Positions 1 through 64,000 of a DNA stretch of 64,000 bases are shown here, one piece after another (positions within the stretch are counted from its first letter, which is position 1; each line of letters opens with the position of its first letter). Below the pieces are notes generated by a model, which was given only the letters and a program-made list of their open reading frames with translations, had not been told where the DNA came from and did not search any database. Location of the stretch: assembly GCA_951812325.1 (NCBI GenBank), contig OX638294.1:1278859-1342858 (forward strand), written 5' to 3'. A program made the translations under genes and the position numbers. This DNA comes from an uncultured Thermoanaerobaculia bacterium. GTDB taxonomy: Bacteria; Acidobacteriota; Thermoanaerobaculia; Multivoradales; Multivoraceae.

Positions 1-557
1 GCGCCGTCGCGAAGCACCTCGACCTGGCGCAGCGCGATTGCCGGAATCACCGCCAGGTCCGGGCCCTGGGCGCCGATCGAGACGGCGTCTCCGTGCCAGT
101 GGATCACTGCGGCCCGGTGCCGGCGCCTGCCGTTGACCAGCACCAGGGTGTGGTCGGGCGCCAGGTTGCGGAGATAGGCCGGCCGAACGATCGACGACGC
201 GTCGCTGATCGGCTGCATGCTCACGTTGTAGGAGGGCGCGAGGTTGCGCACCAGGTTCGCCACGTCCGTATCGCCCTGGGAGAGGAAGTCCTCGCCGGTC
301 AGCACGTCGACCGGCACCATCGACTCGGCGACGGACCGACCCTCGCCGCGGCTGCCGACGACGACGATCGCCTCGTTGAAGGTGGCCGTCTCTGCGCCCT
401 CGCCGTCCGCGGGTTCCTCGGCCTGGGCTTCCTGGGCCGAAACAGGCGCCGCAGCCAGCGCCACCGCCGCGGCTGCGGCCAGCAGCAGGCCGGGGATCGA
501 CTTCCACGGTTGGTCGGGTCCCGAACGGACCTGCCTGATCGTGACCGCCTGATTCAT
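1..557 (-). CDS. TonB-dependent outer-membrane receptor, 5' part (gene runs off the left edge); paralog of the 1164..3851 receptor
   Basis: Reverse-complement translation from ATG at 555-557: MNQAVTIRQV...signal peptide...ATFNEAIVVVGSRGEGRSV...PISDASSIVRPAYLRNLAPDHTLVLVNGRRRH...QVEVLRDGA. TonB box, plug domain and N-terminal region closely match the plus-strand receptor. GAAGGAAG SD upstream. Confidence 0.8.
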   Translation of the reverse strand, partial: MNQAVTIRQVRSGPDQPWKSIPGLLLAAAAAVALAAAPVSAQEAQAEEPADGEGAETATFNEAIVVVGSRGEGRSVAESMVPVDVLTGEDFLSQGDTDVANLVRNLAPSYNVSMQPISDASSIVRPAYLRNLAPDHTLVLVNGRRRHRAAVIHWHGDAVSIGAQGPDLAVIPAIALRQVEVLRDG

Positions 558-745
558 GCTTCCTTCAATTTCCATCCCGATCCTCCATCCCGACAAGAAA
601 GTGATCTTTCCGCAGCCAGACCCGCCCCCGCACGCCGGCGGACGGCATGGCGGGCGCGGAACCTACACACGTCGGTTGAAAGACGCAAGCCTCCCTGGCC
701 CAGGAGAAGTGTCCGCCGGCAGACTACGTGCCCGAGCCACGGTCT

Positions 746-957
746 GCGCACCTGTGCACGCCCGGAATCTGCGTGACCCCGACCTGGAGCCACATGTCGA
801 ACGTCGCGCGCCTGCGCACGCCGGGAATCTGCATTCTTGCTCCGGCTGGTACACGGACAGCGCACCGCGCACCTGCGCACGCCCGGAATCTGCTGGCACT
901 ACGGCGAGGCCGCCGGGGGGGGGCTGCGCGCGCACCTGTGCACGCCCGGAAATCTGC
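746..957. repeat. Four copies of an imperfect 27-bp direct repeat GCGCACCTG(T/C)GCACGCCCGGAATCTGC at ~61-bp period (746-772, 806-832, 867-893, 929-957), in the divergent intergenic region between the two TonB-receptor genes
   Basis: Read directly in the sequence. Repeat-to-repeat spacing 60-62 bp with ~34-bp unique spacers. Confidence 0.85.
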
Positions 958-1163
958 TACAGTCCGGGAGGCGGGAAGCGGCCCAATGCGAAGTCTCACT
1001 TCACGATGGTTCCCCGGCAGCCGGCGGCAGAAGTCCGCGTCGAACCTGGAGCAGCGCCGGGAACGGTCGGGTATACTGCCGCCTTCAGCCACGGGGCGCC
1101 AAACCGGCCTCGCTGGTACACGCTGACGCACGGCCATATCAACTGATCCCTTAGGAGTCACTC

Positions 1164-3851
1164 GTGAAGAAACCTCAATCCGGTTTGCCCCTGCTGTTGT
1201 CCCTTGCTTTTATCCTGCTCGCCCTCTGTATGGGCGCGCCGCTTCCGGCCCAGGAAGCGGAATCTCAGGACGAGAGCGAAGCGGCTGAAGAAACACCCGC
1301 GTTCGGCGAGGCGATCGTCGTTGTCGGCACCCGCACCGAGGGCCGCACCGTCACCGCATCTCCGGTGCCGGTCGACGTGATTCCCTCGACCGAGCTGGTC
1401 AGCCAGGGAAACAACGACCTGACGAACCGGATCAGGTCCGTCGTCCCGTCCTACAACGTCGGCACACAGCCGATCAGCGATGCGGCGACCCTGGTCCGGC
1501 CGGCCAACCTGCGCGGTCTGGCGCCGGACCACACCCTGATTCTCGTCAACGGCAAGCGTCGCCATCGCGCCGCGGTCATCGCCTGGCTCGGGAACGGGAT
1601 CTCGGACGGCTCCCAGGGGCCGGACATTTCCGTCATCCCGGCCATCGCCCTGCGACAGGTCGAGGTGCTTCGAGACGGCGCCTCCGCCCAGTACGGCTCC
1701 GACGCAATCGCCGGCGTGCTCAACTTCCAGCTCAAGGACGCGAGTTCCGGCGGCAGCATCGAGATCCGTTCCGGGCAGTTCCAGGACTCGAACCCCGGCT
1801 CAGACTCGGGCTTCGGCGGCCAGTACACCTTCGCCGGCGACAAGGGCATGTCCTACGCCGTGGCTGCGAACCTCGGCATGCCGATGGGCGACAACGGCTT
1901 CTTCAACCTGAGCATGGAGTACGGCGCCGCCGACCCGACCAGCCGCAGTGTGCAGCGGAACGATGCAATCGCGATCATCAACGCCGGCAACTCGATGATC
2001 CGCAACCCGGCCCAGGTCTGGGGTTCGCCCCTGCTCGAGGATGACATCAAGCTGTTCGCCAACTTCGGCAGCCTGTTCGACAACGGCACCCAGTTCTACG
2101 GTCACGCGAACTACGCCAGCCGGACGACGACGGGCGGCTTCTACTTCCGCAACCCGCACACGCGGTCCGGCGTCTTCAGCAATGACGGCGGAGGCTCCAT
2201 CCTGGTCGGCGACCGGCTGTGGGCCAGCACCGGTATGCCGAACGCCGGAGGCTGTCCCGCGCTCGGGGTCACCGGCCACGTGCCGGATCCGGCGGCCCTC
2301 GCCGCTATCGAGGCGGATCCGAACTGCTTCACCCTCTACTCGCGCTTCCCCGGCGGTTTCACGCCCCAGTTCGGAGGCGACCTGACGGACTCGTCGATCG
2401 TCGCCGGCCTCCGCGGCTATCTCGACAGCGGGATGACGTGGGACCTCAGCGTCAACGTCGGCAACAGCGAGGTCGACCAGTTCATCTACAACACGGTGAA
2501 CGCATCCCTCGGCTACGACACGCCAACCTCGTTCAACCCCGGCATCTACGAGCAGACGGACACGAACGTCAACTTCGACATCACATATCCGGTCAGGGAC
2601 AACGTGAGCCTCGCCGCGGGGGTCGAGTGGCGGAACGAGCAGTTCCGGATCGGCGCCGGCGATCCGGCTTCCTGGGAGATCGGTCCCTATGCCGTGCAGG
2701 GGTTCGGCTCCGGCTCGAACGGCTTCAACGGCTACCGGCCCGAGAACTCGGGAACCTGGGACCGCGCGAACGTCGCGATCTACGGCGACGTCGAGGTCGA
2801 CTCGCCGGATGAAAGGGGAACCTTCACCGCGGCGCTCAGGGTCGAGGACTTCGACGGCTTCGGCAACACGATCAACGCGAAGGTGTCCGGCCGCCGTCAG
2901 GTTTCCGACGTCGTGTCGCTGCGCGCCGCGGCCAGCACCGGCTTCCGGGCGCCGACACCCGGCCAGCAGAACGCGTTCAATGTGACGACGGCCTTCGATC
3001 CGGAGACGGGCGGTCTGTCGAACAGCGGCACCGTGCCTTCGACCTCGGCGCCGGCGGCTCTGCGAGGCGGCGAGGACCTTCAGCCCGAAGATGCGATGAA
3101 CTTCTCGGCCGGTCTGGTCGTCGACAGAGGCGAGTTCACCCTGACGGCCGACATCTTCCACATCGCCGTGGACGACCGGCTCGCCGTGTCCGAGACGTTC
3201 CGTCAGTGCGCCCTCATCCAGGAAGCGAACTGCGTGACGGACGCGGAGATCGAGGAGTTGCTTGCGGGCGGCTTCGTCGAGGCGCGGAACCTGAAGAACT
3301 TCCGGTTCTTCGTCAACGACTTCGCGACCGAGACGCAGGGTCTCGACGTGGTGGGCACCTGGGCGCCGCCGGAGCTCGGCGGCGACACGACCTTCAGCCT
3401 CGTGTTCAACTACACGAAGACGGAGGTCACGGACCACAACCCCGACACCGTCGGTCCGTTCCGTATCGCGACGATCGAGCAGGGCCTGCCGGAGTTCCGC
3501 TACAACATCTCGATGAACCACAGCGCCGAGCGCTGGTCCCTGATGACCCGCGTGAACTACTTCGACGGCTGGTGGGACAGCGAGGACGCGCAGAACCTCC
3601 TCGGGCGGAACGACGCGCCGATGTACCCGGACTACAGCGGCGAGTTCCTGCTCGACGTCGAATTCGGCATTCCGCTGCCGCACTCCACTTCGATCGCCAT
3701 CGGCGTGCAGAACCTGTTGAACACCTACCCGGACGTGAACCCCGGCGGCGCCGACGCAGTCGGCAACCAGTACGGCCAGTTCTCACCGTTCGGCTTCAAC
3801 GGGGCCTACTACTACGTTCGCTTCAACTACGCCTGGGGCCAGAACTTCTAG
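1164..3851 (+). CDS. TonB-dependent outer-membrane receptor (895 aa), GTG start
   Basis: Signal peptide MKKPQSGLPLLLSLAFILLAL. TonB-box/plug region (AIVVVGTRTEG, DTLILVNGKRRH, RQVEVLRDGASAQYGSDAIAGVLNF). Beta-barrel with C-terminal ...YAWGQNF ending in aromatic F. AGGAG SD 7 nt before GTG. Confidence 0.9.
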   Translation: MKKPQSGLPLLLSLAFILLALCMGAPLPAQEAESQDESEAAEETPAFGEAIVVVGTRTEGRTVTASPVPVDVIPSTELVSQGNNDLTNRIRSVVPSYNVGTQPISDAATLVRPANLRGLAPDHTLILVNGKRRHRAAVIAWLGNGISDGSQGPDISVIPAIALRQVEVLRDGASAQYGSDAIAGVLNFQLKDASSGGSIEIRSGQFQDSNPGSDSGFGGQYTFAGDKGMSYAVAANLGMPMGDNGFFNLSMEYGAADPTSRSVQRNDAIAIINAGNSMIRNPAQVWGSPLLEDDIKLFANFGSLFDNGTQFYGHANYASRTTTGGFYFRNPHTRSGVFSNDGGGSILVGDRLWASTGMPNAGGCPALGVTGHVPDPAALAAIEADPNCFTLYSRFPGGFTPQFGGDLTDSSIVAGLRGYLDSGMTWDLSVNVGNSEVDQFIYNTVNASLGYDTPTSFNPGIYEQTDTNVNFDITYPVRDNVSLAAGVEWRNEQFRIGAGDPASWEIGPYAVQGFGSGSNGFNGYRPENSGTWDRANVAIYGDVEVDSPDERGTFTAALRVEDFDGFGNTINAKVSGRRQVSDVVSLRAAASTGFRAPTPGQQNAFNVTTAFDPETGGLSNSGTVPSTSAPAALRGGEDLQPEDAMNFSAGLVVDRGEFTLTADIFHIAVDDRLAVSETFRQCALIQEANCVTDAEIEELLAGGFVEARNLKNFRFFVNDFATETQGLDVVGTWAPPELGGDTTFSLVFNYTKTEVTDHNPDTVGPFRIATIEQGLPEFRYNISMNHSAERWSLMTRVNYFDGWWDSEDAQNLLGRNDAPMYPDYSGEFLLDVEFGIPLPHSTSIAIGVQNLLNTYPDVNPGGADAVGNQYGQFSPFGFNGAYYYVRFNYAWGQNF

Positions 3852-4003
3852 CTCTAGCGCTTCAACCACGCCCGGGGCCGGAGCTTCCAGGTTCCGGCCT
3901 CAACGGCCACCCTTCACCCGGCGGCGGTCCTTGACCCCGCCGGGTGAACTGTTTCCGGACCGCGGACAAAGCCGGCCCGGACCGATCCGGGGAGAAGGCC
4001 GGC

Positions 4004-4150
4004 TCACCCGGCAGCAGGTTGGAAGACCTCTGCCGGTCGCTCCCGCTCCAGGCTCTGCAACAGCCAGTACCGCCGGTAGAGCTCGTTCGTCTCGTACAGT
4101 TCCTCGTGGCTGCCCGCGGTGACCAGCCGGCCCTGGTCGAGCACCTGGGA
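4004..4150 (-). pseudogene. Orphan C-terminal fragment (~45 aa) of an ABC exporter ATP-binding protein
   Basis: Minus-strand translation VLDQGRLVTAGSHEELYETNELYRRYWLLQ... matches the conserved C-terminal end of MsbA-type ABC ATPases (LDxGRIVEqGTHeEL...GlYarlwqlQ). Upstream in-frame sequence is low-complexity with no Walker motifs. Confidence 0.5.
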
Positions 4151-4275
4151 TGCCCGGCCAGAAGCAGGACGGTTCCGGCGCCCAAGGGCCGTGGATATGG
4201 CCGTGCCAGCCCCACCCGTCGACGGAACGGAACCCGCGCGGAGGAGCTTTCCTCCTCCATTCCGCCTCTTCGCTC

Positions 4276-5748
4276 TCACTTCCCGACCGAAAGCGTGATC
4301 ACGAGGTCGGGCCGTTCAGGATCCGCCGCGACGGCGTTGAAGACCTCCACGTCCATCGACAGTCTCACCGTGACGGCCACCGAGCCGTACTGAACCTGTT
4401 CCGGGATGCTCCGCCCGACGCGGCCAGAAGCAGCTCCCGACGCCACGACGGCCTCGGCGGGGGTTTGCCCGGACCGGTGCAGAGCGATGCCAACGTTCAC
4501 CGCTCTGCTGACCTGGCGACCGTGCATCGCAAGCTCCACCTCGAGTTCGACCTGGCCGCGCCGCCGGCGCCGCGCCACTTCCAGGCGCTCGATCGTCACT
4601 CCTTCGCACAGGTACGGCGCCGTGTCCCGGGTGATCCAGGCGTAGTCCCTGGGCAGCGCCTCGACCGGCCCCAACGGCAGGCGCAGCACCATGGGCGATG
4701 CCATGGCGATCCGCTCGATCCGATCCGCATCGCTTGCGCGCGCCGAAGCCGCCGTCACCTCGCCCGCGGCTGGAGCCGGCCCCTCGGGACCCGCAGTCGC
4801 GGGCTCAGCCGCTGCCAGGGCCGCCTCGCGTTCGACGGCTGCGGGTTCCGGCGCGTCAGCGGGCTCAGCCGCCGCCAGGCCCGCCGCGCGTTCGGGGGCT
4901 GTCGGTTCCGGCGCGTCAGCAGGCTCAGACGCTGCCGGGACCGTCGCGGGTTCGGGGGCTGCGAGCTCCGGCGCCGGTGCGACCGGCGCGCGCACCGGCG
5001 CCGAGGCCGTCGCCAGTGCCGCAGGTTCCTCCGAGGCAGACGGTGATTCGACCAGGGCCGTCTCCAGTTCCGCCGGCGAACCCGGGCTGGACGAGTCCGA
5101 CACGCCGCGCCCCATCGGATCGTAGTAGTACTCGGAGAACCCCTCGATGGTCATCGACCGGTCGTCCGCTTCACCCTGCAGGGAGAAGCCGCCGACGTGG
5201 GCCACTCGGCCACCCGCAACCGGAGTCAGGCGCTCACTCCAGGACGCCGGCGGTCCGTTGGCGGTGACGCGCTCGCCCCTGAGGACGAGGGCGCCCCCTT
5301 CGACGCTTCCCGACGATCGGACCACCATGCCCCGATTCGAAACGCTGAACCGCCGCCACACGCCCGCCGCCCGATCGAACGTACTGTAGGTGCGGCCCGA
5401 CTCGCCCCCTTCGAGCGCCCAGGTCTCGGCGACCAGGCAACCCCCTTCGAGCTTCTCCACCCGGCTGCGGCCGAACACGGCGCCGCCGGTCTCGTCCGCG
5501 GCCCCATCGCCGCCGGACACGAGCCTCCATTCGCCGAGCAGAAAGTCCAGGGCGCGATAGGCCTCGTCCTCGCAGGCGCCCCGGGTCTGCGCCGCGAGCG
5601 GCCACGTCACAGTGAACCCGGTGACACCCAGCACCAGCGCCAACACCCACCGGGCGGGTTTCGTTGGTCGGCGCCCATCGCCATCTTCGGCCGTGACTTC
5701 GTCGCGCGGCGCGAGGGCCCACCGGCCCGGATTCGTCGGTCGTTTCAT
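4276..5748 (-). CDS. Hypothetical secreted protein (490 aa) with Ala/Pro/Glu-rich tandem repeats, co-operonic with the NCS2 permease
   Basis: ATG at 5746-5748 with GAAGGAGGT SD. Signal-peptide-like WVLALVLGVTGFTVTWPLAAQ. Three exact-period 60-bp tandem units at 4801-4980 encode APEPA/AAAEPA repeats. No recognisable family. Confidence 0.6.
   Translation of the reverse strand: MKRPTNPGRWALAPRDEVTAEDGDGRRPTKPARWVLALVLGVTGFTVTWPLAAQTRGACEDEAYRALDFLLGEWRLVSGGDGAADETGGAVFGRSRVEKLEGGCLVAETWALEGGESGRTYSTFDRAAGVWRRFSVSNRGMVVRSSGSVEGGALVLRGERVTANGPPASWSERLTPVAGGRVAHVGGFSLQGEADDRSMTIEGFSEYYYDPMGRGVSDSSSPGSPAELETALVESPSASEEPAALATASAPVRAPVAPAPELAAPEPATVPAASEPADAPEPTAPERAAGLAAAEPADAPEPAAVEREAALAAAEPATAGPEGPAPAAGEVTAASARASDADRIERIAMASPMVLRLPLGPVEALPRDYAWITRDTAPYLCEGVTIERLEVARRRRRGQVELEVELAMHGRQVSRAVNVGIALHRSGQTPAEAVVASGAASGRVGRSIPEQVQYGSVAVTVRLSMDVEVFNAVAADPERPDLVITLSVGK
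4801..4980. repeat. 3 x 60-bp tandem repeat inside the hypothetical protein gene
   Basis: Units 4801-4860, 4861-4920, 4921-4980 are near-identical (gggctcagccgc(t/c)gccag...ggcgcgtcagc). Confidence 0.8.
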
Positions 5749-5760
5749 CCACTACCTCCT

Positions 5761-7056
5761 TCAAGTGCCGAGAAGAACCACCTTGGCGACGAACAGAACG
5801 GCAAGGACCGCAACGGCCGGACGAATCTCGCTGAACCGGCCGGAAAGCAGCTTGATCGCGGTGTAGGTGATGAAGCCCGCCGCGATGCCGTGGGCGATCG
5901 AGAAACTGAAGGGAATCGTGATCGCCAGTACGACCGCGGGCACGTATTCCGTCGCGTCGCTCCAGTCGATCCCTGTCATGTTCCGGATCATCACGCTGGC
6001 CACGAAGAGCAGGGCGGCCGCGGCGGCGAACGACGGGATCGTTGCCGCAAGAGGCGACAGGAACAGGGTCAGCAGGAAGAGGGCCGAGACCGTGACCGCC
6101 GTCAGGCCGGTGCGCCCACCAGCCTTCACCCCTGCCGCGCTTTCGATGTAGCTCGTGACCGACGACGTGCCCAGGACCGCACCGGCCACCGAAGCGCCGG
6201 AATCCACGATCACCGCCCGCCGGAGCCGGGGCAGGTTGCCCGCCCGGTCGAGCATGCCGCCCTCCCTGGCCACCGCGATCAGAGTGCCCGAGGTGTCGAA
6301 GACATCGGTGAACAGGAAGGCGAGGACGATTCCGAAGAATGCGGCGTCGAACGCGGCGACGACGTCCAACTGTCCGAACGTGGGGGCCAGCGAGGGAACG
6401 GTCGCCACCGCTCCCTGCCAGCTGGTCTCACCGATGAGGATGCCGACCAGGGTCACGGCGAGCATGCCGATCAGCACCGCTCCGGCCTTCTTCAGGGCGT
6501 CCAGGGCCGCGATGAGCACCAGCCCGCTGATCGCGAGCACGACGCTCCAGGAGGTCACGTCCCCGAGTCCGACGAGAGTCGCGTCGTCGGCGACGACGAG
6601 TCCGGCGTTCTCCATCGCGACGAGGGCGAGAAAGTAGCCGATGCCGGCCGCCGTCGCCATCTTCAGCGATCGCGGAAAGGCGTTGACGATCCAGGCCCGG
6701 ATCGGCAGTACGGAGATGATCAGGAAGCAGACGCCCGAGATGAACAGCGCGCCCAGGGCGACCTCCCAGGAATGCCCCATCCCCAACACGACGCCGTAGG
6801 TGAAAAACGCATTGATGCCCATGCCGGGCGCGAGCGCGATCGGGTAGTTCGCGTACAGCCCCATCGCCGCGCTGGCGATCGCCGCCGATAGACAGGTGGC
6901 GACGAACACCGCCCCGCGGTCCATCCCCGCCTCGCCGAGAATCTGCGGGTTGACGACGGCGACATAGGCCATCGTCATGTAGGTCGTCACGCCGGCAACG
7001 ATCTCCCGCCTCGCCGTTGTCCGGTGCTGGTCGAGGCGGAAGAGGCGGTTCAGCAT
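5761..7056 (-). CDS. NCS2-family nucleobase permease (adenine/guanine/hypoxanthine, AzgA/PbuG-like), ~431 aa from ATG 7054-7056; the track ORF extends to 7167 but that part is unlikely to be coding
   Basis: MLNRLFRLDQHRTTARREIVAGVTTYMTMAYVAVVNPQIL... multi-TM protein with the typical AzgA-family N-terminus and motifs. Stop overlaps the RBS of the downstream hypothetical gene. Confidence 0.85.
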   Translation of the reverse strand: MLNRLFRLDQHRTTARREIVAGVTTYMTMAYVAVVNPQILGEAGMDRGAVFVATCLSAAIASAAMGLYANYPIALAPGMGINAFFTYGVVLGMGHSWEVALGALFISGVCFLIISVLPIRAWIVNAFPRSLKMATAAGIGYFLALVAMENAGLVVADDATLVGLGDVTSWSVVLAISGLVLIAALDALKKAGAVLIGMLAVTLVGILIGETSWQGAVATVPSLAPTFGQLDVVAAFDAAFFGIVLAFLFTDVFDTSGTLIAVAREGGMLDRAGNLPRLRRAVIVDSGASVAGAVLGTSSVTSYIESAAGVKAGGRTGLTAVTVSALFLLTLFLSPLAATIPSFAAAAALLFVASVMIRNMTGIDWSDATEYVPAVVLAITIPFSFSIAHGIAAGFITYTAIKLLSGRFSEIRPAVAVLAVLFVAKVVLLGT

Positions 7057-7253
7057 CGTGGCGTGGCCCGGGGGCCGGTTCCGGGCTGGGTCGGCCAGAC
7101 GGCAAACTATCAGCACGAACCGGCCGCCGCCGGTCGTCCGCCGCCTCCTGGTCGGCATCCGCTCCAACTCCCGGCCCTGGATTTCGTCAAGGTCCAGTAG
7201 AGACCCGACCGGGACCAGCCCATCAAGGACCAGGCGAAAGGGAGTTCAGTACA

Positions 7254-7760
7254 ATGCAGAGGACCGTAGTAGAGTCGGACCTGGCAGCCACGAGGCGGAG
7301 CTTGACGGAGGCCGGCTTCGATGACAGACAGGCTCAAACGTTGGTCGACGTGACCGGGACCGCCGCTCAGCAGCGCACGCTCCAGGCCGACGTCGCCGGG
7401 TTGAAGAACGAGGTGGCGCTGCGCAACGAGCGCGTCGACGGTCTCCGAGGCGAGTTCAAGGCCTTTCGCGGCGAGATCGTCGCACGCCTTGAAGCCTCGG
7501 AGGAACGCGTCAAGAACGAGATCGCCGAACTCCGCACGGACATGCAGAGCGGAATCACCGAACTCCGCGCGGAAACGCAGAGCGATATCGCCGAACTACG
7601 CACGGAAATGAGAAGCGGGTTCGCCGCAGTGCACGGGCGGATCGACAGCCTGGAGGAGCGGTTGAAGCTGATGCTCTGGTTCCTCGGAATCGGCCTGACG
7701 CTCTACACGGGCACGACCATCTCCCTGATGGTCCTCCTGTTCCGCAACGTTCTGTCGTGA
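7254..7760 (+). CDS. Coiled-coil protein with C-terminal transmembrane anchor, DUF1640-like (168 aa)
   Basis: ATG 7254 preceded by AAAGGGAG SD. N-terminal LTEAGFDDRQAQTLVDV motif typical of DUF1640, repeated AELRTxMxSGIxELR heptads, C-terminal LMLWFLGIGLTLYTGTTISLMVLLF helix. Confidence 0.6.
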   Translation: MQRTVVESDLAATRRSLTEAGFDDRQAQTLVDVTGTAAQQRTLQADVAGLKNEVALRNERVDGLRGEFKAFRGEIVARLEASEERVKNEIAELRTDMQSGITELRAETQSDIAELRTEMRSGFAAVHGRIDSLEERLKLMLWFLGIGLTLYTGTTISLMVLLFRNVLS

Positions 7761-7844
7761 GCTCCGTTGCCGACCTCAAAGGGGGTTAGCTCCAGGTTTC
7801 CTGTGCGTGCGTACCGGGCGTGCCCACCGGCCAACTGGCGCCGC

Positions 7845-10800
7845 TCACTCCCTGACCGGCCTGACCACGAACAGGAGATCTCCCTGGTTCACCACCTGGC
7901 CGTTCACCGCGTTGACCCGCATCACCTCGTACCGGGCGCCGCGGGCAAACAGATCGCCGCCGGCATCGATCGACGCCAGGGACACCGGACGGAAGAGCTT
8001 CATCGCCTCGATCAGGCACAGCGTCTTCTCCGTCCCCAGAATGTCCCCGACGCGGACGAAGGGCGGATCGTTCGGCGACGACGCGGCATAGAAGAGCCCG
8101 CCGGACGGCGCCCCGACCTTCAACTCGTCACTGCCCTCGATCTCGACCTCGGCGCGGTCCATCGTCGCGGCCACGCCGGCGGAACGTTCGACTTCGCGCA
8201 CCAGTTCGTCGGCTCGAGTGCGGGACAGGAAGCCCGGCAGGTACCGCGTGTCGTACTCCCCGGTGCGGAACTGCTCGTCGTCGAGCACGCGCCGTAGCAA
8301 CGGGAGGTTCGTGCATACGCCCTCGACGGTGACCTCTTCCAGGTAGGAGCGCAGGCGATCGATCGTGTCCGCGCGGTCCCTGCCGTGACAGACGACCTGC
8401 GCCACCAGACTGTCGTAGTACGGCGAGACCACCGTTCCCGTGTCGATCGCTGCCAGGACGTCGATGTCGGAGCGTCGCGGGAACTCGCAGCGGCTCACCG
8501 TCCCCGGCGACGGCAGCAGATCGAGCCCGCCCGGCGTGACGACGACGCGCTCGGCATTGATCCGGACCTCCATCGCATAGCCGTCCTCGGCATCCGGAGC
8601 TTCGGCGATCCGCGCCCCGCCGGCAATCTCGAACTGCGCCTTGACGATGTCCGTTCCACTGACCAGCTCGGTCACCGGGTGCTCGACCTGAAGCCGCGTG
8701 TTCATCTCCATGAAGTAGAGCTTCCGGTCCTCGAGGTCGAAGATGAACTCCACGGTGCCCGCCCCGACATAGCCGATCTCCGCGGCGATCGCCGCGGCAT
8801 GGCGGAAGCTCTGGTCGCGCAGCGCCTCCGGCAACGCCGTCGATCCCGACTCCTCGATCAGCTTCTGGTTGTTCCGCTGCACGCTGCAGTCGCGCAGGCC
8901 CAGCACGCGCACCGTACCGTGCTGGTCGCAGAGCACCTGCACCTCGACATGGCGCAGCGACACGATGCACTTCTCGAGATAGCAATCCGCATTGCCGAAG
9001 GCGCTCTCCGCCTCGATCCGGATGCGGGCGAAGGCCTCCCGAAAGTCCTCCGCCCGGTCGACGCGGCGAATACCCTTGCCTCCGCCCCCGTGAACCGCCT
9101 TGAGCATCACCGGGAAGCCGATCGACTCGGCCACCTCGAGCGCCGTATCGGCGTCGGTCAGGATCCCCTCGCTGCCGGGAACAACCGGTACACCGACCTG
9201 CACGGCGGTCTGGATCGCGTTCGACTTGTTGCCCATCCGCCGCATCGCCTCGCCGGTCGGGCCGATGAAGTTCAGACCGTGGCCCCGGCACAGATCCGCG
9301 AAGGAAGCGCTCTCGGACAGGAAGCCGATCCCCGGATGCAGCGCGTCGACCGCTTCTCGCTCCGCGACACGGATTACCGAGTGGCCGTTCAGGTAGCTCT
9401 CGTCGGGTGTGCTGCCGCCGATGCAGACCAGGCTGTCGCGTTCCCGCAGCATCGCCGCCGCCGGCGACTCGACATCCGGGTCCGACTGGACCAGAACCAC
9501 TTCGATGCCGGACCGCTGAGCGACGCGAACCAGCTTGACCGCGGTGCAACCCCGGGCGTGGATCAAGGCACGGCGCACCGGACGCGGCGCCACAGCCGGC
9601 GCCGGCTGGACGACCTCCGTCTCGCGGCGACGCCGGCGCCCGGACAGGAACTCGACCCGCCGCTCCTCCTCCAGCAGGCGCCGGAGAATGTCCTCGACCG
9701 TCTCCTCCGGCACCGGGATCTGCGAATCGACCTGCCGCAACTGATCGTCCAGTTCCTCGCCGAAGGGATGCTGCACGAGGCCGTGCATCGAGCCCTCGAT
9801 CTCGCTCAGGTAGTTCGAGAGAGTCGAAGCCATCGGCAGATGGGAGGGAACGACGATCTGCCCGGCGAAAGGCATGTTCGTGCCCGAGAAGTAGTAGGTC
9901 TGGACCAGGGGATGGGTGACCAGACTTGCCTGGGCGCCGCCGGTGCAGTCGCCGTAGCCGAAGCAGATCACCGGCAGGTCGTTGTCCCGAACGAAGCGCG
10001 TGATCCGATCATTGACGATCGGCATCGAGAACAGGGCGCCGGCGCCTTCCTTGGTGAGCATGCCGCCCGAGGAAATGAAACAGACGACAGGCAGACGCTC
10101 CTCCGCGGAGCGGAGCAGGAGCTTGCAGAACTTCTCCGCGCTCGCCATGTCGAACGAACCGGCCTGGAACGCGAGGTTGGAAACCAGGACGCCGACCCGG
10201 TTCCCCGCGGCGCCGCCGTCTTCTCCGTCGGCCAGGGCGCCGGTCCGGATCCGGGCCAGAGCCGCCACCGTCCCGCAGGGAGTGACTCCCTGAGCGAGCG
10301 CCCGCTCGATCGACACCCGTAGTCCCGGGAAGCTCACCGGATCGGCCGTCATCCGGTCCGCTTCGAGCTCCTGCACGTCGTGGAAGAACCGATCCAGGAT
10401 CGCCTGAGGCCGGCGCGGCGTGTTCCGCTTCTGCTCGGCCAGTACGTCCTCGAGCAACAGGTCGCGGTAGGCCGCGTCGAGACGGTTCCAGAAGTCCTTG
10501 ATGCCGATGTTGCGCGGCGAGATGCGGCCGTCGTAGCTGCGGATTCCCTGCTCGTCCTCGTAGAAGTTCGGCAGCAGGCGTTCGAACAGGAAGGTCACCA
10601 GGCCGAAGAGCGGCTCCGAGATTCGAGGCATCTGGAGCCGCTTCCACTCGGCCACCGCCTTGAGCTGACGGCCGCGCCGCGGGTGCCGGGCAAAGTGTCT
10701 CAACCAGTAGCGGAACTGCCTGCGCAGACGCGCCTCGGCCTCCTCCGCCGCTTCACCCTCGAGGCCCGCCGTCAGCTCCCCCATCGCCGCGTCCAGCGAG

Positions 10801-12503
10801 TGACGCAGGAGGAGGCGGACCGACTCGCGCGCAATCACGTTCTCTTCGCGCGCCTCGCTGGCAATCTCGCGCAGGTGCAGGAAGATGTGGTCGTAGAGCC
10901 GGTCGAAGCAGATGAAGTTCTCGGACTCGCGCCGGAACAGCCGCAGAAGCTGCGGCTCGAGGATCACGTCGAGCACAGTGAGGTCGGCGGCCTGGGAAAC
11001 CGGCCCCGGTCCGGAGGCCGCGCGCCCTCCTTCGAGCCCCTCCTCCTCGACCGTCCGAATGACCGTCAGCAGTCGCCCGAAGTTGTCCTCCGCCCCGTCC
11101 TTCCACTGGTTGTACAGATGGAATCCGTACTCCAGCAGCAGTTCGTCCCGGGCGCGGTTGAAGCTGTACTCGCGGCTGCCGAGCAGGAGGGAGGCGAGCC
11201 TGCCCCGTGCTTCGTGCAGCGAGTCCCGCGCGGCCGCGTACCGCTTGTAGGTCCGGCTCAGGACGCCGTCGTAGCGAACCGCCAGTGGATTGTCGAACCA
11301 GCGTTCGAACGAGACCCGGCGCTGCCGCTCCCGGCGCGCCCGGGCCGCTCCGGCCGGCACTTCAGCCGCGGCCAGCCGGCCGTAGCCCGACACCGTCTTC
11401 GAGCTCAGGCGGCGGCGCAGTCCCAGGTAGCGCAGGTAACGGAAGGCGACGCCGAACACGTTCGCCTGCTCGGCCGGGCTGTGCAGGCGCGACAGAGGGG
11501 CGAACTCCTCGAGCAGGGACAGACTGCGGGAGGGGTCGACGTACCGCCGGGTGTTGCGGCGGTAGTGCTCGAACACCGCCGGTTCGTCACGCACGAACAC
11601 CTTCGCCCGCTGCTCGACCAGCGCGATCGACGACGTGACCGCAGCCTCGAAGCAGGCCAACCGGTCGCCGCCCTCGCCGGGAACGAAGTCGATCACGCCG
11701 TCGAGATAGCCCTGCTCGTAGAGCTCGTACGCCGACACGCCGACCGCTTTCGCGCACTCCTGCCAGGAAAGGTCGTAACGGCGGACAATATTCGCCAGGC
11801 CGCGGGGCTGGATCGTGTTGAAGACGCCGTCCCGCACCGACAGCAGCACGTTCGTCGTCGCCAGCGGGATGGCGCCGCCCGAGTAGCCGTTGCCGAGCAC
11901 GACGCCGACGGTCGGCGCGTGAAGCTGCGCCATCTCGGCGATCAACCGCGAAATCGCGTGGGCCTGGTTGCCGCGGTTCGCCATCTCGCCCGCGTCCGCT
12001 CCCGGTGTGTCCATCAGGGCAACGATCGGCAGGTTCCGCGCCGCCCAGGAGCGGATCACGTCCACCGCCAGACCGTGGTGCTCCGGCGTCCACACGCCGT
12101 TCTGCACCGAGCGTTCCTGCGCCAGCACGCCGAACCGCCGTGTGTGACCGTCGATCCCGGCCTCGAACACGGCTGCGTAGAGCGGCCCATGGTGACGCTC
12201 TTCGACCAGATCCCAGCTCGTCGCGGCCAGGACTGCACGGGTACCGACACGGCTCGGGTCCTCGGCCGGGGCCACCGTTCGGCGAACGTACTCGTCGACC
12301 TCCAGTCCGGCGAGTCGCTTGAGTGTCTGGCGAATGCGCCGCTTGGAGATCAGACCGCCGATCCGCCCGCTGCCGGCGGCGACATGCGGATCGCGGGACT
12401 CCGGAAACAGCGAGAAGGCCCGCGCCCGCTGCTCCGCGTCGCGGAACAGGGGGTCGACCGCTCCCCGCGAAGGTTCCGCCTGACTCTTGAGCAGAATCGT
12501 CAT
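7845..12503 (-). CDS. Single-polypeptide biotin-dependent (acyl-/acetyl-CoA) carboxylase, 1552 aa. Domain order: CT-alpha-like (AccA), long helical linker, CT-beta-like (AccD), biotin carboxylase (AccC), biotin carboxyl carrier domain (AccB)
   Basis: AccA-like LMDTPGADAG...GNGYSGGAIP. AccD-like LPVVCFISSGGMLTKEG...CFGYGDCTGGAQAS. BC motifs MLKAVHGGGGKGIRRV and EMNTRLQVEHPVTE. C-terminal biotinyl motif EAMKLF. Confidence 0.9.
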   Translation of the reverse strand: MTILLKSQAEPSRGAVDPLFRDAEQRARAFSLFPESRDPHVAAGSGRIGGLISKRRIRQTLKRLAGLEVDEYVRRTVAPAEDPSRVGTRAVLAATSWDLVEERHHGPLYAAVFEAGIDGHTRRFGVLAQERSVQNGVWTPEHHGLAVDVIRSWAARNLPIVALMDTPGADAGEMANRGNQAHAISRLIAEMAQLHAPTVGVVLGNGYSGGAIPLATTNVLLSVRDGVFNTIQPRGLANIVRRYDLSWQECAKAVGVSAYELYEQGYLDGVIDFVPGEGGDRLACFEAAVTSSIALVEQRAKVFVRDEPAVFEHYRRNTRRYVDPSRSLSLLEEFAPLSRLHSPAEQANVFGVAFRYLRYLGLRRRLSSKTVSGYGRLAAAEVPAGAARARRERQRRVSFERWFDNPLAVRYDGVLSRTYKRYAAARDSLHEARGRLASLLLGSREYSFNRARDELLLEYGFHLYNQWKDGAEDNFGRLLTVIRTVEEEGLEGGRAASGPGPVSQAADLTVLDVILEPQLLRLFRRESENFICFDRLYDHIFLHLREIASEAREENVIARESVRLLLRHSLDAAMGELTAGLEGEAAEEAEARLRRQFRYWLRHFARHPRRGRQLKAVAEWKRLQMPRISEPLFGLVTFLFERLLPNFYEDEQGIRSYDGRISPRNIGIKDFWNRLDAAYRDLLLEDVLAEQKRNTPRRPQAILDRFFHDVQELEADRMTADPVSFPGLRVSIERALAQGVTPCGTVAALARIRTGALADGEDGGAAGNRVGVLVSNLAFQAGSFDMASAEKFCKLLLRSAEERLPVVCFISSGGMLTKEGAGALFSMPIVNDRITRFVRDNDLPVICFGYGDCTGGAQASLVTHPLVQTYYFSGTNMPFAGQIVVPSHLPMASTLSNYLSEIEGSMHGLVQHPFGEELDDQLRQVDSQIPVPEETVEDILRRLLEEERRVEFLSGRRRRRETEVVQPAPAVAPRPVRRALIHARGCTAVKLVRVAQRSGIEVVLVQSDPDVESPAAAMLRERDSLVCIGGSTPDESYLNGHSVIRVAEREAVDALHPGIGFLSESASFADLCRGHGLNFIGPTGEAMRRMGNKSNAIQTAVQVGVPVVPGSEGILTDADTALEVAESIGFPVMLKAVHGGGGKGIRRVDRAEDFREAFARIRIEAESAFGNADCYLEKCIVSLRHVEVQVLCDQHGTVRVLGLRDCSVQRNNQKLIEESGSTALPEALRDQSFRHAAAIAAEIGYVGAGTVEFIFDLEDRKLYFMEMNTRLQVEHPVTELVSGTDIVKAQFEIAGGARIAEAPDAEDGYAMEVRINAERVVVTPGGLDLLPSPGTVSRCEFPRRSDIDVLAAIDTGTVVSPYYDSLVAQVVCHGRDRADTIDRLRSYLEEVTVEGVCTNLPLLRRVLDDEQFRTGEYDTRYLPGFLSRTRADELVREVERSAGVAATMDRAEVEIEGSDELKVGAPSGGLFYAASSPNDPPFVRVGDILGTEKTLCLIEAMKLFRPVSLASIDAGGDLFARGARYEVMRVNAVNGQVVNQGDLLFVVRPVRE

Positions 12504-12759
12504 AAACCGCTTACTCTACTCGCTTTCCGGTCGCTCTTCCGCTCGGGTCGGGCCGATTTCCGCCAGCGTCGCCGGGCTCGGCGCCCTGTAGCGGTAGCGG
12601 TTCGCGAGCAGTTCGCGCTGGAGGTCGGCGTCGAGCCCGGCATCCCGCGGAAACGACTCGGCGATCGTCCTCGCCCCACCGGCGGCTGCCGGCGCGAATG
12701 CGAAGCGTACGTCCATCCCGGCCTCCCCTCTGTCGATTCCGCCCGCGACTGCCTACACT

Positions 12760-13698
12760 ATGCCTCCGAAGGCCCCCGAAGGCCCCCAAGGCCCGCCGGG
12801 ACATGAACGTCCTGCCAACCATCGAGTATCTCCTGTATCTCCTGACTGCATTGTGGACTTTCTTCCAGGCATCGTCGGTTCCTTCGCCGACCCGGCGGCC
12901 GAGAACCCGACGGTGGAGATGGTCGAGGCGGCATTCCGCCATCACGGCCTGCACTGGCGCTACCTGAACTGCGAAGTGCCGCCCGATCTGCTGGCCGACG
13001 CGGTCGCTGGCGCCCGCGCGATGGGCTGGGCAGGCTTCAACTGCTCGCTCCCGCACAAGGTCGCCGTGATCGAGCACCTCGACGGCCTCGGCGAGTCGGC
13101 CCGCCTGATCGGGGCGGTGAACTGCGTCGTCCGTGACGACGAAAGCCGCTTCATCGGCCAGAACACGGACGGCAAGGGCTTCCTCCGCTCCCTCGAGGAG
13201 ATCACGCCAGCGGCCGGAAAGCGGGCGTTGATCTTCGGCGCCGGCGGCGCCGCGCGGGCGATCGCGGTGGAACTCGCCCTGGCTGGGGCCAGCTCGATCA
13301 CTGTCGTCAATCGGACGAGCGAACGCGGCGAGGAACTCGCGGCCCACATCGGCAGCCACACCGCGACCCGCGCCCGGTTCGAACCCTGGCGCGGCGTCTA
13401 CCGGATCGCCGCGGCGGTCGACATCCTGATCAACGCGACCTCGATCGGTCTGTTCCCGCATGTCGACGAGGAACTGCCGTTCGACCCAGGCACGCTCCTG
13501 CCCGCGATGGTGGTCGCCGACGTGATTCCGAATCCCCCGAAGACGCGCCTGCTCCAGGCGGCGGCGAAGCGCGGCTGCACGGTGCTCGACGGCCTCGGCA
13601 TGCTGGTCAACCAGGGAGTCGACGGGATCCGCTACTGGACGGGAGTCGACGTCGACCCTCGGGTCATGCGAGCCCGCCTGGAGGCGATCTTCGGCTGA
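12760..13698 (+). CDS. aroE: Shikimate/quinate dehydrogenase family protein (AroE-like); start uncertain (ATG 12760 or GTG ~12853)
   Basis: NTDGKGF...ALIFGAGGAARAIAVELALAGASSITVVNRTSERGEEL (NADP-binding GAGGA Rossmann) and the substrate-domain N/D motifs of the AroE family. Confidence 0.75.
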   Translation: MPPKAPEGPQGPPGHERPANHRVSPVSPDCIVDFLPGIVGSFADPAAENPTVEMVEAAFRHHGLHWRYLNCEVPPDLLADAVAGARAMGWAGFNCSLPHKVAVIEHLDGLGESARLIGAVNCVVRDDESRFIGQNTDGKGFLRSLEEITPAAGKRALIFGAGGAARAIAVELALAGASSITVVNRTSERGEELAAHIGSHTATRARFEPWRGVYRIAAAVDILINATSIGLFPHVDEELPFDPGTLLPAMVVADVIPNPPKTRLLQAAAKRGCTVLDGLGMLVNQGVDGIRYWTGVDVDPRVMRARLEAIFG

Positions 13699-15029
13699 AG
13701 CCGGTCGAGCAGCACGGCGGCCAAAATCAGGGCCCCGAACACGACCTTCTGCTCGTAGGACGCGACCCCCGCGATGTTCAGGCCGTTCTGGATGACGGCG
13801 ATGATCATCGCGCCGATCAGGGTGCCCGAGATGCGGCCTCGACCGCCCGCCAGACTCGCTCCGCCGACCACGACGGCCGCGATCACCTGGAGTTCGTAGA
13901 GCTCGCCCGCGTTGGGCCGGCCGCCTTCGAACCGGGAAGCGTCGACGATGCCTGCCAGCCCGGCGAACGCTCCGCACAGACAGTAGACGGCGAGCAGGAC
14001 CGCGGTCACTGGCACACCCGACAGCCGCGCCGCTTCCGGGTTGCCGCCCACGGCGTAGACGTAGCGCCCGAACATGGTCCGCGTCATCAGCAGGTGAGCG
14101 GCCACGAAGAGGAAGAGCATCAGCAGGATCGGATTCGGCACGCCCAACGCGGAACCGTTGCCAAGCCAGGCGAAGGCGGGCGCTCCAACGCGCACCGCCT
14201 CGGGCGTGCCCTCGGCGCCGCCGCCCACGAGGCGTCGCTGGTGACCGACAGCGAGAATCAGGGCCAGGCCGCGCGCCAGCATCATCAGACCCAGAGTGGC
14301 GACGAAGGGCGGCACCCGGAAGGCGGCGACCATCGTCCCGCTCAGCAGACCGCCCAGGGCAGCGGCCGCCACGCCAAGAAGCATCGCCGCCAGCAGGCCG
14401 GCCGGCGAGGCCGCGGCGCCGCCGAACCACTCCTGCGCCGTCACCGCGGCGATCACGCCGGCCAGCGCCAGCAGGCTGCCGACCGAGAGGTCGATGCCCG
14501 CGGTCAGGATCACCAGGGTCATGCCGAGCGCGATGATCGCGATGTCCGCGTTCTGGTTCACCACGTTGAGCAGGTTGCGCGGGGTCAGGAAGGTTGGCCA
14601 GGAGTAGCTCCCCGGCGCCACGACCGGCGCTCCGGCCGACCGCACCGGGCCCCACTCCGACGCGATCCGGTGGGTGGCGATCGCGTCGACCGAACCGCCG
14701 GCGCGGGCAATCCGCTCGAACTCCAGCCGCACATCCCGCGGCTGGCCAAACACCCGGCCGGCGATCGGGGCGCCGGCGGCCGCGAGGCCACGCTCGATCG
14801 CCGCCGCGAACGCCCGGTCGACCGCCGTGTCCCGCACGACGACGAGCACCTCGCACGGGACGGGGCACACCTCCAGTACCTGGCGGGCGACCGCGGCGCC
14901 GGCGCGCTTCGTGATCGGATTCTGTTCACGCCAGGTCGCCGCGCTCGATATCAGGCAGAGGAGAAGCAGCACGACGACCGAGAGTCGGCGGCCCGCCAGG
15001 TCGACCAGACCCGACAACAGGCGACGCAT
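13632..15029 (-). CDS. Sugar ABC transporter permease (RbsC/AraH family) with an N-terminal ~190-aa extension; likely start MRRLLSG at 15027-15029, not the track start at 15185
   Basis: NLLNVVNQNADIAIIALGMTLVILTAGIDLSVGS... ten-TM branched/ribose-type permease core. Last gene of the SBP-ATPase-permease operon. Confidence 0.8.
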   Translation of the reverse strand: MRRLLSGLVDLAGRRLSVVVLLLLCLISSAATWREQNPITKRAGAAVARQVLEVCPVPCEVLVVVRDTAVDRAFAAAIERGLAAAGAPIAGRVFGQPRDVRLEFERIARAGGSVDAIATHRIASEWGPVRSAGAPVVAPGSYSWPTFLTPRNLLNVVNQNADIAIIALGMTLVILTAGIDLSVGSLLALAGVIAAVTAQEWFGGAAASPAGLLAAMLLGVAAAALGGLLSGTMVAAFRVPPFVATLGLMMLARGLALILAVGHQRRLVGGGAEGTPEAVRVGAPAFAWLGNGSALGVPNPILLMLFLFVAAHLLMTRTMFGRYVYAVGGNPEAARLSGVPVTAVLLAVYCLCGAFAGLAGIVDASRFEGGRPNAGELYELQVIAAVVVGGASLAGGRGRISGTLIGAMIIAVIQNGLNIAGVASYEQKVVFGALILAAVLLDRLQPKIASRRARMTRGSTSTPVQ

Positions 15030-15054
15030 CCGGCCACGGACCGGCTGGGCCGTC

Positions 15055-15108
15055 TCCTCAGGCAACGGAGGCTCCTCAGGCAACGGAGGCTCCTCAGGCA
15101 ACGGAGGG
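15055..15108. repeat. 3 x 18-bp tandem repeat CTCCTCAGGCAACGGAGG in the ATPase-permease intergenic spacer
   Basis: Three perfect consecutive 18-mers read directly. They overlap the last 13 nt of the ATPase gene and the leader of the permease gene. Confidence 0.85.
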
Positions 15109-16632
15109 CTCCTCCGACGGACCGACACCCGCCGCGATCCGCAGAACGCCGGCCGGATCGGCGCCCGCCGGGTCCGCGATCTCACCCCGGATCCGCCCCT
15201 CGTGCATGACCAGGACGCGGTCGCTCATGCCCAGAACCTCCTCCAGCTCCGAGCTGATCAGCAGCACGGCCTTGCCTTTCGACGCCATGCGGCGGATCCA
15301 CTCGTGGATCTCGTACCGGGCCCCGACATCGATTCCCCTGGTCGGTTCGTCGCAGAGCACGACCTTCGCGCCGCGTTCGAGCCACTTGGCGATCACGACC
15401 TTCTGCTGATTGCCGCCCGACAGGGTGGCCACCCGCTGGCCGGATCGAGCGAGCCGGATGTCGAGCTGCCCCCGCCATCGGTCGAAGGCGCGCCCCTCGC
15501 GACGGCGATCGACCATGCCTCGAAAGCGACGGAAGCGATCCAGATTGGGAAGCGCGAAGTTGGCCCGCGCACTTTCCGTCAACACCAGGCCGTGGCCTCT
15601 GCGATCCTCCGGCAGCAAGCAGATACCGGCGGCGATCGCCTGGCGCGGCGACCGCGGGTCGAGCCGCCTGCCGTCGAGCCAGACCTCGCCGCGGTCGCGC
15701 GCTGCGGCGCCGAAGACCAGGCGCGCGACCTCGCTGCGGCCGGCGCCCACCAGGCCCGCGAGCCCCAGGACTTCGCCGCGGCGGATGCTGAAGGACACGT
15801 CGCGGACACGGTGTCCCGCCGACAGCCCCTTGATCTCGAGCCGGGGTTCCCCGAGCTCCTCGTGGAGACGAGGCGGAAACTCCGCGCTCAGGCGCCGGCC
15901 CACCATCGCCTCGATCAGCGCATCGCGATCGAGCGGCGCGAGGCCGCCGCCGCCCGCGGCCGGGAGGCGCCGGTCGATGCTGTGCACGAGTTCGCCGTCG
16001 CGCAGCACGGCGACCCGGTCGGCGACCGCCTCGATCTCCTCCAGTCGGTGGCTGACGTAAATCGCGGCCGCTCCGCGACCCGCGAGTTCGCGCACCTGGC
16101 GCAGCAGAGCGCGCGCCTCGCGCGGAGACAGCGCCGCAGTCGGCTCGTCCAGGATCAGCAGCCGGGGTCCCAGCGCCAGCGCCTTCGCGATCTCCACCGC
16201 CTGGCGCGCGCCGAGCGACAGCCCAAAGCAGGAGGCGCCCGGGTCGATGTCGATCTCCAGCAATCCGAGCAGCCGGCGCGCCTCGCGCTCTTCCCGGCGC
16301 CGGCGGACCAGGCCTCGCCGGGACCAGCCGGCGCCGAGAAAGAGATTCTCGCGGACACTCAACTGCGGGATCAGACTGAGTTCCTGGTGGATCACCGCGA
16401 TCCCCCGCCGGCGCGCCTCCGCCGGCGAATCGAACGCCGCGGGTTCGCCATCAAGCTCGATCCAACCGCCGTCCGGACGTTCGGCGCCCGAGACGACCCG
16501 GATCAGGGTGCTCTTGCCGGCGCCGTTCTCTCCGACCAGGCCCAGCACCTCGCCGGCGCCCACGGCAAGGCTGACGCCGCGAAGGGCGTCCACGCCCGGA
16601 TAGCTCTTCGAGGTCCGGTGAAGTTCGAGCAA
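15094..16632 (-). CDS. Sugar ABC transporter ATP-binding protein with two nucleotide-binding domains (RbsA/MglA type)
   Basis: GENGAGKSTL and second Walker A GLVGAGRSE, LSGGNQQKV signature, two Walker B DEPT motifs. Confidence 0.9.
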   Translation of the reverse strand: MLELHRTSKSYPGVDALRGVSLAVGAGEVLGLVGENGAGKSTLIRVVSGAERPDGGWIELDGEPAAFDSPAEARRRGIAVIHQELSLIPQLSVRENLFLGAGWSRRGLVRRRREEREARRLLGLLEIDIDPGASCFGLSLGARQAVEIAKALALGPRLLILDEPTAALSPREARALLRQVRELAGRGAAAIYVSHRLEEIEAVADRVAVLRDGELVHSIDRRLPAAGGGGLAPLDRDALIEAMVGRRLSAEFPPRLHEELGEPRLEIKGLSAGHRVRDVSFSIRRGEVLGLAGLVGAGRSEVARLVFGAAARDRGEVWLDGRRLDPRSPRQAIAAGICLLPEDRRGHGLVLTESARANFALPNLDRFRRFRGMVDRRREGRAFDRWRGQLDIRLARSGQRVATLSGGNQQKVVIAKWLERGAKVVLCDEPTRGIDVGARYEIHEWIRRMASKGKAVLLISSELEEVLGMSDRVLVMHEGRIRGEIADPAGADPAGVLRIAAGVGPSEEPSVA

Positions 16633-16640
16633 CTGGCTGC

Positions 16641-17633
16641 TTACGGGCCCTGGTCGAGCGTCGGGTCCCGCTCCGCGTCCGCCTGCCGGTAGAGCCGGGT
16701 GGGGATCAGGTGGACGCGCTCGAAGTCCTCGCCGTCGAGATAGCTCACGATGTTCTGCACCGTCATGAGCCCCATTTGATCCGGATACTGGATCGGATCG
16801 GCGTAGATCTTCCCCTCCCGGATCGCCTGCCTGCCCGCCAACTCGCCGTCGAAACCCACGATCCTCACCTGGTCCGCCCGTCCCGCCTGCTCGAGCGCGG
16901 TCCGGGCCCCAAGCGCGGAGGGGTCGTTGATCGCGAACACGCCGGCGAGGTCCGGGTGGGCCTGGATGCCGTCCGCCATCGCCCGGTACCCCTCGTCACG
17001 AAGGCCGCCGCCCTCGAGTTCGGCGACGATCTCGATCCGGCCGTCCGAGCGGTCGCTGTTGTACTCCTCGATCGCCCGGCGGAAGCCGTCCACGCGCAGC
17101 ACGCAGGAGTTTGCCTGCTTGAAGTGCAGGATCAGGACTTCGCCGCCCGCCTCGCCGAGCGCTTCGATCATCGCCTCGCCCGCGAGCAGACCGCCCTGGT
17201 AGTTGTCCGTGCCGACGTGACCCGCGATCTCGACGCCCTCGGCGACGGCCTGCAGGTCGGACGTGAACACCGGCACACCCGCTTCGTTGGCCCTCCGCAC
17301 CGCCGGACCGATCGCGATCCGGTCGACGGGATTGAGCACGATCGCGGCCACGCCGGAGGCCAGGAAGTTGTCGACCTGCTGCGACTGGAGATTCACGTCC
17401 CGATCGGCATCGGACACGACGACCTCGAAGCCGTGGCGTTCGGCCTCCTCGGTCATCGTGTCCGCGATGATCTTGAAGAACGGGTTCGTCAGCGTCATCG
17501 CCGAAAAGCCGATCGTGCCGCGAGCGGCGACGCCGTCGCGCCCTTCGACCGCGCCCGTTTCCGCGCCGCCCCCGCACCCGCCGAGCACAAAGAAGAGCGC
17601 CACCGCCGCGACCCCGGTCAGCGCACGCTTCAC
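16641..17633 (-). CDS. Sugar ABC transporter periplasmic substrate-binding lipoprotein (RbsB-like); GTG start at 17631-17633
   Basis: (V)KRALTGVAAVALFFVLGGCGG lipobox. PBP type-I fold motifs (AIVLNPVD..., VGFDG...). GGAGAGGGGA SD before GTG. Confidence 0.85.
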   Translation of the reverse strand: MKRALTGVAAVALFFVLGGCGGGAETGAVEGRDGVAARGTIGFSAMTLTNPFFKIIADTMTEEAERHGFEVVVSDADRDVNLQSQQVDNFLASGVAAIVLNPVDRIAIGPAVRRANEAGVPVFTSDLQAVAEGVEIAGHVGTDNYQGGLLAGEAMIEALGEAGGEVLILHFKQANSCVLRVDGFRRAIEEYNSDRSDGRIEIVAELEGGGLRDEGYRAMADGIQAHPDLAGVFAINDPSALGARTALEQAGRADQVRIVGFDGELAGRQAIREGKIYADPIQYPDQMGLMTVQNIVSYLDGEDFERVHLIPTRLYRQADAERDPTLDQGP

Positions 17634-17823
17634 GATCCCCTCTCCATCATTCCGACCTCCCCGCATCTGACGGCAACTGGTGAACGACAGATTGTGACAC
17701 GCGTCCCCGGCCGAATCGGCCCGGGTCGGGCCGATCCCGTCGTTGCCATTGACTTACGCCCTGTTCCCGCTTAGAGTCAGGAAGACGAGCGCGAGCCCCG
17801 ATGCCGGGGGGAGCGGAGACGCG

Positions 17824-18558
17824 ATGGCCGACCACAGCACGATCGAATGGACCGATGCCACCTGGAACCCCGTGATCGGCTGCACCAGGGTCAGCGCCGG
17901 CTGCGCCCACTGCTACGCGGAACGGTTCACCGAACGGTTCCGCGGCGTACCCGGGCACCCCTTCGAGCACGGCTTCGACCTTCGTCTCGTGCCGGCCCGG
18001 CTCGATCAGCCGCGACGCTGGCGGCGGCCGCGCCGTATCTTCGTCAACTCGATCAGCGATCTCTTCCATCCGAACGTCCCGGAAACCTACATCGCCGAGG
18101 TCGGCCACGTCATGCGCGATGTCGAGCGGCATACCTACCAGGTCCTGACCAAACGCCACGACCGGATGCGTCGTCTCCTGGCCGGAGAACTCTCCTGGAT
18201 GGGAGACCTGCCGAACGTCTGGTTCGGAGTCAGCGTCGAGAACCGCCGCCAGGGCCTGCCGCGGCTGGACGCCCTCCGCGCGACGCCGGCCGCCGTCCGG
18301 TTCGCCTCCATCGAACCGCTACTCGAGGACCTGGGCGACTTCGACCTCAGCTCCATCGACTGGGTCATCGCCGGCGGCGAGAGCGGCCCCGGCGCCCGCC
18401 CGATGCGCGAGGACTGGGTTCTGGGCATCCTCCATCAATGCCGCCGCCAGGGTGTGCCGTTCTTCTTCAAGCAATGGGGCGGCGTCCGCAAGAGCCGCAA
18501 CGGCCGTCTGTTGCAGGGCAGGACCTACGACGAGATTCCCGGGCAACTGGCCGGTTGA
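17824..18558 (+). CDS. Three-Cys-motif protein of the phage Gp37/Gp68 family (PF07505/DUF5131), copy A, 244 aa from ATG 17824
   Basis: MADHSTIEWTDATWNPVIGCTRVSAGCAHCYAERF... (C-x6-C-x2-C). ~80% identical to the minus-strand copy at 35591..36316. Confidence 0.8.
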   Translation: MADHSTIEWTDATWNPVIGCTRVSAGCAHCYAERFTERFRGVPGHPFEHGFDLRLVPARLDQPRRWRRPRRIFVNSISDLFHPNVPETYIAEVGHVMRDVERHTYQVLTKRHDRMRRLLAGELSWMGDLPNVWFGVSVENRRQGLPRLDALRATPAAVRFASIEPLLEDLGDFDLSSIDWVIAGGESGPGARPMREDWVLGILHQCRRQGVPFFFKQWGGVRKSRNGRLLQGRTYDEIPGQLAG

Positions 18559-18575
18559 AGTCAGGGTCAGGGGCG

Positions 18576-18815
18576 ATGAGTCAAGAACGCTTCGGCGGCA
18601 GCTGGACCAGGACGAAGCTCAACGTCCTGCAGCAATACCTGCAGGCGTACACGACCGCCCTCAAGAACCAGCCCTTTCGACTCTGGTACGTCGACGCCTT
18701 CGCAGGAACCGGCACCGTTCATCTGACTTCGGTCCGAGACTCCTTGCAGAGTCCGCGGAGCTCAAACTCGTGCAAGACGTCCATCGCCCTCCGCCGCAAG
18801 TTCCGTCGTTGCTAG
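18576..18815 (+). pseudogene. Truncated N-terminal fragment (80 aa) of the three-Cys-motif partner protein TcmP
   Basis: MSQERFGGSWTRTKLNVLQQYLQAYTTALKNQPFRLWYVDAFAGTGTV... aligns with the N-terminus of the full-length partner at 34483..35577 (WKGYGPFQQVKHELIDAYLKAW...VVYFDTHAGRGSY), then terminates after 80 codons. Confidence 0.6.
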
Positions 18816-18894
18816 CGCCAGCATCCGTGTCCAGTTCTCTTGACGAGACTCTAGCAGCCGCAGCCCTCCGGCCTGGCCGGATAGAGTCGCGGCA

Positions 18895-20787
18895 ATGACC
18901 GAGACCGGAACGACCTCGCAACCGGCTGCGGCGCCGCCCCTGCTTCAGATCCGGGAGCTGCGCACGTACTTCCACGGCAAGCGGGAAACCGTCCGCGCGG
19001 TCGACGACATTGACCTCACGATCGAGGAGGGCGAAACGCTCGGGCTGGTCGGCGAGTCGGGCTCGGGCAAGTCGGTCACCTCGCTGTCGGTCATGCGCCT
19101 GCTCGAGAGCACGGCGAACATCGAGAGCGGCGAGATCTCCTACTTCGGGCGCGACCTGGTCCACCTCCCCAGCCGGGACATGCGCGACCTGCGCGGCAAG
19201 GACATCGGGATGATCTTCCAGGAGCCCGGCACCTCGCTGAACCCGGTCTTCCGGGTCGGCGACCAGGTGGGCGAAGCGCTCCGGGTCCATCTTGGAATGA
19301 GCCGGAAGGAGGCGCGACAACGGACGATCGGGCTGTTCGAGGAGGTCGGCATCCCGGAACCCGAGCGCCGCATCGACAGCTATCCGCACGAGATGTCGGG
19401 CGGCCAGAAGCAGCGCGTGATGATCGCGATGGCCCTGTCCTGCAATCCGAGACTGCTGATCGCCGACGAGCCGACGACCGCCCTCGACGTCACGATCCAG
19501 GCGCAGATCCTCGACCTGATCCGGCGCCTTCGCGACGAGCGCGGCATGTCCATCCTCTTCATCAGCCACGACCTGGGCGTGATCGCGGAGATCGCGGACC
19601 GGATCGCGGTCATGTTCCGGGGCCGGATCGTCGAGCGCGGATCCGTCACCGGGGTGTTCAACAACCCGCAGCACCCCTACACGAAGGGGCTGCTTGCCTG
19701 CCGCCCCCACCTCGACCGGGACTTCCGGCGTCTGCCGACCGTCGCCGATTTCATGGACGTCGACGAGGTCGGCGACGGCGGCGAGATCCGGATCACCGAG
19801 CGCGACCTGAGCGCGGAGGCTCTGGGCGATCTCGTCGGACGCGGACGCGGACGCCTGCTCCACCCGCAGCCCGCCCTGGAGAGCCTCGGGTACGCGGAGG
19901 ATCCCGGGCCCGGAGACGTGATCGACCAGGACGCGGCGCCGCTGCTGACGGTGCGCGACCTCAAGGTCTACTACCCGATCAAGAGCGGTTTCCTGCGCCG
20001 TCAGGTCGGCGAGGTCAAGGCGGTCGACGGCATCTCCTTCGACGTCTACTCGGGCCAGACGCTGGGCCTCGTCGGCGAGTCCGGCTGCGGCAAGACGACC
20101 ACCGGGCTGGCGCTGCTGCGGCTGATCGACATCACCGGCGGCAGGGTCCATTTCGACGACCAGGATGTGACCGGAATTCCCGCCAGCCGCCTGCGCGCCC
20201 TCCGCGGGCAGATGCAGATCATCCTCCAGGATCCCTACTCGTCGCTGAATCCCCGGATGACGGTCGAGGCGATGCTCACCGAAGCGATGGCGATCCACAA
20301 GATCGGCGCCGGGCGGCGCGACCGCCGCGACCGCGCCGCCCGTCTGCTGGAAGAAGTCGGCATGGAAGCCGATCACCTGCGCCGCTACCCGCACGAGTTC
20401 TCCGGCGGCCAGCGCCAGCGCGTATCGGTGGCACGGGCGCTGGCGGTGCAGCCGGAGCTGATCATCTGCGACGAATCCGTGTCGGCGCTGGATGTCTCGG
20501 TGCAGGCACAGGTGCTCAACCTGCTCAAGGACCTCCAGGAAGAGCACGGCCTGACCTACATCTTCATCAGCCACGACCTGTCCGTGGTCAAGTTCATGTC
20601 CGACATGATGGCGGTGATGCTCGACGGCAAGATCGTCGAGCAGGGGCCGTCCGAGGCGATCTACAGGACGCCACGGGAGGAGTACACCCGCAGCCTGATC
20701 GAGGCCGTGCCGGACGACACGATCGCCAACATCGAACGCCGGCAGCACGAACGCCGGGAAGCCCGCACCCTCCGTCACGCGAATTGA
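18895..20787 (+). CDS. ABC transporter ATP-binding protein with duplicated ATPase domains (oligopeptide/dipeptide DppD-DppF/GsiA type)
   Basis: Two Walker A sites ([16 protein letters not shown]), two LSGGQ(K/R)QRV signatures, peptide-transporter C-terminal tails. Confidence 0.9.
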
Positions 20788-20809
20788 CACCCAGCCGGCG
20801 ACAACGGTC

Positions 20810-22195
20810 ATGACGACCAGCAGCACGAGCCGTTTCCCAGAGGCCCTGGTGCTGATCTTCGCCATGATCGTGGCGGCGCAGGTCCTCACTTACGTCCTGC
20901 CCGCCGGCGAGTACGAGCGCGATGGCCGGCAGGTGCTGGCCGGCACCTACCACGCCGTCGAAGCAGCGTCCTTGCCTTGGCACGCCGCCCTGACCAAGGT
21001 GCCCAGGGGCCTCGAGGCGGCCGGCGAGATCATCTTCTTCGTCTTCCTGGTCGGCGGCGCGATCGGGGTCATCCGCGCCACGGGCGCAATCGACGCGGCG
21101 ATCGGGCGCGCAATCAGCACGCTCGGGGGCCGACCGATCCTGCTGGTCGGCGGGATGACGGCCCTGTTCGCGGTCGGCTCGTCGACGATCGGCATGGCCG
21201 AGGAGTACATGCCCTTCGTGCCCATCCTGGTCGCGATGTGCATCGCCCTGAAGATGGACGCCGTGGTGGCCTTGGGCATGGTCTACCTCGGCGCCGGGAT
21301 CGGCTACGGCGCCGCGGCAATCAACCCGTTCACGGTGATGATCGCCAAGGACATCGCCGGCCAGGATCCGGGTACCGGTTTCGGGCTCAGGTGGGCGCTG
21401 TTGGCGGTCATGCTCCTCGTCGCCGTCCACCACCTGCTCCGGTACGCGCGGCGCATCGCCGCCGATCCCGAACGGAGCCTGGTCCGGGACGTCGACTACG
21501 GCGGCGGCGGCCACGAACTGACCGCGGCCGAGCTGACGCCGGCACGACTCGGCATCCTCGCCGCGTTCACCGCGATGATCGGCATCTTCATCTGGGGCGT
21601 GAACGTCCACGGCTGGTACCTGGTCGAACTCGCCGCGCTGTTCCTCGGCGTGACGATCATCGCCGCCGCCCTCGGCCGCGTGTCGCCGAACCGCACCGCG
21701 CGAGCGTTCACGACCGGCGCCGCCGAACTGACCGGCACGGCGCTGCTGATCGGTTTCGCGCGCACGATCGAGGTCGTGCTCTCCGACGCGCGGGTCATCG
21801 ACACCGTGATCCACGGCATCGCCTCGTTGCTACAGAAGGCCGAGGGCCTGGGCGCGGGCGCCGCGGTCGTCTCGGCCTGGGGCATGCTCTTGGTCCAGAG
21901 CGTGTGCAACTTCCTGATCCCCTCGGGCAGCGGGCAGGCCTACGTCACGATGCCGATCATGGCGCCGCTCGCGGACCTCACGGGGGTCGGCCGCGAGACC
22001 TCGGTGCTCGCCTACCAGCTCGGCGACGGCCTGATGAACCTGATCGTGCCGACGAACGCCCTGCTGATGGGCATGCTGCTCCTGGCCCGCATCCCGTACC
22101 AGCGCTGGCTGCGCTTCATCCTGCCCGCCATCGTCAAGCTCTATCTGGTCGCGATGGCCGTGCTGGCGGTCGCCGCCCTGATGCGCTTCGAGTAG
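20810..22195 (+). CDS. YfcC/DcuC-family integral membrane transporter (461 aa)
   Basis: Multi-TM protein with YfcC-family motifs (IFFVFLVGGAIGVI..., NFLIPSGSGQAYVTMPIMAPLADL). Confidence 0.75.
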   Translation: MTTSSTSRFPEALVLIFAMIVAAQVLTYVLPAGEYERDGRQVLAGTYHAVEAASLPWHAALTKVPRGLEAAGEIIFFVFLVGGAIGVIRATGAIDAAIGRAISTLGGRPILLVGGMTALFAVGSSTIGMAEEYMPFVPILVAMCIALKMDAVVALGMVYLGAGIGYGAAAINPFTVMIAKDIAGQDPGTGFGLRWALLAVMLLVAVHHLLRYARRIAADPERSLVRDVDYGGGGHELTAAELTPARLGILAAFTAMIGIFIWGVNVHGWYLVELAALFLGVTIIAAALGRVSPNRTARAFTTGAAELTGTALLIGFARTIEVVLSDARVIDTVIHGIASLLQKAEGLGAGAAVVSAWGMLLVQSVCNFLIPSGSGQAYVTMPIMAPLADLTGVGRETSVLAYQLGDGLMNLIVPTNALLMGMLLLARIPYQRWLRFILPAIVKLYLVAMAVLAVAALMRFE

Positions 22196-22257
22196 TCGCC
22201 GGGCGCGCCTGCGGTCTCCTTGGCTCGCACGGCTACGACCCGCTACGCTCGCGCCAA

Positions 22258-25200
22258 GTGACGCCCCACGCGACGACTTCGTCAACCTACGGCGACGAAC
22301 TCCCGGAACACGACCCGGAGGTCGGTCAACTCGTCCATGTCCGTAGCCGCCGCTGGCTGGTCGAGCACGTCCGGCCCGGCGAGAGGCCCGGCGAATCCTC
22401 GATCGTCCGCCTCGCCTGCGCCGAAGACGACGCCCAGGGCGAGGAGATCGAGGTCTTCTGGAAGGTCGAGATCGACCGGCGCATCCTGAAGCAGGAAGGC
22501 TGGGGCGAACTCGCCGCGAGAGGCTTCGACACGCCGCCCCGGTTCGCCGCCTTCCTCCACACGCTGCGCTGGAACTGCGTCACCGCCACCGACCCCGACC
22601 TGTTCCAGGCGCCCTTCCGTGCCGGCATCAAGCTGGACGCCTACCAGATGGAGCCGCTGCGCAAGGCGCTCCGAATGCCGCGGGTCAACCTCTTCATCGC
22701 CGACGACACCGGCCTGGGGAAGACGATCGAGGCCGGCCTGATCGCCCGCGAACTCCTGCTCCGCAAGAAGGTCCGGACGATCGTCGTCTCCGCGCCGAGT
22801 TCCGTCCTCGAACAGTGGCAGGCCGAGATGGAGGAGCGCTTCGGACTGCTGTTCGAGATCCTCGACCGCGCGTACTTCACCCGCATTCGGCGCGAGCGCG
22901 GCTTCGGCGTCAACCCCTGGAAGACCCACAGCCGCTTCCTGGTCTCCCACAACCTGCTCCGGGATCCGACGTACGCCGATCCGATGCGGGCCTGGCTCGG
23001 CCCGGTGCTCCGCGGCAGCCTGTTTATTCTCGACGAAGCACACCACGCGGCGCCTTCGAGCGGCGGACGATACGGCATCGAGTCGAAGTTCACTCGCGCG
23101 ATTCGGGACCTGAGCCACCGCTTTGAGCACCGCCTCTTCCTCTCCGCGACGCCGCACAACGGCCACTCGAACAGCTTCTCCACCCTCCTGGAGCTGCTCG
23201 ACCCCCATCGATTCACACGCGGCGTCGGCGTACGCAGCGAGTCGCTGGATGCGGTCATGGTGCGCAGGCTCAAGGAGGACATCCGCGAAGTCCAGGGCGG
23301 GTTCCCGCAGCGCAACGTCGTGCCCGTCCGAATCGACAATCTGCCCGCCAATCAGCCGGAGCTCGAACTGTCTCGTCTGCTCGACGAGTATCGGACGGCC
23401 CGCGCTGAGAGATTCAGGAAGGCGACCAGCAGCGTCCAGGCTGCCTCCGGCCTGCTCGTCGTCGGCCTGCAGCAGCGCCTGCTGTCGTCCATCGAGGCGT
23501 TCGCGGTCAGCCTGCGGACCCACCGCCAGACGGTCGCTCGGCAGCGCGACCAGGAACTCCAACAACAGGCCGGCGCCGCCACGACCACCCGCGCCAGGAC
23601 GGAAGCTCAACTCTTCGTCTCGGCATCCGGGGCAACCGGCGCCGACGGCGACCAGGAGGACGAAGCAGCGTGGACCTCGGAGGAAGCCGAACGGGAAGAA
23701 GCGCGCCAGATCGAGACGATCACCGCCGCGACGGAAGCCGCCGCGACCTCGCTCGTTGGCGCCGCAACCGCCGAAGCGCCGGACGAGAGGCTCTGGCTAC
23801 GCGAGAAGGCCCTCCTGGACCGCATGGAGCAGGTCGCCGCGCAAGCCCGTGGCCGGCCCGACGCCAAGACGCGCCGCCTCGTCGACTGGATTCGCGAGAA
23901 CCTCTGCCCCGACCTCCCGCCGCTCGGAACGGCGTTGCCGCCAGGTACGCCGCCACCGCGCTGGAACAACCGGCGGCTGCTGATCTTCACGGAGAACCGC
24001 GTGGGCACGAAGCGCTACCTCCGCAACATGCTGGAGAGCGCCATCGCCTGCTCCGACCGAGCCGAGAATCGCATCGTCACCATCGACGGCCACACCCGCG
24101 GCGCCGCCCGGCGCGAGATCCAGCGCCGGTTCAACGCCGAGCCCGAAAACGACCCGCTGCGCATCCTCCTGGCGACCGACGCCGCCCGCGAGGGACTGAA
24201 CTTCCAGGCCCACTGCACGGACCTGTTCCACTTTGACCTGCCATGGAATCCCGGCCGCATCGAGCAGCGGAACGGTCGCATCGACCGGAAGCTCCAGCCG
24301 GCCAGCGAAGTCAACTGCCACTACTTCGTTCTGCCTCAGCGGGCCGAGGACCGCGTACTGGAGGTCCTCGTCGAGAAGACGGAGACGATCCGAAAGGAAC
24401 TCGGAAGCCTGTCCAGGGTGATCGACGACCGGATCGAACGTCGCCTGAAGAGCGGCGGCATACCCCACGGCACGGTCGACCGACTCGCGGCCCGGATCGC
24501 GGCAGCCGATCTCCAGGTCGAGCGCAAACGCGTCGCCGCCGAGGAACTGGAGAGCGCCCGCCAGCGCCGAAGCGACCTCCAGGGCCAGATCAACCGCTGC
24601 CAGACCCTGCTCCAGAACTCGCGAAAGTGGGTTCAGTTCGACGTCGAGCCGTTCCGGGATGCACTTTCCTGTTCACTCGAGCTGCTGGGCGCAAAGCCGC
24701 TGCAAGCGACGCGGAACGAGAGGCGCGAAACGAGGTGGACCTTCCCCGCCCTCGACGGCCAGACCTCCGCCGACCCCACCTGGGCACGTACGCTCGACTC
24801 CCTGCGCCGGCCGCGGCGGCGCAATCAGAAGCTCACCGACTGGCGCAAGGAGGAGCCGCCCCGCCCCATCGTGTTCGAAGACGCCGGCGTACTGACCGAC
24901 GAGACGGTCCACCTGCATCTCGAACAACGGGTAGCGCAGCGGCTCCTCGCGCGCTTTCGCTCCCAGGGCTTCCTTCACCACGACTTGTCGCGCGCCTGTC
25001 TCGCCCAGGCCGTCGACTCGATCCCCAGAGTCGTCCTTCTCGCCCGGCTGTCTCTCTACGGCAGCGGCGCCGAGCGCCTGCACGAGCAGGTCATCACCGT
25101 GGCCGCCCGCTGGGTCGAGCCGTCGCGCCGCACGGCGCCGCTTAAGGCCTACGCCCGTCACGCGGAACAACGGACGCTCGACCTGCTTGAAGTGTCCCTT

Positions 25201-25635
25201 GCCGGAACGAGTGGACGACCGGTGAACGAGGTGGTAGCGCAGAGGCTCCTGAACGCCGCAGCGCGCGACATCGAGGAACTGCGTCCTCAGCTCGAACCAC
25301 GAAGCCGGGAACTCGCCGCAGTCGCGACGAAGCGGCTCCAGGAGCGCGGCGAGCGAGAGTCTCGTGAACTGCGCGCGATTCTGAAACAGCAGCGCCAGCG
25401 GGTCCGCGACGAACTGCAACTGAGAGACAACCAGTTCGTTCAGCGCACACTCGCCTTCAACCGCGGCGAAGAGCGGCAGTTGCGGGCCGACATGCGTTCC
25501 TGGCGCACGCGACTGGAGCAATTCGACTGCGACTTGGAGCACGAACCCCAACGCATTCGCAACTTCTACGAGGTCCGCGTAGCGCCGCCCGTCGAACCGC
25601 TGGGCATCGTCTACCTATGGCCGGAGACGAACTGA
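22258..25635 (+). CDS. drmD: SNF2-family helicase, DISARM drmD-like (~1125 aa; start tentative GTG 22258)
   Basis: SNF2 N-terminal motifs LDAYQMEPL, ADDTGLGKTIEAG, DEAHHAA, SATPHNG. Helicase C motifs LLATDAAREGLNFQ...FDLPWNPGRIEQRNGRIDR. Long C-terminal coiled-coil extension. Directly upstream of the methyltransferase. Confidence 0.8.
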   Translation: MTPHATTSSTYGDELPEHDPEVGQLVHVRSRRWLVEHVRPGERPGESSIVRLACAEDDAQGEEIEVFWKVEIDRRILKQEGWGELAARGFDTPPRFAAFLHTLRWNCVTATDPDLFQAPFRAGIKLDAYQMEPLRKALRMPRVNLFIADDTGLGKTIEAGLIARELLLRKKVRTIVVSAPSSVLEQWQAEMEERFGLLFEILDRAYFTRIRRERGFGVNPWKTHSRFLVSHNLLRDPTYADPMRAWLGPVLRGSLFILDEAHHAAPSSGGRYGIESKFTRAIRDLSHRFEHRLFLSATPHNGHSNSFSTLLELLDPHRFTRGVGVRSESLDAVMVRRLKEDIREVQGGFPQRNVVPVRIDNLPANQPELELSRLLDEYRTARAERFRKATSSVQAASGLLVVGLQQRLLSSIEAFAVSLRTHRQTVARQRDQELQQQAGAATTTRARTEAQLFVSASGATGADGDQEDEAAWTSEEAEREEARQIETITAATEAAATSLVGAATAEAPDERLWLREKALLDRMEQVAAQARGRPDAKTRRLVDWIRENLCPDLPPLGTALPPGTPPPRWNNRRLLIFTENRVGTKRYLRNMLESAIACSDRAENRIVTIDGHTRGAARREIQRRFNAEPENDPLRILLATDAAREGLNFQAHCTDLFHFDLPWNPGRIEQRNGRIDRKLQPASEVNCHYFVLPQRAEDRVLEVLVEKTETIRKELGSLSRVIDDRIERRLKSGGIPHGTVDRLAARIAAADLQVERKRVAAEELESARQRRSDLQGQINRCQTLLQNSRKWVQFDVEPFRDALSCSLELLGAKPLQATRNERRETRWTFPALDGQTSADPTWARTLDSLRRPRRRNQKLTDWRKEEPPRPIVFEDAGVLTDETVHLHLEQRVAQRLLARFRSQGFLHHDLSRACLAQAVDSIPRVVLLARLSLYGSGAERLHEQVITVAARWVEPSRRTAPLKAYARHAEQRTLDLLEVSLAGTSGRPVNEVVAQRLLNAAARDIEELRPQLEPRSRELAAVATKRLQERGERESRELRAILKQQRQRVRDELQLRDNQFVQRTLAFNRGEERQLRADMRSWRTRLEQFDCDLEHEPQRIRNFYEVRVAPPVEPLGIVYLWPETN

Positions 25636-25693
25636 TGAGCGGCGTGCGACAGGTGGCAGGGTTCGCGTCATCAGCACGGCGCCGCCCGTAGCG

Positions 25694-28600
25694 ATGCCGA
25701 AGCTCGACGCGAACACAAGAGCCCACCTCGAGTGGCTCGGCTTCGTCCGGCCGACCGGCCTCGTGGTGTCGCCGCCGGCGCTCAACAAGGCCGGCGCCGT
25801 GCTGGAACGGGCCGATCGGGAGGGCCAGCGGCTGCTTCGCGACGCGGTATCCGAGCGGGAGTTCAAGCCCGGCGAAGGTCGCCAGCCCTGGCTGCCCGCC
25901 TTCGAGGACTTCGCCCGCTCGGTCCTCGGCTGGCGCTTCTCTCCCGAGGGCTACGCGGGCGGGAGCGCGGCGCCGATTCCCGACGAACTGAGCCTTCACC
26001 TTCCGGACTGCGGCGAGACCCTGAGACCCGACTTCGCGGTCCGCGAACGAAGCCCGAACGAGGATGGCTCGCGCTGGCAACTGCTCGTGCAGACCGTCGA
26101 ACCGGGCCTGAGCTTCGACCGCGCGGTCTCCGGCGCCGGCAAGCTGGAAGCCTCCCCGCACAGCCGCATGGAACGCCTTCTGCGAGCGAAGGCGGTTCCC
26201 GCCGGGCTGCTGTTCAACGGCCGCGCCTTGCGCCTCGTCTCGGCGCCGCGCGGCGAGACTTCCGGCTGGACCGACTTCCAACTCGCCGACATGCTGCTTG
26301 TGGCGGGCCGCCCGATCTGCACCGCCCTGCGCCTGCTCCTGAACGAGCAGCGGCTGCTCGCCTTGCCCAGGCGCCAACGACTGGCCGCGCTCCTGGCGGA
26401 CAGCCGCAAGTACCAGAACGAGGTCAGCGAACGCCTGGCCGAGCAGGTCCTGCATGCCCTCTACGAACTGCTGCGCGGCTTCCAGGCGGCGCACGACGCG
26501 TCGAGAAAGGAACTCCTGGGCGACCAGTTGCGCGAGGATCCGGGCGGCATCTACCACGGCCTTCTCACCGTGGTGCTGCGCCTGGTTTTCCTGCTCTACG
26601 CCGAAGAGCGCGATCTCCTCTCCGAAGAGGCAACCTTCGTCCGCCACTACTCCCTGGCCAGTCTCCACGACCGGCTGCGGGCCGACGCGGCGCTCCACCC
26701 CGACACGATGGACCAGCGCTACGGCGCCTGGGCCCAGTTGCTGGCGCTGTTTCGCATGATCCACAACGGCGCCGCAGCCGCCGACCTCCGCCTTCCGCCC
26801 CGGCACGGCGTGCTCTTCGATTTCGACCGCTTTCCGTTCCTGGAAGGTCGGCCCCCGGGAAGCGTGGCCCAGAACCACGAGCGCGTCGCGGCGCCGCTCG
26901 TGTCCGACGGCACGGTCCATCGCGCTCTGGAGAAGCTCCTCGTGCTCGACGGCGACCGCCTCTCCTACCGCGCGCTGGACGTCGAGCAGATCGGCTCCGT
27001 CTACGAAACGATGATGGGCTTCCGCCTCGAACGCGCCGAGGGACCTTCGTGCGCGATCAAGCCAGCCAAAAGGCACGGCGCGCCCGCCACGGTGAACCTG
27101 GCAGCGCTGCTCGAAAAACCAGTCGATCGGCGCGTCCGCTGGTTTCGCGAACGGACCGACCGCAGGCTGACCGACAAGGCCGCGAAGGCGCTACGGAACG
27201 CCCGGACGATCGACGAACTTCACGCCGGCCTCGACCGCGTGATCGACCGCGCCGCGACCCCCGACCTGGCGCCGAAGGGCCACATGATCCTCCAACCGAG
27301 CGATGAACGCCGACGCTCGGGCTCGCACTACACGCCGCGCGAACTCACCGAACCGATCGTCCGGGACACCCTGGAACCGATCCTCGACCGGCTGCGAGAG
27401 CAAGCCGCGGGAAGCGCGGGCCAGGAACCGGCAACACCGCCAGACCTGTCGGCGCCCGCTGAACACGGATCGCGAGTACGTAGCCCACGTCATCAGGGAC
27501 CGGCAACAGCGCCCGACCTGTCGGCGCGCGGGCCTTCCGGCCCGCATCCAGCTCCGACGACAAAAGCGCCTCGGCCGGAACAGATCCTCGGACTCAAGGT
27601 CTGCGACCCGGCGATGGGCTCCGGCGCCTTCCTCGTCGAATCCTGCCGTCAACTCGGCGACGCCCTGGTCGACTCCTGGCACGCCCACGACGCGGCGCCG
27701 CCCATCCCGCCCGACGAAGACGAAGCCGTCCACGCCCGGCGTCTCGTCGCCCGCAACTGCCTCTACGGCGTGGATCGGAACGCCGTCGCCGTGGACCTGG
27801 CGAAGCTCTCGCTCTGGCTGACGACGCTCGCCAGGGACCATCCCCTGACGTTCCTCGACCACGCGCTTCGCCACGGCGATTCCCTGGTCGGCCTGGCGCC
27901 GGAACAGATCCAGGCCTTCCACTGGAAGGGCAAGGAGAAGCGCTTCCAGGCCGGCATCGAGACGACCTGGATTCGAGAGCAGGTCGAGAAGGCGTTGCGC
28001 CTGAGACGGGCGATCCAGGAGGCGCGCGACGACACGCCGGACTGGGTACTGCGCGATCGGCTGGACCAGGCGGAGGACGAACTGGCTCGGGTCAAGCGGA
28101 ACGGCGACCTCGTCGTTGCGGCCTTCTTCGAACGCCAGAAGCCCGGCGAGCGTGAAGCCCTGCGCCGGTCGTTCGCCGCCGAACTTCAGTTCGAGACTGC
28201 GAGCGGCTCAGGGGGCAAGCCATCGTCCCGGCCGGGCGAAGACGAACAAGCATCCGTTCCGGCTTCCGTCTCGGGTCACTCCGGCAGTTCCGGCAGCATC
28301 CGCGCCTCCCCCTCGAACGCGATCTCGACGATCGGTTGGCTGGAGGAATTCCGAAACGGCGACCCGCCACTGGCGCCGTTTCACTGGGCAATCGAGTACC
28401 CCGAGGTCTTCCTGCTTGAAGAGCGCGAGAATTCCGGCTTCGACGCGGTCGTGGGGAACCCGCCGTTCGCCGGCAAGAACACGATCGGCAACGCGAACGT
28501 ACCGGGCTACAAGGCTTGGCTGAAGCAGCTCCACGAAGAAAGCCACGGCAACGCGGACCTTGTCGCCCACTTCTTCAGGCGCGCGTTCACGCTGGTTCGC

Positions 28601-29977
28601 GAAGGCGGCGCCTTCGGCCTGATCGCCACGAACACGATCGCCCAGGGCGACACGCGCTCGACCGGATTGCGCTTCATCTGCAAGCACGGCGGGGAGATCT
28701 TCCGCGCCCGAAGACGGGTCAAGTGGCCCGGTCTGGCCGCCGTCGTCGTCAGCGTCGTGCATCTGCACCGCGGTCCCTGGCATGGTCCGCGGATGCTCGA
28801 CGGCGTGACGCAACCGAAGATCACGGCCTTCCTGTTTCACCGCGGCGGGCACGAGGATCCTGCGCGGCTCACCGAGAACGCCGGCAAGAGCTTCCAGGGC
28901 AGCATCGTCCTCGGCATGGGTTTCACCTTTGACGACACGGACACGAAGGGCGTGGCGACGCCGCTTGCCGAGATGAACCGCCTGATCGAACAGGACCCGA
29001 AGAACCGGGAGGCGATCTTCCCGTACATCGGCGGTAAAGAGGTCAACGCCAGTCCGATTCACGCTCACCATCGGTACGTCATCAACTTCCACGACTGGCC
29101 GCTGCGCCGCGAGGACCGCGGTGACCGAAGCCAGCGCTGGGCAACCGCTCCGAAGGAGCAACGCAAACAGTGGCTGCGCGAAGGAGGCGTGCCGGTCGAC
29201 TATCCGGATCCGGTTGCGGCGGACTGGCCGGAGCTGCTGGCGATCGTTGAGGAGCGGGTCAAGCCTGAGAGAGCCGAGAAGAACGACGCCGTGGCCAGGA
29301 GGCTATGGTGGCAGTTCCTTCGGCCCCGCCCGGAACTCCAGGGTGCCATCGCCGGCCTCGACCGCGTGTTGGCGATCTCGCGCGTCACCCAGCATGTGGG
29401 TTTCGCCTACCTACCAGCCGGCAAGGTCTATGCCGACCGTCTCATCATCTTCCCCTCCCCCACCCACGCCGCGTTCTGCGCCCTCCAGTCCCGCCCCCAC
29501 GAACTCTGGGCGCGCTTCTTCGGTTCCTCTCTGGAGGACCGACTCACGTACACGCCCTCCGACTGCTTCGAGACCTTCCCCTTCCCAGAGAACTGGGAGA
29601 CTCACTCCGACCTTGAAGTCGCCGGCGCCGCGTACCACGGTTTCCGAGCCGACCTGATGCTCCGGAGCGACGAGGGCCTGACGAAGACGTACTACCGCTT
29701 TCATGACCCCGAGGAGCAGAGTTCGGGCATCACCCGGCTCCGCGAGCTCCACTCGGCCATGGACCGTGCCGTCCTCGCCGCCTACGGCTGGACCGACATC
29801 GGCACGGCCTGCGAGTTCCTCCTCGACTACGAGATCGACGAAGAGACCTGGGGCAAAAGGAAGAAGCCCTACCGCTACCGCTGGCCCGACGAAGTCCGCG
29901 ACGAGGTGCTCGCCCGCCTCCTCGAACTCAACGCCCAACGCGCCGCCGAGGAGAAGCGCAGCGGTTCCCGCCGATGA
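25694..29977 (+). CDS. drmMI: Eco57I/PglX-type N6-adenine DNA methyltransferase, DISARM drmMI-like (1427 aa)
   Basis: HYTPRELTEPIV (motif X), ILGLKVCDPAMGSGAFLVE (motif I), NCLYGVDRNAVAVDLAKLSLWL, VVGNPPFAGK (motif IV NPPF), C-terminal KKPYRYRWPDEVRDEVLARLLELN typical of this family. Confidence 0.85.
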   Translation: MPKLDANTRAHLEWLGFVRPTGLVVSPPALNKAGAVLERADREGQRLLRDAVSEREFKPGEGRQPWLPAFEDFARSVLGWRFSPEGYAGGSAAPIPDELSLHLPDCGETLRPDFAVRERSPNEDGSRWQLLVQTVEPGLSFDRAVSGAGKLEASPHSRMERLLRAKAVPAGLLFNGRALRLVSAPRGETSGWTDFQLADMLLVAGRPICTALRLLLNEQRLLALPRRQRLAALLADSRKYQNEVSERLAEQVLHALYELLRGFQAAHDASRKELLGDQLREDPGGIYHGLLTVVLRLVFLLYAEERDLLSEEATFVRHYSLASLHDRLRADAALHPDTMDQRYGAWAQLLALFRMIHNGAAAADLRLPPRHGVLFDFDRFPFLEGRPPGSVAQNHERVAAPLVSDGTVHRALEKLLVLDGDRLSYRALDVEQIGSVYETMMGFRLERAEGPSCAIKPAKRHGAPATVNLAALLEKPVDRRVRWFRERTDRRLTDKAAKALRNARTIDELHAGLDRVIDRAATPDLAPKGHMILQPSDERRRSGSHYTPRELTEPIVRDTLEPILDRLREQAAGSAGQEPATPPDLSAPAEHGSRVRSPRHQGPATAPDLSARGPSGPHPAPTTKAPRPEQILGLKVCDPAMGSGAFLVESCRQLGDALVDSWHAHDAAPPIPPDEDEAVHARRLVARNCLYGVDRNAVAVDLAKLSLWLTTLARDHPLTFLDHALRHGDSLVGLAPEQIQAFHWKGKEKRFQAGIETTWIREQVEKALRLRRAIQEARDDTPDWVLRDRLDQAEDELARVKRNGDLVVAAFFERQKPGEREALRRSFAAELQFETASGSGGKPSSRPGEDEQASVPASVSGHSGSSGSIRASPSNAISTIGWLEEFRNGDPPLAPFHWAIEYPEVFLLEERENSGFDAVVGNPPFAGKNTIGNANVPGYKAWLKQLHEESHGNADLVAHFFRRAFTLVREGGAFGLIATNTIAQGDTRSTGLRFICKHGGEIFRARRRVKWPGLAAVVVSVVHLHRGPWHGPRMLDGVTQPKITAFLFHRGGHEDPARLTENAGKSFQGSIVLGMGFTFDDTDTKGVATPLAEMNRLIEQDPKNREAIFPYIGGKEVNASPIHAHHRYVINFHDWPLRREDRGDRSQRWATAPKEQRKQWLREGGVPVDYPDPVAADWPELLAIVEERVKPERAEKNDAVARRLWWQFLRPRPELQGAIAGLDRVLAISRVTQHVGFAYLPAGKVYADRLIIFPSPTHAAFCALQSRPHELWARFFGSSLEDRLTYTPSDCFETFPFPENWETHSDLEVAGAAYHGFRADLMLRSDEGLTKTYYRFHDPEEQSSGITRLRELHSAMDRAVLAAYGWTDIGTACEFLLDYEIDEETWGKRKKPYRYRWPDEVRDEVLARLLELNAQRAAEEKRSGSRR

Positions 29978-30121
29978 GAAGCCGGGACCGCCCCAGGTCC
30001 AGGGCCGATCACGTCGCGGGCCCGCTTTGCAGTCACCGCTGCCCGTGTGAGAGAGTTGTCCGCAGCAAGCCGACCGGCCCACCAGCGCCGACTCCTCCCC
30101 CACCTTCCCGCGCACCCCGCC

Positions 30122-31117
30122 ATGACTAGCGGCAAGCTCTTGCGCCAACTCATCGTCTCGGGCGCCGATGGCGACCTCGCTGCATTCCGTGCCGCCGCGG
30201 ACGACGTGATCGCCGACGAGCGGCAGAAGCAACACCACCTCCTGGCGAACGACCTCGAGTCCATTCTCTATGGCCGCACTCTCGCTCCCACGTCGCCTGG
30301 CCTGCGGAGGCTCGCCCAGGCGGTGCCCGAAGATCGAGAGCGTGGTTTGGCCTTGCTGTCACTGCGCGAGCCCGTCCGTGGAATGGAGGACGTTGTTCTC
30401 TCAAGCTCAAACCGCACCATCGTCCGGGCCGTCCTTCACGAGCAGAACCGCGAGGAACTGCTTCAAGCGCACGGGCTCCGGCCCGTCGATCGTCTCCTGT
30501 TGTGCGGACCGCCCGGCTGCGGCAAGACGCTGACCGCAGAGGTCATCGCAAATGAGCTCGGCAGACCTCTCGCCATCGTCCGGGTCGACAGCGTCGTGTC
30601 TTCTTTCCTCGGTGAAACCGCAGCCAATCTACGTCGCGTCTTTGACTTCATCGAAACGACGCCGACAGTAGCAGTCTTCGACGAGTTCGACGCCTTGGGC
30701 AAGGAGCGGGACGACTCCTCGGAACACGGCGAGCTGCGCCGGGTTGTCAACGCGGTGCTGCAGATGCTTGACGCATACGACGGCCGCAGCCTCATCGTCG
30801 CCGCCACCAATCACCAATCCATGCTCGACTCGGCCGTCTGGCGCCGTTTTGAGGAGATCCTCTATCTGAGGCTGCCGACCGCAACGCAGATTCGGGAGCT
30901 CCTCCGCGTCAAGCTGCGCGGCGTACGCCGAGCCTTCGACATCGACACGGTCGCCGTTGAGTCGCTCTTCCCTAATAGTACGCACGCCGACGTCGAGCGC
31001 GTGCTTCGCCGAGCCGTCAAGGAAATGGTCCTGAGCGGTGAAGGTCGCCTTGGCCTGAACCACATCCGCGGGGCCGTGCGCCGAGAGAAGGCGCGGCGTC
31101 AACCTGGGCGCATTTGA
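30122..31117 (+). CDS. ietA: AAA+ ATPase, IetA-like (332 aa from ATG 30122)
   Basis: LLCGPPGCGKT Walker A, VAVFDEFDAL Walker B, AATN sensor 1. Immediately followed by an S8 peptidase gene (IetAS architecture). Confidence 0.75.
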   Translation: MTSGKLLRQLIVSGADGDLAAFRAAADDVIADERQKQHHLLANDLESILYGRTLAPTSPGLRRLAQAVPEDRERGLALLSLREPVRGMEDVVLSSSNRTIVRAVLHEQNREELLQAHGLRPVDRLLLCGPPGCGKTLTAEVIANELGRPLAIVRVDSVVSSFLGETAANLRRVFDFIETTPTVAVFDEFDALGKERDDSSEHGELRRVVNAVLQMLDAYDGRSLIVAATNHQSMLDSAVWRRFEEILYLRLPTATQIRELLRVKLRGVRRAFDIDTVAVESLFPNSTHADVERVLRRAVKEMVLSGEGRLGLNHIRGAVRREKARRQPGRI

Positions 31118-31126
31118 GTCAGGCCA

Positions 31127-33490
31127 TTGCAGCAGCGCCTCTTCGACCACACACAAATGCGCCCGCACCTGCGCCTCAACCGAGAGCGACCAACCACGGA
31201 GCGCCGCCGGCCTGGCGGATTCCCTCCTTCCCCGCCTCCGCCACAGGATCCGCAGGTCCACGGAGCCTCGCTGCACCAGAAACTGCGTTCCGCACGCGAA
31301 AAGGCCGCCGCGGCTCTCGGCGGCTACGACCAGCGACGATTGATCAAGCTCAAGCTGGCAACGCAAGTATCGCCGGAGGCTCTCGCCCGGATTTCGCCCG
31401 GGATGGAGGCAGTAAGCCAGGAGGGCGAGAAGCTGATTCTCTACTTTGCGACCGACGATGCGCTGGAGACGTTTGAGGCGAAACTCTCAAGTCTCAGCCA
31501 GGGCGAGGCGGTAACGCGCAAGGACCTGCTCTACGCTCTCAGCGACATCGATCATTGGAGCGAGGACGACCGCACTGGCCGGAGCCTCAAGCAGCACGGT
31601 CTGCCACCGGGCAAATCGGTAACGCTCGATGTGGAGCTATGGCCGTTGGACAGCCCGCAGGCCCCAACGCTTGCCACTTTCTCCGAGTGGTTGAAGGAAC
31701 GTGGCGGCAAGGTCCTGGACAAGGTGAAGAAGGCCTACCTTGTGCTGTGCCGTGTCCGTTGCGACCGCGCTGTTGCCAGCGACCTGCTTCGACACCGGGA
31801 CGTTCGCACAATCGAACTTCCTCCGCGTCTGGCCCTGCCCCGGGAGATTCTCAGCGCCGATGTCCAGAACATTCCCGAGGTTGAAGCGCCACTGACCGAT
31901 GCACCCGCTATCGTGGTTCTCGACTCCGGCCTCGCTTCCGGACACCCTCTGCTCGCACCCGCCGTGGGAGATTCCCAGAGCTTCCTGCCGGGCAGGTCGG
32001 CAGCCGACGAACACGGCCACGGTACGCTGGTCTCGGGCATCGCCCTGTACGGCGACGTAGCGAAAGGACTGCGCGCCCAGAACCTTGTCCCGGAACTGCG
32101 TCTCTTCAGCGGACGGATACTGGACGAAAAGAACCAGAGCAACGAGCCCCTCGTCGAGAACCAGATCGAAGACGCGGTCCGCTACTTCGCGGATCACTAC
32201 GGCTGCCGCGTGTTCAACCTCTCCTACGGCGATCCCAACAGGTCCTACGAAGGCGGCAGGATCACGGGCCTTGCTGTGACGCTGGATGCGCTGAGTCGAG
32301 AACTCGGTGTGCTGTTCGTTGTACCCACCGGCAACTACGAAGGCGGCCCTGCGGGGCCGGGAGACTGGCGAGAAGACTACCCTGACTATTTGTCTGAGTC
32401 GAGTGCCCGCCTTCTCGACCCGGCCCCCGCCTTGAATGCCCTCACCGTCGGAAGTCTGGCACGTTGGGAGAAAACGATTCAGGCCGAAAGCTATTCAGAC
32501 GATCCCGCCTACCAGCCCATAGCGCGAACCGACGAACCGTCCCCGTTTACCAGAAGCGGCCCTTCGGTGAGAGGCGCGATCAAACCGGATCTCGTCGACT
32601 ACGGTGGCAATCGAGCCGTTGATCTGCGGACGGGAAGCGAACTCACCGTCGGCAGGGCCGGCATCGGCGAACGCTCGACATCTCGCGACTTCGCGGCCGG
32701 CTCGCCATTCGCCGAGGGCTGCGGAACAAGCTTCGCCGCTCCGCGAGTCGCGCATGTTGCCGCGCGCCTGCTGAGGGAGCTTCCAGGCGCAAGCGCCAAT
32801 CTCTGCCGCGCTCTCCTCGTCGCGCACGCGCGGACTCCGCTCGCCTGCGCTGAGCTCTTCTCAGATGACCGCGCCGCCCTCCGCCGAATCACCGGCTACG
32901 GTCTGATCGACCGCTCCGCTCTCTACCGTTCGCCCGACGATTGCGTCTCGCTCTGGGCGACGGAGTCGATGACCAACAATCGGCACCACTTCTACGAGCT
33001 GCCGGTCCCGGATGAGTTCTGGTCTTCAGGTCGCCGCGAGCGGAGGATCACCGTTGCTCTTGCCTACTTTCCCGCTGTGAGGACGACGCGCATCGACTAC
33101 CGCGCGGCGAAAATCAGCTTCAAGTTGGTACAGGCTCAGTCGCTCGACGAAGTCGCCAGCTGGTTCAGCGCGGTGGAAGACAATCCGGGAGCAGCACCGG
33201 TTGCCGAGCTGCCCACGGGAAGGAACATCACGGAGCAAAACCGCTCAAAGGGAACAGTGCAGGCTTCGAGTTGGACCTTTACTGTAGCGAACCGATCCAG
33301 AAAGGAAGGAGCCTGGTTCGTGGTCGTCACGCGCAACGATCCCGCGTGGGGGCAGAACATCTCCAACGAACATGAAGAATACGCTCTCGTAGCCACGATC
33401 GCGGATCGGCAATTTGCCGAGGCGCGACTCTATTCGCAGATCCAGGTCAGACTCCGACAACGCGCTCGAGCTCGAGCGAGCGACCGTTGA
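31127..33490 (+). CDS. ietS: Subtilisin-like S8 serine peptidase, IetS-like (787 aa)
   Basis: Catalytic triad motifs VVLDSG (Asp), HGHGTLVSG (His), GTSFAAPRVAH (Ser). Large N- and C-terminal non-catalytic domains. Confidence 0.8.
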   Translation: MQQRLFDHTQMRPHLRLNRERPTTERRRPGGFPPSPPPPQDPQVHGASLHQKLRSAREKAAAALGGYDQRRLIKLKLATQVSPEALARISPGMEAVSQEGEKLILYFATDDALETFEAKLSSLSQGEAVTRKDLLYALSDIDHWSEDDRTGRSLKQHGLPPGKSVTLDVELWPLDSPQAPTLATFSEWLKERGGKVLDKVKKAYLVLCRVRCDRAVASDLLRHRDVRTIELPPRLALPREILSADVQNIPEVEAPLTDAPAIVVLDSGLASGHPLLAPAVGDSQSFLPGRSAADEHGHGTLVSGIALYGDVAKGLRAQNLVPELRLFSGRILDEKNQSNEPLVENQIEDAVRYFADHYGCRVFNLSYGDPNRSYEGGRITGLAVTLDALSRELGVLFVVPTGNYEGGPAGPGDWREDYPDYLSESSARLLDPAPALNALTVGSLARWEKTIQAESYSDDPAYQPIARTDEPSPFTRSGPSVRGAIKPDLVDYGGNRAVDLRTGSELTVGRAGIGERSTSRDFAAGSPFAEGCGTSFAAPRVAHVAARLLRELPGASANLCRALLVAHARTPLACAELFSDDRAALRRITGYGLIDRSALYRSPDDCVSLWATESMTNNRHHFYELPVPDEFWSSGRRERRITVALAYFPAVRTTRIDYRAAKISFKLVQAQSLDEVASWFSAVEDNPGAAPVAELPTGRNITEQNRSKGTVQASSWTFTVANRSRKEGAWFVVVTRNDPAWGQNISNEHEEYALVATIADRQFAEARLYSQIQVRLRQRARARASDR

Positions 33491-33775
33491 CCAATATGCC
33501 GCCCTCAACCTCGCCCTTCCCGTTCAACCGCCACCGTCTCGCCGCCTCTGATCTTCTCGGAGTCCGTTCCGGCACAACATCGAGGCCCGGGCCGACAAGC
33601 GCGGGCAAGTGACGGCGTTCATTTTCGACAGCCTGACCGTCATGCCGCGCCCCGTCCCCCACAGCGAACTCAAGAGGCTGGATTGCGTCGGTCCCGCGAA
33701 CTACGTTGCGGCAGAACCGATTTCACACGATCAACTCCTGAGGATCGTTCAGGCGGGCTTCGGAGAATCGGGCTC

Positions 33776-34264
33776 ATGATCGACATCCTCATGTCGATCA
33801 AGCCGCCGTACGTCGACATGATCGTCTCCGGCTCCAAGACGGTCGAGATCCGGAAGCGAGCTGTCCGGGTACCAGCCGGAGCAAGAATCTGGATCTACGC
33901 AACCAGTCCACGGCGGCAGGTAGTCGCATCCGCCCGGCTCGAAGAAGTCGCCCTCGACACGGGGGGCGAGATCTGGCGCACCTTCGGCGACCGGGCCGGC
34001 ATCGACCGCCTCGACTTCAACGCCTACGTTGGAGACAGCAGACTCGTCGCCGCACTATCCCTGACCGACGTCACCGCACTCGCCGCGCCACTATGCCCTC
34101 GCAGCGAGACGCCGGCATTCCGCCCGCCGCAGTCCTACTCGTTCCTTCGTGATGCCGAACTTCTGGCAGCCTTGGAGGCAAGGCATAGCACAGAGCGTTC
34201 AGCAGACGAGAACCAGATCAGTCCTCCGGCGCAACCAACCGAAACGGCCTTCGCAACCCCGTAG
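33776..34264 (+). CDS. ASCH (PUA-like) domain protein, ~162 aa from ATG 33776
   Basis: MIDILMSIKPPYVDMIVSGSKTVEIRKRAV...IWIYAT matches the ASCH beta-barrel N-terminus. Confidence 0.6.
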   Translation: MIDILMSIKPPYVDMIVSGSKTVEIRKRAVRVPAGARIWIYATSPRRQVVASARLEEVALDTGGEIWRTFGDRAGIDRLDFNAYVGDSRLVAALSLTDVTALAAPLCPRSETPAFRPPQSYSFLRDAELLAALEARHSTERSADENQISPPAQPTETAFATP

Positions 34265-34482
34265 ATCGGGCCGTGGACTCCCGGTCCACGAGGTCCGGCG
34301 CAACTCCTCACGCTCCGCCGTCGTGCTACCGTCGCTCCGACAGCCATCGTCCCCCGGTCCGCCTGGGCCACACAGTTGCGGATCGACTGCGCTGCCGGCT
34401 CGAACTCGCGAGCCAGTTGGTCCGGGGTTGACTGCCGAGATCTTTTCGAACAATGAAGCCGCTGGAAATTCCAAGAAACTCC

Positions 34483-35577
34483 CTAATGAAACAAGGCCTC
34501 CTGCTTCGGGAGAAGCGACAGTGAGCCTCCGCGCCGCCTGAGCCGCTTTTGCTGCTTTAGTTCCGCCTCTACATCTCCAAGGTGCTTCCACCTCCAGATC
34601 TTCGAGCGCAGCTCCTCCTTCAGGACGTCCCTCAAGACCGGCCCCGCCTGGAGCCTGGCCACCAACCACTGACGCAGCGGCGCCAGATCGGGCTTCTCTT
34701 CGATCAAAAGGAACTGGTTCGGGTTCTCGGATCGCCGCACGCTCATGCTGCCGCCGGGGCAAACCGTCCAGACACACTCCTTCATCAGGTCCCGTCCGTC
34801 ATCGTGATTCGTCAGATGGAGCAGAAAGAAGCGCACCGCATCGCCACCCGAGACCATCCGCACATGGGTCCACCACTTCGCGCCTACTCGATCAGCCAGC
34901 AGCTTCGCGCCCTGGTCGGCCCTCTCAACCATCGTTTCGCCCCGGATGTTCCGCCACGCATCGCCTCCGAAGAGCCGGTCGAGATTCTCGGCCTGACCGT
35001 GTCCAGCTTTGAGCTCCTGGTGCATCGCCATGTCGAGTTCGCGCCACATCACGTTGACGAAGAGCTCGACGCGCTCAAACTCCATGATCTCCGCGAGCAG
35101 GTCGCCCGGCAAACTGAAGCCATACGGATCCACGAAGAAAAAGGCAGGCGCCATTTGTTGACCCGCTGACTTCAGGGCATCGACCCCCCGGCGCAACACC
35201 TCGAACGCGTCGCCCGGCTCGACATCGACGACGATCCGGCGGGGCAGATCTTCAATCCGCTCAACCTCTCCCCTCAGCTCGGACGCATTCTGTTCATCCA
35301 GCTCCAGAAACACGAACCGGAACTCGGAGTTCTCCAAGAGCTGGTCTCTCGCCGTGTGGTCAAGCAGCGTCCTCAGCGCCACGAGTGGCGAACCGGGATT
35401 GTCGCCTGCATAGCTACCACGCCCGGCGTGAGTGTCGAAGTACACGACTTTGCCGGACCACAAGCCGAGTTTGGGAAACCAGGCTTTCAGGTAGGCGTCA
35501 ATCAGCTCGTGCTTGACCTGCTGGAAAGGACCGTAGCCTTTCCAATGATCCGGCCGTGGATCGCCGACTCCGTTCAC
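34483..35577 (-). CDS. Three-Cys-motif partner protein TcmP (full length, ~364 aa), probable GTG start at 35575-35577, 12 nt after the upstream gene's stop
   Basis: N-terminus HWKGYGPFQQVKHELIDAYLKAW...VVYFDTHAGRGSYAG and FFFVDPYGF motif. Located directly downstream of the Gp37/Gp68 gene (the pairing that defines this family). Confidence 0.7.
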   Translation of the reverse strand: MNGVGDPRPDHWKGYGPFQQVKHELIDAYLKAWFPKLGLWSGKVVYFDTHAGRGSYAGDNPGSPLVALRTLLDHTARDQLLENSEFRFVFLELDEQNASELRGEVERIEDLPRRIVVDVEPGDAFEVLRRGVDALKSAGQQMAPAFFFVDPYGFSLPGDLLAEIMEFERVELFVNVMWRELDMAMHQELKAGHGQAENLDRLFGGDAWRNIRGETMVERADQGAKLLADRVGAKWWTHVRMVSGGDAVRFFLLHLTNHDDGRDLMKECVWTVCPGGSMSVRRSENPNQFLLIEEKPDLAPLRQWLVARLQAGPVLRDVLKEELRSKIWRWKHLGDVEAELKQQKRLRRRGGSLSLLPKQEALFH

Positions 35578-35590
35578 AGCCCTCGGGTCC

Positions 35591-36316
35591 TCAGTTCGCC
35601 GGGAACTCGTCGTAAGTCCTACCCTTGAGCAGGCGCCCATTCAGATGCTTCCGCGGCCCTCCCCACTGCTTGAAGAAGAAGGGGACGTCATCTCGCCGGC
35701 ACTGAAGCAGGACATTGATCACCCACGCTTCCAGCATGGGCCGCGCTCCGGGACCGCTCTCGCCGCCGACGATGACCCAGTCGATGCCCGTCAGGTCGAA
35801 CTTCTCCAGATCCTCAAGGAGCGGTTCGATTGAGGCAAAGCGAACCGCTGCCGGCGTCTGCCGTAACGCCTGCAGCCGCGGCAAGCCCTGCCGTCGGTTC
35901 TCGACGCTCACTCCAAACCAGACGTTCGGCAACTCACCCATCCAGGAAAGAGGCCCCACAAGAAGCTCGTGCATTCGCTCGTGTCTCTTCGTGAGCACCT
36001 GGTAGGTGTGCCGCTGGACTTCGCTCATCACCCGGCCCACCTCGGCGATGTAGCTCACGGGAACCTGCGGATGGAAGAGGTCGCTCATCGAGTTCACGAA
36101 CACGCGGCGAGGCAGACGCCAGCGACGCGGCTGATCGAGCTTGGCCGGTACCAGGCGAAGGTCGAAACCCTGCTCGAAGGGGTGCCTCGGGACGCCACGG
36201 AAGCGCTCCGAGAAGCGCTCTGCGTAGCAATGTGCGCAGCCTGCACTGACCTTCGTGCAGCCGAGCACCGGGTTCCAGGTCGCGTCGGTCCATTCGATCG
36301 GACTCTTCTCTGACAT
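35591..36316 (-). CDS. Three-Cys-motif protein of the phage Gp37/Gp68 family (PF07505/DUF5131), copy B, 241 aa
   Basis: MSEKSPIEWTDATWNPVLGCTKVSAGCAHCYAERF...FFFKQWGG. Full-length paralog of copy A. Confidence 0.85.
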   Translation of the reverse strand: MSEKSPIEWTDATWNPVLGCTKVSAGCAHCYAERFSERFRGVPRHPFEQGFDLRLVPAKLDQPRRWRLPRRVFVNSMSDLFHPQVPVSYIAEVGRVMSEVQRHTYQVLTKRHERMHELLVGPLSWMGELPNVWFGVSVENRRQGLPRLQALRQTPAAVRFASIEPLLEDLEKFDLTGIDWVIVGGESGPGARPMLEAWVINVLLQCRRDDVPFFFKQWGGPRKHLNGRLLKGRTYDEFPAN

Positions 36317-36483
36317 GCAGGCTCTCCAGGTGCCGGGCCTAACGCATCGCCAAGCCCAGCCCGTTATACAGGATCATGCATGAAAGCGCAAATCGGGCGT
36401 AAACGGAGCCGCACCATCTTCACCCGTCAACCTCGACCAACTCTGGCCTTTTCGCTTCACTATCCGCCTGCGCTCGGGCCGAA

Positions 36484-36790
36484 TCAGTGCCCGAGCCTTC
36501 TCGACAGGGAGTCCCGCTCGACCGTCAACTCCCCGATCCTCGCGTGCGAGTCCCTGATCCTTTCCTCGTGGTCACGGCGACGCTCCGGCCCCGGCCGAGA
36601 AGGTCTCCTGCATCCCCTCGACCGCCGTCCCCTTCCAACTGCCGACCTGGTCCGGGTGAACGCCGTGCCGCGACGCAATCGCCGAAATCGGCTTCCCCTC
36701 GCGCAGCGCCTCAAGCGCCACCTTCGACTTGAAAGCCGCCGTGAACTTCGGACGCTTCCTCTTCCTCCTGGCTACTCCTCTCGGTTGAGG
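36484..36790 (-). mobile_element. Remnant of an IS3-family transposase orfA (HTH part), frameshifted, no start codon and no orfB
   Basis: Minus-strand translation RPKFTAAFKSKVALEALREGKPISAIASRHGVHPDQVGSWK... then frameshift, then ...ERIRDSHARIGELTVERDSLSRRLGH (IS3 OrfA C-terminal leucine-zipper motif LHAKIGQLTVENDFL). Confidence 0.6.
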
Positions 36791-36910
36791 AGTACACCTT
36801 AGCCACCTGTCCAGTTCTTCGGGACCACCTCATCGTTCAGGTTCGGACGCGAAGAGTGAGGTGGTGAGCGCGGTTGACGCCCGCCGCACCAATGTGTGAC
36901 ATTCGTGCAC

Positions 36911-37150
36911 ATGGAACAGATCGGCATTCGCGAACTCCATCTGAAGACCGGCGAGTGGGTGCGGCGAGCCGCCAGAGGACGGGGCGTCGTCGTCACGGAG
37001 CGTGGCCGCCCGGTGGCTTCGCTTGTACCGTTCCGCGACGACGCACTGGGGGTTTCCTTCGCCGACCGTCAACTGCTGCCCGAGTTCGAGGCCCTGCCGG
37101 AGATCCGCGGCGACTCGGCCGCCGGTATCTCGGAGGACCGGGACCGCTAG
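36911..37150 (+). CDS. Phd/YefM-family type II antitoxin (79 aa)
   Basis: MEQIGIRELHLKTGEWVRRAARGRGVVVTERGRPVASLVPF classic Phd/YefM N-terminus. Stop TAG overlaps the GTG of the downstream PIN fragment (taGTG). Confidence 0.8.
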   Translation: MEQIGIRELHLKTGEWVRRAARGRGVVVTERGRPVASLVPFRDDALGVSFADRQLLPEFEALPEIRGDSAAGISEDRDR

Positions 37151-37268
37151 TGGCGTACTTCGACACCGCCTATCTGGTCAAGTGCTACGTGAAGGAGGAA
37201 GGGTGGGACAGCGTCCGAGCGTTGGCTGCCGAGCGCGGATGGGTTGCCTGCTCGGTGTTTGGGCGCCC
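37150..37268 (+). pseudogene. Truncated VapC (PIN-domain) toxin, N-terminal ~35 aa only
   Basis: VAYFDTAYLVKCYVKEEGWDSVRALAAERG matches the VapC N-terminus including the first catalytic Asp (FDT). Downstream sequence in this frame is low-complexity and ends at 37374 (75 codons, versus ~130 for an intact PIN toxin). Confidence 0.5.
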
Positions 37269-37397
37269 GACGCTCTCAAGGTCGACCTCGTCGGCCCCGG
37301 CGCCGGCCACGAACTCGCTCGCGAGCGGCTGCCCGCAAGCGAAGCGCCCTCGAAGTGGTCTCGCCGCTTCCTGATTCCATCCCGCACGCCGCCGGTT
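37269..37397 (+). pseudogene. Decayed 5' fragment of a second drmA allele (43 codons)
   Basis: Frame +1 of 37002 reads DALKVDLVGPGAGHELARERLPASEAPSKWSRRFLIPSRTPPV, compared with DrmA residues 20-63 EAIELDLIGPWRGHELARERLPIFEAPSNWYLTGFLIPTGTPPE (about 24/43 identical; nucleotide identity ~70%). Confidence 0.55.
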
Positions 37398-37591
37398 ACG
37401 CGGGCTCAACTCCTGCCGCCAACCGTCAGACAGCCATCGTTGCTGCCCCCCAACGACTAGACTCGCCGCATGAGCGGGCGAGACCTCAGGAGCCCCAAGC
37501 CGACTGTGAGGCGCCTGGTTCACCGCACCGCCTCCAGTCAGTCGGTCGTCAGAGCCCGGCGGTCCCGCCAGCGCGGCCCCAGAGAGCCAGC

Positions 37592-38797
37592 GTGACCGCC
37601 GACCGCCGCCTGTTGACTCGCGTTGCGCTCCGCAACTACAAGAGCATCGCCGCATGCGACGTGTCACCAGCGAAGCTGTGCTTCCTCGTGGGTCCGAACG
37701 GCTCCGGCAAGAGCAACTTCCTCGACGCGCTTCGGTTCATCGCCGAGTCTCTTCGGTCTTCGATGGATCAGGCGCTGCTCGCACGCGGAGGCATCAACGA
37801 GGTGCGGCGGCGCTCTGGTGGCCACCCGACGCACTTCACCATCCGTGTCGAGTTCGCCCTCGACGCATCGCGAGGCCACTATGCGTTCACTGTCGGGTCC
37901 AAACGCCAGGCCCGCTACCAGGTCCAGCGCGAAGAGTGTCTCGTCGTACCGACGAACGGGCAGAGCGCTCACTTCTTCAAGGTCGAGAGCGGGCGGGTTA
38001 CCAAGACGACCCTCTCGCCAGCGCCAGCGGCACTGCCCGATCGCCTGTACCTTGTCAATGTCTCCGGTCTTGAGGCGTTTCGGCCCGTCTACGACGCCCT
38101 CTCGAGGACTGGCTTCTACAACCTGAACCCGGCAGCCATACGCGACCTTCAGCCGCCCGACACGGGCGAACTCCTCAAGCGGGACGGGAGCAACATCGCA
38201 AGTGTCCTGGCCAACCTCGCCACCAGTTCGCCTCCGTCGATGCGGAGGATCGAGGAGTACCTCGGGACCGTCGTTCCTGGCATGGCGGGCGTCGGTCGTC
38301 ATCGGCTCGGTCCCAGAGAGACGCTCGAGTTCCGGCAGGAGGTGCGCGGTGCCGAGCATCCCTGGCGCTTCCTCGCCAACAACATGTCCGACGGAACGCT
38401 TCGCGCACTCGGCCTGCTCGTCGCGCTCTTTCAGGGCGCGAGCAACGGCGCCGCAGGGCCCGGACTGGTGGGCATCGAAGAGCCGGAAGTCGCGCTTCAC
38501 CCCGCAGCCGTGGAAGTCCTCATCGATGCGCTGCTTGACGCTGCTGAACACGCCCAGATACTTGTCACGAGCCACAGCACCGAACTGCTCGATCACCCGG
38601 AAATTCGGGACGACTCCATCCTTGCCGTGGTAGCAGAGCACGGCGAGAGCCGCATCGGTCCGCTGGACGAGGTCGGGCGGTCGGCGTTGAAGAAGCACCT
38701 CTTCACCGCCGGCGAACTGCTCAGAATGCACCAACTCGATCCGGATCCAGTGCTCTCGAAACCCGGGCAAATCAGGCTCTTCGGCCCCGAGCCCTGA
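37592..38797 (+). CDS. Solitary AAA_21/ABC-type ATPase (OLD/PtuA/AriA-like), ~401 aa from GTG 37592
   Basis: LTRVALRNYKSI...FLVGPNGSGKSNFLDALRFI Walker A, LVGIEEPEVALHP Walker B, ILVTSHS D-loop/H-loop. No nuclease partner gene adjacent. Confidence 0.75.
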   Translation: MTADRRLLTRVALRNYKSIAACDVSPAKLCFLVGPNGSGKSNFLDALRFIAESLRSSMDQALLARGGINEVRRRSGGHPTHFTIRVEFALDASRGHYAFTVGSKRQARYQVQREECLVVPTNGQSAHFFKVESGRVTKTTLSPAPAALPDRLYLVNVSGLEAFRPVYDALSRTGFYNLNPAAIRDLQPPDTGELLKRDGSNIASVLANLATSSPPSMRRIEEYLGTVVPGMAGVGRHRLGPRETLEFRQEVRGAEHPWRFLANNMSDGTLRALGLLVALFQGASNGAAGPGLVGIEEPEVALHPAAVEVLIDALLDAAEHAQILVTSHSTELLDHPEIRDDSILAVVAEHGESRIGPLDEVGRSALKKHLFTAGELLRMHQLDPDPVLSKPGQIRLFGPEP

Positions 38798-38937
38798 CCG
38801 TGCTCAAGATCGCCTCCATACCAGGCCAGATTCACCGCTGCCTTCGACCTGAGCGCCGCGCGGTCGGCGCCCTCGTTCGACAAGCTGTGGCGTGACGTAA
38901 CCTCCCTGCTCGTTCCGCCGGCAACGATCATCTCCGA

Positions 38938-41900
38938 ATGAGCGAACCGAACAACCACGACGCTGCGGCCGTGACGTCTCTCGATGTCCGCCGGACCCTC
39001 GTCGAAGCGATCGAACTCGACCTCATCGGCCCATGGCGAGGTCACGAGCTTGCGCGGGAGCGGCTGCCGATCTTCGAGGCGCCATCCAACTGGTACCTCA
39101 CCGGCTTCCTGATTCCGACCGGAACGCCGCCGGAACTGAGCCGGGACGACGAGCAGGACGACGGCGGGCCTGACGAGACGCCCGAGCGACCCGGCCTCGC
39201 CGAGGAATCGACGGAGGGCCGGATGGCAGCGAAGAAGCTCTTCTTCCCTTCCTCGATGGGGCTGAGCTTCCTCGCAACCGCGGACAGCCGGCTCGATGTC
39301 TCCGTTCGCTGGGGCGACTACGAACTGGTCGCAACCGCCACCGATGCTGTGGAAGGCGACGGCGGCAACGACAAGGCCGGGGCGCAATACTGGCAGCGGA
39401 GCGCCAGGGAGGAAGCCGTAGAGATCGCCCCGCAGACGGCGGAGCGGCCTGTCCACGACGTGCCCGGCTCGGGCGGGCTGAGGCTTCACGTCGAGCAGAG
39501 GCCCATCTCCGAGATCGCCTCCATCCCCGAAGGCACGCGGGCTGTCAGCGTGTTCCTCGTGAACGAGCGGGAGCCTGCGACTTCGCTCCAGGACACCGAG
39601 CCGACCTACGCGTTCCAGGCCGAAGTCGAGATCCGCAGCGAACAGCCGTTCGTGCCGAGACCGGACCCACGCTCGGCGGAGACCGATGACTGGGATGAAC
39701 AGGTCGCGGCCCTTCACTACCTGGACGCCCCGAGCTACGCCACCGGTCACAACGTCGGCGCCACCTGGGACGTCGACAGCGACGGGAAGTGCCGGAAGAT
39801 CCGCACGACCTGGATGCCCCGGGCGGAGGTCGAGAAGACGGAGACCAGCCAACCGGACGGGGTCGACCTGTCGATGGACCGGCTCGGCCAGCTTGCCGGC
39901 GCCGACGATGCGGACAGGACCCTGCGACCGCTCGTCGCCGCTTACCGCGAGTGGATCAACGAACAGCGCAGGGCGCTCGAGGAAGTTCCCGAAGAGCACG
40001 CGGAGACCGCGGTCGAACTCCTCGATCAGGCTGAGTTCGCCGCCTCGCGGATGGAGCGAGGGATCGCGACGCTTCAAGGCGACGAACAGGCGCTCGACGC
40101 CTTCCGCCTGGCGAATCGCGCCGTGGCCCAGGCTCTTCGGCGCCGAACCCCTGAGGTCTTCGAAGATGCGGCGCCCCGATGGCGGGCATTCCAGCTCGCC
40201 TTCATCCTGCTGAACCTCGCGCCGCTCGCGGACCCCGCCGACCCGCACCGGGAGATGGTCGACCTGCTCTTCTTTCCCACCGGCGGCGGCAAGACGGAGG
40301 CCTACCTGGGTCTCGCCGCCTTCGCGATCGTGCTGAGGCGGCTCCGGAACCCGGAGGCGGGCGGGCGGGCAGGCGCGGGCGTCTCTGTTGTCATGCGCTA
40401 CACGCTGAGGCTGCTGACCCTCGATCAACTCTCGCGCGCCGCGGGCCTGATCTGCGCGCTGGAACTGGAGCGGGCCGACGCGCCCGAGCGCTACGGCGAG
40501 TGGCCGTTCGAGATCGGCCTGTGGGTCGGCAGGGCGGCGACACCGAACCACATGGGGCGAAAGGGCGCCGAACCGCCCGGTTCCGCCCGCCAGAAGGTGC
40601 GGCGCTTCCAGGCGAAACCCTGCTACGAGCCGTCACCCGTCCCCATTGAGGACTGCCCCTGGTGCGGTACGAAGTTCAAGCCCGGCTCCTTCACGCTGCA
40701 ACCGAACGACGACACGCCGACCAACCTGCGCGTGATCTGCGCAAACTGGGAGTGCGAGTTCTCCGGCGACCGCGCGCTCCCCATCGTCGCCGTCGACGAG
40801 CCGTTGTACCGCCGCCTGCCCTGTTTTCTCGTTGCCACGGTGGACAAGTTCGCGGCCCTGCCGTGGGAGGCCCGCGCCGGCGCGCTCCTCGGCGGCGCCG
40901 ACCGACACGATGCGGAGGGCTTCTACGGCGCGGCGGCGCCGAGCCGGGGCCGGCCGCTGCCCTCGCCCCTGCCGCCGCCCGACCTCATCGTCCAGGACGA
41001 ACTCCACCTGATCTCCGGACCCCTGGGATCGATGGCCGGCCTCTACGAGACGGCGGTCGAGGCGCTGGCGCTCCGCGGTTCCGGCAGCCGCGGCGCGAAG
41101 CCGAAGATCGTCGCCTCGACCGCGACCACCCGGCGGGCGCAGGAACAGATCCGGGCCCTCTTCGGCCGTCAGATGACCCGCGTCTTCCCGCCGCCCGGGC
41201 CCTCGCGGCGCGACTCGTTCTTCTCCCAGGTCGTGCCGGCGAGCATGAAGCCGGCTCGGCTATACCTCGGCATCGCGTCGCCGGGCAGGAATGCGAAGGT
41301 CCAGATGCGGCGCGTTCTGCTGCCGCTGATGGCGGCGGCGCAGCAGGCCTTCCGGAACGCGGGCGGCCACGACAACGAGAACAACGCCGCCGACCCGTAC
41401 ATGACGGTGCTTGCCTACTTCAACAGCCTTCGCGAACTCGGCGGTGCGCGGCGCATCGTCGAGGAGGAGGTCCAGAACACGCTGGGCCGCTACGGAGCAA
41501 GGCGCAGACTGAACCAGGAGAGGAGGTACTTCCGCGATCGCGGGCGTCTCTACGAGCCGCTGGAGTTGACCTCCCGGGTCTCGACGGCCCAGGTTGCCGC
41601 TGCGCGACGGCGGCTTGGTCAGCCTTTCCATGCGACGGACCGGGTCGACGTGGCCCTGGCGACGAACATGATCTCCGTCGGCCTCGACATCCAGCGACTC
41701 GGGCTCATGGTCGTCATGGGTCAGCCGAAGACGACCGCCGAGTACATCCAGGCGACCAGCCGGGTCGGCCGCGCAGACGCGAAGCCCGGTCTCGTCATCA
41801 CCCTGCTCAACGCCCACAAGCCGCGCGACCGCTCCCACTACGAACGCTTCCGGCACTACCACGAGACCTTCTACCGCGCGGTCGAGGCTGGAAGCGTCAC

Positions 41901-42360
41901 GCCGTTCGCGGCCCGGGCGTTGGACCGGGGAATGGCCGGAACCCTCGTCGCGCTCGCTCGGCACGCGGAACCGTCTCTGACGCCGGCCACCGCTCCGCCA
42001 GGGCTCGCCGAGGTCCGCGCGCAGCTCGAGGCACTGCTCCTCGATGCGTTCTCCGAGCGGCTCAGCCGCCAGAACATGCCGGAAGCCGAGCGGGAAGAGA
42101 AGCTCGGCTCGGTTCGTCGGCGCGTAGGCGACCTGCTCGACTCCTGGCAGTACGTCGTGGACGACTATCGGGACACCGGCACCGCGGTGAAGTACCAGCA
42201 GTACGAGCGGGAGCAGGGCAAACCACTGCTCCGCGAGATGTTGGACACGGACTTCGAGTCACCCCATCACAAGAAGTTCCGAGTCAACCGCTCGCTTCGT
42301 GACGTGGAGCCCCAAGTGAACCTGTTCATCACGAAGCCGGCCGGCGGCGGAGCGGATTGA
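38938..42360 (+). CDS. drmA: DISARM drmA-like helicase (1140 aa)
   Basis: Helicase motif I LLFFPTGGGKTEAYLG, motif II VQDELHLISGP (DExH), zinc-ribbon DCPWCGTKFKP, helicase C motifs (QATSRVGRADAKPGLVI). 4-nt overlap with the following DUF1998 gene. Confidence 0.8.
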   Translation: MSEPNNHDAAAVTSLDVRRTLVEAIELDLIGPWRGHELARERLPIFEAPSNWYLTGFLIPTGTPPELSRDDEQDDGGPDETPERPGLAEESTEGRMAAKKLFFPSSMGLSFLATADSRLDVSVRWGDYELVATATDAVEGDGGNDKAGAQYWQRSAREEAVEIAPQTAERPVHDVPGSGGLRLHVEQRPISEIASIPEGTRAVSVFLVNEREPATSLQDTEPTYAFQAEVEIRSEQPFVPRPDPRSAETDDWDEQVAALHYLDAPSYATGHNVGATWDVDSDGKCRKIRTTWMPRAEVEKTETSQPDGVDLSMDRLGQLAGADDADRTLRPLVAAYREWINEQRRALEEVPEEHAETAVELLDQAEFAASRMERGIATLQGDEQALDAFRLANRAVAQALRRRTPEVFEDAAPRWRAFQLAFILLNLAPLADPADPHREMVDLLFFPTGGGKTEAYLGLAAFAIVLRRLRNPEAGGRAGAGVSVVMRYTLRLLTLDQLSRAAGLICALELERADAPERYGEWPFEIGLWVGRAATPNHMGRKGAEPPGSARQKVRRFQAKPCYEPSPVPIEDCPWCGTKFKPGSFTLQPNDDTPTNLRVICANWECEFSGDRALPIVAVDEPLYRRLPCFLVATVDKFAALPWEARAGALLGGADRHDAEGFYGAAAPSRGRPLPSPLPPPDLIVQDELHLISGPLGSMAGLYETAVEALALRGSGSRGAKPKIVASTATTRRAQEQIRALFGRQMTRVFPPPGPSRRDSFFSQVVPASMKPARLYLGIASPGRNAKVQMRRVLLPLMAAAQQAFRNAGGHDNENNAADPYMTVLAYFNSLRELGGARRIVEEEVQNTLGRYGARRRLNQERRYFRDRGRLYEPLELTSRVSTAQVAAARRRLGQPFHATDRVDVALATNMISVGLDIQRLGLMVVMGQPKTTAEYIQATSRVGRADAKPGLVITLLNAHKPRDRSHYERFRHYHETFYRAVEAGSVTPFAARALDRGMAGTLVALARHAEPSLTPATAPPGLAEVRAQLEALLLDAFSERLSRQNMPEAEREEKLGSVRRRVGDLLDSWQYVVDDYRDTGTAVKYQQYEREQGKPLLREMLDTDFESPHHKKFRVNRSLRDVEPQVNLFITKPAGGGAD

Positions 42361-44204
42361 TGGCCAAGGCCAAGGGAACAGGTGCGCCTACCGGCAGCAT
42401 TCGCCGCAGTCAGGTCATCACGACCTACGGACCGGGCGCACTGATCGACCTGCCCCACGACTCCGCCATCGTCGGCGGGCTGGATTTCTGGCCATGGCAT
42501 GGTTCTCTCGAGCCCATCGACGAACCCAGGCTGAGCACCAGGCTGCGCAGCCTGACGGGCGGCGCGCTGCCGGCCCTCCACGCCCCGCCCGCCGCTTCGG
42601 ACCGGCCCGGCGACGTCTCGGCCGGCATCGAGGCGCCCCGGTTTCCCGAGTGGTTCGTCGTGCAGCGGGAGGAGTCCTCAACCGACCATGAGGGCGGCCG
42701 CCGTTCGCGCCGCCTGGTTCACCGCAAGTCGCTCGACGAACGACGTAGACACAAGAACCTGGTCCATGGCGGCCAGCCGGTCGTCGCGATCCGCTTCGTG
42801 CGCGGCTGCCCGCGCGGCCATGTCGACGACATCGACTGGTGGAGCTTTGTCCACCGCGGCGTCAGGGACTGCCAGGGCGAACTGGGAATCGAGGAACAGG
42901 GCACCGGCGGAGACCTCTCGAACCTCTTCGTTCGCTGCAGTTGCGGCAACTCGCGGGGTCTGCACGAAGCCAAGGAGATGGACGACCGGCCGCTCGGTCA
43001 CTGCAGCGGCGCCCGACCGTGGCTGGGCCGACACGCCAACGAGGAGTGCGGCGAGCCGGCGCGGCTGCTGATCCGGACCGCGACGAACGCGTGGTTTCCG
43101 CAGATCGTCACGGTGCTGTCGCTGCCGAAGCCGAGCGAGGCGGTCGACGGCATCGTCGCCGAACTGTGGGACGACCTGGAGATCGTCACCGAGCCGGGCG
43201 AACTTCGGTTCCTGAAGAAGAAGCCGAGAATCGCGGCCGCCCTGCACGGCGTCGACGACGCCGACGTGTTGGCGGCAATCGAACGCCGGAAGGCGGGCGA
43301 CCTGGACGACCGACCAGTCAAGTTCGCCGAACTGGACGCCCTGCTGACGGCGCCGGAAGGCTACGACGACGACGTGCCGATCGACGACCGATTCCACGCC
43401 CGGCGCCTGCCGGAGTCAGTATGGAGGGAGGGCGCACGGTCCTTCGCGGACCGGATAGCTGCCGTCGTGCAGGTTCACCGCCTGCGCGAGGTTTCGGCAC
43501 TCACCGGTTTCACCCGCTTCGAGGCGCCGACACCGGACATCCTGGGGGAGGTCGACACGGATGTGGAGCGCGCCGCGCTCGCGCTGGAGCCCGCCTGGTT
43601 CCCGGCCGTGGAGAACCGCGGCGAAGGCGTCTTCGTCCAGTTGGCGACCACAGCCGTTGCGGAGTGGTGCGGCCGCGAGGATGTCCGGACGCGCTGCGCC
43701 ACTCTGGCCGCGGGCCACGAGCGCCGTGAAGCGGAACGACCGCCGGGTGCGAAGCGGCGGCCGTTTCCGGGCGGCCCCTACATTCTCCTGCACACGCTGT
43801 CCCACCTGCTGATCACGTCCCTGGCGCTGCGCTGCGGCTATCCCGCGGCATCGATTCGGGAGCGCGTCTACGTCGACGAAGCCGAGAAGAGGTACGGACT
43901 CCTCCTCTACACCGCGAGCGCCGACGCCGAGGGAACGCTGGGCGGCCTCGTACAGCAGGCCCGGAGCATCAAAGAGCATCTCCGCCACGCTCTCCTCCTC
44001 GGCCAACTCTGTTCGAACGACCCGGTCTGTGCCCACCACCGACCCGACCACAGCGCCGAGAAACGGTGGCTTCACGGCGCCGCCTGCCACGGCTGCACGC
44101 TGATCGCCGAGACCTCCTGCGAGATGCGCAACGACCATCTCGACCGCAGCCTGGTGGCGCGGATCATCGGCGGCGGCGCGGGCTTCTTCGGTCCGATCGA
44201 GTGA
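42357..44204 (+). CDS. drmB: DISARM drmB-like DUF1998 protein (615 aa)
   Basis: C-terminal DUF1998 signature LLHTLSHLLI...ACHGCTLIAETSCEMRNDHLDRSLV (Cys cluster plus N-x2-LDR) and internal Cys-rich zinc-binding region (RGCPRGH...CSCGNSRGLHEAKEMDDRPLGHC). Confidence 0.85.
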   Translation: MMAKAKGTGAPTGSIRRSQVITTYGPGALIDLPHDSAIVGGLDFWPWHGSLEPIDEPRLSTRLRSLTGGALPALHAPPAASDRPGDVSAGIEAPRFPEWFVVQREESSTDHEGGRRSRRLVHRKSLDERRRHKNLVHGGQPVVAIRFVRGCPRGHVDDIDWWSFVHRGVRDCQGELGIEEQGTGGDLSNLFVRCSCGNSRGLHEAKEMDDRPLGHCSGARPWLGRHANEECGEPARLLIRTATNAWFPQIVTVLSLPKPSEAVDGIVAELWDDLEIVTEPGELRFLKKKPRIAAALHGVDDADVLAAIERRKAGDLDDRPVKFAELDALLTAPEGYDDDVPIDDRFHARRLPESVWREGARSFADRIAAVVQVHRLREVSALTGFTRFEAPTPDILGEVDTDVERAALALEPAWFPAVENRGEGVFVQLATTAVAEWCGREDVRTRCATLAAGHERREAERPPGAKRRPFPGGPYILLHTLSHLLITSLALRCGYPAASIRERVYVDEAEKRYGLLLYTASADAEGTLGGLVQQARSIKEHLRHALLLGQLCSNDPVCAHHRPDHSAEKRWLHGAACHGCTLIAETSCEMRNDHLDRSLVARIIGGGAGFFGPIE

Positions 44205-44561
44205 CGATGTACCGGGCCGCACAAAACAGCAATCCAGGAGGTTGCCGGATCCGCCTGCCTTCTCGCGGAAACCGCCTGGCCGCAAACCGACAGGCGTGAA
44301 GGACCAGGCATTCAACGCTCAGGTCGAACTTCCGGCGCATTTCCGGAACTCGCTCGCGGCCGCGCTGGACGCCGGTTTGCTCCGGTTCGACTTCACCGCG
44401 GCTCCAGGTAGAGTTCCGCCACGAAGTTGTCCCGGTCGTCGAGTCGTTCGAGCGGCGTCACGGCCGCTACGCCAACAGCCCGGCCGCCGCCGACGCGCGC
44501 CGCGAACGGAGGGAAGGCCGCGGGACCGGCCCGGAACACGACCAGGGAACAAAGGAGAACG

Positions 44562-44930
44562 ATGTCCTATCTCGCCTACAAACTGCTGCATGTACTGGGA
44601 GCTCTGCTCGTTCTGGCAGCGGCCGGCGGCGTCGCCGTTCATGCCGCGACGGGCGGTCGGCGCGAAGACAACGACCTGCGCGGCGTCCTCGCTTCCATGC
44701 ACGGCGTCGGCCTGCTCCTGAGCGTCGTCACCGGCTTCGGGCTGCTTGCCTCGCTTGGAGCAGGCATGCCGCCCCCCTGGGCCTGGGCGAAGCTCGTCAT
44801 CTGGCTGTTCTTCGGGGCCGCGCTCACCCTGCCCTACCGGAACACGTCGCTGGCCCGGGCACTGGTCGTGGCCCTGCCGCTGCTGGCCGCGATCGCCTCC
44901 TACCTGGCGCTCTACAAGCCATTCCAGTAG
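44562..44930 (+). CDS. Small membrane protein (122 aa), unknown function
   Basis: ATG 44562 with AAAGGAGA SD. Four predicted TM helices (LLHVLGALLVLAAAGGV..., LLLSVVTGFGLLASL..., LVIWLFFGAALTL..., LVVALPLLAAIASYLAL). Confidence 0.55.
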   Translation: MSYLAYKLLHVLGALLVLAAAGGVAVHAATGGRREDNDLRGVLASMHGVGLLLSVVTGFGLLASLGAGMPPPWAWAKLVIWLFFGAALTLPYRNTSLARALVVALPLLAAIASYLALYKPFQ

Positions 44931-45194
44931 CCCGCGCGCCCAGAGCCCTGGTCACCCCTTCGTCAGCGACTCGTCGGACCGACATCCGCTGTCGATTGCG
45001 GAATAGCCGCCAAGACGAACCAGCCCGGGAATCCGACCGTAACCCTGGTTGTTGGCTAGCGTACACAAGGTCGGGTCCGTGCCCTAAAGGGGCAAGGCAC
45101 GAATCCGGTCGGCGCCGGGCGGAGCGAGCGTGTCGCACCGCCCGGCGCCATTCTGGGCCGGCGGATCGGGAACCGCAGTTCAGGCTCAGCGGAA

Positions 45195-46091
45195 TCAGAG
45201 GAAGACGCAGGTCGGACACCCACCCCTGTCCTGCGCAAGCCGACGGTCCGTCTCACTCTGGTAGACGGGCTCAGCGGAACGCTCTGTCCGCGCATCGCCG
45301 CCGAGCATCGCCTCCCGCTTCCACTCGTCGTCATCCGACCAGCGCCAGGGCAGAATCTTCACGGCCCCCGGCCTGTCCAGCTCCTCGACCGCGGCGAGCG
45401 CCGCGGCCACGATCTCCCGCTGCAGGACAACATCCCGCGGCTTGCCGGCCGTGTGACCCAACGGGTAGTCGAGAAACGCCGCGCGAGGCGGATTGACCGC
45501 CCGCGTGATCGAGAGCGCCGAACTCATCGACAGGGTCGGAATGCCGTCCGCCTCGACCTGGCGCGCGATCAGTCCCACGGACTGATGGCAAACCGGTCAC
45601 ACCGGGACCAGCAGGGCCAGGTCGACCTGGTCCGCGGCCAGGCGGCGGCTGATCTCCGGCGCCAGCGTCTCGCGCACCCGGCGCGCCGAGTAGATGCCGC
45701 CCATGAACGCGTAGGCGCGCGGCGACACGTCCCCGATCACGCCCGCTGTCGCCAGCGAGCGCAGTGGGTCGACCGGGAAGACGACGTTCGGATCGATCCG
45801 CGCGTCCGTCCGGTCGTAGGCGAAGTGACTCGTCCGCAGTTCGGCCGCCGGCACGCTGCTGTCGATCACCCGCAGCGACACATCGTCGCGATGGTGGAAG
45901 GCGATCTGTCCCGCCCGGTAGACGCCGCCCGAAGCCACCAGGCCGACCCGGCACTCCCTGAGCGGTCTCGCCAGCCGCGTCCACGGCGGCGGCGTCCCAT
46001 GGTGAACCCATCGGTAGGGTTCGTGTCCCAGGCTCGAGTACAGGTCGCGCGTGCGGACGATGTGGTCGACCGGCGGTCTTCGTGTTCCCAT
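45195..46091 (-). CDS. Putative selenoprotein of the glycine/sarcosine/betaine/D-proline reductase protein B family (GrdB/PrdB-like), ~298 aa with in-frame UGA (selenocysteine) at 45597-45599
   Basis: Track ORFs 45597..46091 and 45195..45578 are in the same frame, separated only by TGA plus 6 codons. Joined product reads ...FPVDPLRSLATAGVIGDV...AFMGG...ALLVPV-U-PVCHQS...VEADGIPTLSMSSALSITRAV... with a U-x-x-C redox motif and PrdB/GrdB-family blocks on both sides of the UGA. Stable hairpin 11 nt 3' of the UGA. Confidence 0.65.
45568..45586 (-). ncRNA. SECIS-like mRNA hairpin 11 nt downstream of the in-frame UGA (mRNA AUCAGUCC-GUG-GGACUGAU, 8-bp stem)
   Basis: Reverse complement of 45561-45602 reads GUG UGA CCGGUUUGCC AUCAGUCC GUG GGACUGAU CGCG. 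Confidence 0.5.
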
Positions 46092-46249
46092 GCTCCGGAT
46101 TCTGCCTCACTCCGGCCGCGGCGACCAACCGAAGTCATGGCGATGCGCGGCGGGTCGGCCATCCCGGTCCTTACCGCCTCGCTGTTGCGGGTGCTGTTGC
46201 GAGTGCGCGAGAACCGGCTGGAACCCGCAGCGACCGATAGGATGCCTGC

Positions 46250-46819
46250 ATGCACACGAAAAACAGGACCCAGCAGCAGGAGAACCCGGATCCGGGCTCT
46301 CCACCGGTGGCCGGACAGTCCGCGGAAGAAGTCACGCAACCCTCGAGCGGTGCGGCGCGGACTTCGGCTCCGGGCCGCGAGGACGAAGTGTTCACTCGTT
46401 CGGAGTCCGCGTGGCGCGACCGACTCGGCGAGACCGGGTTCCGCGTCCTGCGCAAGGAGGCGACCGAGCCCGCCTTCACCTCGCCACTGAACGGGGAACA
46501 TCGGAACGGCGTCTTCGTTTGCGCCGGTTGCGGCGCCGAGCTGTTCCGGTCGGAGTCGAAGTACGACAGCGGCACCGGCTGGCCGAGCTTTTTCGACCCG
46601 ATCCCCGGCGCGGTCGCAACGAAACGCGACTTCAAGATGCTCGTGCCCCGAACCGAGTACCACTGCTCCCGATGCGGCGGACATCAGGGACACGTGTTCG
46701 GCGACGGTCCGGCGCCGACGGGCCTGCGCTACTGCAACAACGGGGTCGCCCTGCGCTTCCGGCCGACGGAGGAAGAGGGCGACCCGGCCAGCGCTCCCGA
46801 CCCTGGCAAGGAGGACTGA
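46250..46819 (+). CDS. msrB: Peptide-methionine (R)-S-oxide reductase MsrB with N-terminal extension
   Basis: GVFVCAGCGAELFRSESKYDSGTGWPSF...EYHCSRCGGHQGHVFGDGP...RYCNNGVALRF (zinc CxxC pairs and catalytic Cys of SelR/MsrB). Confidence 0.85.
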   Translation: MHTKNRTQQQENPDPGSPPVAGQSAEEVTQPSSGAARTSAPGREDEVFTRSESAWRDRLGETGFRVLRKEATEPAFTSPLNGEHRNGVFVCAGCGAELFRSESKYDSGTGWPSFFDPIPGAVATKRDFKMLVPRTEYHCSRCGGHQGHVFGDGPAPTGLRYCNNGVALRFRPTEEEGDPASAPDPGKED

Positions 46820-46822
46820 ACC

Positions 46823-48436
46823 ATGTCGACTATCGCAAACACCCGCCTCGGCACAGCCGGGGCTCTGGCGGCCCTCGCACTGACGCTGGCCTGCAGCGCC
46901 GGCGAGTCGGTCGAGCCCCTGACTCCGACGGTGGCGACGGAACCCGGAGTCGTCGAAGGAACCCGGCTCGACTCGGGAATCCTCGCGTTCAGGGGCATTC
47001 CCTACGCCGCCCCTCCGGTCGGCGAGCTGCGTTGGCAAGCGCCCCGACCTGTCCCGGCCTGGGAAGGATCCCGCGACGCGACCGGATTCTCCCCGACCTG
47101 CTGGCAACCGCTGTCACCGCCGGGCTCCTTCTACGCCTCCGGCCAGATCGAGCGCAGCGAAGACTGCCTCTACCTGAACGTCTGGACCGGCGCGGACCAC
47201 GCTGAAGCCGCCCTTCCCGTCATGGTCTGGATACACGGCGGAGGTCTCCGGACGGGCGCCGGCAGCACGGTGCTCTACGACGGCGAGAGTCTGGCCAGCC
47301 GCGGTGTCGTCCTGGTGACGATCAACTACCGGCTCGGACCGATGGGCTTTCTCGCTCATCCGGAATTGTCGGCCGAGAACGAAGCGGGAGTGTCGGGAAA
47401 CTACGGCATCCTCGACCAGATCGCGGCACTGCGGTGGGTGCAGGCGAACATCGCCGGCTTCGGCGGCGACCCCGCCCGGGTGACGATCTTCGGCGAGTCC
47501 GCCGGTTCCTGGAGTGTGAACTACCTGACCGCGACCCCTCTCGCGGCAGGCCTCTTCCAGCGCGCGATCGGCCACAGCGGCGGCATCTTCTGGCCCATGC
47601 CGAAGCTCGCTGACGCGGAATCCGAAGGCGCCGGCGTGGCCGAGCGGCTCGGCGCCAGCGACCTGGCAGCGATGCGGGCGGCCTCCGTCGAGGAAGTCTA
47701 TCGGGCGGCCAACGAGTCCGAAGCGATCCAGTTCGTCGGCTTGAACGACGGTCACGTGTTCCCGCGCGACATCTACGACCTGTTCGCTGCCGGCGAGCAG
47801 AACGACGTGGACACGATCGTCGGCTTCAACAGCGACGAAGGCACGGCGCTGTTCGCCGGCGCCGGCGGCACGACGATCGACGGGTACCGCGAGACTCTCG
47901 CCGCGACCTACGGTGACCACGCGGACGCGATGTTCGCGGTCTATCCGGCCGCCAGCGACGAGGAGGCTCACGAAGCGGCCTACCAGAACCAGGCCGACCG
48001 CTTCTTCGCGTGGCAGATGCGAACCTGGGCCCGGCTGCAGAGCAGCACCGGCTCCAGACCTGTCCGCATGTACTTCTTCTCCCGCGTCCCGCCCTGGGAC
48101 GAAGCCGACCAGTACGGCTCGTACCACGCGGCCGAGATCATCTACGCCTTCGACAACCTCCGGAAGAGCGGCGAGACCCGTGACGAGATCGGTCCCTTCA
48201 ATCACGCATGGGACGACACCGACCGGGCGCTCGCCAGCACGATGGCGGACTACTGGGTGAACTTCGCCGGCACCGGCGACCCGAACGGCGACAGCCTGCC
48301 CCACTGGCCGGTCTACGACCCGGACGCCGACGGAGTGCTCGAACTGGGAGACGAGATCGGCGTCATCCAGGGACTCCTGAAGGACCGCCTGGACACGTTC
48401 GACGCCTACTACGAAGACCTGCGCAGCGACGGCTGA
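46823..48436 (+). CDS. Type-B carboxylesterase/lipase family protein (para-nitrobenzyl esterase-like), secreted/lipoprotein
   Basis: Signal peptide with LTLAC lipobox-like site, EDCLYLNVW, VMVWIHGGGL oxyanion hole, GESAGS nucleophile elbow. Confidence 0.9.
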   Translation: MSTIANTRLGTAGALAALALTLACSAGESVEPLTPTVATEPGVVEGTRLDSGILAFRGIPYAAPPVGELRWQAPRPVPAWEGSRDATGFSPTCWQPLSPPGSFYASGQIERSEDCLYLNVWTGADHAEAALPVMVWIHGGGLRTGAGSTVLYDGESLASRGVVLVTINYRLGPMGFLAHPELSAENEAGVSGNYGILDQIAALRWVQANIAGFGGDPARVTIFGESAGSWSVNYLTATPLAAGLFQRAIGHSGGIFWPMPKLADAESEGAGVAERLGASDLAAMRAASVEEVYRAANESEAIQFVGLNDGHVFPRDIYDLFAAGEQNDVDTIVGFNSDEGTALFAGAGGTTIDGYRETLAATYGDHADAMFAVYPAASDEEAHEAAYQNQADRFFAWQMRTWARLQSSTGSRPVRMYFFSRVPPWDEADQYGSYHAAEIIYAFDNLRKSGETRDEIGPFNHAWDDTDRALASTMADYWVNFAGTGDPNGDSLPHWPVYDPDADGVLELGDEIGVIQGLLKDRLDTFDAYYEDLRSDG

Positions 48437-48744
48437 AGGCGAGCGGACGAGTCGGGAACGACACCACGCCACGGGCCTGACGGCTCCGCCCGCCCGGGCG
48501 CCGCCGTCGGTCGCTGTTGGCGGCGTTCCCGCTCGAAGGCGGCGAGCCGGGCCTCCCGATTCATCGCGTCGGGATGGCCGAGAAGAGCCGAAACTCCGGT
48601 GTCGCCGCCCCCCGGCGTGCTGTTTGTGCTAGCGTTCCGCTTCCATGGCAGTGGGTGCAGAGCTCACGCAGCGAACCAGGATGCGCCTGTAGTTCTCGAG
48701 CGTTGATTGATGTGGAACCCCGAAGCCGAGACCAGGAGCAGCAG

Positions 48745-49008
48745 ATGGCAGTGAGAATCTACGTGGGCAACCTGCCCTTCGACACAACGGAAGAGGCGGT
48801 GCGCAACCTTTTTTCCTCACACGGCGACGTTTCCGAAGTTTCGCTGATCAACGACCGCGAGACAGGACGCCCCCGGGGTTTCGGGTTCGTGGAGATGGCG
48901 AGCGGCGGACAGGAGGCGATCGCAGCATTGGATCAGCAGCAGTTCGGCGGCCGAACTCTCCGCGTCAACGAGGCGAGACCTCGCGAGGAGCGCCGGCCCC
49001 GCTGGTAG
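48745..49008 (+). CDS. RRM-domain RNA-binding protein (87 aa)
   Basis: MAVRIYVGNLPFDTTEEAVRNLF (RNP2), RPRGFGFVEM (RNP1). AGGAG SD 7 nt upstream of ATG 48745. Confidence 0.85.
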   Translation: MAVRIYVGNLPFDTTEEAVRNLFSSHGDVSEVSLINDRETGRPRGFGFVEMASGGQEAIAALDQQQFGGRTLRVNEARPREERRPRW

Positions 49009-49030
49009 CAGCTACGCCAGATCACTGAGG

Positions 49031-49068
49031 CCGCGCCACACCGAGGGTGTGGCGCGTCGCCTCGCTTT
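49031..49068 (+). terminator. Rho-independent terminator-like hairpin after the RRM protein gene (11-bp GC-rich stem CGCGCCACACC/GGTGTGGCGCG, GAG loop, followed by a TTTT run)
   Basis: Read directly at 49031-49055, with CGCTTTTCGG at 49059-49068. Confidence 0.6.
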
Positions 49069-49347
49069 TCGGTGCGCCGCCTCGCCTTTGGTGCGCCATC
49101 GGCGCGCCGGGGGCGTCGCTACTAACCTTGGTGTCCTGACTCACCGGGTTGATCTGCGGTACCCGGCGTGCGGTACCCGGCGTGGCGCCCCATCGGGGAA
49201 CCACTCGGGAACCTGGCTCTCGCGGGGCGCTGTGCCGCCTCTGCGGGGCGGCGCCGTCGCCACTTCCCGGTTGGGTGCGGCGCCGCCGGCCACCCGCGTG
49301 CGTGCCCTGCCCGCATCGCTTGCGTGCGCCTGCCCGCTCCGGGTGCG

Positions 49348-50076
49348 CTACATCACCGGGTTGAAGACCTGCGTCACGGCAAGATCGGGCTGGGGCGAAG
49401 CCCTCAGTTCGAGGATCTGGTCCCGGACGCCGCCCTTCGTCATCTCGAAGGAGGCGTTCACCCGCTCCGGCGCGTCCCAGAGCACCACCGCGAATTCCCC
49501 GTTCTTCTCGACGACGCCGGTCGCCGAGAAGGAGCCGTCGCCTGAGGTGAACAGGGCCTCGCCTCCCCCCTTGACCGGCTTGCCCCGCTTGTTCTCGACC
49601 CGGCCGACAAGCACGGTGCGAACGCCCTTGGCCTCCATCGACTCGCCCTCCCGGAAAAGGATCGGGAAGACCTGCTGTGCGCCGTCCCGCTGGACCGCGA
49701 CACGGGCAACGACCGACCGATAGCCCTCGCGCTCGAAGGTGATGCGAAGCACGATCCCCTCATAGTCGTCGCGACTGAGGACCCGTCCCATGTTCCGCAG
49801 CAGGTAGGTGCCGGTCTTGCGTCCCTTGGCGCGCAGCCTGGGCGCCGGCATGTTGTCGTTCTGGTACCAGATGTCCACATCCGACATCGGGTTGCCGCTC
49901 GAATCGAGGATCGTGCCGAGCACGCGCGTGTTGTCCCGGCCGCCCACCGCGCCCGTGACATCGCCGCCACGAAGGTCGGCGCCCACGTTGGCCGCGCCCG
50001 GGTCCTGCCCCAGCGTCGGGCCGGCGATGAACAGCGTCGGAACGAGCAGCATCCCAAACAGGCCCTTCTTGATCAT
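49348..50076 (-). CDS. Secreted hypothetical protein with carboxypeptidase-regulatory-like beta-sandwich domain (242 aa from ATG 50074-50076)
   Basis: MIKKGLFGMLLVPTLFIAGPTLGQ signal peptide. GGAGG SD 8 nt upstream. GTILDSSGNPMSDVDIW resembles CarbopepD_reg-like domains. Confidence 0.55.
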   Translation of the reverse strand: MIKKGLFGMLLVPTLFIAGPTLGQDPGAANVGADLRGGDVTGAVGGRDNTRVLGTILDSSGNPMSDVDIWYQNDNMPAPRLRAKGRKTGTYLLRNMGRVLSRDDYEGIVLRITFEREGYRSVVARVAVQRDGAQQVFPILFREGESMEAKGVRTVLVGRVENKRGKPVKGGGEALFTSGDGSFSATGVVEKNGEFAVVLWDAPERVNASFEMTKGGVRDQILELRASPQPDLAVTQVFNPVM

Positions 50077-50310
50077 TGCGTAGCACCTCCGAGGCAGGTT
50101 TCCGATGTCCACGGGAATGAGCCGTGCAGCTTATCAGCACCATTCCGGTACGCCGGGAGCCAGGCGCCGGCCGTCGCGCAGCAGGCGGCGCGGCGCGAGG
50201 TCCCGGTCAGGTGGAGGCTCGCTTCCGCGGCTGCGGAGCAGCCTGCGCCAGGTGCGCCGCCGACCTGCCCGCCGGTGCGCGGCGGCTTCCGGCGGCGTTA
50301 GGATGACCCG

Positions 50311-51765
50311 ATGCCGGCACCCGAACCCGATCCGGCTGCGTGGCCGCGGCCGCGGCAGATGCTGGCAGTGGCCGCGATCGGCATCGCGGCGGCACTGCTC
50401 GTTCTGCGCTGGACGACGCCGGCAGAGCCCGCCGGGATGGCGCACAGTCCTGCCGCCCCCGCGCCGCCGGCCCTGCCACCAAGATCGGAGCCGACGCCCG
50501 TCGCTCCACTCCCGACCCGGCTCAGCGAGGCGCTCGATCTGATGGCGGACGGCAGACTGCGCGAGGCCCAGCGCCTGATGGTGGATTTCCGTCGCGGACC
50601 GGACGCCGCGGCGCTGCCCCCCGAGCACCGCGAGACGATGGCGGCCGTGCTCGCCAGGCTCGCCGACGACCCGGTTCTCGCGGCCGCGCTGGAACTGGAG
50701 AGGGGCTTCGCCGATGCGGACCTGAAGCGCCTGCGACTCACTCTCGGTTCTCTCACGCGCCAGCAGATGATCGCCCTGCGGCGCGATCCGCAGGCAGCTC
50801 GCCGGATCGACGACGCACGCCGTCTGGCAGCCGAAGTCGATGCGATCGAAGCCCGACTCGGCAGCGACCGGTTGGCGGCCCTGCGTCTGGCCCAGGATTT
50901 CCGGCGCCGTCACCCCCGGTTTGCCGCCGCCCTCGACTTCGAACGCCGGGCCGTCACTGCGATCGACGAAACGGCCGGGCGCCTGATCGCGGCGAATCGC
51001 CTCGACGAGGCCAGGGCTCTGCTGCTGGAACTCAAGCTTCTACGTCCCGGCGACGCGGCTGAGAGCCCCCGCGTCGAGGCCAGGCTGGCAGCCATCGACG
51101 AGGTGTTCAAGCGGCGCAACGATCTCGAGGCCACGGTCCGGGAGCTCGAGATCCTGGGTTGGGAACGGCCGCACGAGGCGCTGGACCTTCTGGCCGGCAT
51201 GGAGCGCACCGCGGCGAACCGGGACCGTTTCGCCCAGCTGGAGTCCACCCTGACCATGTTGATGGAGGACCTCGACGCGAGCGGACCCGAAGTCGAGGTC
51301 CTGGTCCCGGAGCGACCGGAGGCAACCGCGGGCGTCTACGAACGTGACGAGGACGTCGTCGTTCGGGTCCGCGCCAGTGACGACTACGAAGTGGTCACGG
51401 TGCGGTTCCTCTGGCGCTGGTTCGATCGGGATGCCGCCGGCGAGGTCGTCGAGGCGCCGCTCAGGGCGGCCGCCCGGATACCCTCGTCGGAAGCGGCGGC
51501 AGCAATCCCGTCGGGTGCAACCGGTCCGCGCTCGGGGGCAGCTGCCGGGGCGCCCTCGGCGGAGGCGACAGGCACGGTCGGCACGCAGCCGGCCCCGCTC
51601 GAGCTGGAGGCCAGGATCACCGTCGCCCAGCACCAGGGAAGGAACCTGCAGTTCTGGGCCGAGGCGGTCGACCGCGGCGGGCGCACGGCAAGAAGCGACG
51701 AGATTGAGCTCCGGCCGGAGCGACGCGGTTTTCTGCGCCGCCTCGGCCTCCGCCGCAACCGGTGA
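50311..51765 (+). CDS. Hypothetical membrane-anchored protein (484 aa), unknown function
   Basis: N-terminal TM helix MLAVAAIGIAAALLVL, Arg/Ala/Leu-rich helical repeats, consistent GC3 codon bias. No recognisable family. Confidence 0.5.
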   Translation: MPAPEPDPAAWPRPRQMLAVAAIGIAAALLVLRWTTPAEPAGMAHSPAAPAPPALPPRSEPTPVAPLPTRLSEALDLMADGRLREAQRLMVDFRRGPDAAALPPEHRETMAAVLARLADDPVLAAALELERGFADADLKRLRLTLGSLTRQQMIALRRDPQAARRIDDARRLAAEVDAIEARLGSDRLAALRLAQDFRRRHPRFAAALDFERRAVTAIDETAGRLIAANRLDEARALLLELKLLRPGDAAESPRVEARLAAIDEVFKRRNDLEATVRELEILGWERPHEALDLLAGMERTAANRDRFAQLESTLTMLMEDLDASGPEVEVLVPERPEATAGVYERDEDVVVRVRASDDYEVVTVRFLWRWFDRDAAGEVVEAPLRAAARIPSSEAAAAIPSGATGPRSGAAAGAPSAEATGTVGTQPAPLELEARITVAQHQGRNLQFWAEAVDRGGRTARSDEIELRPERRGFLRRLGLRRNR

Positions 51766-52008
51766 CTCCCGCTGCCGGGACAACCCGGATCGCGCTTCCA
51801 CCCATCTCTGAATCGTGCGCCCGATGACTCGCACCCGCCCGCCGCGCAGCCTCGTCGCGCCCTGCCGGACGGGCGCCTGACCAGCTGCCGGCCGAAGAGG
51901 AAGCCCACTGGGCCGCCACCGTCAAGGCGCAAACGCGCGATCGGCGCCAAACGGTGCGACACGGACGGCTTCCGGGGACTGCTCAGCGGCAGCCCCTCGG
52001 ACGCTGGT

Positions 52009-53274
52009 ATGCTCGCGCCCGTGGCCGACGGAACCAGGACGGGAGAGGATCTCGATGAGCCGGCTGCCCTGGCGGGAATCCCGCAACATCCGGTCGAGAC
52101 GACGGACCGGGATTTCCGCGGTCTCGGCCTCGAACCGGCGATTCTCGAAGTAGTCGCCCGCATCGGTTTCGAGCACCCGACGCCAATCCAGGCTGCGGTG
52201 ATTCCGGACGCCGTCGCCGGTACGGATCTGATCGGTCTGGCCGAAACCGGCTCGGGCAAGACGGCCGCCTTCGTGCTGCCGATCGTGCAGCGCCTGGGAC
52301 GCGGCAACGGCGTGCGGGCGTTGATCGTCTCTCCCACCCGCGAGATCGCCCTGCAGACGAAGGCCTTCCTGGACCTGTTCCGGAAGAGTCGACTGCGCGT
52401 GAACTCCGCCTGTCTGATCGGCGGCGTGAAGATCGGCCCCCAGTTCGACCAGCTCCGCAGCGACCCCGACGTGCTCGTGGTCACGCCGGGACGGTTGCTC
52501 GACCACGTGGAGCGCGGTACGGCGAGCCTGAGCGGAGTCGAGGAGCTGGTCCTGGACGAGGCCGACCACATGCTGGACCTCGGATTCATGCCCCAGATCC
52601 AGCGCATCGTGAACCAACTGCCGAAGAAGCGGCACACGATGCTCTTCTCAGCCACCATGCCGCCGCCGATCGAGCGGCTGGCGCAGCGCTACATGAACGA
52701 TCCGGTCCGCATGGACCTGTCGCCGAAGGGCGCCGCATCGGGGATTGAACATCGCCTCTACCTGGTCGACGAGAGGGACAAGAAGAGCTGCGCCCTGGCC
52801 CTTCTCGACACGGTGCCCGGCTCGACCCTGGTGTTCACCAAGCGCAGATCCGACGCCGAGTGGCTCTGCAGGGTTCTGGAGCGCGGAGAGCACAGCGTCG
52901 CGCGCATCCACTCCGACCGCTCGCAGAGCCACCGGGTCGCGGCTCTCGAGAGCTTCCGGGCCGGGCGGCACCGCATCCTGGTGGCCACGAACATCGCGGC
53001 CCGCGGCATCGATGTCCAGGGCATCGAGCACATCCTGAACTACGACCTCCCCGACACGCCCGAGGACTACATCCACCGCGCCGGGCGCACCGCCCGCGGC
53101 GCCGCCGAAGGCGTCGTGTCGTCCATCGGCACCTGGCTCGACAAGTCGCTCGTCAGGCAGATCGAGACCGCGCTCGGACACCCCCTGCCCCGATGCGAGG
53201 CGGACGGAGTGGCCCCCTACCGCGAAATGCGTTCCCTCCAGGAACGCCGCAAGCGTTCGCCGCTGCGCCGGTAG
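52009..53274 (+). CDS. DEAD-box ATP-dependent RNA helicase (RhlE-like)
   Basis: PTPIQAAVIP (Q motif/Ia), AETGSGKTAAF (I), DEADHMLD (II), SAT (III), HRAGRTARG (VI). Confidence 0.85.
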   Translation: MLAPVADGTRTGEDLDEPAALAGIPQHPVETTDRDFRGLGLEPAILEVVARIGFEHPTPIQAAVIPDAVAGTDLIGLAETGSGKTAAFVLPIVQRLGRGNGVRALIVSPTREIALQTKAFLDLFRKSRLRVNSACLIGGVKIGPQFDQLRSDPDVLVVTPGRLLDHVERGTASLSGVEELVLDEADHMLDLGFMPQIQRIVNQLPKKRHTMLFSATMPPPIERLAQRYMNDPVRMDLSPKGAASGIEHRLYLVDERDKKSCALALLDTVPGSTLVFTKRRSDAEWLCRVLERGEHSVARIHSDRSQSHRVAALESFRAGRHRILVATNIAARGIDVQGIEHILNYDLPDTPEDYIHRAGRTARGAAEGVVSSIGTWLDKSLVRQIETALGHPLPRCEADGVAPYREMRSLQERRKRSPLRR

Positions 53275-53384
53275 AGAGCCGCCCAACCCGTCGCAGACTC
53301 CGTGTTCGGCCCCGGCCCCCACCTCACCGGGACCTCGCGCCGCCGCGCCCGCCCGGCTGCGCTCGGCGGCGCAGGCTCCCGGCC

Positions 53385-55010
53385 GTGATTCCCATCCCGG
53401 ACCTCCTCAACCGGGAGCCCTTCCTCGGCATCGACGAGAAGGCCCTGTCCGACCTGCTGGGTCTCGCCATTCTCGGTCGCGAGATCGGCACCGAGTTCCA
53501 CGATCTGATGGCGGAGGCCGAAGTCACGCCTGAAGCCGCCTGGCGGCCGGAGTTCTTCGAAGACGATCTGTTCGTCGACCGCCTGATCGACGAGAGTTTC
53601 GAGCTGCGCATCGACGGCGTCCACTACCCGATCAACGAGCGTTTTCTGCGCCGCGCCCTGACCGCCGCGCCGACCGACCCGGAGACGACCCTGTTCCGCC
53701 AGCAGGTGCTGCGCGAACTGGACAGCGACGAGAATGTGCTCGCCGCGGCCGAACGTCTCTACCGCGAGCTGTTCGGTCTCCTCTCGCTGCACCGCATGCC
53801 CCGCTACCAGAGCGTCCTCGATACGGCCTCCCACAACCTGGACATCCTCAAGCAGAGCCGACTGGTCATCGACCTGATGCACGACCTCTTCGAGACCGCG
53901 CGCTCCGGACTCCGGCGACTGCACGAAGGCGCCGCCGCGATCCGCGAAACGGAAGAGTACGCGACCCTGGCCGCCCTGCTCGACTACGAAAGTCGGCTCG
54001 CCGAACTGAACCTCGACATCACGGTCGGCGGCGACGGGCGCATCCGCGGCCTCGAGGTGCGGTCGCTCGAGGAGTGTCGCGACAACCCCTTCTGGACCCG
54101 GCCGATCAACCGACTCTGGAGCCGAGTGCGACTCGGCATCGGCGGCCACTCGATGAGCAACCGGGAACTCCTGAACCGCGTCGTCGAGCGGGTCTACGTC
54201 TCCCTGTCGCCCGCCCTGATTCCCCTGGTCCAGATGCTCGGCCAACTGGAGCTGTATCTCGCCGCCCGGGCTCTTAGGGACCGCGCCGCCGAACGCGGCC
54301 TGTCGATGTGCATTCCCGAGATCAGGCCGGATCACGACGGCGGCCCCGCCCTCGAGTGCGAAGACCTGTTCAACCCGCTGCTGTTGAGCCAGGAGCAGGC
54401 GCCCGTGCCGTGTACCGTGCGAACGGCCGGCAGAGTGCCGATCACGGTAGTCACCGGACCCAACTCGGGCGGCAAGACACGGTTGATCCAGGCCATCGCG
54501 CTGGCTCAACTGCTGGGCCAGTCCGGCCTCTACGCACCGTGCAGACGCGCGCGGCTGCGCGTTCAGCAGGGTCTGTTCGTGTCCCTGATCGAGCGCGAGA
54601 GCGCGGATCAGGTCGAGGGCCGCCTGGGGCGTGAACTCGTGCGGATCAGGACCCTGTTCGAGGAGATGGAGCATGGCTCGATGGTGGTCCTCGACGAACT
54701 GTGCTCGGGCACCAACCCCTCGGAGGGCATCGAGGTCTTCACCCTGGTGCTCCAGCTCCTCCGGCGGGTCCAGCCCGTGGCCTACGTGACCACCCACTTC
54801 CTGGACCACGCCCGCGCTCTCCAGGACAACCACGCGGAACTGGGGCTCGAGTTCCTCCAGGTGCAACTCGACGATGAGCGCCGGAGCACCTATCAGTTCG
54901 TCGAAGGCGTCGCCCGCACCTCCCTGGCCGCCCTCACCGCGGAACGGCTCGGCGTCACCTTCGAGAACCTGTCGGCCGCCGTGGACGATCGGCAGGCCGT
55001 GGCCGGTTAG
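53385..55010 (+). CDS. MutS-related ABC ATPase domain protein lacking the mismatch-recognition domains (~541 aa, start tentative GTG 53385)
   Basis: TGPNSGGKTRLIQAIALAQLLGQSGLYAP (MutS Walker A region), MVVLDELCSGTNPSEG (Walker B), TTHF. N-terminal 300 aa is unique helical sequence. Confidence 0.6.
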   Translation: MIPIPDLLNREPFLGIDEKALSDLLGLAILGREIGTEFHDLMAEAEVTPEAAWRPEFFEDDLFVDRLIDESFELRIDGVHYPINERFLRRALTAAPTDPETTLFRQQVLRELDSDENVLAAAERLYRELFGLLSLHRMPRYQSVLDTASHNLDILKQSRLVIDLMHDLFETARSGLRRLHEGAAAIRETEEYATLAALLDYESRLAELNLDITVGGDGRIRGLEVRSLEECRDNPFWTRPINRLWSRVRLGIGGHSMSNRELLNRVVERVYVSLSPALIPLVQMLGQLELYLAARALRDRAAERGLSMCIPEIRPDHDGGPALECEDLFNPLLLSQEQAPVPCTVRTAGRVPITVVTGPNSGGKTRLIQAIALAQLLGQSGLYAPCRRARLRVQQGLFVSLIERESADQVEGRLGRELVRIRTLFEEMEHGSMVVLDELCSGTNPSEGIEVFTLVLQLLRRVQPVAYVTTHFLDHARALQDNHAELGLEFLQVQLDDERRSTYQFVEGVARTSLAALTAERLGVTFENLSAAVDDRQAVAG

Positions 55011-55131
55011 CGCTGGCACGGTACGCCCGGCGCGGGCAGGATGCCGCGAACGTCTGTCGCCGCGGCCCGGGTGCAACCCCTGCCGGTGCAGGGTGTATTG
55101 TCGAACCCGCTCAAGACAAGGAGGATCCGAA

Positions 55132-55881
55132 TTGGACATCTTCGTCGCCGAACTGGTCGGCACCGCGCTCTTGATCATCCTCGGCGATGGCGTGGTCGCC
55201 AACGTCGTGCTCGCCCGCACGAAGGGGAACGACAGCGGCTGGATCGTCATCGCGACGGGCTGGGGTCTGGCCGTCGCGCTCGCGGTCTACTGCGTCGGCC
55301 GGATCAGCGGCGCTCACATCAACCCGGCGGTGAGCACCGGGTTGTGGGCCATCGGCGAACTCGACGCCGCCCTGCTGCCGACCTACATCGGCGCTCAGAT
55401 GCTCGGCGCCTTCCTCGGCGCGGTCGTCGTCTGGCTCACCTACCGCCCGCACTGGAGCGCCACCTCCGACCAGGCGGCCAAGCTGGGCGTGTTCTGCACG
55501 GCGCCGGAGATCCCCGGGCGCCGCGGCGCGAACTTCATCACCGAGGTGGTGGGCGCCGCGGTGCTGGTGTTCGGCGTGCTCGCGATAGCCGCCAACGCCT
55601 CGGAGCTCTCAGGCGGCGGAATCGACCTTTCGGCCGTCTTCGCCACCGGCATCAACCCGTTGCTGGTCGGTTTCCTGGTCTGGGCGATCGGCCTGTCCCT
55701 GGGCGGCCCCACGGGCTACGCGATCAACCCGGCACGCGACCTCGGACCGCGCATCGCCCATGCCGTGCTGCCGATCCCCGGCAAGGGCGGCTCCGACTGG
55801 GGCTACGCGTGGGTACCGATCCTGGGTCCGTTGACCGGGGGCATCCTCGGCGCGCTGGCCTTCCAGGGCCTCGGCTGGTAA
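55132..55881 (+). CDS. glpF: Aquaglyceroporin GlpF (MIP family), TTG start after AAGGAGGA SD
   Basis: Two NPA boxes (HINPAVS, AINPARD), six TM helices. Confidence 0.85.
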   Translation: MDIFVAELVGTALLIILGDGVVANVVLARTKGNDSGWIVIATGWGLAVALAVYCVGRISGAHINPAVSTGLWAIGELDAALLPTYIGAQMLGAFLGAVVVWLTYRPHWSATSDQAAKLGVFCTAPEIPGRRGANFITEVVGAAVLVFGVLAIAANASELSGGGIDLSAVFATGINPLLVGFLVWAIGLSLGGPTGYAINPARDLGPRIAHAVLPIPGKGGSDWGYAWVPILGPLTGGILGALAFQGLGW

Positions 55882-55896
55882 GCGGGCCGCAGTCAG

Positions 55897-57384
55897 ATGA
55901 GCTACATCCTCGCCCTGGACCAGGGCACCACCTCCAGCCGCACCATCCTGTTCGAGCGCCGGGGAACCGCCGCTTCCTCCGCCCAGGAAGAATTCCCGCA
56001 GCTCTACCCCTCCCCCGGCCATGTCGAGCACGATCCGGAGGCGATCTGGAGCACCCAGCTCGCCACGGCGCGCGCCGCCATCCGGAAGGCCGGTGCGGAG
56101 GCCTCGGACCTCGAAGCGATCGGCATCGCCAACCAGCGCGAGACCGTCGTGCTCTGGGAGCGCGACAGCGGCAAGCCGGTCGCCAACGCGATCGTCTGGC
56201 AGAGCCGCATCACCGCGCCGCTCTGCGAGCAGCTCAAGGAGAAGGGCCACGAGGACCTGTTCCGCGCCAGAACCGGCCTCGTGCTCGACCCCTACTTCTC
56301 CGGCACCAAGATCGCCCACCTGCTGGACGAGCACGACCTGCACGCGCGGGCGGCGCGGGGCGAGATCCTGGCCGGCACGATCGACAGCTTCCTGCTCTGG
56401 CGGCTGACCGGCGGCGAGGTCCACGCCACGGATGCGAGCAACGCCTCCCGCACCCTGCTGTTCGACATCCACAAGCTGGACTGGGACGACGAGTTGCTCG
56501 AGATTCTGCGGGTGCCGCGGGCCATGCTGCCCGAGGTCCGGGATTCGAGCGGCGACTTCGGTCACACGGAGGAGAGCCTGTTCGGTCGGCGGATCCCGAT
56601 CGCCGGCATCGCGGGCGACCAGCAGGCTGCGACCTTCGGGCAGGGCTGCTTCGAGCCCGGAACGTGCAAGAACACCTACGGCACCGGCTGCTTCATCCTG
56701 ATGAACACGGGCAGCCGGGCCGTGGCCTCCGACAACGGTCTGCTCTCGACCGTCGGCTGGGTGCTCGACGGGCAGCCCACCTACTGCCTCGAGGGCTCGG
56801 TCTTCGTCGGCGGCGCGGCGGTGCAGTGGTTGCGGGACGGCCTCGGCCTGATCGAGAGTTCCGAGCAGATCGAGAAGCTCGCCGCGAGCGAGGAGGACAG
56901 CGGCGGGGTCTACCTCGTGCCCGCCTTCGTCGGCCTCGGCGCGCCGTACTGGGATCCCTACGCGAGGGGCCTCCTGATCGGCCTGGAGCGGTCCACCACT
57001 GCCGGCCATGTGGCCCGGGCCACAGTCGAATCGATGGCGTATCAGAGCCTCGACGTCGTCCGCGCGATGGAAGCCGACGCTGGCGCCAGCATGACCGGTC
57101 TGCGGGTCGACGGAGGCGCCGCGGTCAACAACGCACTGATGCAGTTCCAGGCCGACCTGCTGGGTACCGGGGTCCAGCGGCCAGTGGTCGGCGAAACGAC
57201 GGCGCTGGGCGCCGCCTACCTGGCCGGCCTGGCGGTCGGCTTCTGGGCCGACCAGGACGACGTGTCCAGGAACTGGGCGCTCGACCGCGAGTTCGAACCG
57301 CGGTCCACGCCGGAAGAGCGCGAACGCCTCGCCGCCGGCTGGCAACGGGCGGTCGAGAGGTCGCGCGGCTGGGCCGAGCCGTAG
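55897..57384 (+). CDS. glpK: Glycerol kinase GlpK
   Basis: [19 protein letters not shown]..., [20 protein letters not shown], full-length FGGY carbohydrate kinase. Directly downstream of glpF. Confidence 0.95.
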
Positions 57385-57485
57385 CTGCGGTACGCTCTCG
57401 CTCTTTCGACAATCCCGGACCGGCTTCGTCGCGGGCAGCACCCGGCGGCGCCACAAGAGCACCGGACAAGCGCCCGGAGAACCTG

Positions 57486-58313
57486 ATGACCGATGTAGCC
57501 GCTCGCCCCCGCCTGACCGTCGACATCGAGGCCGGCGTCGCCGACGTGCGTCTTGACCGCGCCGACAAGCTGAACGCGCTCGACCATGCGATGTTCGACG
57601 GTCTGGCCGCCACCGCCCGCGAACTTGCCGACGATTCATCGGTGCGCGCGGTCGTGCTCTCCGGCAACGGCCGCGCCTTCTGCGCCGGCCTCGACTTCGG
57701 CAGCTTCCGCGCCATGCAGCAGAGCGGCAGCGGAGAGTCCTCCACGCGCGAACTGGTCCAGCGGACCGACGAGAACCCCGCCAATCGCGCTCAGTTCGCG
57801 GCCTGGGGCTGGCATGCGCTGCCGGTTCCGGTCATCGCGGCGGTCCACGGCGTGACCTACGGCGGCGGCTTCCAGATCGCGCTTGGCGCCGATCTGCGCA
57901 TCGTCCATCCGGAAGCCCGGCTCTCCGTGCGCGAGATCGTCTGGGGTCTGATCCCCGACATGGCCGGCCCGCAGTTGCTGCGGCACGTCGTGCGCTCCGA
58001 CATCGCCAAGGAGCTGACCTTCACCGGCCGCGTGATCAGCGGCGTCGAGGCCGCCGAACTCGGACTCGTCACCCGGCTGTCCGAACAGCCGCTCGATGAC
58101 GCTCTCGACCTCGCGCGGGAGATCGCGGGCAACTCGCCGCACGCGATCCGCGCGGCAAAGCAGGTCCTCGACAGGGCAAGGACGGTTGGCGTCCGCGAGG
58201 GACTCGAGACCGAGGAGCGGCTGCAGCTCGGCCTGATCGGCTCGCCCAATCAGGTCGAGGCGGTGACCGCCAACATGGAGAAGCGAGCACCCGGCTTCGC
58301 CGACGTCGACTGA
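57486..58313 (+). CDS. Enoyl-CoA hydratase/isomerase (crotonase) family protein
   Basis: VVLSGNGRAFCAGLDF, AAVHGVTYGGGFQIALGADLRI, EIVWGLIPDMAG crotonase-fold signatures. Confidence 0.85.
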   Translation: MTDVAARPRLTVDIEAGVADVRLDRADKLNALDHAMFDGLAATARELADDSSVRAVVLSGNGRAFCAGLDFGSFRAMQQSGSGESSTRELVQRTDENPANRAQFAAWGWHALPVPVIAAVHGVTYGGGFQIALGADLRIVHPEARLSVREIVWGLIPDMAGPQLLRHVVRSDIAKELTFTGRVISGVEAAELGLVTRLSEQPLDDALDLAREIAGNSPHAIRAAKQVLDRARTVGVREGLETEERLQLGLIGSPNQVEAVTANMEKRAPGFADVD

Positions 58314-58326
58314 CCCGGGCGCCGGG

Positions 58327-60567
58327 CTACGACTCCAGGTGCCAGCTGTGGTGGGGCTGGAGCAGCTCCCGCTGCGAGTCGCGCGGCGCCTCGCCGCTCG
58401 CCGGTCGGAGCCGGGTGTAGGTGCCGTCCGACTCCAGGCGCCGGCAGTTCGCGGTATCCGCCAGAAGCGGCGCCAGGATGTCGCGCAGCGCGCACCGGCG
58501 CAGGCGCTGATCGAGGATCGGGCACAACAGCTCGACCCGTCCGTTCAGATTGCGCGGCATGATGTCCGCGCTGCCGGTAAACAGCTCCTCGTCGCCGCCG
58601 TTCCGGAAGTAGTAGAAGCGCGAGTGCTCCAGGAAACGGCCTACGATCGAGGTCACCGAGATGTTCTCGGACAGGCCCGGCACACCTGGTCTCAGACAAC
58701 AGATCCCCCGCACCTGGAGGAGGACCTCGACGCCCGCCTGTGACGCGCGATAGAGCGCGTCGATGCACTCGCGGTCGACCAGCGAGTTCATCTTGAAGAT
58801 GAGCCGACCGCCGCCCTCGCGGCGATGGCTCTCGATCTCCCGGTCGATCCGGCGGATCAACTCCGGCCGCATCTGCACCGGCGCCACCAGCAACCGGCTG
58901 TAGCTCTGCTCGCGGGCATAGCCGGTGATCGAGTTGAAGAGCTTCGCCACGTCCGAGGCGATCTCGGCGTCGTCGGTCAGCAGGCCGATGTCGGTGTAGA
59001 TGCGCGCCGTGACCGGGTTGTAGTTCCCGGTCGCGAGATGCACGTAGGAGTGCAGCCTGCCGGACTCCCGGCGCACCACGAGACACATCTTGGCGTGGGT
59101 CTTGAGTCCCATCACGCCGTACACGACGTGGACGCCGGCGGCTTCCAGCGCCCGGGCCCAACCGATGTTGTGCTCCTCGTCGAAGCGGGCCTTCAACTCG
59201 ACCAGAACCGAGACCTGCTTGCCGTTATCGCGCGCCTCCATCAGCGCCTCGACGACGGGTGAGTTGGCGCCCACCCGGTAGAGCGTCTGCTTGATCGCGA
59301 TCACATCGGGGTCGGCGGCCGCTTCCCGCAGCAGCCGCACAACCGGCGAGAAGCTGTCGTACGGGTGGTACAGCAGATGGTCGCGGCGCCGGATCGCGCG
59401 GAACACGGATTCGTCCCCCAGCAGCGACGCCTGGCGGAACGGCGCGCCGTCGCGCAGTTCCGGACGATCGAGGAAGGCGATCTCGCTCAGGTCCGCCAGG
59501 CCCAACGGCGAGGGAAGGGTGTCGACCTGGAATGGGGCCAGCCCCATGTTCCGCTCCAGGATCGATCGGATCTTCTTGGGCGTATCCTCCCGCACCTCGA
59601 GCCGCACGACGGAGCCGAAGTGCCGCTGGCCAACGACCTCCACGATCGCGGTCAACAGATCGTCCGCCTCGTCCTCCTCGATCTCCAGGTCGGCATCGCG
59701 CGTGACCCGGAAGGTGTAGGCGGCCGCGATCTCGAGGCCCGGGAAGAGCAGGTCGAGATTCGCCGCGATCAGCTCCTCGATCCAGACGAACTTGCCGCGG
59801 CTCGACTCATCCAGGCCGAGCTCGTCCCGGCCGCCGCCCGGCGCCCTGACCAGGCGCGGCAGGAGCGGCGGAACCTTGACGCGGGCGAAGCGCTGGCCCT
59901 GGTTCCCGTCGTCGATGACCACCGCCAGGTTCAGGCTCAGGTTCGAGACGTGCGGAAAGGGGTGGCCGGGATCGAACGCGAGCGGAGTCAGAACCGGGAA
60001 GATCTCGCGGTCGAAGTAGGCGCGCAGTTTGCGTTGCTTCTTGTCGGAGAGGTCATCATGGGAGATGATCTCGATGCCGGCGTCCCGGAGCTTGGGCAAC
60101 AGGTCGTCATGCCAGCAGCTGTAGGCCAGTTCGCGTTCACGCCGGAGGTGCGTACGGATGCCGGCCAACTGCTCGGAAGGCGTCATGCCGTCCGGCGGCG
60201 CTTCCAGGGCCCCGCGCTCCAACTGCCGGCACAGCCCCGAGACCCGCACCATGAAGAACTCGTCCAGATTGCTGCCGTAGATCGACAGGAACTTGACCTG
60301 TTCCAGCAGCGGATGACGAGGATCGCACGCTTCCTCCAGCACCCGGCTGTTGAACTGCAGCCAGCTCAACTCCCGGTTGATGTAGTGCTCGGGCAACCCC
60401 GGCGTGACCGCCGGCGGCCTCGCCTCCGGCGGCCTCTCCGGTTCCACCGCGCCAGCGGGCGCGCACGCCGGCGGATGCGAACAGCGCGCCGCGGCGGGCG
60501 TCTCCGGAACCGCCGCAAGCGGCGGCTCAGTCAGATTCCCAGCTGCTGCAGACCCCGGATTCGCCAC
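58327..60567 (-). CDS. ppk: Polyphosphate kinase 1 (PPK1); annotated start gives ~60-aa N-terminal extension, true start may be internal
   Basis: YINRELSWLQFNSRVLEEA N-terminal motif, two PLD-like HKD catalytic motifs (GLKTHAKMCLVVRRE / LATGNYN). Full-length PPK1 architecture. Confidence 0.9.
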   Translation of the reverse strand: MANPGSAAAGNLTEPPLAAVPETPAAARCSHPPACAPAGAVEPERPPEARPPAVTPGLPEHYINRELSWLQFNSRVLEEACDPRHPLLEQVKFLSIYGSNLDEFFMVRVSGLCRQLERGALEAPPDGMTPSEQLAGIRTHLRRERELAYSCWHDDLLPKLRDAGIEIISHDDLSDKKQRKLRAYFDREIFPVLTPLAFDPGHPFPHVSNLSLNLAVVIDDGNQGQRFARVKVPPLLPRLVRAPGGGRDELGLDESSRGKFVWIEELIAANLDLLFPGLEIAAAYTFRVTRDADLEIEEDEADDLLTAIVEVVGQRHFGSVVRLEVREDTPKKIRSILERNMGLAPFQVDTLPSPLGLADLSEIAFLDRPELRDGAPFRQASLLGDESVFRAIRRRDHLLYHPYDSFSPVVRLLREAAADPDVIAIKQTLYRVGANSPVVEALMEARDNGKQVSVLVELKARFDEEHNIGWARALEAAGVHVVYGVMGLKTHAKMCLVVRRESGRLHSYVHLATGNYNPVTARIYTDIGLLTDDAEIASDVAKLFNSITGYAREQSYSRLLVAPVQMRPELIRRIDREIESHRREGGGRLIFKMNSLVDRECIDALYRASQAGVEVLLQVRGICCLRPGVPGLSENISVTSIVGRFLEHSRFYYFRNGGDEELFTGSADIMPRNLNGRVELLCPILDQRLRRCALRDILAPLLADTANCRRLESDGTYTRLRPASGEAPRDSQRELLQPHHSWHLES

Positions 60568-60639
60568 GATAACCGCTGACTCTACAACACTTCCGGCTCC
60601 AACCCGACAGCCGGACGCGCCCCCCCGGTCGGGCCGCGG

Positions 60640-62631
60640 TCAGGAAGCGGGGCGCCTCCTGACCACGACGAACGTCACGTCATCGGCCGGGACGCCGCCC
60701 GGGGAGAGTTCCTCGACCCAGCTCTCGAACTCGGCCATCGCGGCGGCAGCGGGGCGCTGGCCGACCTCGCGCCAGCGATCCGCGACAGCCGGATAGCCCA
60801 CCGGCTCGTCGCCCGCATCCAGCATCTCGGGAAGACCGTCACTCATCAGGAGCGCCGCGTCGCCGGGATCGAGCCGGACCTGCCGCGCCTCGTAGGAGGC
60901 ACGCGCCATCGTGCCCAGCGGCACGCCGGCACTCATGATCTCCTCGACCGCGCCGGAAGGAGAACGACTCACGAGGACCGGCGGCATGCCGGCGGAAGCC
61001 AGGTCGAGCACTCCCTCGTGATATCGCGCCAGGACCAGCGCCATCGCCCGCCGGCCGAGGTTCATCGACCGGATGGTCGCCGTCGCATGGGACAGGAACG
61101 CCGCCAGATCAAGACCCAGGTCCGCCGACGCGAGCAACGTCTTGACCACCGTGACCATGGTGCCCGCGCGCGCGCCGTGGCCGGTGGCGTCGCCCACCGC
61201 GATGATCAGGGAACCGTCGTGCCGGGGCCTGAAGTCGTAGTAGTCGCCCCCAACCTCGGACGCCGTGCGCAGGAACACCGCGATCTCGAGGTCGGAATGC
61301 TCCGGCAGCGCCCCGGGCAGCAACGAGAGCTGGAATCGCCGGGCTTCCTCCAACTCCACCGTCTGCCTCTCGTTCTCCGCTTCCAGCAGACGCCGGCCCA
61401 CCTCCTGCTGACGACGGAGCCGTTCCTGGTCGAGCAACTGCCGACGGCTCTTCTCCTGGTCGCGAGCCATCCGGTTGAAGGCTTCGCCGAGCTTGCCCAC
61501 TTCGTCACGCCCACCCAGGCGCGCCCGCGCCGCCGCGTCGCCCCGGGCCAGACGGTCGACCTGTCTGGTCAGGTGGCTGAGCCGGCGCGTGAGGCGATTG
61601 GCGAGCGGGGCGGCAGCAAGCAGGGACAGGCTCATCAGGCCGACGCCCATGCCGAAGTTGCGGAGCGAGGCAGCGCGCATCTCGGCCAGGGAGGCGCCGA
61701 TCGGACGCGCGATGCCATAGGTGAGATCACCTTCCGCGGCGGCCTGGATGACCACCACCCAGTCGGACATGCCCCGCCAGAGTTCCTCGTCCCCCTGGGC
61801 CAGCGCTTCAAGGAGCCGCTGTCCCCCGGGACACCGCACTTCCCGGAGCAAATCCAGCTCCTCGGGCTCGGAGGTGTAGACCTCGCCTTCCGCGTCGGTC
61901 GCGAACGGAACCGCGCCATCACGACGCGGGATCCGGCGCAGGACATCCCGCATCAGGCGCTCAGGCCGGACGGCGGCCTCCAGGTGGCCAACCAGGCGAC
62001 CGTCCCGATGTACGGGGGTCGAGATCGCGCCGCCGAGCGTTCGAGCCAGCCTGTCCCGTGCTTCGCGCGCCCGCTCGACATCCTCCACGACCCTCGCTGC
62101 CGTCGCCTCGCGCGCCGATTGCGGTTCGCCGGAAGCGCGACCACCCGGCAACCGATCCGGGCGGTCTCGCCGCGACCAGAAGATCCGGGCTTCCCGCGCA
62201 CCCGACCCGGGCGCGCCGCGGCCGCCGTCGGCCGAGTTCCCGGTCTCCTTCCCGGTCTCCCGCTGGTCCTGGCCGGGAGCCAACGGAGCCGACGGCGCCA
62301 TCGGGACGAGCTCGAGCGCATCGAAGAAGTCCGCGTCAGCGCCCAGGCTGCCCTGGATGAGCTCGGCGAGCGCGTCCCGGTCGACGTACCGGGGGTCGTC
62401 GAAGGGCAGCAGCGTGCCAAGTCGTCCCACGTCCAGGCGCAGGTCCTCGCGCGCGCGGGCCAGTCCGATCGAGATCTGCCTTGCGACTTCCACCGACTCG
62501 GCGCGCACCGCCGCGCGAAACGCCTTCGCCGAGGACACGTAGGAGTAGCCGACGATGCCTCCCAGGGGAAGAACCGCCAGCACCAGAAAGGCCAGAATGA
62601 GTTGGCTTCGCAGCTTCATCGTTCTCGTCAA
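60640..62631 (-). CDS. Membrane sensor with HAMP domain and PP2C/SpoIIE-type serine phosphatase domain (RsbU-like)
   Basis: N-terminal TM, HAMP (LTRQVDRLARGD...LGEAFNRMAR), SpoIIE/PP2C motifs (GGDYYDF, AVGDATGHGARAG, DGLPE). Confidence 0.85.
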   Translation of the reverse strand: MTRTMKLRSQLILAFLVLAVLPLGGIVGYSYVSSAKAFRAAVRAESVEVARQISIGLARAREDLRLDVGRLGTLLPFDDPRYVDRDALAELIQGSLGADADFFDALELVPMAPSAPLAPGQDQRETGKETGNSADGGRGAPGSGAREARIFWSRRDRPDRLPGGRASGEPQSAREATAARVVEDVERAREARDRLARTLGGAISTPVHRDGRLVGHLEAAVRPERLMRDVLRRIPRRDGAVPFATDAEGEVYTSEPEELDLLREVRCPGGQRLLEALAQGDEELWRGMSDWVVVIQAAAEGDLTYGIARPIGASLAEMRAASLRNFGMGVGLMSLSLLAAAPLANRLTRRLSHLTRQVDRLARGDAAARARLGGRDEVGKLGEAFNRMARDQEKSRRQLLDQERLRRQQEVGRRLLEAENERQTVELEEARRFQLSLLPGALPEHSDLEIAVFLRTASEVGGDYYDFRPRHDGSLIIAVGDATGHGARAGTMVTVVKTLLASADLGLDLAAFLSHATATIRSMNLGRRAMALVLARYHEGVLDLASAGMPPVLVSRSPSGAVEEIMSAGVPLGTMARASYEARQVRLDPGDAALLMSDGLPEMLDAGDEPVGYPAVADRWREVGQRPAAAAMAEFESWVEELSPGGVPADDVTFVVVRRRPAS

Positions 62632-63500
62632 CCCGATCGCGGTTCGCCGTCTTCCCGATTCGTTCCGGCCCCGGCAGTCGGCTGCCGCACCGGTCTGCCG
62701 TCCTTGCGCCGGCCCGCCAACGAACTGACGACGCCGTGAAGCGCCCTCACCTCGTGCTCCCTGAGCTCCGCACGGTGCAGGATACTCCGCAGGTTGCGGA
62801 CCATGATGCCGCGCTTCTCCACCACCCGCAGGAAGCCGGAGTCGTCGAGTTCCTGTTCAAGGTGCTCGAAGAGATTCACGAGCTGCGCCGCGGTGGCTGG
62901 CGGCGGCGTCGACTTCGGACCGGCCGCCGCCGCCCGCCGGCCTGCTTCCGCCTCGAACCAGGCGTGGCAGACCAGCAGCACGGCCTGCGCCAGGTTGAGC
63001 GACGAGTACGCCGGGTTCAGGGGAATGTGGACGATGTGCGACGCCAGGGCGACATCGTCGTTGTCGAGTCCGGCCCGCTCGGGACCGAACAGCACCCCGG
63101 TGCGGAGCCCCCGACTCGCGCAGTCCCGCATCCCGGCCGCCAGCTCACGTGGGCCGATCGCCGGCTTGAGCAGATCGCGGCGGCGCGCGGTCGTCGCGTA
63201 GACCCGGTGCAGATCGGCGACTGCGCCGGCCGTCGTCTCGAACACCGAGGCCCGGTCGACGAGTTCCCGCGAAGCTCCGGTCGCCATGGCCCGCGCGCGC
63301 TCGTTCGGCCAACCCTCGCGCGGCGCCACCAGGCGCAACCCGGTCAGTCCGCAGTTCAGCATCGCCCGGGCCGCCGCACCGATGTTCTCGCCCATCTGGG
63401 GACCCACCAGAACGATCACCGGTCGTGTTGAAGGCGCAGGAAGCCGCCGCCCGCCGGCAGCGGCTCCGACCCCCTTCGCGTCTGTTCCCCTGCCAGTCAT
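62628..63500 (-). CDS. trmJ: SpoU/TrmH-family RNA 2'-O-methyltransferase, TrmJ-like (~290 aa from ATG 63498-63500; track ORF extends further upstream but that part is not coding-like)
   Basis: VIVLVGPQMGENIGAAARAMLNCGL, GVLFGPERAGL, IPLNPAYSSLNLAQAVLLVCHA SPOUT motifs. 4-nt overlap with the downstream phosphatase gene start. Confidence 0.75.
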   Translation of the reverse strand: MTGRGTDAKGVGAAAGGRRLPAPSTRPVIVLVGPQMGENIGAAARAMLNCGLTGLRLVAPREGWPNERARAMATGASRELVDRASVFETTAGAVADLHRVYATTARRRDLLKPAIGPRELAAGMRDCASRGLRTGVLFGPERAGLDNDDVALASHIVHIPLNPAYSSLNLAQAVLLVCHAWFEAEAGRRAAAAGPKSTPPPATAAQLVNLFEHLEQELDDSGFLRVVEKRGIMVRNLRSILHRAELREHEVRALHGVVSSLAGRRKDGRPVRQPTAGAGTNREDGEPRSG

Positions 63501-63527
63501 CGCGCCTTCCCCGCGTAGGCTACACAG

Positions 63528-64000
63528 ATGACTGCAGCGCGCCTGGCGGACCGCCTTCCCGAAACCGCGGGGACGATCTCTCCCGACAACATCCTGGAAC
63601 GGTTCCTCGACCGGGTCGCCGAGCTCGGGTTCGAGCTCTTCCCCGCTCAGGAAGAGGCGCTGCTGGAACTCATCGCCGGACGCCACGTGGTCCTCGATAC
63701 GCCGACCGGTTCCGGCAAGTCCCTGGTCGCGATGGCTCTTCTGTTCAAGTGCCTCTGCGAAGGCCGCAAGGGCTTCTACACGGCGCCGGTCAAGGCCCTT
63801 GCCTCGGAGCAGTTCTTCCGCATGTGCGACGACTTCGGCGCCGAGCGGGTGGGCATGCTGACGGGCGACGCGAGCATCAACCCGGAAGCGCCGATCGTCT
63901 GCTGCACTGCCGAGGTGCTCGCCAACATGGCCCTCCGCCGGGGTGCGACGCTGCCGGTGGACTACGTGGTCATGGACGAGTTCCACTACTACTCGGATCC
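63528..64000 (+). CDS. Ski2/HelY/Lhr-like DEAD/DEAH-box helicase, N-terminal part (runs off the right edge)
   Basis: [10 protein letters not shown]...[34 protein letters not shown] (motif I), [12 protein letters not shown] (Ia), [12 protein letters not shown] (Ib), [11 protein letters not shown] (II, DEFH). Confidence 0.7.

What the first reader, a model, noticed from the sequence alone, without database searches (positions are those of the whole stretch)
30122..33490. IetAS-like AAA+ ATPase plus S8 subtilase pair immediately downstream of the DISARM methyltransferase
The AAA+ ATPase (Walker A GPPGCGKT, Walker B DEFD, sensor ATN) is followed 9 nt later by a 787-aa S8 peptidase with an intact Asp/His/Ser triad. 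This matches the two-gene ietAS anti-phage/anti-plasmid architecture. Its insertion inside the DISARM locus makes the region a stacked immunity hotspot. The S8 protein also carries large extra N- and C-terminal domains that could be target-recognition modules.
Basis: partly seen in the sequence, partly recalled or inferred. Interest (0 to 1): 0.6.

Follow-up and report, generated by a model that had tools for sequence, protein, structure and literature searches.

The report
IetAS defence pair embedded in DISARM
This is a real two-gene IetAS-type anti-phage module (an ATPase plus a protease) sitting in the middle of a DISARM defence operon, and the same embedded arrangement recurs in distantly related bacteria, which hints that the two systems may work together.

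Summary
ietA (30122-31117) and ietS (31127 or 31157 to 33490) are intact. They match PADLOC IetA and IetS profiles over their full length (E 1e-92 and 2e-256). All AAA+ motifs and the Asp/His/Asn/Ser protease residues are conserved, and there is no signal peptide.

The pair is a divergent subfamily. It falls below the NCBIfam IteA/IteS equivalog cut-offs and is about 27% identical to Ti-plasmid IetS. The "extra" N- and C-terminal domains are conserved across the family (Pfam Y4kK_N, Y4kK_2nd), so they are not local additions and are not hypervariable.

The pair lies inside a class 1 DISARM operon: drmD-drmMI-[ietA-ietS-cargo]-drmA-drmB, with drmC lost.

The new point is that this layout recurs. 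In the IetS clade that includes the window, 17 of 22 loci are DISARM-linked, and the hosts span Acidobacteriota, Alpha- and Gammaproteobacteria, Chloroflexota, Rhodothermales and Spirochaetia. Other IetS branches sit behind DrmD-like SNF2 helicases (the published ietHAS layout), methyltransferases or nucleases. In the other direction, 0 of 80 DrmA-relative metagenome loci carry ietAS, and the drmMI|drmA junction often holds other cargo.

Best reading: a toxin-protease/antitoxin-ATPase abortive-infection module living in a DISARM cargo slot. Functional coupling to DrmD is possible but unproven. This is a known kind of system in an interesting context.

The parts
30122..31117 (+). ietA: classical-clade AAA+ ATPase, 331 aa (putative antitoxin/regulator)
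   Evidence: PADLOC IetA PDLC02196 E 1.2e-92 and Pfam AAA E 6.5e-30. Best solved relatives are the p97/Cdc48/NSF domains, E 5e-52. Walker A/B, pore loop, sensor-1 and SRH are conserved. The exact 331-aa product is in public collections.
31127..33490 (+). ietS: cytoplasmic S8 subtilase, 787 aa from the TTG start (777 aa from the ATG at 31157), with Y4kK_N and Y4kK_2nd N-terminal domains and a beta-rich C-terminal domain (putative toxin/effector)
   Evidence: PADLOC IetS PDLC02198 E 1.7e-256 over the full length and Pfam Peptidase_S8 at residues 260-592. The D/H/N/S residues are invariant. P0001 is 100% identical and carries PF27160, PF27210 and PF00082. No signal peptide.
22258..25635 (+). drmD: DISARM SNF2 helicase (context). 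The ORF is open from 20977, but homology starts at about 22258.
   Evidence: PADLOC DrmD PDLC02621 E 7e-300. L082 DrmD aligns to 22258-25632.
25694..29977 (+). drmMI: DISARM N6-adenine methyltransferase (context). It ends 144 nt before ietA.
   Evidence: PADLOC DrmMI E 0, and Pfam Eco57I/MmeI_Mtase.
33683..34264 (+). ASCH-domain gene (PADLOC candidate PDC-M11B), cargo
34483..35640 (-). tcmP (three-Cys-motif partner protein; PDC-M30A/M41A), cargo
   Evidence: NCBIfam TIGR04474 scores 156.8 bits against a cut-off of 53. PADLOC hit.
35591..36316 (-). DUF5131 gene (PDC-M41B/M30B), partner of tcmP, cargo
   Evidence: Pfam DUF5131 E 5e-94 and PADLOC E 4e-100.
36911..37394 (+). Recombination scar: an intact Phd antitoxin (36911-37150), a PIN toxin stub of codons 1-42 (37150-37275), and a drmA 5' fragment of codons 23-65 (37269-37394)
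   Evidence: tblastn and blastn against L082. Phd is 98.7% identical. The drmA fragment is 95% identical in DNA to L082 drmA but only 76% to the window's own drmA.
37604..38797 (+). HEC-01A-like AAA_21/AAA_15 (ABC-type) ATPase, cargo. The ORF is open from 37244, but homology starts at residue 121.
   Evidence: PADLOC HEC-01A PDLC04178 E 1.4e-159 and Pfam AAA_21/AAA_15.
38938..42360 (+). drmA: DISARM helicase (context)
   Evidence: PADLOC DrmA PDLC02575 E 1.5e-275.
42357..44204 (+). drmB: DISARM DUF1998/MZB protein (context)
   Evidence: PADLOC DrmB E 8e-81 and Pfam MZB.
44296..44352 (+). Possible remnant of the drmC 5' end. drmC is otherwise absent.
   Evidence: Weak tblastn match to L082 DrmC residues 1-19 (47% identity, E 0.13). 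No DrmC profile hit downstream.

Best explanation
The two genes are an intact IetAS-family module. IetS is a cytoplasmic subtilisin-type protease and acts as the toxic effector. IetA is a classical-clade, hexamer-type AAA+ ATPase with a substrate-threading pore loop, and it restrains or gates IetS. When a phage-derived cue upsets that restraint, IetS cleaves cellular or phage proteins and infection is aborted.

Here the module sits in a cargo slot inside a class 1 DISARM operon, between drmMI and drmA. This position is ancestral for its IetS clade and has been carried between bacterial phyla. The module therefore most likely serves as a second, abortive layer behind the methylation-based DISARM system, and incidentally as an addiction module that stabilises the island.

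Shown here: gene identity, intact catalytic machinery, purifying selection, the embedded position and its recurrence.

Inferred from published work on other IetAS systems: the toxin/antitoxin roles, abortive infection and triggering by a phage protein.

Not shown: any direct dependence on DISARM proteins.
For: Family assignment: PADLOC IetA and IetS over the full length, with best NCBIfam hits IteA and IteS.

Intact active sites: the protease triad with oxyanion Asn, and Walker A/B, the pore loop SS[F/Y]LGET, sensor-1 and the SRH arginines.

IetA's closest solved relatives are the unfoldases p97, Cdc48 and NSF, E 5e-52.

Tight pairing: ietA is adjacent to ietS in 79 of 80 relatives, and their distances co-vary (Pearson 0.92).

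Purifying selection: dN/dS 0.15 and 0.18.

Literature: IetS is the toxin and IetA the antitoxin; protease activity is needed for defence (PMC13069673). ietAS behaves as an abortive-infection system triggered by expression of a phage gene (bioRxiv 10.1101/2022.08.27.505566).

Context: DISARM genes lie on both sides. The same order occurs in L001, L002, L004, L006, L007, L027 and L082, and partially in more than 9 further loci. In the IetS tree, 17 of the 22 members of the window's clade are DISARM-linked.

Cargo-slot behaviour: the drmMI-drmA gap in 80 other DISARM loci is either 36-171 nt or 0.8-9 kb, and the larger gaps hold other genes, including type IV restriction enzymes. TA-type neighbours occur in the same slot: Phd/PIN in L082 with a remnant in the window, and HicB in L083. 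GC3 of ietA and ietS (0.76, 0.72) is lower than that of the DISARM genes (0.85-0.87).
Against: No experiment bears on this particular subfamily. It misses the NCBIfam equivalog cut-offs by a wide margin (234 against 510 bits, and 142 against 900) and is only about 27% identical to the founding Ti-plasmid IetS. Transferring the toxin/antitoxin and abortive-infection behaviour to it is therefore an extrapolation.

The mechanism of IetAS itself is unknown, as stated in PMC13069673.

The repeated association of IetAS with DrmD-type helicases may mean that the module is not autonomous here (see rival 1).

No promoter or terminator signal above chance defines the transcription units.
Confidence: 0.6

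Rival explanations
1. Integrated accessory or guard of DISARM. In this reading ietAS is functionally wired to the DISARM proteins. DrmD, possibly together with DrmMI, plays the role that the SNF2 helicase IetH plays in ietHAS, keeping IetS latent. When a phage inactivates or evades DISARM, IetS is released. This is analogous to PrrC embedded in the EcoprrI restriction locus.
For: In ietHAS, a DrmD-like SNF2 helicase is essential for defence, and its ATPase mutants make the system cytotoxic (PMC13069673).

In my sample, IetAS sits directly downstream of DrmD-profile SNF2 helicases in 15 loci (PADLOC DrmD PDLC02619, E about 1e-200) and inside DISARM in 17-20 loci. These associations fall in at least four separate branches of the IetS tree.

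In L004 and L007 the module is operon-tight: the ietS-drmA gap is about 50-90 nt and the drmMI-ietA gap about 100 nt.

ietAS occupies the same slot in two DrmA clades that are 46% divergent from each other, while the corresponding IetS proteins are only 25-31% divergent.
Against: None of 80 DrmA-relative DISARM loci from metagenomes has ietAS, so DISARM does not need it.

The slot also takes unrelated cargo.

Five members of the DISARM-type IetS clade lie outside DISARM. Other family members follow UvrD-nucleases, HsdM/HsdR, PglZ, GmrSD or IS21.

The window's DrmD belongs to a different PADLOC DrmD subfamily (PDLC02621) from the IetH-like helicases and is 24-30% identical to them. It is no closer to the DrmD of ietAS-bearing loci than to that of ietAS-free loci.

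Two-gene ietAS systems defend on their own in published tests.
Confidence: 0.25
2. Pure addiction module. In this reading ietAS acts only as a toxin-antitoxin stabiliser that prevents loss of the DISARM island, as it stabilises pTiC58. It has no role in sensing phage.
For: ietAS was originally described as a plasmid-stability TA system (cited in PMC13069673). Other TA genes accumulate in the same slot: Phd/PIN and HicB. The locus is mosaic and recombines.
Against: Published ietAS homologues do protect against phages. Stabilisation and defence are not mutually exclusive. Despite ietAS, the DISARM locus here has still lost drmC and rearranged.
Confidence: 0.1
3. Housekeeping two-component AAA+ protease, or a secreted subtilase with an unrelated ATPase neighbour.
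For: IetA resembles unfoldases that feed proteases, such as PAN, FtsH and Cdc48. S8 peptidases are often secreted.
Against: The best profile hits are IetA and IetS, not FtsH, Clp or secreted subtilases. There is no signal peptide or TM segment. The pair is patchily distributed and embedded in defence loci in unrelated phyla. GC3 is atypical for the host.
Confidence: 0.03

Closest known systems
IetAS (ietA/ietS of Agrobacterium pTiC58; anti-phage ietAS of Gao et al. 2020; PADLOC IetA/IetS; NCBIfam IteA/IteS)
   Same: A co-oriented, tightly linked AAA+ ATPase gene followed by a gene for a roughly 780-aa cytoplasmic S8 protease. Full-length match to PADLOC IetA and IetS profiles. Intact ATPase and protease active sites. 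Y4kK-type N-terminal domains.
   Different: A divergent subfamily: below the NCBIfam equivalog cut-offs, and about 27% identical to Ti-plasmid IetS over the protease and C-terminal part only. It is chromosomal, embedded in a DISARM operon, and in an Acidobacteriota (Thermoanaerobaculia-like) host.
ietHAS (Liu-DS4; NAR 2026, PMC13069673)
   Same: ietAS is preceded on the same strand by a DrmD-type SNF2 helicase, which was shown there to be essential and antitoxin-like. The window also has a DrmD upstream of ietAS.
   Different: Here the helicase is a bona fide DISARM DrmD of another DrmD subfamily. It is separated from ietA by the 1427-aa methyltransferase DrmMI, and drmA and drmB follow ietS. 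ietHAS was reported only in Pseudomonadota. No dependence on the helicase has been shown here.
PrrC anticodon nuclease embedded in the EcoprrI type I restriction locus (from my own knowledge; not checked in the literature here)
   Same: A latent suicide effector gene sits inside the operon of a modification-based defence system. This is the paradigm for a backup that fires when the primary system is disabled.
   Different: The effector chemistry is unrelated (tRNA nuclease against protease plus AAA+ ATPase). Masking of IetS by DISARM proteins is hypothetical.
Class 1 DISARM (drmD, drmMI, drmA, drmB, drmC; Ofir et al. 2018)
   Same: The flanking genes are a class 1 DISARM set, in the canonical order.
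   Different: About 9 kb of cargo (ietAS, ASCH, tcmP/DUF5131, Phd-PIN remnant, HEC-01A-like ATPase) splits the operon between drmMI and drmA. drmC is lost.
Two-component AAA+ proteases (ClpXP, HslUV, PAN-proteasome)
   Same: An AAA+ ring with an aromatic pore loop is encoded next to a protease.
   Different: The protease is a subtilase, not a self-compartmentalised barrel. The published genetics say the ATPase neutralises the protease and does not feed it.

Membership tests
IetAS | An AAA+ ATPase gene immediately followed, on the same strand, by an S8 protease gene | tested here: met
   ietA 30122-31117 and ietS from 31127/31157, a gap of 9 or 39 nt. The pairing is kept in 79 of 80 relatives.
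IetAS | Match to the family profiles used by defence-system finders (PADLOC IetA, IetS) | tested here: met
   IetA E 1.2e-92 (residues 4-320 of 331). IetS E 1.7e-256 (residues 14-786 against profile positions 6-789 of 795).
IetAS | NCBIfam equivalog models IteA (NF042959) and IteS (NF042956) at their curated cut-offs | tested here: not met
   234.5 bits against 510, and 141.7 bits against 900. They are still the best hits. The pair is therefore a family member but not an equivalog of the validated system.
IetAS | Intact protease catalytic residues (Asp/His/Ser plus the oxyanion Asn) | tested here: met
   D266, H298, N403 and S535 (787-aa numbering), invariant in alignments A1 and A3.
IetAS | Intact AAA+ ATPase motifs | tested here: met
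   K135, D187/E188, N230, R241/R242, and the pore loop SS[F/Y]LGET, conserved in 71 sequences.
IetAS | Sequence relationship to the founding pTiC58 IetS | tested here: inconclusive
   Agrobacterium Ti-plasmid S8 peptidases are about 27% identical over residues 242-762, E about 1e-15. The N-terminal domains do not align by BLAST.
IetAS | IetS toxic, IetA neutralising, and protection against phage or plasmid | not testable with these tools
   Needs expression and infection experiments.
ietHAS | An SNF2 helicase gene (IetH) directly upstream of ietA as a third, essential component | tested here: not met
   The gene directly upstream is drmMI. DrmD lies one gene further upstream and belongs to another DrmD subfamily (PDLC02621 against PDLC02619 for the IetH-like proteins; 24-30% identity). 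Requirement for the helicase cannot be tested here.
Class 1 DISARM (context) | drmD, drmMI, drmA and drmB present and co-oriented | tested here: met
   PADLOC E-values of 7e-300, 0, 1.5e-275 and 8e-81.
Class 1 DISARM (context) | drmC (PLD nuclease) present | tested here: not met
   No DrmC profile hit downstream of drmB. Only a 19-aa N-terminal remnant, E 0.13. DrmC is present in 52 of 80 other DISARM loci and in L002, L004, L006, L019 and L064.

The most novel reading that the evidence does not exclude
The IetS clade to which this gene belongs is a dedicated DISARM accessory. IetAS would have been recruited, repeatedly and at a fixed position between drmMI and drmA, as an abortive-infection arm that monitors the DrmD/DrmMI module. 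DrmD would substitute for IetH. The result would be a composite 'DISARM-IetAS' system in which a protease toxin fires when phage neutralises the methylation-based layer.
Probability: 0.2. Interest if true: 0.7.

Novelty: new member of a known kind. Interest (0 to 1): 0.42.

Why it matters
IetAS is a validated defence system whose mechanism is unknown. A recent paper showed that one variant needs a DrmD-like helicase.

This work finds a whole IetS clade that lives inside class 1 DISARM operons across several phyla. It also finds independent IetAS branches sitting behind DrmD-type helicases, methyltransferases and nucleases. Together these give a concrete, testable lead. IetAS may be a backup layer, or a guard, for DNA-surveillance systems, and the DISARM helicase DrmD may regulate it.

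The work also identifies the drmMI|drmA junction as a recurrent cargo slot inside DISARM. That is useful for annotation and for finding new defence genes, because several cargo genes there have no known family.

Tried and rejected
1. Exact-sequence contig look-ups for the window's IetS and for P0001 found nothing. The organism was therefore inferred from the 97%-identical locus L001, a Thermoanaerobaculia MAG.

2. AlphaFold2 of IetS with a 65-sequence alignment gave a poor model (mean pLDDT 51.6, pTM 0.41). Foldseek against the PDB gave no hit at E <= 1e-3, only weak jelly-roll matches. I draw no structural conclusion about the N- and C-terminal domains beyond secondary-structure hints: a beta-alpha-beta-beta-alpha-beta unit at about 155-220 and a beta-rich C-terminal domain.

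3. No solved structure of IetA or IetS turned up by sequence.

4. A search for insertion scars (direct or inverted repeats flanking the cargo) and promoter/terminator scans gave nothing above chance. There is no tRNA in the window.

5. Co-phylogeny of IetS against DrmMI, DrmA and DrmB gives a significant Mantel result, but it is driven by shallow clusters and the deep topologies disagree. It cannot decide between one ancient capture with later exchange and several captures.

6. I rejected the idea that IetS replaces the missing DrmC nuclease, because DrmC is intact in several ietAS-bearing loci.

7. The founding paper (Yamamoto 2009, PMC2704731) and Gao 2020 are not held in the library. Their content is cited only through PMC13069673.

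8. The literature searches found no description of ietAS embedded in DISARM and no IetAS structure. Absence from this library does not prove absence from the literature.
Full report
THE OBSERVATION

ietA runs from the ATG at 30122 to 31117 (331 aa). An upstream GTG at 30047 is possible. It is not favoured, because the IetA profile alignment begins at residue 4 of the 331-aa form and that exact 331-aa protein is in public collections.

ietS runs to 33490. Public gene calls use both starts (P0001 is 777 aa; P0121 is 787 aa). No clear ribosome-binding site decides between them.

All the quoted motifs are present. In IetA these are Walker A GPPGCGKT (K135), Walker B DEFD and sensor-1 ATN (N230). 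In IetS they are the Asp/His/Ser triad with GTSFAAP. I add three features: the SRH arginines R241/R242, a canonical pore loop SS[F/Y]LGET in IetA (L, G, E and T invariant in 71 homologues; the aromatic residue is F in 45 and Y in 24), and the oxyanion Asn in IetS. D266, H298, N403 and S535 are invariant in 17 and 65 homologues.

IetS has no signal peptide or membrane segment.

WHAT THE GENES ARE

PADLOC profiles assign the proteins to IetA (E 1.2e-92) and IetS (E 1.7e-256, essentially end to end). Pfam sees AAA and Peptidase_S8.

IetA's nearest solved relatives are the D1/D2 domains of p97, Cdc48 and NSF (E about 5e-52). That places it in the classical AAA clade of protein unfoldases. No IetA or IetS structure was found by sequence.

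NCBIfam also ranks IteA and IteS first, but far below their equivalog cut-offs (234.5 against 510 bits; 141.7 against 900 bits). Ti-plasmid IetS proteins are only about 27% identical, and only over the protease and C-terminal part. The pair is therefore a member of the broad IetAS family, in a subfamily that PADLOC already models, but it is not an equivalog of the systems that have been tested.

The family is large: 1866 hits at E <= 1e-10 among the candidates scored.

The N-terminal 250 residues carry the precomputed Pfam families Y4kK_N and Y4kK_2nd. These regions and the C-terminal 180 residues are conserved throughout the family, with mean pairwise identity of 0.49-0.52 against 0.58 for the S8 core and gaps under 5%. 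They are family hallmarks. They are neither local additions nor hypervariable sensors.

Between the window and an 80-88% identical relative (L082), dN/dS is 0.15 for ietA and 0.18 for ietS. That is tighter than the 0.23-0.25 of the DISARM genes.

SURROUNDINGS

The pair lies inside a class 1 DISARM operon. The gene order is:
- drmD (22258-25635)
- drmMI (25694-29977)
- ietA and ietS
- an ASCH gene
- a tcmP/DUF5131 pair on the minus strand
- a Phd antitoxin
- a HEC-01A-like ATPase
- drmA (38938-42360)
- drmB (42357-44204)

The island is bounded on the left by a DcuC transporter gene. On the right there is a region without recognisable genes and then a carboxylesterase gene. drmC is missing. Only a possible remnant of about 19 codons follows drmB.

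Codon-position composition is layered: GC3 is 0.91 in a housekeeping neighbour, 0.85-0.87 in the DISARM genes, 0.72-0.76 in ietA and ietS, and 0.74-0.80 in the other cargo.

A recombination scar lies just upstream of the HEC-01A-like gene. It consists of a Phd gene 98.7% identical to that of L082, the first 42 codons of its PIN partner, and then codons 23-65 of a drmA. This drmA fragment is 95% identical in DNA to L082's drmA but only 76% identical to the window's own intact drmA. The downstream half of the locus has therefore been exchanged with another DISARM lineage.

No flanking repeats, tRNA, or promoter/terminator signal above chance were found.

RELATED LOCI, STARTING FROM IetS

A scan of species-representative genomes returned 80 IetS loci. 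The closest, at 97%, is a Thermoanaerobaculia MAG with the same gene order, which suggests the host lineage. ietA is adjacent to ietS in 79 of the 80.

DISARM genes flank ietAS in the order drmD-drmMI-ietA-ietS-drmA-drmB in L001, L002, L004, L006, L007 and L027. They flank it partially (contig ends, flank limits or gene fragments) in L003, L005, L008, L010, L011, L013, L016, L019, L037 and L038. The hosts are labelled Alphaproteobacteria, Gammaproteobacteria, Vicinamibacterales, Chloroflexota, Rhodothermales and Spirochaetia.

The window's nearest non-identical relatives show the same layout. L082 has DrmD-DrmMI-IetA-IetS-two small genes-Phd/PIN-DrmA-DrmB-DrmC'. L081 has IetS-other cargo-DrmA-DrmB.

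In L004 and L007 there is no cargo at all between ietS and drmA (gap about 50-90 nt). In the window there is 5.4 kb of cargo, and in L006 a PDC-M28B/C pair. So ietAS keeps its place next to drmMI while the stretch between ietS and drmA varies.

In an NJ tree of IetS, the window falls in a clade of 22 sequences. Seventeen of these are DISARM-linked, and the five exceptions are nested inside the clade. DISARM embedding therefore looks ancestral for this clade.

OTHER IetS BRANCHES

Fifteen loci have a DrmD-profile SNF2 helicase directly upstream of ietA (PADLOC DrmD PDLC02619, E about 1e-200). This is the layout published in 2026 as ietHAS. In that system the helicase is essential, and its ATPase mutants are cytotoxic (PMC13069673).

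Other loci have different genes upstream:
- an HKD-SNF2 plus a type IIG-like methyltransferase (L026)
- a type III methyltransferase (L033)
- UvrD/PD-(D/E)XK helicase-nucleases (L021, L022, L024, L054)
- HsdM or HsdR (L032, L060)
- PglZ (L061)
- GmrSD (L073)
- a DUF4011 helicase-nuclease (L076)
- IS21 (L041)

One distant IetS (L064) follows drmB instead of drmMI. Association with SNF2/DISARM-type genes thus arose in at least four separate branches of the tree.

RELATED LOCI, STARTING FROM DISARM

A scan of metagenome contigs with a DrmA alignment returned 80 loci, and none of them has ietA or ietS.

Where drmMI is visible upstream, the drmMI-drmA distance takes one of two forms. It is 36-171 nt in about 20 loci, or 0.8-9 kb in about 27. 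The larger gaps hold, for example, GmrSD/DUF262-type restriction genes (L087, L093), PDC-M26A (L109) and several proteins with no defence-profile hit.

In a DrmA NJ tree, the ietAS-bearing loci fall into two clades, interleaved with ietAS-free loci. These two DrmA clades differ by about 46%, while their IetS proteins differ by only 25-31%. Either ietAS moved between DISARM lineages into the same slot, or the DISARM halves were swapped around it. The scar in the window shows that such a swap has actually happened here.

Distance-matrix correlation between IetS and the DISARM proteins is significant, but it rests on shallow clusters. The trees are NJ without bootstrap support.

HOW IT MOST LIKELY WORKS

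Published facts on other IetAS systems, as reported in PMC13069673 and in bioRxiv 10.1101/2022.08.27.505566:
- IetS is toxic and IetA is the antitoxin.
- Protease activity is required for defence.
- The system behaves as abortive infection and can be set off by expression of a single phage gene.
- The molecular mechanism is unknown.

What the sequence adds: IetA has everything a threading unfoldase needs, including the aromatic-hydrophobic-Gly pore loop and the SRH arginines. IetS is a cytoplasmic subtilase with conserved flanking domains.

My best model (inference) is as follows. An IetA ring holds IetS in check by ATP-dependent remodelling or sequestration. A phage cue breaks this control. 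IetS then proteolyses targets and stops the infection. Placed inside DISARM, the module provides a second layer against phages that escape the methylation-based layer, and its TA character also stabilises the island.

The main rival is that the module is wired to DISARM, with DrmD acting like IetH and the arrangement working like PrrC inside the EcoprrI locus. The repeated helicase association and the ietHAS genetics speak for this. Four things speak against it: the absence of ietAS from most DISARM loci, the promiscuity of the slot, the existence of same-clade ietAS outside DISARM, and the different DrmD subfamily.

COMPARISON AND NOVELTY

As a system, this is a new member of a known kind. 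Any PADLOC run would call it ietAS next to DISARM_I.

What I could not find described in the searchable literature comes down to three points:
- one IetS clade is characteristically embedded between drmMI and drmA across phyla
- the drmMI|drmA junction is a general cargo slot
- the window preserves a scar showing exchange of DISARM halves across that slot

Together with ietHAS, these points make the hypothesis that DrmD-type helicases regulate IetAS directly testable.

VERDICT

Interest is moderate (0.42). The system itself is ordinary for a defence island. The recurrent embedding is a useful lead, but so far it rests only on comparative evidence.

Noticed in passing
window 36911-37394: A recombination scar: an intact Phd antitoxin (98.7% aa identity to L082), a PIN toxin reduced to its first 42 codons, then a drmA fragment (codons 23-65). 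The fragment is 95% identical in DNA to L082's drmA but only 76% to the window's own drmA 1.5 kb downstream. This implies a deletion of about 400 bp and replacement of the downstream DISARM half. L001 shares it.
   Followed up: yes
window 44204-46800: drmC is missing after drmB. Only a weak 19-aa match to the N-terminus of L082 DrmC remains, at 44296-44352 (E 0.13). The ORFs up to the carboxylesterase gene (46823-48436) have no Pfam or PADLOC hit. DrmC is also truncated in L082 and L007 and not detected in L027.
   Followed up: partly
window 33683-36316: More candidate defence cargo next to ietS: an ASCH-domain gene (PADLOC PDC-M11B), and a divergently oriented tcmP/DUF5131 pair (PDC-M30/M41; TcmP passes the NCBIfam cut-off). 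Their functions are unknown.
   Followed up: partly
window 37244-38797: A HEC-01A-like AAA_21/AAA_15 ATPase (PADLOC E 1.4e-159; weaker similarity to MAD3, AriA and OLD-family ATPases) sits just upstream of drmA without an obvious partner gene. The first 120 codons of the ORF are not part of the homology.
   Followed up: no
window 18573-18815: A fragment resembling the N-terminus of a TcmP-like protein (PADLOC PDC-M41A positions 3-61, E 1.5e-17) lies between transporter genes about 4 kb left of the island. It is only 27% identical to the island's own TcmP.
   Followed up: partly
L044, L051, L052, L053 (about 5920-12290 in each): ietH-ietA-ietS cassettes are 98-100% identical at the protein level in Pigmentiphaga, Extensimonas, Thauera and Solimonas. 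This implies very recent horizontal spread of the ietHAS form.
   Followed up: no
window 31157-33487 against L001: Between the window and its 97% relative, ietS has dN/dS 0.79 and dS of only 0.017, while the neighbouring genes have dS 0.04-0.07 and dN/dS about 0.3. This may be a recently exchanged segment or small-number noise.
   Followed up: no
L087, L093, L109, L110, L125, L134, L137 (between drmMI and drmA): Other class 1 DISARM loci carry 2-9 kb of unrelated cargo at the same junction: GmrSD/DUF262-type restriction genes, PDC-M26A, and several large proteins (up to 1520 aa) with no PADLOC hit. These are candidates for unknown defence genes.
   Followed up: partly
L064 1-12304: A DISARM locus in which ietAS follows drmB instead of drmMI, with an IetS from a distant clade. 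The DISARM genes appear as many short HSPs, so they may be frameshifted or affected by assembly error.
   Followed up: no
window 7845-12503 (- strand): A 1552-aa ORF combines carboxyltransferase (ACCA/Carboxyl_trans) and biotin carboxylase domains in one polypeptide. It is a housekeeping-type gene outside the island.
   Followed up: no

Follow-up and report, generated by a model that had tools for sequence, protein, structure and literature searches.

A DUF5131-TcmP gene pair embedded in a split DISARM operon: a candidate two-enzyme nucleic-acid base-modification module

Introduction

What does a small three-cysteine protein do together with a methyltransferase-like partner when the genes of both lie within a defence operon? 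The question is raised by a locus of an uncultured Thermoanaerobaculia bacterium (GCA_951812325.1, contig OX638294.1), of which a stretch of 64,000 nucleotides (positions 1,278,859 to 1,342,858, hereafter the window) was analysed. A preliminary description had presented the pair as a candidate defence or mobile module, possibly restriction-like. The defence and mobile contexts on which that proposal drew are found here and elsewhere, but the idea itself had already been listed: DUF5131 (PF07505, 'Gp37/Gp68') and TcmP (TIGR04474) constitute the defence candidates PDC-M30/M41, derived from 'guilt-by-embedding' and belonging to a set of 145 PDCs that the authors describe as untested (Payne et al., bioRxiv 10.1101/2024.01.29.577857). 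The window pair has the same two families in the same adjacency (A model E 3e-18) and the same kind of source context, i.e. genes that lie inside BREX, DISARM or type I restriction-modification (R-M) systems, and it differs not in kind but in lying on the strand opposite to its host system, beside an insertion sequence (IS) remnant. It is an additional member of an already catalogued candidate cassette and an unsurprising one, being a textbook case of the DISARM-embedded context behind the original listing. No functional study of DUF5131/PF07505 or TcmP/TIGR04474 was found in the searched literature, and the biochemistry that the two proteins could perform is the subject of this analysis.

Results

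The gene pair and its families

Both reading frames lie within 34483-36316, as previously described, on the minus strand, which had been left unstated (Table 1). The 241-aa DUF5131 protein matches Pfam PF07505 over residues 5-239 of 241 (E 5e-94, 314.8 bits, cut-off 28.9), and its quoted three-Cys motif, GCTKVSAGCAHCYAERF, is present with C20, C27 and C30 in the arrangement C-x6-C-x2-C. The TcmP-like partner of about 364 aa does follow directly after a 13-nt gap and matches NCBIfam TIGR04474 with 156.8 bits against a curated cut-off of 53. The mechanical ORF of TcmP encodes 385 aa (34483-35640), whereas a GTG at 35577, preceded by GAGGG, yields 364 aa, and exactly this 364-aa protein is found in the protein collection as P0001. 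Because the spacer between the two genes measures 13 nt, the sequence implies that they are probably co-transcribed. Among the PADLOC models, TcmP matches PDC-M30A (E 2.8e-18) and DUF5131 matches PDC-M30B (E 1.8e-98) and also PDC-M41B, the B models being hit at E ~1e-100. The PF07505, TIGR04474 and context HMM scores cannot have arisen by chance. The claim of a conserved two-gene cassette is borne out by the PADLOC entries PDC-M30/M41 and by the definition of TIGR04474, whose name ('three-Cys-motif partner') derives from adjacency to PF07505 and from which the window pair shows no differences.

Table 1. Features of the window that bear on the DUF5131-TcmP pair (positions in the window).
Feature	Positions	Strand	Remarks
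Second DUF5131 gene	17824-18558	+	Intact, 244 aa; tblastn 100% to P0143; PDC-M41-type cassette
Truncated short TcmP-like partner (PDC-M41A type)	18576-18815	+	Retains roughly residues 1-50 with motif I VDAFAGTG; internal deletion thereafter
DcuC transporter	20810-22195		Basis for DrmD starting after it
DrmD (class-1 DISARM, left half)	~22300-25635	+	PADLOC E 7e-300, ORF residues 444-1551
DrmMI (left half)	25694-29977	+	PADLOC E 0
IetA	30047-31117	+	PADLOC/Pfam
IetS	31127-33490	+	PADLOC/Pfam
ASCH protein (PDC-M11B)	33683-34264	+	PADLOC/Pfam
TcmP gene (TIGR04474)	34483-35577	-	364 aa, GTG start; predicted RlmJ-like class-I methyltransferase domain and C-terminal winged helix
C-terminal winged-helix region, residues ~299-355	34513-34683	-	Predicted from model secondary structure; homologues match Pfam PF22560 (GMT-like wHTH)
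Motif IV FFFVDPYGF (D150-P-Y-G)	35116-35142	-	Position of RlmJ DPPY
Methyltransferase motif I DTHAGRG (D48-G54)	35416-35436	-	Putative SAM-binding loop; family consensus D-x-F-A-G-x-G
Intergenic spacer with GAGGG	35578-35590	-	13 nt, DUF5131 stop to TcmP GTG; read from sequence
DUF5131/PF07505 ('Gp37/Gp68') gene	35591-36316	-	241 aa; predicted radical-SAM-fold enzyme
GGESG, residues 184-188	35753-35767	-	Glycine-rich/acidic, after last barrel strand; invariant in DUF5131 alignment
Three-Cys motif CTKVSAGCAHC (C20-x6-C27-x2-C30)	36227-36259	-	Presumed [4Fe-4S] ligands; invariant in 63 homologues
IS3-type transposase OrfA remnant	36575-36769	-	HTH_Tnp_1 E 4e-10; directly upstream of pair, same strand; frame broken downstream
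Phd-type antitoxin	36896-37150	+	Pfam match below cut-off
PIN-like remnant	within 36896-38797	+	Pfam/PADLOC
HEC-01A ABC ATPase	37244-38797	+	Pfam/PADLOC
DrmA (DISARM right half)	38938-42360	+	PADLOC E 1.5e-275
DrmB (right half)	42357-44204	+	PADLOC E 8e-81

A split DISARM operon with embedded cargo

IetA, IetS, the IS3-type OrfA remnant and the Phd-type antitoxin were all located as the expected neighbours of the pair, and what had been called a defence island is more exactly a class-1 DISARM operon interrupted by embedded cargo genes. DrmD, DrmMI, DrmA and DrmB are all present in the window, and about 9 kb of cargo, comprising IetAS, the ASCH protein, the DUF5131-TcmP pair, toxin-antitoxin and IS remnants, and HEC-01A, separates DrmMI from DrmA. 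The GC content of the embedded cargo (30047-34264) is 0.61-0.65, compared with 0.68-0.70 in the flanks. DrmC (PLD nuclease) was not found, the ORF that follows DrmB (44412-44930) having no Pfam or PADLOC match. The ORF at 20977-25635 was rejected as wholly DrmD, its first ~440 codons overlapping the DcuC gene in another frame. The pair is encoded on the strand opposite to DISARM and beside the IS remnant, an arrangement that passive insertion fits as well as function does.

Predicted fold and motifs of DUF5131

The model of DUF5131 is a partial (beta/alpha)6 TIM-barrel in which the three invariant cysteines lie in a loop after beta-1, as expected of the cluster loop in a radical SAM fold. The canonical radical SAM motif CX3CX2C is absent and is replaced by CX6CX2C. 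Variant cysteine spacings are known within the radical SAM superfamily; the non-canonical spacing weakens the assignment, and membership would still be possible. Model confidence is also lower in the cluster loop (pLDDT 59-80). The best structural match is spore photoproduct lyase, a DNA-repair radical SAM enzyme that flips the DNA lesion, from which DUF5131 differs in its cysteine spacing and its much smaller size (241 aa), with an identity of only ~11%. Further fold matches of DUF5131 include RlmN, Cfr and TYW1, and those of the two proteins taken together include TYW1, TYW2, Trm5 and TYW4. DUF5131 shows weak homology (E 1e-21) to TIGR04471, 'radical SAM mobile pair protein A', with which it shares the concept of a mobile two-gene pair around a radical-SAM-like protein; however, the partner family there is unlike TcmP, and at 77.2 bits against a cut-off of 355 DUF5131 is not a member of TIGR04471.

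Predicted fold and motifs of TcmP

The methyltransferase-like fold that had been suspected from FFFVDPYGF is recovered in the model, which is of class-I methyltransferase type and has RlmJ as its nearest relative by two independent methods; the motif is present, and FVDPYGF occupies the position of the RlmJ DPPY motif IV. The nearest solved relatives in the fold search are RlmJ (23S rRNA m6A2030) and Trm1 (tRNA m2,2G26). The predicted RlmJ-like fold is accompanied by K-H, motif I, GSPL and motif IV in the sequence, and the motif order is the same as in RlmJ, where motif I reads LDTHAGAG and motif IV LIDPPYE. The preliminary description had allowed that the partner family might lack any conserved catalytic motif, yet motifs I and IV are both conserved in an alignment of 146 TcmP sequences: D48 in 142/146 (the others have E), G52 in 146/146 and G54 in 142/146, and D150 in 146/146, P151 in 145/146, F/Y152 in 144/146 and G153 in 140/146. 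Motif IV of the D-P-[Y/F]-G or DPPY type is typical of exocyclic-amine methyltransferases, and the tetrapeptide of TcmP is nearer the DPFG of Trm1 than DPPY.

The window's TcmP itself has no Pfam match, including to the RlmJ family, at E <= 1. When all PDB chains were searched with either protein, or with a TcmP profile built from 44 sequences, nothing significant was returned (RlmJ only at E 1.5), and hhalign of the 146-sequence alignment against E. coli RlmJ aligned motif I only, with a probability of 77%. Because sequence searches recover motif I only, the relationship between TcmP and RlmJ rests on fold and motif order, not on sequence statistics. Several differences separate the two: TcmP shows no significant match to the sequence family of RlmJ (Pfam DUF519), lacks the helical insertion that separates motif I from GSPL in RlmJ, reads DPYG where RlmJ reads DPPY, carries ~170 extra C-terminal residues including the wHTH and, in contrast to RlmJ, is mobile and paired with a radical-SAM-like protein. 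The winged helix is predicted from the secondary structure of the model (H299-310, H316-323, H330-342, E346-349, E352-355); among homologues, PF22560 scores just under the cut-off in P0004, P0038 and P0071 and is precomputed for many others.

A second, decayed cassette

The window contains another DUF5131 gene, at 17824-18558, which matches PF07505 with E 3e-96 and 322.1 bits. The two DUF5131 copies are 80% identical, and they are not a recent duplication because blastn finds no match between them. The second gene was ruled out as a solo copy, as a truncated PDC-M41A partner follows it. When the 277-282-aa partners from three other loci (L087, L089 and L090) were compared with this remnant by tblastn, residues 1-55 matched at 76-80% identity, followed by residues ~231-248; against PDC-M41A these partners score E 1e-63 to 1e-65, and against the TcmP profile E 3e-17. 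In a further locus, L088, the partner is split and DUF5131 is intact.

Distribution and neighbourhoods

DUF5131 adjoins a TcmP relative in 70/80 species-level genomes, in three gene orders, and a single-polypeptide fusion exists. At least 573 species-level genomes, from many phyla and including one archaeon, carry TcmP relatives; at 50% identity, the relatives make up ~2,000 clusters. Of the two partners, DUF5131 is the more conserved. Comparison of the 150 immediate neighbours of the 80 loci with PADLOC and Pfam revealed no conserved third gene, the commonest being DrmA with five occurrences, and no recurrent nuclease family that could supply the linked nuclease of an R-M system. In most of the 80 loci the genes flanking the pair are not recognisable as defence genes, and housekeeping genes occur among the neighbours. 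The possibility, raised earlier, that such pairs are uniformly housekeeping is therefore answered in part: the neighbours are heterogeneous, with housekeeping genes included, and the association with defence, seen in the DISARM embedding, is real but not uniform. At least five other species show the same embedding in DISARM; in L033, which belongs to a distant lineage, the pair lies cleanly co-oriented between DrmMI and DrmA, and in L009 it lies directly upstream of DrmA. Three of nine tblastn 'DISARM' co-occurrences (L057, L075 and L081) were discounted, their 27-30% matches being to generic domains of helicases or methyltransferases. The pair is patchily distributed and mobile, with 38 plasmid records, IS remnants or transposases beside it in L001 and L002 also, and decayed copies in the source genome. 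Phage records number 181 for DUF5131 against 12 for TcmP, and about 170 phage genomes carry DUF5131 without TcmP. Because DUF5131 is so much more widespread, its activity in general cannot depend on TcmP. Some phage records label DUF5131 'RNA methyltransferase', a label that is unverified, and in Gordonia phages TcmP lies downstream of the repressor within the lysogeny module, not among the replication genes.

Discussion

Proposed mechanism and alternatives

The gene pair, its motif conservation, linkage and embedding are established here, together with the folds as obtained from models, and we consider the chances about even that they represent a two-enzyme SAM-dependent module for nucleic-acid, probably DNA, base modification in phage or mobile-element conflict; the Fe-S/SAM chemistry, the polynucleotide substrate, the choice between DNA and RNA and the anti-phage effect are what we infer. 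Such a self-contained, horizontally mobile module would chemically modify a base of a polynucleotide, most likely DNA. TcmP would bind the target via its C-terminal winged helix and offer an RlmJ/Trm1-type transferase site, SAM-dependent and base-flipping, whose D-P-[Y/F]-G motif IV would suit exocyclic-amine methylation. DUF5131 would be a minimal radical-SAM enzyme in which a [4Fe-4S] cluster on C20/C27/C30 cleaves a second SAM; radical reactions at the same nucleotide, or at one adjacent to it, would then give a hypermodified rather than a simply methylated base. A precedent for N-methylation followed by radical-SAM elaboration is provided by Trm5 and then TYW1 in the wybutosine pathway. 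This pathway and the radical-SAM steps in phage DNA hypermodification follow the same logic, with a class-I SAM transferase and a radical SAM enzyme acting successively on a single purine within a polynucleotide, and the analogy is drawn from established knowledge, with no specific homology beyond the superfamily level. As cargo, the module occupies defence hotspots, in this window between the DISARM genes DrmMI and DrmA, as well as prophage lysogeny regions and plasmids, and it would either mark resident DNA or disable incoming nucleic acid. Counting against a base-modification module are the action of the closest solved TcmP relatives, RlmJ and Trm1, on RNA, the presence of DPYG instead of DPPY with sequence support for RlmJ confined to motif I, and the non-canonical cysteine spacing and less confident cluster loop of DUF5131. 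The much wider spread of DUF5131 than of TcmP, the many loci whose adjacent genes are not of a defence type, and the opposite-strand position next to an IS remnant weigh on the same side.

The RNA activity of those relatives, the presence of RlmN, Cfr and TYW1 among the fold matches of DUF5131 and the labels on some phage records would also suit an RNA-directed module that modifies rRNA or tRNA, in the host or during infection, and confers translation-level immunity or tolerance or acts as a mobile accessory RNA modification. We regard this as rather unlikely: the labels are unverified, the patchy distribution, mobility and decayed copies in the same genome speak against it, and the predicted winged helix and the DISARM, prophage and plasmid contexts favour DNA or conflict roles. 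A restriction-like role was part of the original proposal. In such a scheme TcmP would methylate the recognition sites in self DNA, and DUF5131 would serve as the 'restriction' subunit that causes strand breaks or lesions at unmethylated sites by radical hydrogen abstraction. This alternative draws on the combination of a methyltransferase-like DNA-binding partner with an enzyme whose closest predicted fold is that of a DNA-lesion-flipping radical SAM enzyme, on the R-M- and DISARM-type contexts, and on the single-polypeptide fusion, which recalls type IIG enzymes. In the decay of R-M systems, loss of the protective methylase is lethal. Here the pattern is the reverse, since DUF5131 outlasts its methyltransferase-like partner, and a restriction-like role for DUF5131 is disfavoured because the second cassette (17824-18815) keeps DUF5131 intact with a truncated partner; the split partner of L088 points the same way, as do the phage genomes with DUF5131 alone and the higher conservation of DUF5131, unlike that of restriction enzymes. 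A caveat to the decay argument is possible cross-protection by the TcmP at 34483-35577, which is intact in the source genome. Overall, we consider R-M-like immunity very unlikely.

The pair might alternatively have no part in host defence and be selfish or protective cargo of mobile elements, for anti-restriction DNA marking or DNA repair, that has gathered in permissive insertion hotspots. IS remnants or transposases adjoin it here and in two other loci, it runs opposite to the DISARM strand, whereas 96.7% of embedded genes are co-oriented (Payne et al., bioRxiv 10.1101/2024.01.29.577857), it occurs on plasmids and in phages, many loci have no defence neighbour, and the best structural match of DUF5131 is a DNA repair enzyme. 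Against this stand the co-oriented embedding in L033, the position directly upstream of DrmA in L009, the lysogeny-module location of TcmP in Gordonia phages, and correlative data from P. aeruginosa, where PDC-M30 occurs in 32/100 strains, 68.8% of which fall in the phage-resistant group (PMC10855318); on balance we judge it unlikely. Most improbable in our estimate is a Viperin-like small-molecule immunity in which DUF5131 would make an antiviral analogue from a free nucleotide, with TcmP either methylating the product or sensing infection.

Significance

The base-modification reading has a bolder form, which is possible if doubtful: the pair may represent a new class of epigenetic module for immunity or conflict, in which a base-flipping, RlmJ-like transferase passes a base of the DNA on to a minimal radical-SAM enzyme, giving an undescribed hypermodified base or a radical lesion on foreign DNA, and the TcmP-less DUF5131 of phages would bring the same chemistry to the phage side. 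If that were true, direct action on DNA in defence or anti-defence would have been shown for a radical-SAM enzyme for the first time. The cassette is common, and the structural assignment, as predicted from models, turns a 'DUF plus partner' into a concrete, testable biochemical hypothesis. Should the pair introduce a new modification into DNA or RNA, this would mean new chemistry in prokaryotic immunity and a function for a radical-SAM subgroup, and it would help to explain the 181 phage genomes that carry DUF5131.

The gene pair and its setting

The pair consists of two tandem genes on the minus strand (34483-36316), encoding a PF07505 protein, DUF5131, with the three-cysteine motif CTKVSAGCAHC (C20-x6-C27-x2-C30) and a downstream partner, TcmP. 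The preliminary description had given these coordinates, this motif and a partner of ~364 aa; ORF, Pfam and motif readings show it to be accurate, the strand alone having been omitted. The downstream mechanical ORF encodes 385 aa, and a start at GTG 35577, 13 nt past the DUF5131 stop codon and preceded by GAGGG, gives a 364-aa TcmP identical residue for residue to a member of a public protein collection (P0001). A Pfam scan of TcmP from the window returned zero matches.

The defence island, in which the pair had been placed between IetAS genes and an IS3 remnant with toxin-antitoxin genes, is confirmed by PADLOC and Pfam scans and is a class-1 DISARM operon split by ~9 kb of cargo. The pair runs on the strand opposite to DISARM, between an ASCH-domain protein and the IS3-type remnant, and GC is 0.61-0.65 across the cargo compared with 0.68-0.70 on both flanks. 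The 1552-aa ORF containing DrmD (20977-25635, +) overlaps a DcuC gene in a different frame; its first ~440 codons therefore lie outside DrmD, which puts the island's left edge near 22.2 kb. No DrmC/PLD gene was found in the locus by either scan, and the ORF after DrmB (44412-44930) has zero Pfam or PADLOC matches.

Within the cargo, no obvious PDC-M11A partner adjoins the ASCH protein and no TOPRIM partner (HEC-01B) adjoins the HEC-01A ATPase. The HMM match of the latter begins at ORF residue 121, so that the gene probably starts near 37600, and the N-terminal extension of the ORF overlaps a PIN-like remnant. This remnant, an apparent VapC/PIN toxin N-terminus downstream of the antitoxin (YFDTAYLVKCYV), has no Pfam match, and the toxin gene is probably truncated. 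The OrfA remnant immediately precedes DUF5131, co-oriented with it, and the remaining transposase is absent or frameshifted; it may be a trace of how the pair arrived, or an old insertion.

Features of the cassettes, the DISARM locus and its cargo (window positions unless another record is named)
Feature	Position	Strand	Details
Second DUF5131, intact	17824-18558	+	244 aa; 80% identical to first; found by tblastn
Remnant of short TcmP-like partner (PDC-M41A type)	18576-18815	+	~first 50 residues kept, then internal deletion
DcuC-family C4-dicarboxylate carrier	20810-22195	+	E 1.5e-86; GC3 0.93
DrmD	~22300-25635	+	left half of DISARM (PADLOC)
DrmMI	25694-29977	+	left half of DISARM (PADLOC)
IetA + IetS	30047-33490	+	first cargo genes
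ASCH-domain protein	33683-34264	+	cargo; PADLOC PDC-M11B, E 7e-29
DUF5131	35591-36316	-	241 aa; full-length match to Pfam PF07505/DUF5131, E 5e-94
IS3-family OrfA remnant	36575-36769	-	cargo; HTH_Tnp_1, E 4e-10
Phd/YefM-type antitoxin + PIN-like remnant	36896-37374	+	cargo; antitoxin 84 aa, below Pfam cut-off
HEC-01A-type ABC ATPase	37244-38797	+	last cargo gene; E 1e-159
DrmA	38938-42360	+	right half of DISARM (PADLOC)
DrmB	42357-44204	+	right half of DISARM (PADLOC)
Putative DUF5131-TcmP fusion P0075 (L003/L024, contig_66315, Acidobacteriota MAG)	10001-11905 of L003		634 aa, one gene; single sequence
TcmP + DUF5131, temperate Gordonia phage ThankyouJordi (L004)	4293-6871 of MK801727.1		TcmP annotated 'methyltransferase'

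Folds and active sites

The motif FFFVDPYGF had been taken as a hint of a methyltransferase-like fold in TcmP. This is borne out by an AlphaFold2 model (pLDDT 92.2, pTM 0.90) based on an alignment of 146 TcmP sequences pooled from two homology searches, for which Foldseek independently ranked RlmJ top and Trm1 second. TcmP shares its series of motifs, order included, with the sequence of E. coli RlmJ: VKH matches LKH, VVYFDTHAGRGSY matches FLYLDTHAGAGRY, GSPL is present in both, and FLELD, GDAF and FVDPYGF match LTELH, ADGF and LIDPPYE. TcmP lacks the helical insertion of RlmJ and has ~170 extra C-terminal residues, ending in a modelled winged helix; this region matches Pfam PF22560 in many homologues. 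Membership of the RlmJ family is not established by sequence statistics alone. A partner without a conserved catalytic motif would have counted against the preliminary reading; the active site is strictly conserved: K22, H23, G52, G62-S63-P64, D150 and E171 are invariant (146/146), position 92 is acidic in all 146 sequences, and conservation is >=96% for D48, G54, P151, an aromatic at 152 and G153. Because a catalysis-dead protein would lose this pattern, we predict catalytic activity for TcmP, as a SAM-dependent transferase of exocyclic-amine type.

Overall confidence is lower for the DUF5131 model (pLDDT 79), whose six-stranded barrel core is well predicted; the radical-SAM fold of this model agrees with the placement of the family by RadicalSAM.org in Megacluster-5-2, beside spore photoproduct lyase at 5-3 (PMC9477430). 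The three cysteines and GGESG are invariant in 63 homologues. Sequence and fold searches found no solved structure for either family.

Linkage, distribution and neighbours

The pair had been described as a recognised two-gene cassette, and so it proved, both by its PADLOC matches (PDC-M30 and PDC-M41, hit by both proteins) and by linkage. Scanning one genome per species, TcmP relatives occur in at least 573 genomes of Acidobacteriota, Planctomycetota, Gemmatimonadota, Chloroflexota, Actinomycetota, Bacillota, Proteobacteria and one Thermoplasmata archaeon. In 70 of the best 80 loci DUF5131 lies <=3.5 kb from TcmP (co-directional and upstream in 51, co-directional and downstream in 14, convergent in 5); contig ends interrupt three of the ten remaining loci. 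This adjacency surviving rearrangement, the co-divergence of the two proteins (Spearman 0.64) and one putative fusion (P0075) indicate that TcmP and DUF5131 function together. P0075 is surrounded by short stretches matching each of the four DISARM proteins, which suggests a degraded DISARM locus.

No conserved third component was found with PADLOC or Pfam among the 150 genes immediately flanking these 80 loci, which represent 142 different Pfam families, each occurring at most six times. Together, these observations make the cassette a self-contained, mobile unit. Among the flanks are DrmA (5), mad2 (3), DNA methylases, type I R-M genes, M78 peptidases and integrases, and DISARM embedding recurs in five loci (L006, L008, L009, L033, L034), most cleanly in a Gemmatimonadaceae genome (L033; DrmD-DrmMI-[DUF5131-TcmP]-DrmA-DrmB on a single strand). 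The flanks also hold gyrase, Y-family polymerase and peptidases; the association with defence genes suggested earlier is thus real, yet not uniform. Elsewhere the pair sits among RES-Xre, PIN and ImmA/IrrE genes on a Mycolicibacterium plasmid, and beside IS110 or IS66 elements and toxin-antitoxin genes in two further loci.

Few sequenced phages carry TcmP (12 of 50,697 records). DUF5131 occurs in 181 records, from Mycobacterium, Gordonia and Burkholderia phages, cyanophages, a haloarchaeal virus and a 595-kb uncultured phage; some records label it 'RNA methyltransferase'. The TcmP gene of Gordonia phages immediately follows the immunity repressor, in the same orientation, with an integrase adjoining; in ThankyouJordi DUF5131 is convergent with TcmP (4-nt end overlap) and the integrase is 1 kb off. 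The repressor/integrase region of temperate phages is the usual site of prophage-expressed defence genes.

Genes embedded in BREX, DISARM and type I R-M were the source from which Payne et al. (bioRxiv 10.1101/2024.01.29.577857) drew their phage defence candidates, 145 in all and untested by the authors' own statement; in their supplement PDC-M30 and PDC-M41 are two cassettes sharing family FAM_00989 with different partners. PDC-M30 is reported from 32/100 P. aeruginosa strains, 68.8% of them in the phage-resistant group, a correlative result (PMC10855318), and in S. meliloti TcmP adjoins Hna (PMC12445080). Neither family is the subject of a functional or biochemical study in the literature searched, and the pair in the window is a further instance of a catalogued, experimentally untouched cassette.

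A second, decayed cassette

The window holds a second cassette (17824-18815) in which DUF5131 is intact and its partner a remnant. Related genomes that share a neighbouring carboxylase gene with the window encode, after this DUF5131 subtype, a 277-282-aa protein (PDC-M41A, E 1e-63 to 1e-65; TcmP profile, E 3e-17), a short TcmP without the winged helix. It is intact in L087, L089 and L090, and split into two ORFs in L088, where DUF5131 is intact. In two independent cases, then, decay has struck the methyltransferase-like partner and spared the radical-SAM-like DUF5131, an asymmetry that argues against a toxin-like role for DUF5131. The carboxylase gene, a 1552-aa fused carboxyltransferase/biotin-carboxylase (7845-12503, -), is syntenic with the PDC-M41-type cassette in L087-L089; ABC-transporter genes between the two in the window indicate local rearrangement.

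Mechanism and significance

The best-supported model is a two-enzyme, SAM-dependent module for base modification of a polynucleotide, in which the TcmP winged helix would bind the target, a base would be flipped into the D-P-[Y/F]-G pocket, and DUF5131 would perform radical chemistry at the same site. Such chemistry has precedents in Trm5 and TYW1, where a purine is N-methylated and then elaborated by a radical-SAM enzyme, and in the radical-SAM steps of phage DNA hypermodification. RNA is a serious rival substrate, the nearest solved relatives of TcmP being RNA enzymes, but DNA is favoured by the affinity of DUF5131 to spore photoproduct lyase, the TcmP winged helix and the R-M, DISARM and prophage contexts.

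Folds, active site, linkage and DISARM embedding support the hedged initial reading of a defence or nucleic-acid-modification module, but not its restriction-like part. A system in which TcmP methylates protectively and DUF5131 serves as the radical 'nuclease' is disfavoured because the partner decays while DUF5131 stays intact, many DUF5131 genes occur without TcmP, and DUF5131 is the more conserved protein in 50 of 59 pairs. A viperin-like action on a small molecule, suggested by fold-level similarity as its sole basis, seems very improbable. Alternatively, mobile elements may carry the pair as passive or anti-restriction cargo, particularly in the window, where it is antisense to DISARM and beside an IS remnant.

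Our analysis assigns both proteins at the level of fold, shows the TcmP methyltransferase active site to be strictly conserved, quantifies the linkage of the two genes, and identifies the decay asymmetry that speaks against a toxin-like DUF5131. The instance in the window is ordinary for its class; that class is widespread and of unusual biochemistry, and can now be tested directly.

Follow-up and report, generated by a model that had tools for sequence, protein, structure and literature searches.

Why should an antitoxin gene, the beginning of a toxin gene, a fragment of drmA and an ATPase gene with no partner stand in a row directly 5' of an intact drmA? The question is posed by positions 36911 to 38797 of a 64,000-nucleotide stretch of DNA (the window) from an uncultured Thermoanaerobaculia bacterium. 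A first-pass annotation, made from the sequence alone, had described these four elements as a recombination scar, and all four were found close to where it had placed them. The interval very probably preserves, in fossil form, the place where two alternative 'cargo plus drmA' modules were joined, and deletions have since worn it down to the remnants described here.

The interval is the cargo slot adjoining drmA inside a class 1 DISARM locus (drmD, drmMI, cargo, drmA, drmB). The SNF2 helicase DrmD (20977-25635, plus strand; PADLOC PDLC02621, E=6.9e-300; the real start is possibly downstream) and the N6-adenine methylase DrmMI (25694-29977, plus strand; PADLOC PDLC02643, 1298 bits) are present upstream, as class 1 DISARM requires, and together (20977..29977) they make up the left half of the locus and wall off the cargo bay on that side. 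On the other side, DrmA (38938-42360, plus strand; short form; NF038325, 1157 bits against a cutoff of 950) and DrmB (DUF1998/MZB; 42357-44204, plus strand; NF038324, 544.9 bits against a cutoff of 240) are intact. About 9 kb of embedded cargo lies between drmMI and drmA in the window; of 60 loci, 41 have cargo in the same gap, from 0.8 to more than 9.6 kb. PADLOC, Pfam and NCBIfam matches identify IetA (30047-31117), IetS (31127-33490), ASCH/PDC-M11B (33683-34264), TcmP (34483-35640, minus strand) and DUF5131 (35591-36316, minus strand) within it, and this block (30047..36316) is 97.8% identical by blastn to positions 1-6426 of the related locus L006. DrmD and DrmMI, which make the region a class 1 DISARM cargo bay, had escaped the first-pass annotation. 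Further upstream, PADLOC matched the ORF at 18895-20787 to mad3/mad8; Pfam resolves it as an ordinary double ABC_tran/oligo_HPY transporter ATPase.

To the left of phd, blastn and the display of the junction mark a filler of 34 nt (36419..36452), in place of which L006 holds 1151 nt including a 212-aa HNH gene (PF01844, E=7e-7). The filler is followed by a remnant of an IS3-family orfA (36453..36839, minus strand) comprising the HTH only; its translation from 36572-36793 on the minus strand matches PF01527 (HTH_Tnp_1, E=5.7e-10). The same remnant is present in L006 and L007, and the outer tip of the element probably lies near 36839. A complete IS3 has orfA and orfB between inverted repeats; neither a DDE ORF nor a second end was found here. 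A composite IS3 transposon was considered and rejected: between the IS3 end and the 49-nt filler at 37398-37446, the best local match is a 7-mer, a score reached by 150 of 500 shuffles.

The antitoxin gene phd (36911-37150, plus strand) is intact, as had been claimed, and encodes 79 aa. Its N-terminal domain fits the Phd/YefM family profile (TIGR01552, 27.3 bits against a cutoff of 20.8), with a match to PF02604 (E=2.2e-5, 24.6 bits) that falls under the gathering score of 29.8. The protein is 97% identical to Phd proteins adjoining intact VapC, and the gene is 98.75% identical in nucleotide sequence to phd of L006. An identical Phd occurs on at least 22 public contigs and adjoins an intact VapC in 10 of 10 places among the matches listed.

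In the window the toxin gene is cut short. The vapC' segment (37150..37267, plus strand), with a GTG start at 37150 that overlaps the phd stop, retains codons 1-39 of a 147-codon PIN toxin gene that is intact in L005, L006 and the 10 other contigs listed. Its 39 residues are identical to the start of the 147-aa PIN protein of L006 (PF01850, E=3.4e-6); likeness ends at 37267, beyond which the ORF runs on out of frame. The earlier description of a frame open to 37374 was correct, and the point at which PIN-likeness ends, put at about 35 aa, is moved to codon 39. Since 39 of 147 codons are left, only one PIN acidic residue is retained, and vapC' itself gives no Pfam match and no PIN match. Comparison with L006 attributes the truncation to a 401-nt deletion with its junction at 37267|37268, which took vapC codons 40-147, 10 intergenic nt and codons 1-22 of the drmA stub. 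The vapC'::stub junction had 0 matches in the metagenome contig search; the near-identical contig L097 starts downstream of it, and the 10 other contigs listed with an identical Phd carry intact VapC. A second vapC loss, suspected in L098, was discarded when the gene there proved intact and merely uncalled. Phd in the window would be an orphan antitoxin, and both vapC' and the stub are presumably dead.

The drmA' stub (37268..37397, plus strand) consists of codons 23-65 of an older, L005-type drmA allele: 43 codons in a third frame, lacking a start codon. It matches the 5' end of drmA of L005 at 91.6% over 131 nt (blastn, E=4.5e-48), that of L098 at 90.8% and that of L004 at 83.7% (blastn, E=2.7e-32; tblastn to DrmA residues 23-65, E=9e-14), and such E-values are far beyond chance. 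Its residues DALKVDLVGPGAGHELARERLP are identical to those of L005/L098-type alleles. The fragment reported at 37269-37397 is therefore real; its residue numbering (20-63) was off by two to three, as L004 DrmA aligns at 23-65. L006 holds the full 65-codon stub, start codon included (8694-8889).

The notion of a recombination scar is upheld by the position of this allele in relatives. In L005, L098 and L099 the slot contains the same phd-vapC pair with drmA following 10 nt on, and the stub is what remains of an older, different allele that once stood directly after phd-vapC in the same way. The phd-vapC block is 96-97% identical to L005 and to L098-L102, whereas drmA-drmB is only 74% identical. 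The window lineage carries both modules, joined at 37397|37398, after codon 65 of the phd-vapC-linked drmA. The junction is followed by a filler defined by alignment (37398..37446), of obscure origin and with no similarity to the IS end, and then by a conserved region upstream of the HEC-01 module (37447..37591, plus strand; motif ACGACTAGACTCGCCGCATGA), which marks the left edge of homology to L004. Blastn homology begins at 37453 in the comparison with L004 and at 37447 with L100, and the conserved region is a candidate promoter. A 20-mer across the stub::HEC-01 junction had 20 matches in metagenome contigs, none of them related by blastn.

Among 80 DISARM loci, three further lineages have stubs of the drmA 5' end (L056, L065 and L075), and stub end points differ (codons 65, ~74, ~105 and ~265). 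L100 and L101 carry a mirror-image chimera, with HEC-01AB, a drmA' stub and then phd-vapC. The variable end points and the lack of an integrase led us to reject site-specific integration of an element bringing a replacement drmA 5' end.

Public assemblies hold every intermediate: phd-vapC-drmA, HEC-01AB-drmA, the intact chimera and the eroded chimera. HEC-01AB alone occupies the slot in L004, L096, L008, L013 and L015, and in L096, L004, L008 and L015 the order is HEC-01A, HEC-01B, drmA, with the HEC-01B stop and the drmA start overlapping as ATGA. The undamaged chimera is found in L006, ~97.7% identical to the window, as phd, full vapC, 65-codon drmA stub, ATPase, DUF4276 and drmA, and again in L095 with its 147-aa VapC intact and a complete 65-codon stub. 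Synteny of the junction, chimeric in L006/L095 and with the modules separate in L005 and L096 types, agrees with the proposed scar. The first-pass annotation had an ATPase-drmA-drmB module replace or invade the cassette and so destroy vapC. An ATPase-(DUF4276)-drmA-drmB module does follow the stub, but the junction was not what destroyed vapC, since L006 and L095 share it and have the intact toxin. The 401-nt deletion that truncated vapC was an event separate from, and later than, the joining of the modules.

We propose that diverged DISARM loci recombined to join the modules, that at least one end of this exchange was non-homologous and lay within drmA (homology-facilitated illegitimate type), and that the chimera may then have moved between two genomic backbones by homologous recombination. 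The right flank of L095 resembles that of L005 (91%), and that of the window resembles that of L096 (81-90%). Against L096, the ATPase of the window is only 72.5% identical, compared with 89.8% for DUF4276-3'/DrmA/DrmB, which points to at least one further exchange. When L095 is compared with L005, both ends of the replaced segment look non-homologous, which is unusual for a single event.

The same comparisons bear on the direction of transfer. It is quite possible, though short of an even chance, that a block running from IS3 through phd and vapC to drmA codon 65 came from an L005-type locus and was inserted 5' of the HEC-01 promoter in an existing DUF5131(-)|HEC-01AB-drmABC locus, IS3 possibly helping, so that no HEC-01-drmA module ever entered a phd-vapC-drmA locus. 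L096, which shares its chromosomal right flank with the window, and the similar L004 show such a recipient, in which DUF5131 (minus strand) is followed directly by HEC-01A, with no phd, vapC or stub. Moreover, the block homologous to L005 borders at its left edge on the IS3 orfA remnant, and the other backbone commonly carries the identical Phd. However, L095 carries the chimera in an L005-type backbone, where phd-vapC-drmA is native, which fits formation in place, and no second IS end was detected at the right edge of the block. Both directions may also have been taken in succession.

The gene that follows the junction (37592-38797, plus strand) encodes an intact ABC-type ATPase of 401 aa that is identified as HEC-01A (PADLOC PDLC04178, E=3.6e-160, residues 2-397) and also matches AAA_21 (E=1.2e-29), AAA_15 and SMC_N. 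The earlier label 'OLD/PtuA-like' was too loose: the PADLOC Old match is only partial (E=8.4e-18), NF041760 (PtuA), at 26.6 bits, stays far short of its cutoff of 500, and there is no TOPRIM or HNH partner. HEC-01 (Hma-embedded candidate 1; PADLOC) pairs an ATPase with a TOPRIM-like protein (Payne et al., bioRxiv 10.1101/2024.01.29.577857). Between the ATPase and drmA (ATG 38938) there is no intact partner gene. A 142-nt remnant of HEC-01B (DUF4276, TOPRIM-like) lies there instead (38800..38941, plus strand), recognised by tblastn and comparison of the junction: codons 1-7 (38800-38819) are fused out of frame to roughly the last 40 codons (38820-38941), and the remnant matches DUF4276 residues 160-194 at 84-86% (tblastn). 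The 458-nt internal deletion has its junction at 38819|38820, equivalent to 10311|10770 in L006, where HEC-01B is intact (PADLOC PDLC04196, E=3.1e-67). Of the two fates that had been suggested for the ATPase, loss of an effector partner is the one borne out by this remnant. HEC-01A is most likely a sensor-type ABC ATPase deprived of its TOPRIM-like effector, and the HEC-01 system inactive. As HEC-01A shows no sign of decay, that inactivity is something we infer: every position invariant among 33 homologs is conserved, and of the codons that differ from L006, 15 are synonymous and 5 non-synonymous, a ratio more constrained than anywhere else in the island.

This constraint on an intact ORF would also be expected if lone HEC-01A were still functional, acting by itself in abortive infection or assisting DrmAB, with the loss of HEC-01B tolerated or selected. 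In L069 an intact HEC-01A abuts drmA without HEC-01B, and in several diverged loci HEC-01AB is translationally coupled to drmA. We nevertheless regard continued function as improbable. The HEC-01B deletion is recent (~2% divergence from L006), so the scarcity of non-synonymous changes may go back to a time before it. Visible decay of HEC-01 is seen in L062, L064, L075 and L077, and in PARIS and Gabija, which are ATPase-plus-TOPRIM systems, the nuclease is the effector. HEC-01 is, besides, a two-gene system by definition, and its sole published test, in E. coli, showed no protection even by the pair (bioRxiv 10.1101/2024.01.29.577857).

Erosion extends beyond the slot. A DrmC remnant of about the first 35 codons (44296..44400, plus strand; matching DrmC residues 1-19 onwards) is all that is left of a gene intact in L095 and L096. 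A deletion of ~1.5 kb (~1490 nt) removed drmC from about codon 36, including the HKD region of the PLD nuclease, together with the neighbouring MIOX gene, so that the window lacks L096 12044-13532. The first-pass annotation had overlooked this remnant after drmB, as it had the partner-gene remnant at 38800-38941 and the IS3-type orfA remnant 5' of phd. DISARM in the window would be cut to DrmD, DrmMI, DrmA and DrmB, a set that may still be working, since DrmC is reported to be dispensable (PMC9142583; bioRxiv 10.1101/2021.12.28.474362). The window lineage has undergone three later deletions, of 401 nt (vapC/stub), 458 nt (HEC-01B core) and ~1.5 kb (DrmC and MIOX). One sample (ERZ18545498) contains strain variants that have the effector genes alongside others that lack them.

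Could these losses be errors of sequencing or assembly, with vapC and DUF4276 truly intact and the truncations produced by frameshift or collapse? The relatives are long-read metagenome assemblies that do contain frameshifts (in L005 drmA near codon 107 and in L007 drmA), and the vapC' junction is seen in the window alone. An artefact is nonetheless very hard to credit: the losses take the form of clean gaps, 401, 458 and ~1490 nt long, and not of single-base indels, which also disposes of a frameshift behind the vapC truncation, and two of the three, those in HEC-01B and DrmC, recur base for base in L097, an independent contig 99.44% identical over 20 kb. Least credible of all is that the 5' end of the resident drmA was duplicated in tandem on the spot and the copy then decayed. 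Direct repeats do flank the ATPase gene, and duplication with subsequent deletion commonly gives rise to stubs. Alignment of the fragment to the resident drmA, as earlier proposed, is significant (E=6.6e-14, blastn) yet reaches only 76.3% over 118 nt, many differences from the resident copy are synonymous, and the far closer allele follows the same phd-vapC pair in L005, L098 and L099, comparisons that refute duplication in practice.

The junction of two modules and its later erosion are real and well explained, but they represent the ordinary decay of a defence island, with all components of known kinds and no new kind of system revealed. The locus is a well-resolved natural example of the exchange and loss of genes embedded in a multi-gene defence system. 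It offers constructs with which to ask whether HEC-01 needs its TOPRIM-like partner or cooperates with DrmAB, and it cautions annotators that a 'solitary AAA_21 ATPase' beside DISARM can be what is left of a system that once had two genes. More tentatively, drmA 5' and drmMI 3' stubs might be general footprints of cargo-bay rebuilding, in which whole 'cargo plus core gene' modules from diverged DISARM loci are brought in by recombination, one end being non-homologous and falling within the core gene already there, repeatedly across phyla (the window lineage, L056/L065, L075, L100/L101). In the window lineage, deletions would then have hit each nuclease or toxin effector (VapC, HEC-01B, DrmC, perhaps HNH) and spared their sensor or antitoxin partners. 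Loss of effectors only, if true, would suggest selection against self-damage.

Each component has a known counterpart. With type II Phd/YefM-VapC (PIN) pairs the window shares the order of antitoxin then toxin and the stop/start overlap, with a full PIN toxin in relatives; it differs in its truncated toxin and orphan antitoxin, and in that the pair serves as DISARM cargo in some genomes. Its ATPase belongs to the same ABC-type fold class as OLD, Gabija GajA, PARIS AriA/AriB and the retron Eco8 effector, and relatives have a TOPRIM-like partner; PADLOC also gives matches to AriA, Old and GajA, but scores to these and to PtuA are far lower than that to HEC-01A, and the window has no fused or adjacent TOPRIM domain. 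The likeness to HEC-01 itself is closer, comprising a full-length HEC-01A, HEC-01B in relatives and embedding in a helicase-methylase defence system, as for HEC systems. In contrast to HEC-01 as described, the window retains only a remnant of HEC-01B that is out of frame, its host system is class 1 DISARM in place of Hma, and the pair is translationally coupled to drmA in several diverged loci.

Gene-end stubs left after allelic replacement by homology-facilitated illegitimate recombination are a general concept. The window shares with it a stub of the old allele beside a complete, diverged new allele, a junction without homology and stub ends that vary between lineages; it differs in that the mechanism is a proposal in this case and that neither end of the replaced tract in L095 looks homologous. 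The window departs from class 1 DISARM (Serratia sp. SCBI; drmD, drmMI, drmA, drmB, drmC) in the ~9 kb of cargo between drmMI and drmA, in the stub of a second drmA allele within that cargo and in a DrmC cut down to ~35 codons, and it matches the system in DrmD, DrmMI, DrmA and DrmB, encoded in canonical order on one strand.

The window (GC ~68%) carries a class 1 DISARM locus interrupted by inserted genes. PADLOC identifies DrmD (20977-25635) and DrmMI (25694-29977), followed by DrmA (38938-42360; NF038325 at 1157 bits, cutoff 950) and DrmB (42357-44204; NF038324 at 544.9 bits). The closest DrmA relatives belong to Candidatus Multivorans and Thermoanaerobaculia MAGs (72-74% amino acid identity). 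The ~9 kb of cargo between DrmMI and DrmA comprises, in order, IetA-IetS, an ASCH protein (PDC-M11B), minus-strand TcmP and DUF5131 (PDC-M30/M41), and finally the stretch from phd to the ATPase. A survey with a DrmA alignment as query and one genome per species yielded 80 species-level DISARM loci. In the 60 that show where DrmMI ends and where DrmA begins, the two genes adjoin (gap <300 nt) in 19 and lie 0.8 to >9.6 kb apart in 41, which makes this gap a regular cargo bay. A second DUF5131 copy (17743-18815), closely followed downstream by a TcmP-like (PDC-M41A) signal, sits upstream of DrmD; it shares 77% nucleotide identity over 710 nt with 35592-36300 in inverted orientation, and the two repeats bracket most of the DISARM island.

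The first-pass annotation had described a recombination scar ahead of drmA, made up of a Phd antitoxin, a truncated toxin ORF, a drmA 5' fragment and an intact ATPase; all four are present. The phd gene (36911-37150) scores above the TIGR01552 cutoff. The following ORF starts with GTG at 37150, and its first 39 codons match exactly the 147-aa PIN protein of a close relative, with no similarity beyond. One PIN acidic residue is left in this truncated vapC (37150-37267), which we judge from its sequence to be dead, leaving an intact Phd without its toxin. A comparable orphan occurs in a non-DISARM chromosomal context at L094 (6001-6419), where a Phd homolog (77% identical) is followed by only 179 nt in place of the 146-aa PIN gene of its relatives L091-L093, an independent loss of vapC. 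In a different frame from vapC, and without a start codon, the drmA stub (37268-37397) matches the DNA of drmA 5' ends in the comparator loci L005 (91.6%, E=4.5e-48) and L004 (83.7%, E=2.7e-32) more closely than that of the resident drmA (76.3%, E=6.6e-14), as expected of a fragment from an older, L005-type allele.

Two loci retrieved with the window Phd explain the scar. L005 has the order phd, vapC, drmA, with drmA starting 10 nt past vapC and neither ATPase nor DUF4276 gene; identity to the window is 96% in phd-vapC and only 74% in drmA-drmB beyond the 5' end. L098 and L099 share this layout with intact genes and DrmC. Single frameshifts interrupt drmA in L005 (~9010, near codon 107) and L007 (~3880, near codon 85); the two genes may be genuine pseudogenes, or the shifts may be errors of long-read assembly. 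L006 shares ~97.7% identity with the window over 29991-44222 and encodes IetA, IetS, ASCH, TcmP(-), DUF5131(-), an HNH gene and an IS3 orfA remnant, then Phd, a full 147-aa VapC, a stub ORF of 71 codons (drmA codons 1-65 followed by a short tail), the ATPase, intact DUF4276, DrmA and DrmB. In alignment the stub is collinear with L005 drmA up to ...ACGCCGCCGG (window 37397) and divergent thereafter, and homology to the L004 region upstream of the ATPase, which holds the conserved motif ACGACTAGACTCNCCNCATGA, restarts at ~37447. The two modules therefore join between 37397 and 37398, and the recombination scar is real. This junction left vapC untouched. Here alone the first-pass annotation, otherwise right in essence, was wrong in its reading that the joining of the modules had destroyed the toxin gene: L006 carries the chimera with full-length VapC, and in the window a later deletion removed most of the gene.

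The chimera may have formed in either direction. The right flank of L096 is that of the window (GRDB, SelR, carboxylesterase and an RRM protein, 81-90% identity), and its locus runs DUF5131(-), ATPase, DUF4276, DrmA, DrmB, DrmC and MIOX, with phd, vapC and stub all absent. L095 (the extended L007 contig) has the intact chimera and DrmC, on a right flank 91% identical to the beta-lactamase flank of L005. Thus the same chimera resides in two genomic backbones. The HEC-01-drmABC module may have entered a phd-vapC-drmA locus; a HEC-01-DISARM locus may have received the phd-vapC-stub block, possibly together with the IS3 next to it; or both may have occurred in succession. Identity of the window or L006 to L096 is ~70% within the ATPase and climbs to ~85-90% past its boundary with DUF4276, a step that marks a further exchange point.

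The junction comparison of window and L006 gives three differences: a 401-nt deletion, a 458-nt DUF4276 deletion and a 34-for-1151-nt difference. The first is clean (L006 8358-8758), with no microhomology seen at the junction, and removed vapC codons 40-147, 10 intergenic nt and stub codons 1-22. At the third, the window has 34 nt (36419-36452) where L006 has 1151 nt (6427-7577) that include a 212-aa HNH endonuclease gene; this may be a deletion in the window or an insertion in L006. Further downstream, ~35 N-terminal codons of DrmC remain (44296-44400); relative to L096, ~1.5 kb is missing, namely the rest of drmC and the MIOX gene. Both L095 and L096 keep an intact DrmC. The independent contig L097 comes from the sample that also gave L006. 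Over 38748-59008 it matches the window at 99.44% identity and reproduces the DUF4276 junction and the DrmC gap base for base. This match begins downstream of the vapC junction; L097 confirms these two gaps, and the 401-nt deletion is seen in the window's own assembly only. Should the 34-nt/1151-nt difference be a deletion here, each of the four lineage-specific losses (VapC, HEC-01B, DrmC, HNH) struck a gene for a nuclease or toxin and left its partner intact. Because DrmC has been reported dispensable for DISARM (PMC9142583; bioRxiv 10.1101/2021.12.28.474362), the remaining DrmD-DrmMI-DrmA-DrmB set may still be functional.

The ATPase (37592-38797) is an intact, full-length PADLOC HEC-01A (E=3.6e-160), with scores against AriA, Old, GajA and PtuA far below this. 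HEC-01 is defined by an ABC-type ATPase and a TOPRIM-like protein, and the single published test gave no protection (bioRxiv 10.1101/2024.01.29.577857). The family is highly conserved, with thousands of proteins at least 70% identical, and the window copy retains all positions invariant among 33 homologs compared. In L001, L004, L006 and L096 the gene directly after the ATPase encodes a DUF4276 protein of 196-200 aa, and drmA comes next; the L006 DUF4276 gene is PADLOC HEC-01B (E=3.1e-67), its stop overlapping the drmA start (ATGA). The 140 nt between ATPase and drmA in the window are the residue of this gene: 458 nt are missing, and codons 1-7 run out of frame into roughly the last 40. It follows that the ATPase is without its partner, as suggested earlier, and that the loss is recent. 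With the effector gone, the HEC-01 system is most likely inactive in the window, although HEC-01A may keep a residual role. Between window and L006, HEC-01A differs by 15 synonymous and 5 non-synonymous codons; IetS (31127-33490; 22 non-synonymous, 11 synonymous) and DrmB (34 and 24) show the opposite pattern and may be under diversifying or relaxed selection. In the region upstream of HEC-01A (37447-37595), the motif ACGACTAGACTCGCCGCATGA is conserved in the window, L006, L004, L096 and L100 despite an overall identity of ~72%, and may belong to a promoter or leader. A 41-codon ORF begins at an ATG inside the motif and ends in a TGA that overlaps the GTG start of the ATPase; L004 has the same arrangement, but little of the peptide is conserved.

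HEC-01A occurs in 11 of the 80 loci, seven of them with intact HEC-01B. It is visibly decayed in L062, L064, L075 and L077; in L069 an intact copy adjoins drmA without HEC-01B. Stubs of the drmA 5' end precede a complete drmA in three further loci: L056 (361-nt repeat, 88.9%, ~105 codons, plus a 264-nt drmMI 3' stub), L065 (219 nt, 75.8%, ~74 codons) and L075 (818 nt, 78.7%, ~265 codons). The cargo between stub and drmA differs among them. A site-specific mechanism is disfavoured, since the stubs end at different codons. In L056 the repeats (drmMI 4587-4849/8525-8788; drmA 9909-10269/11603-11963) leave stubs that bracket an old ThsB-like TIR gene. L056 and L065 (3221-3976) both carry, on the opposite strand between stub and drmA, a conserved 246/251-aa protein with no Pfam or PADLOC match. 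Two Spirochaetia loci, L075 (7891-9959) and L062 (9063-9972), have in the slot before drmA tandem paralogous genes of ~120 aa, starting MGWPSVYAWQDELSA..., then a 182-aa protein with no family match; one of the paralogs in L062 is fused to the C-terminus of HEC-01A. L100 and L101 contain a mirror-image chimera of HEC-01A, HEC-01B, a drmA stub of ~100 codons and then phd-vapC, with drmABC gone. The arrangement (L100 ~7540-10684) is also seen in L106-L108; across these five loci the stub is L004-like, of ~100-116 codons, and a chromosomal flank follows phd-vapC. L102, L105 and L109-L112 kept phd-vapC and lost drmABC wholly.

The recurrence of drmA stubs and the bias of the deletions towards effector genes are side results of modest interest. 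All components of the locus are of known kinds, and defence genes embedded within DISARM, BREX and Hma systems have already been described (bioRxiv 10.1101/2024.01.29.577857).
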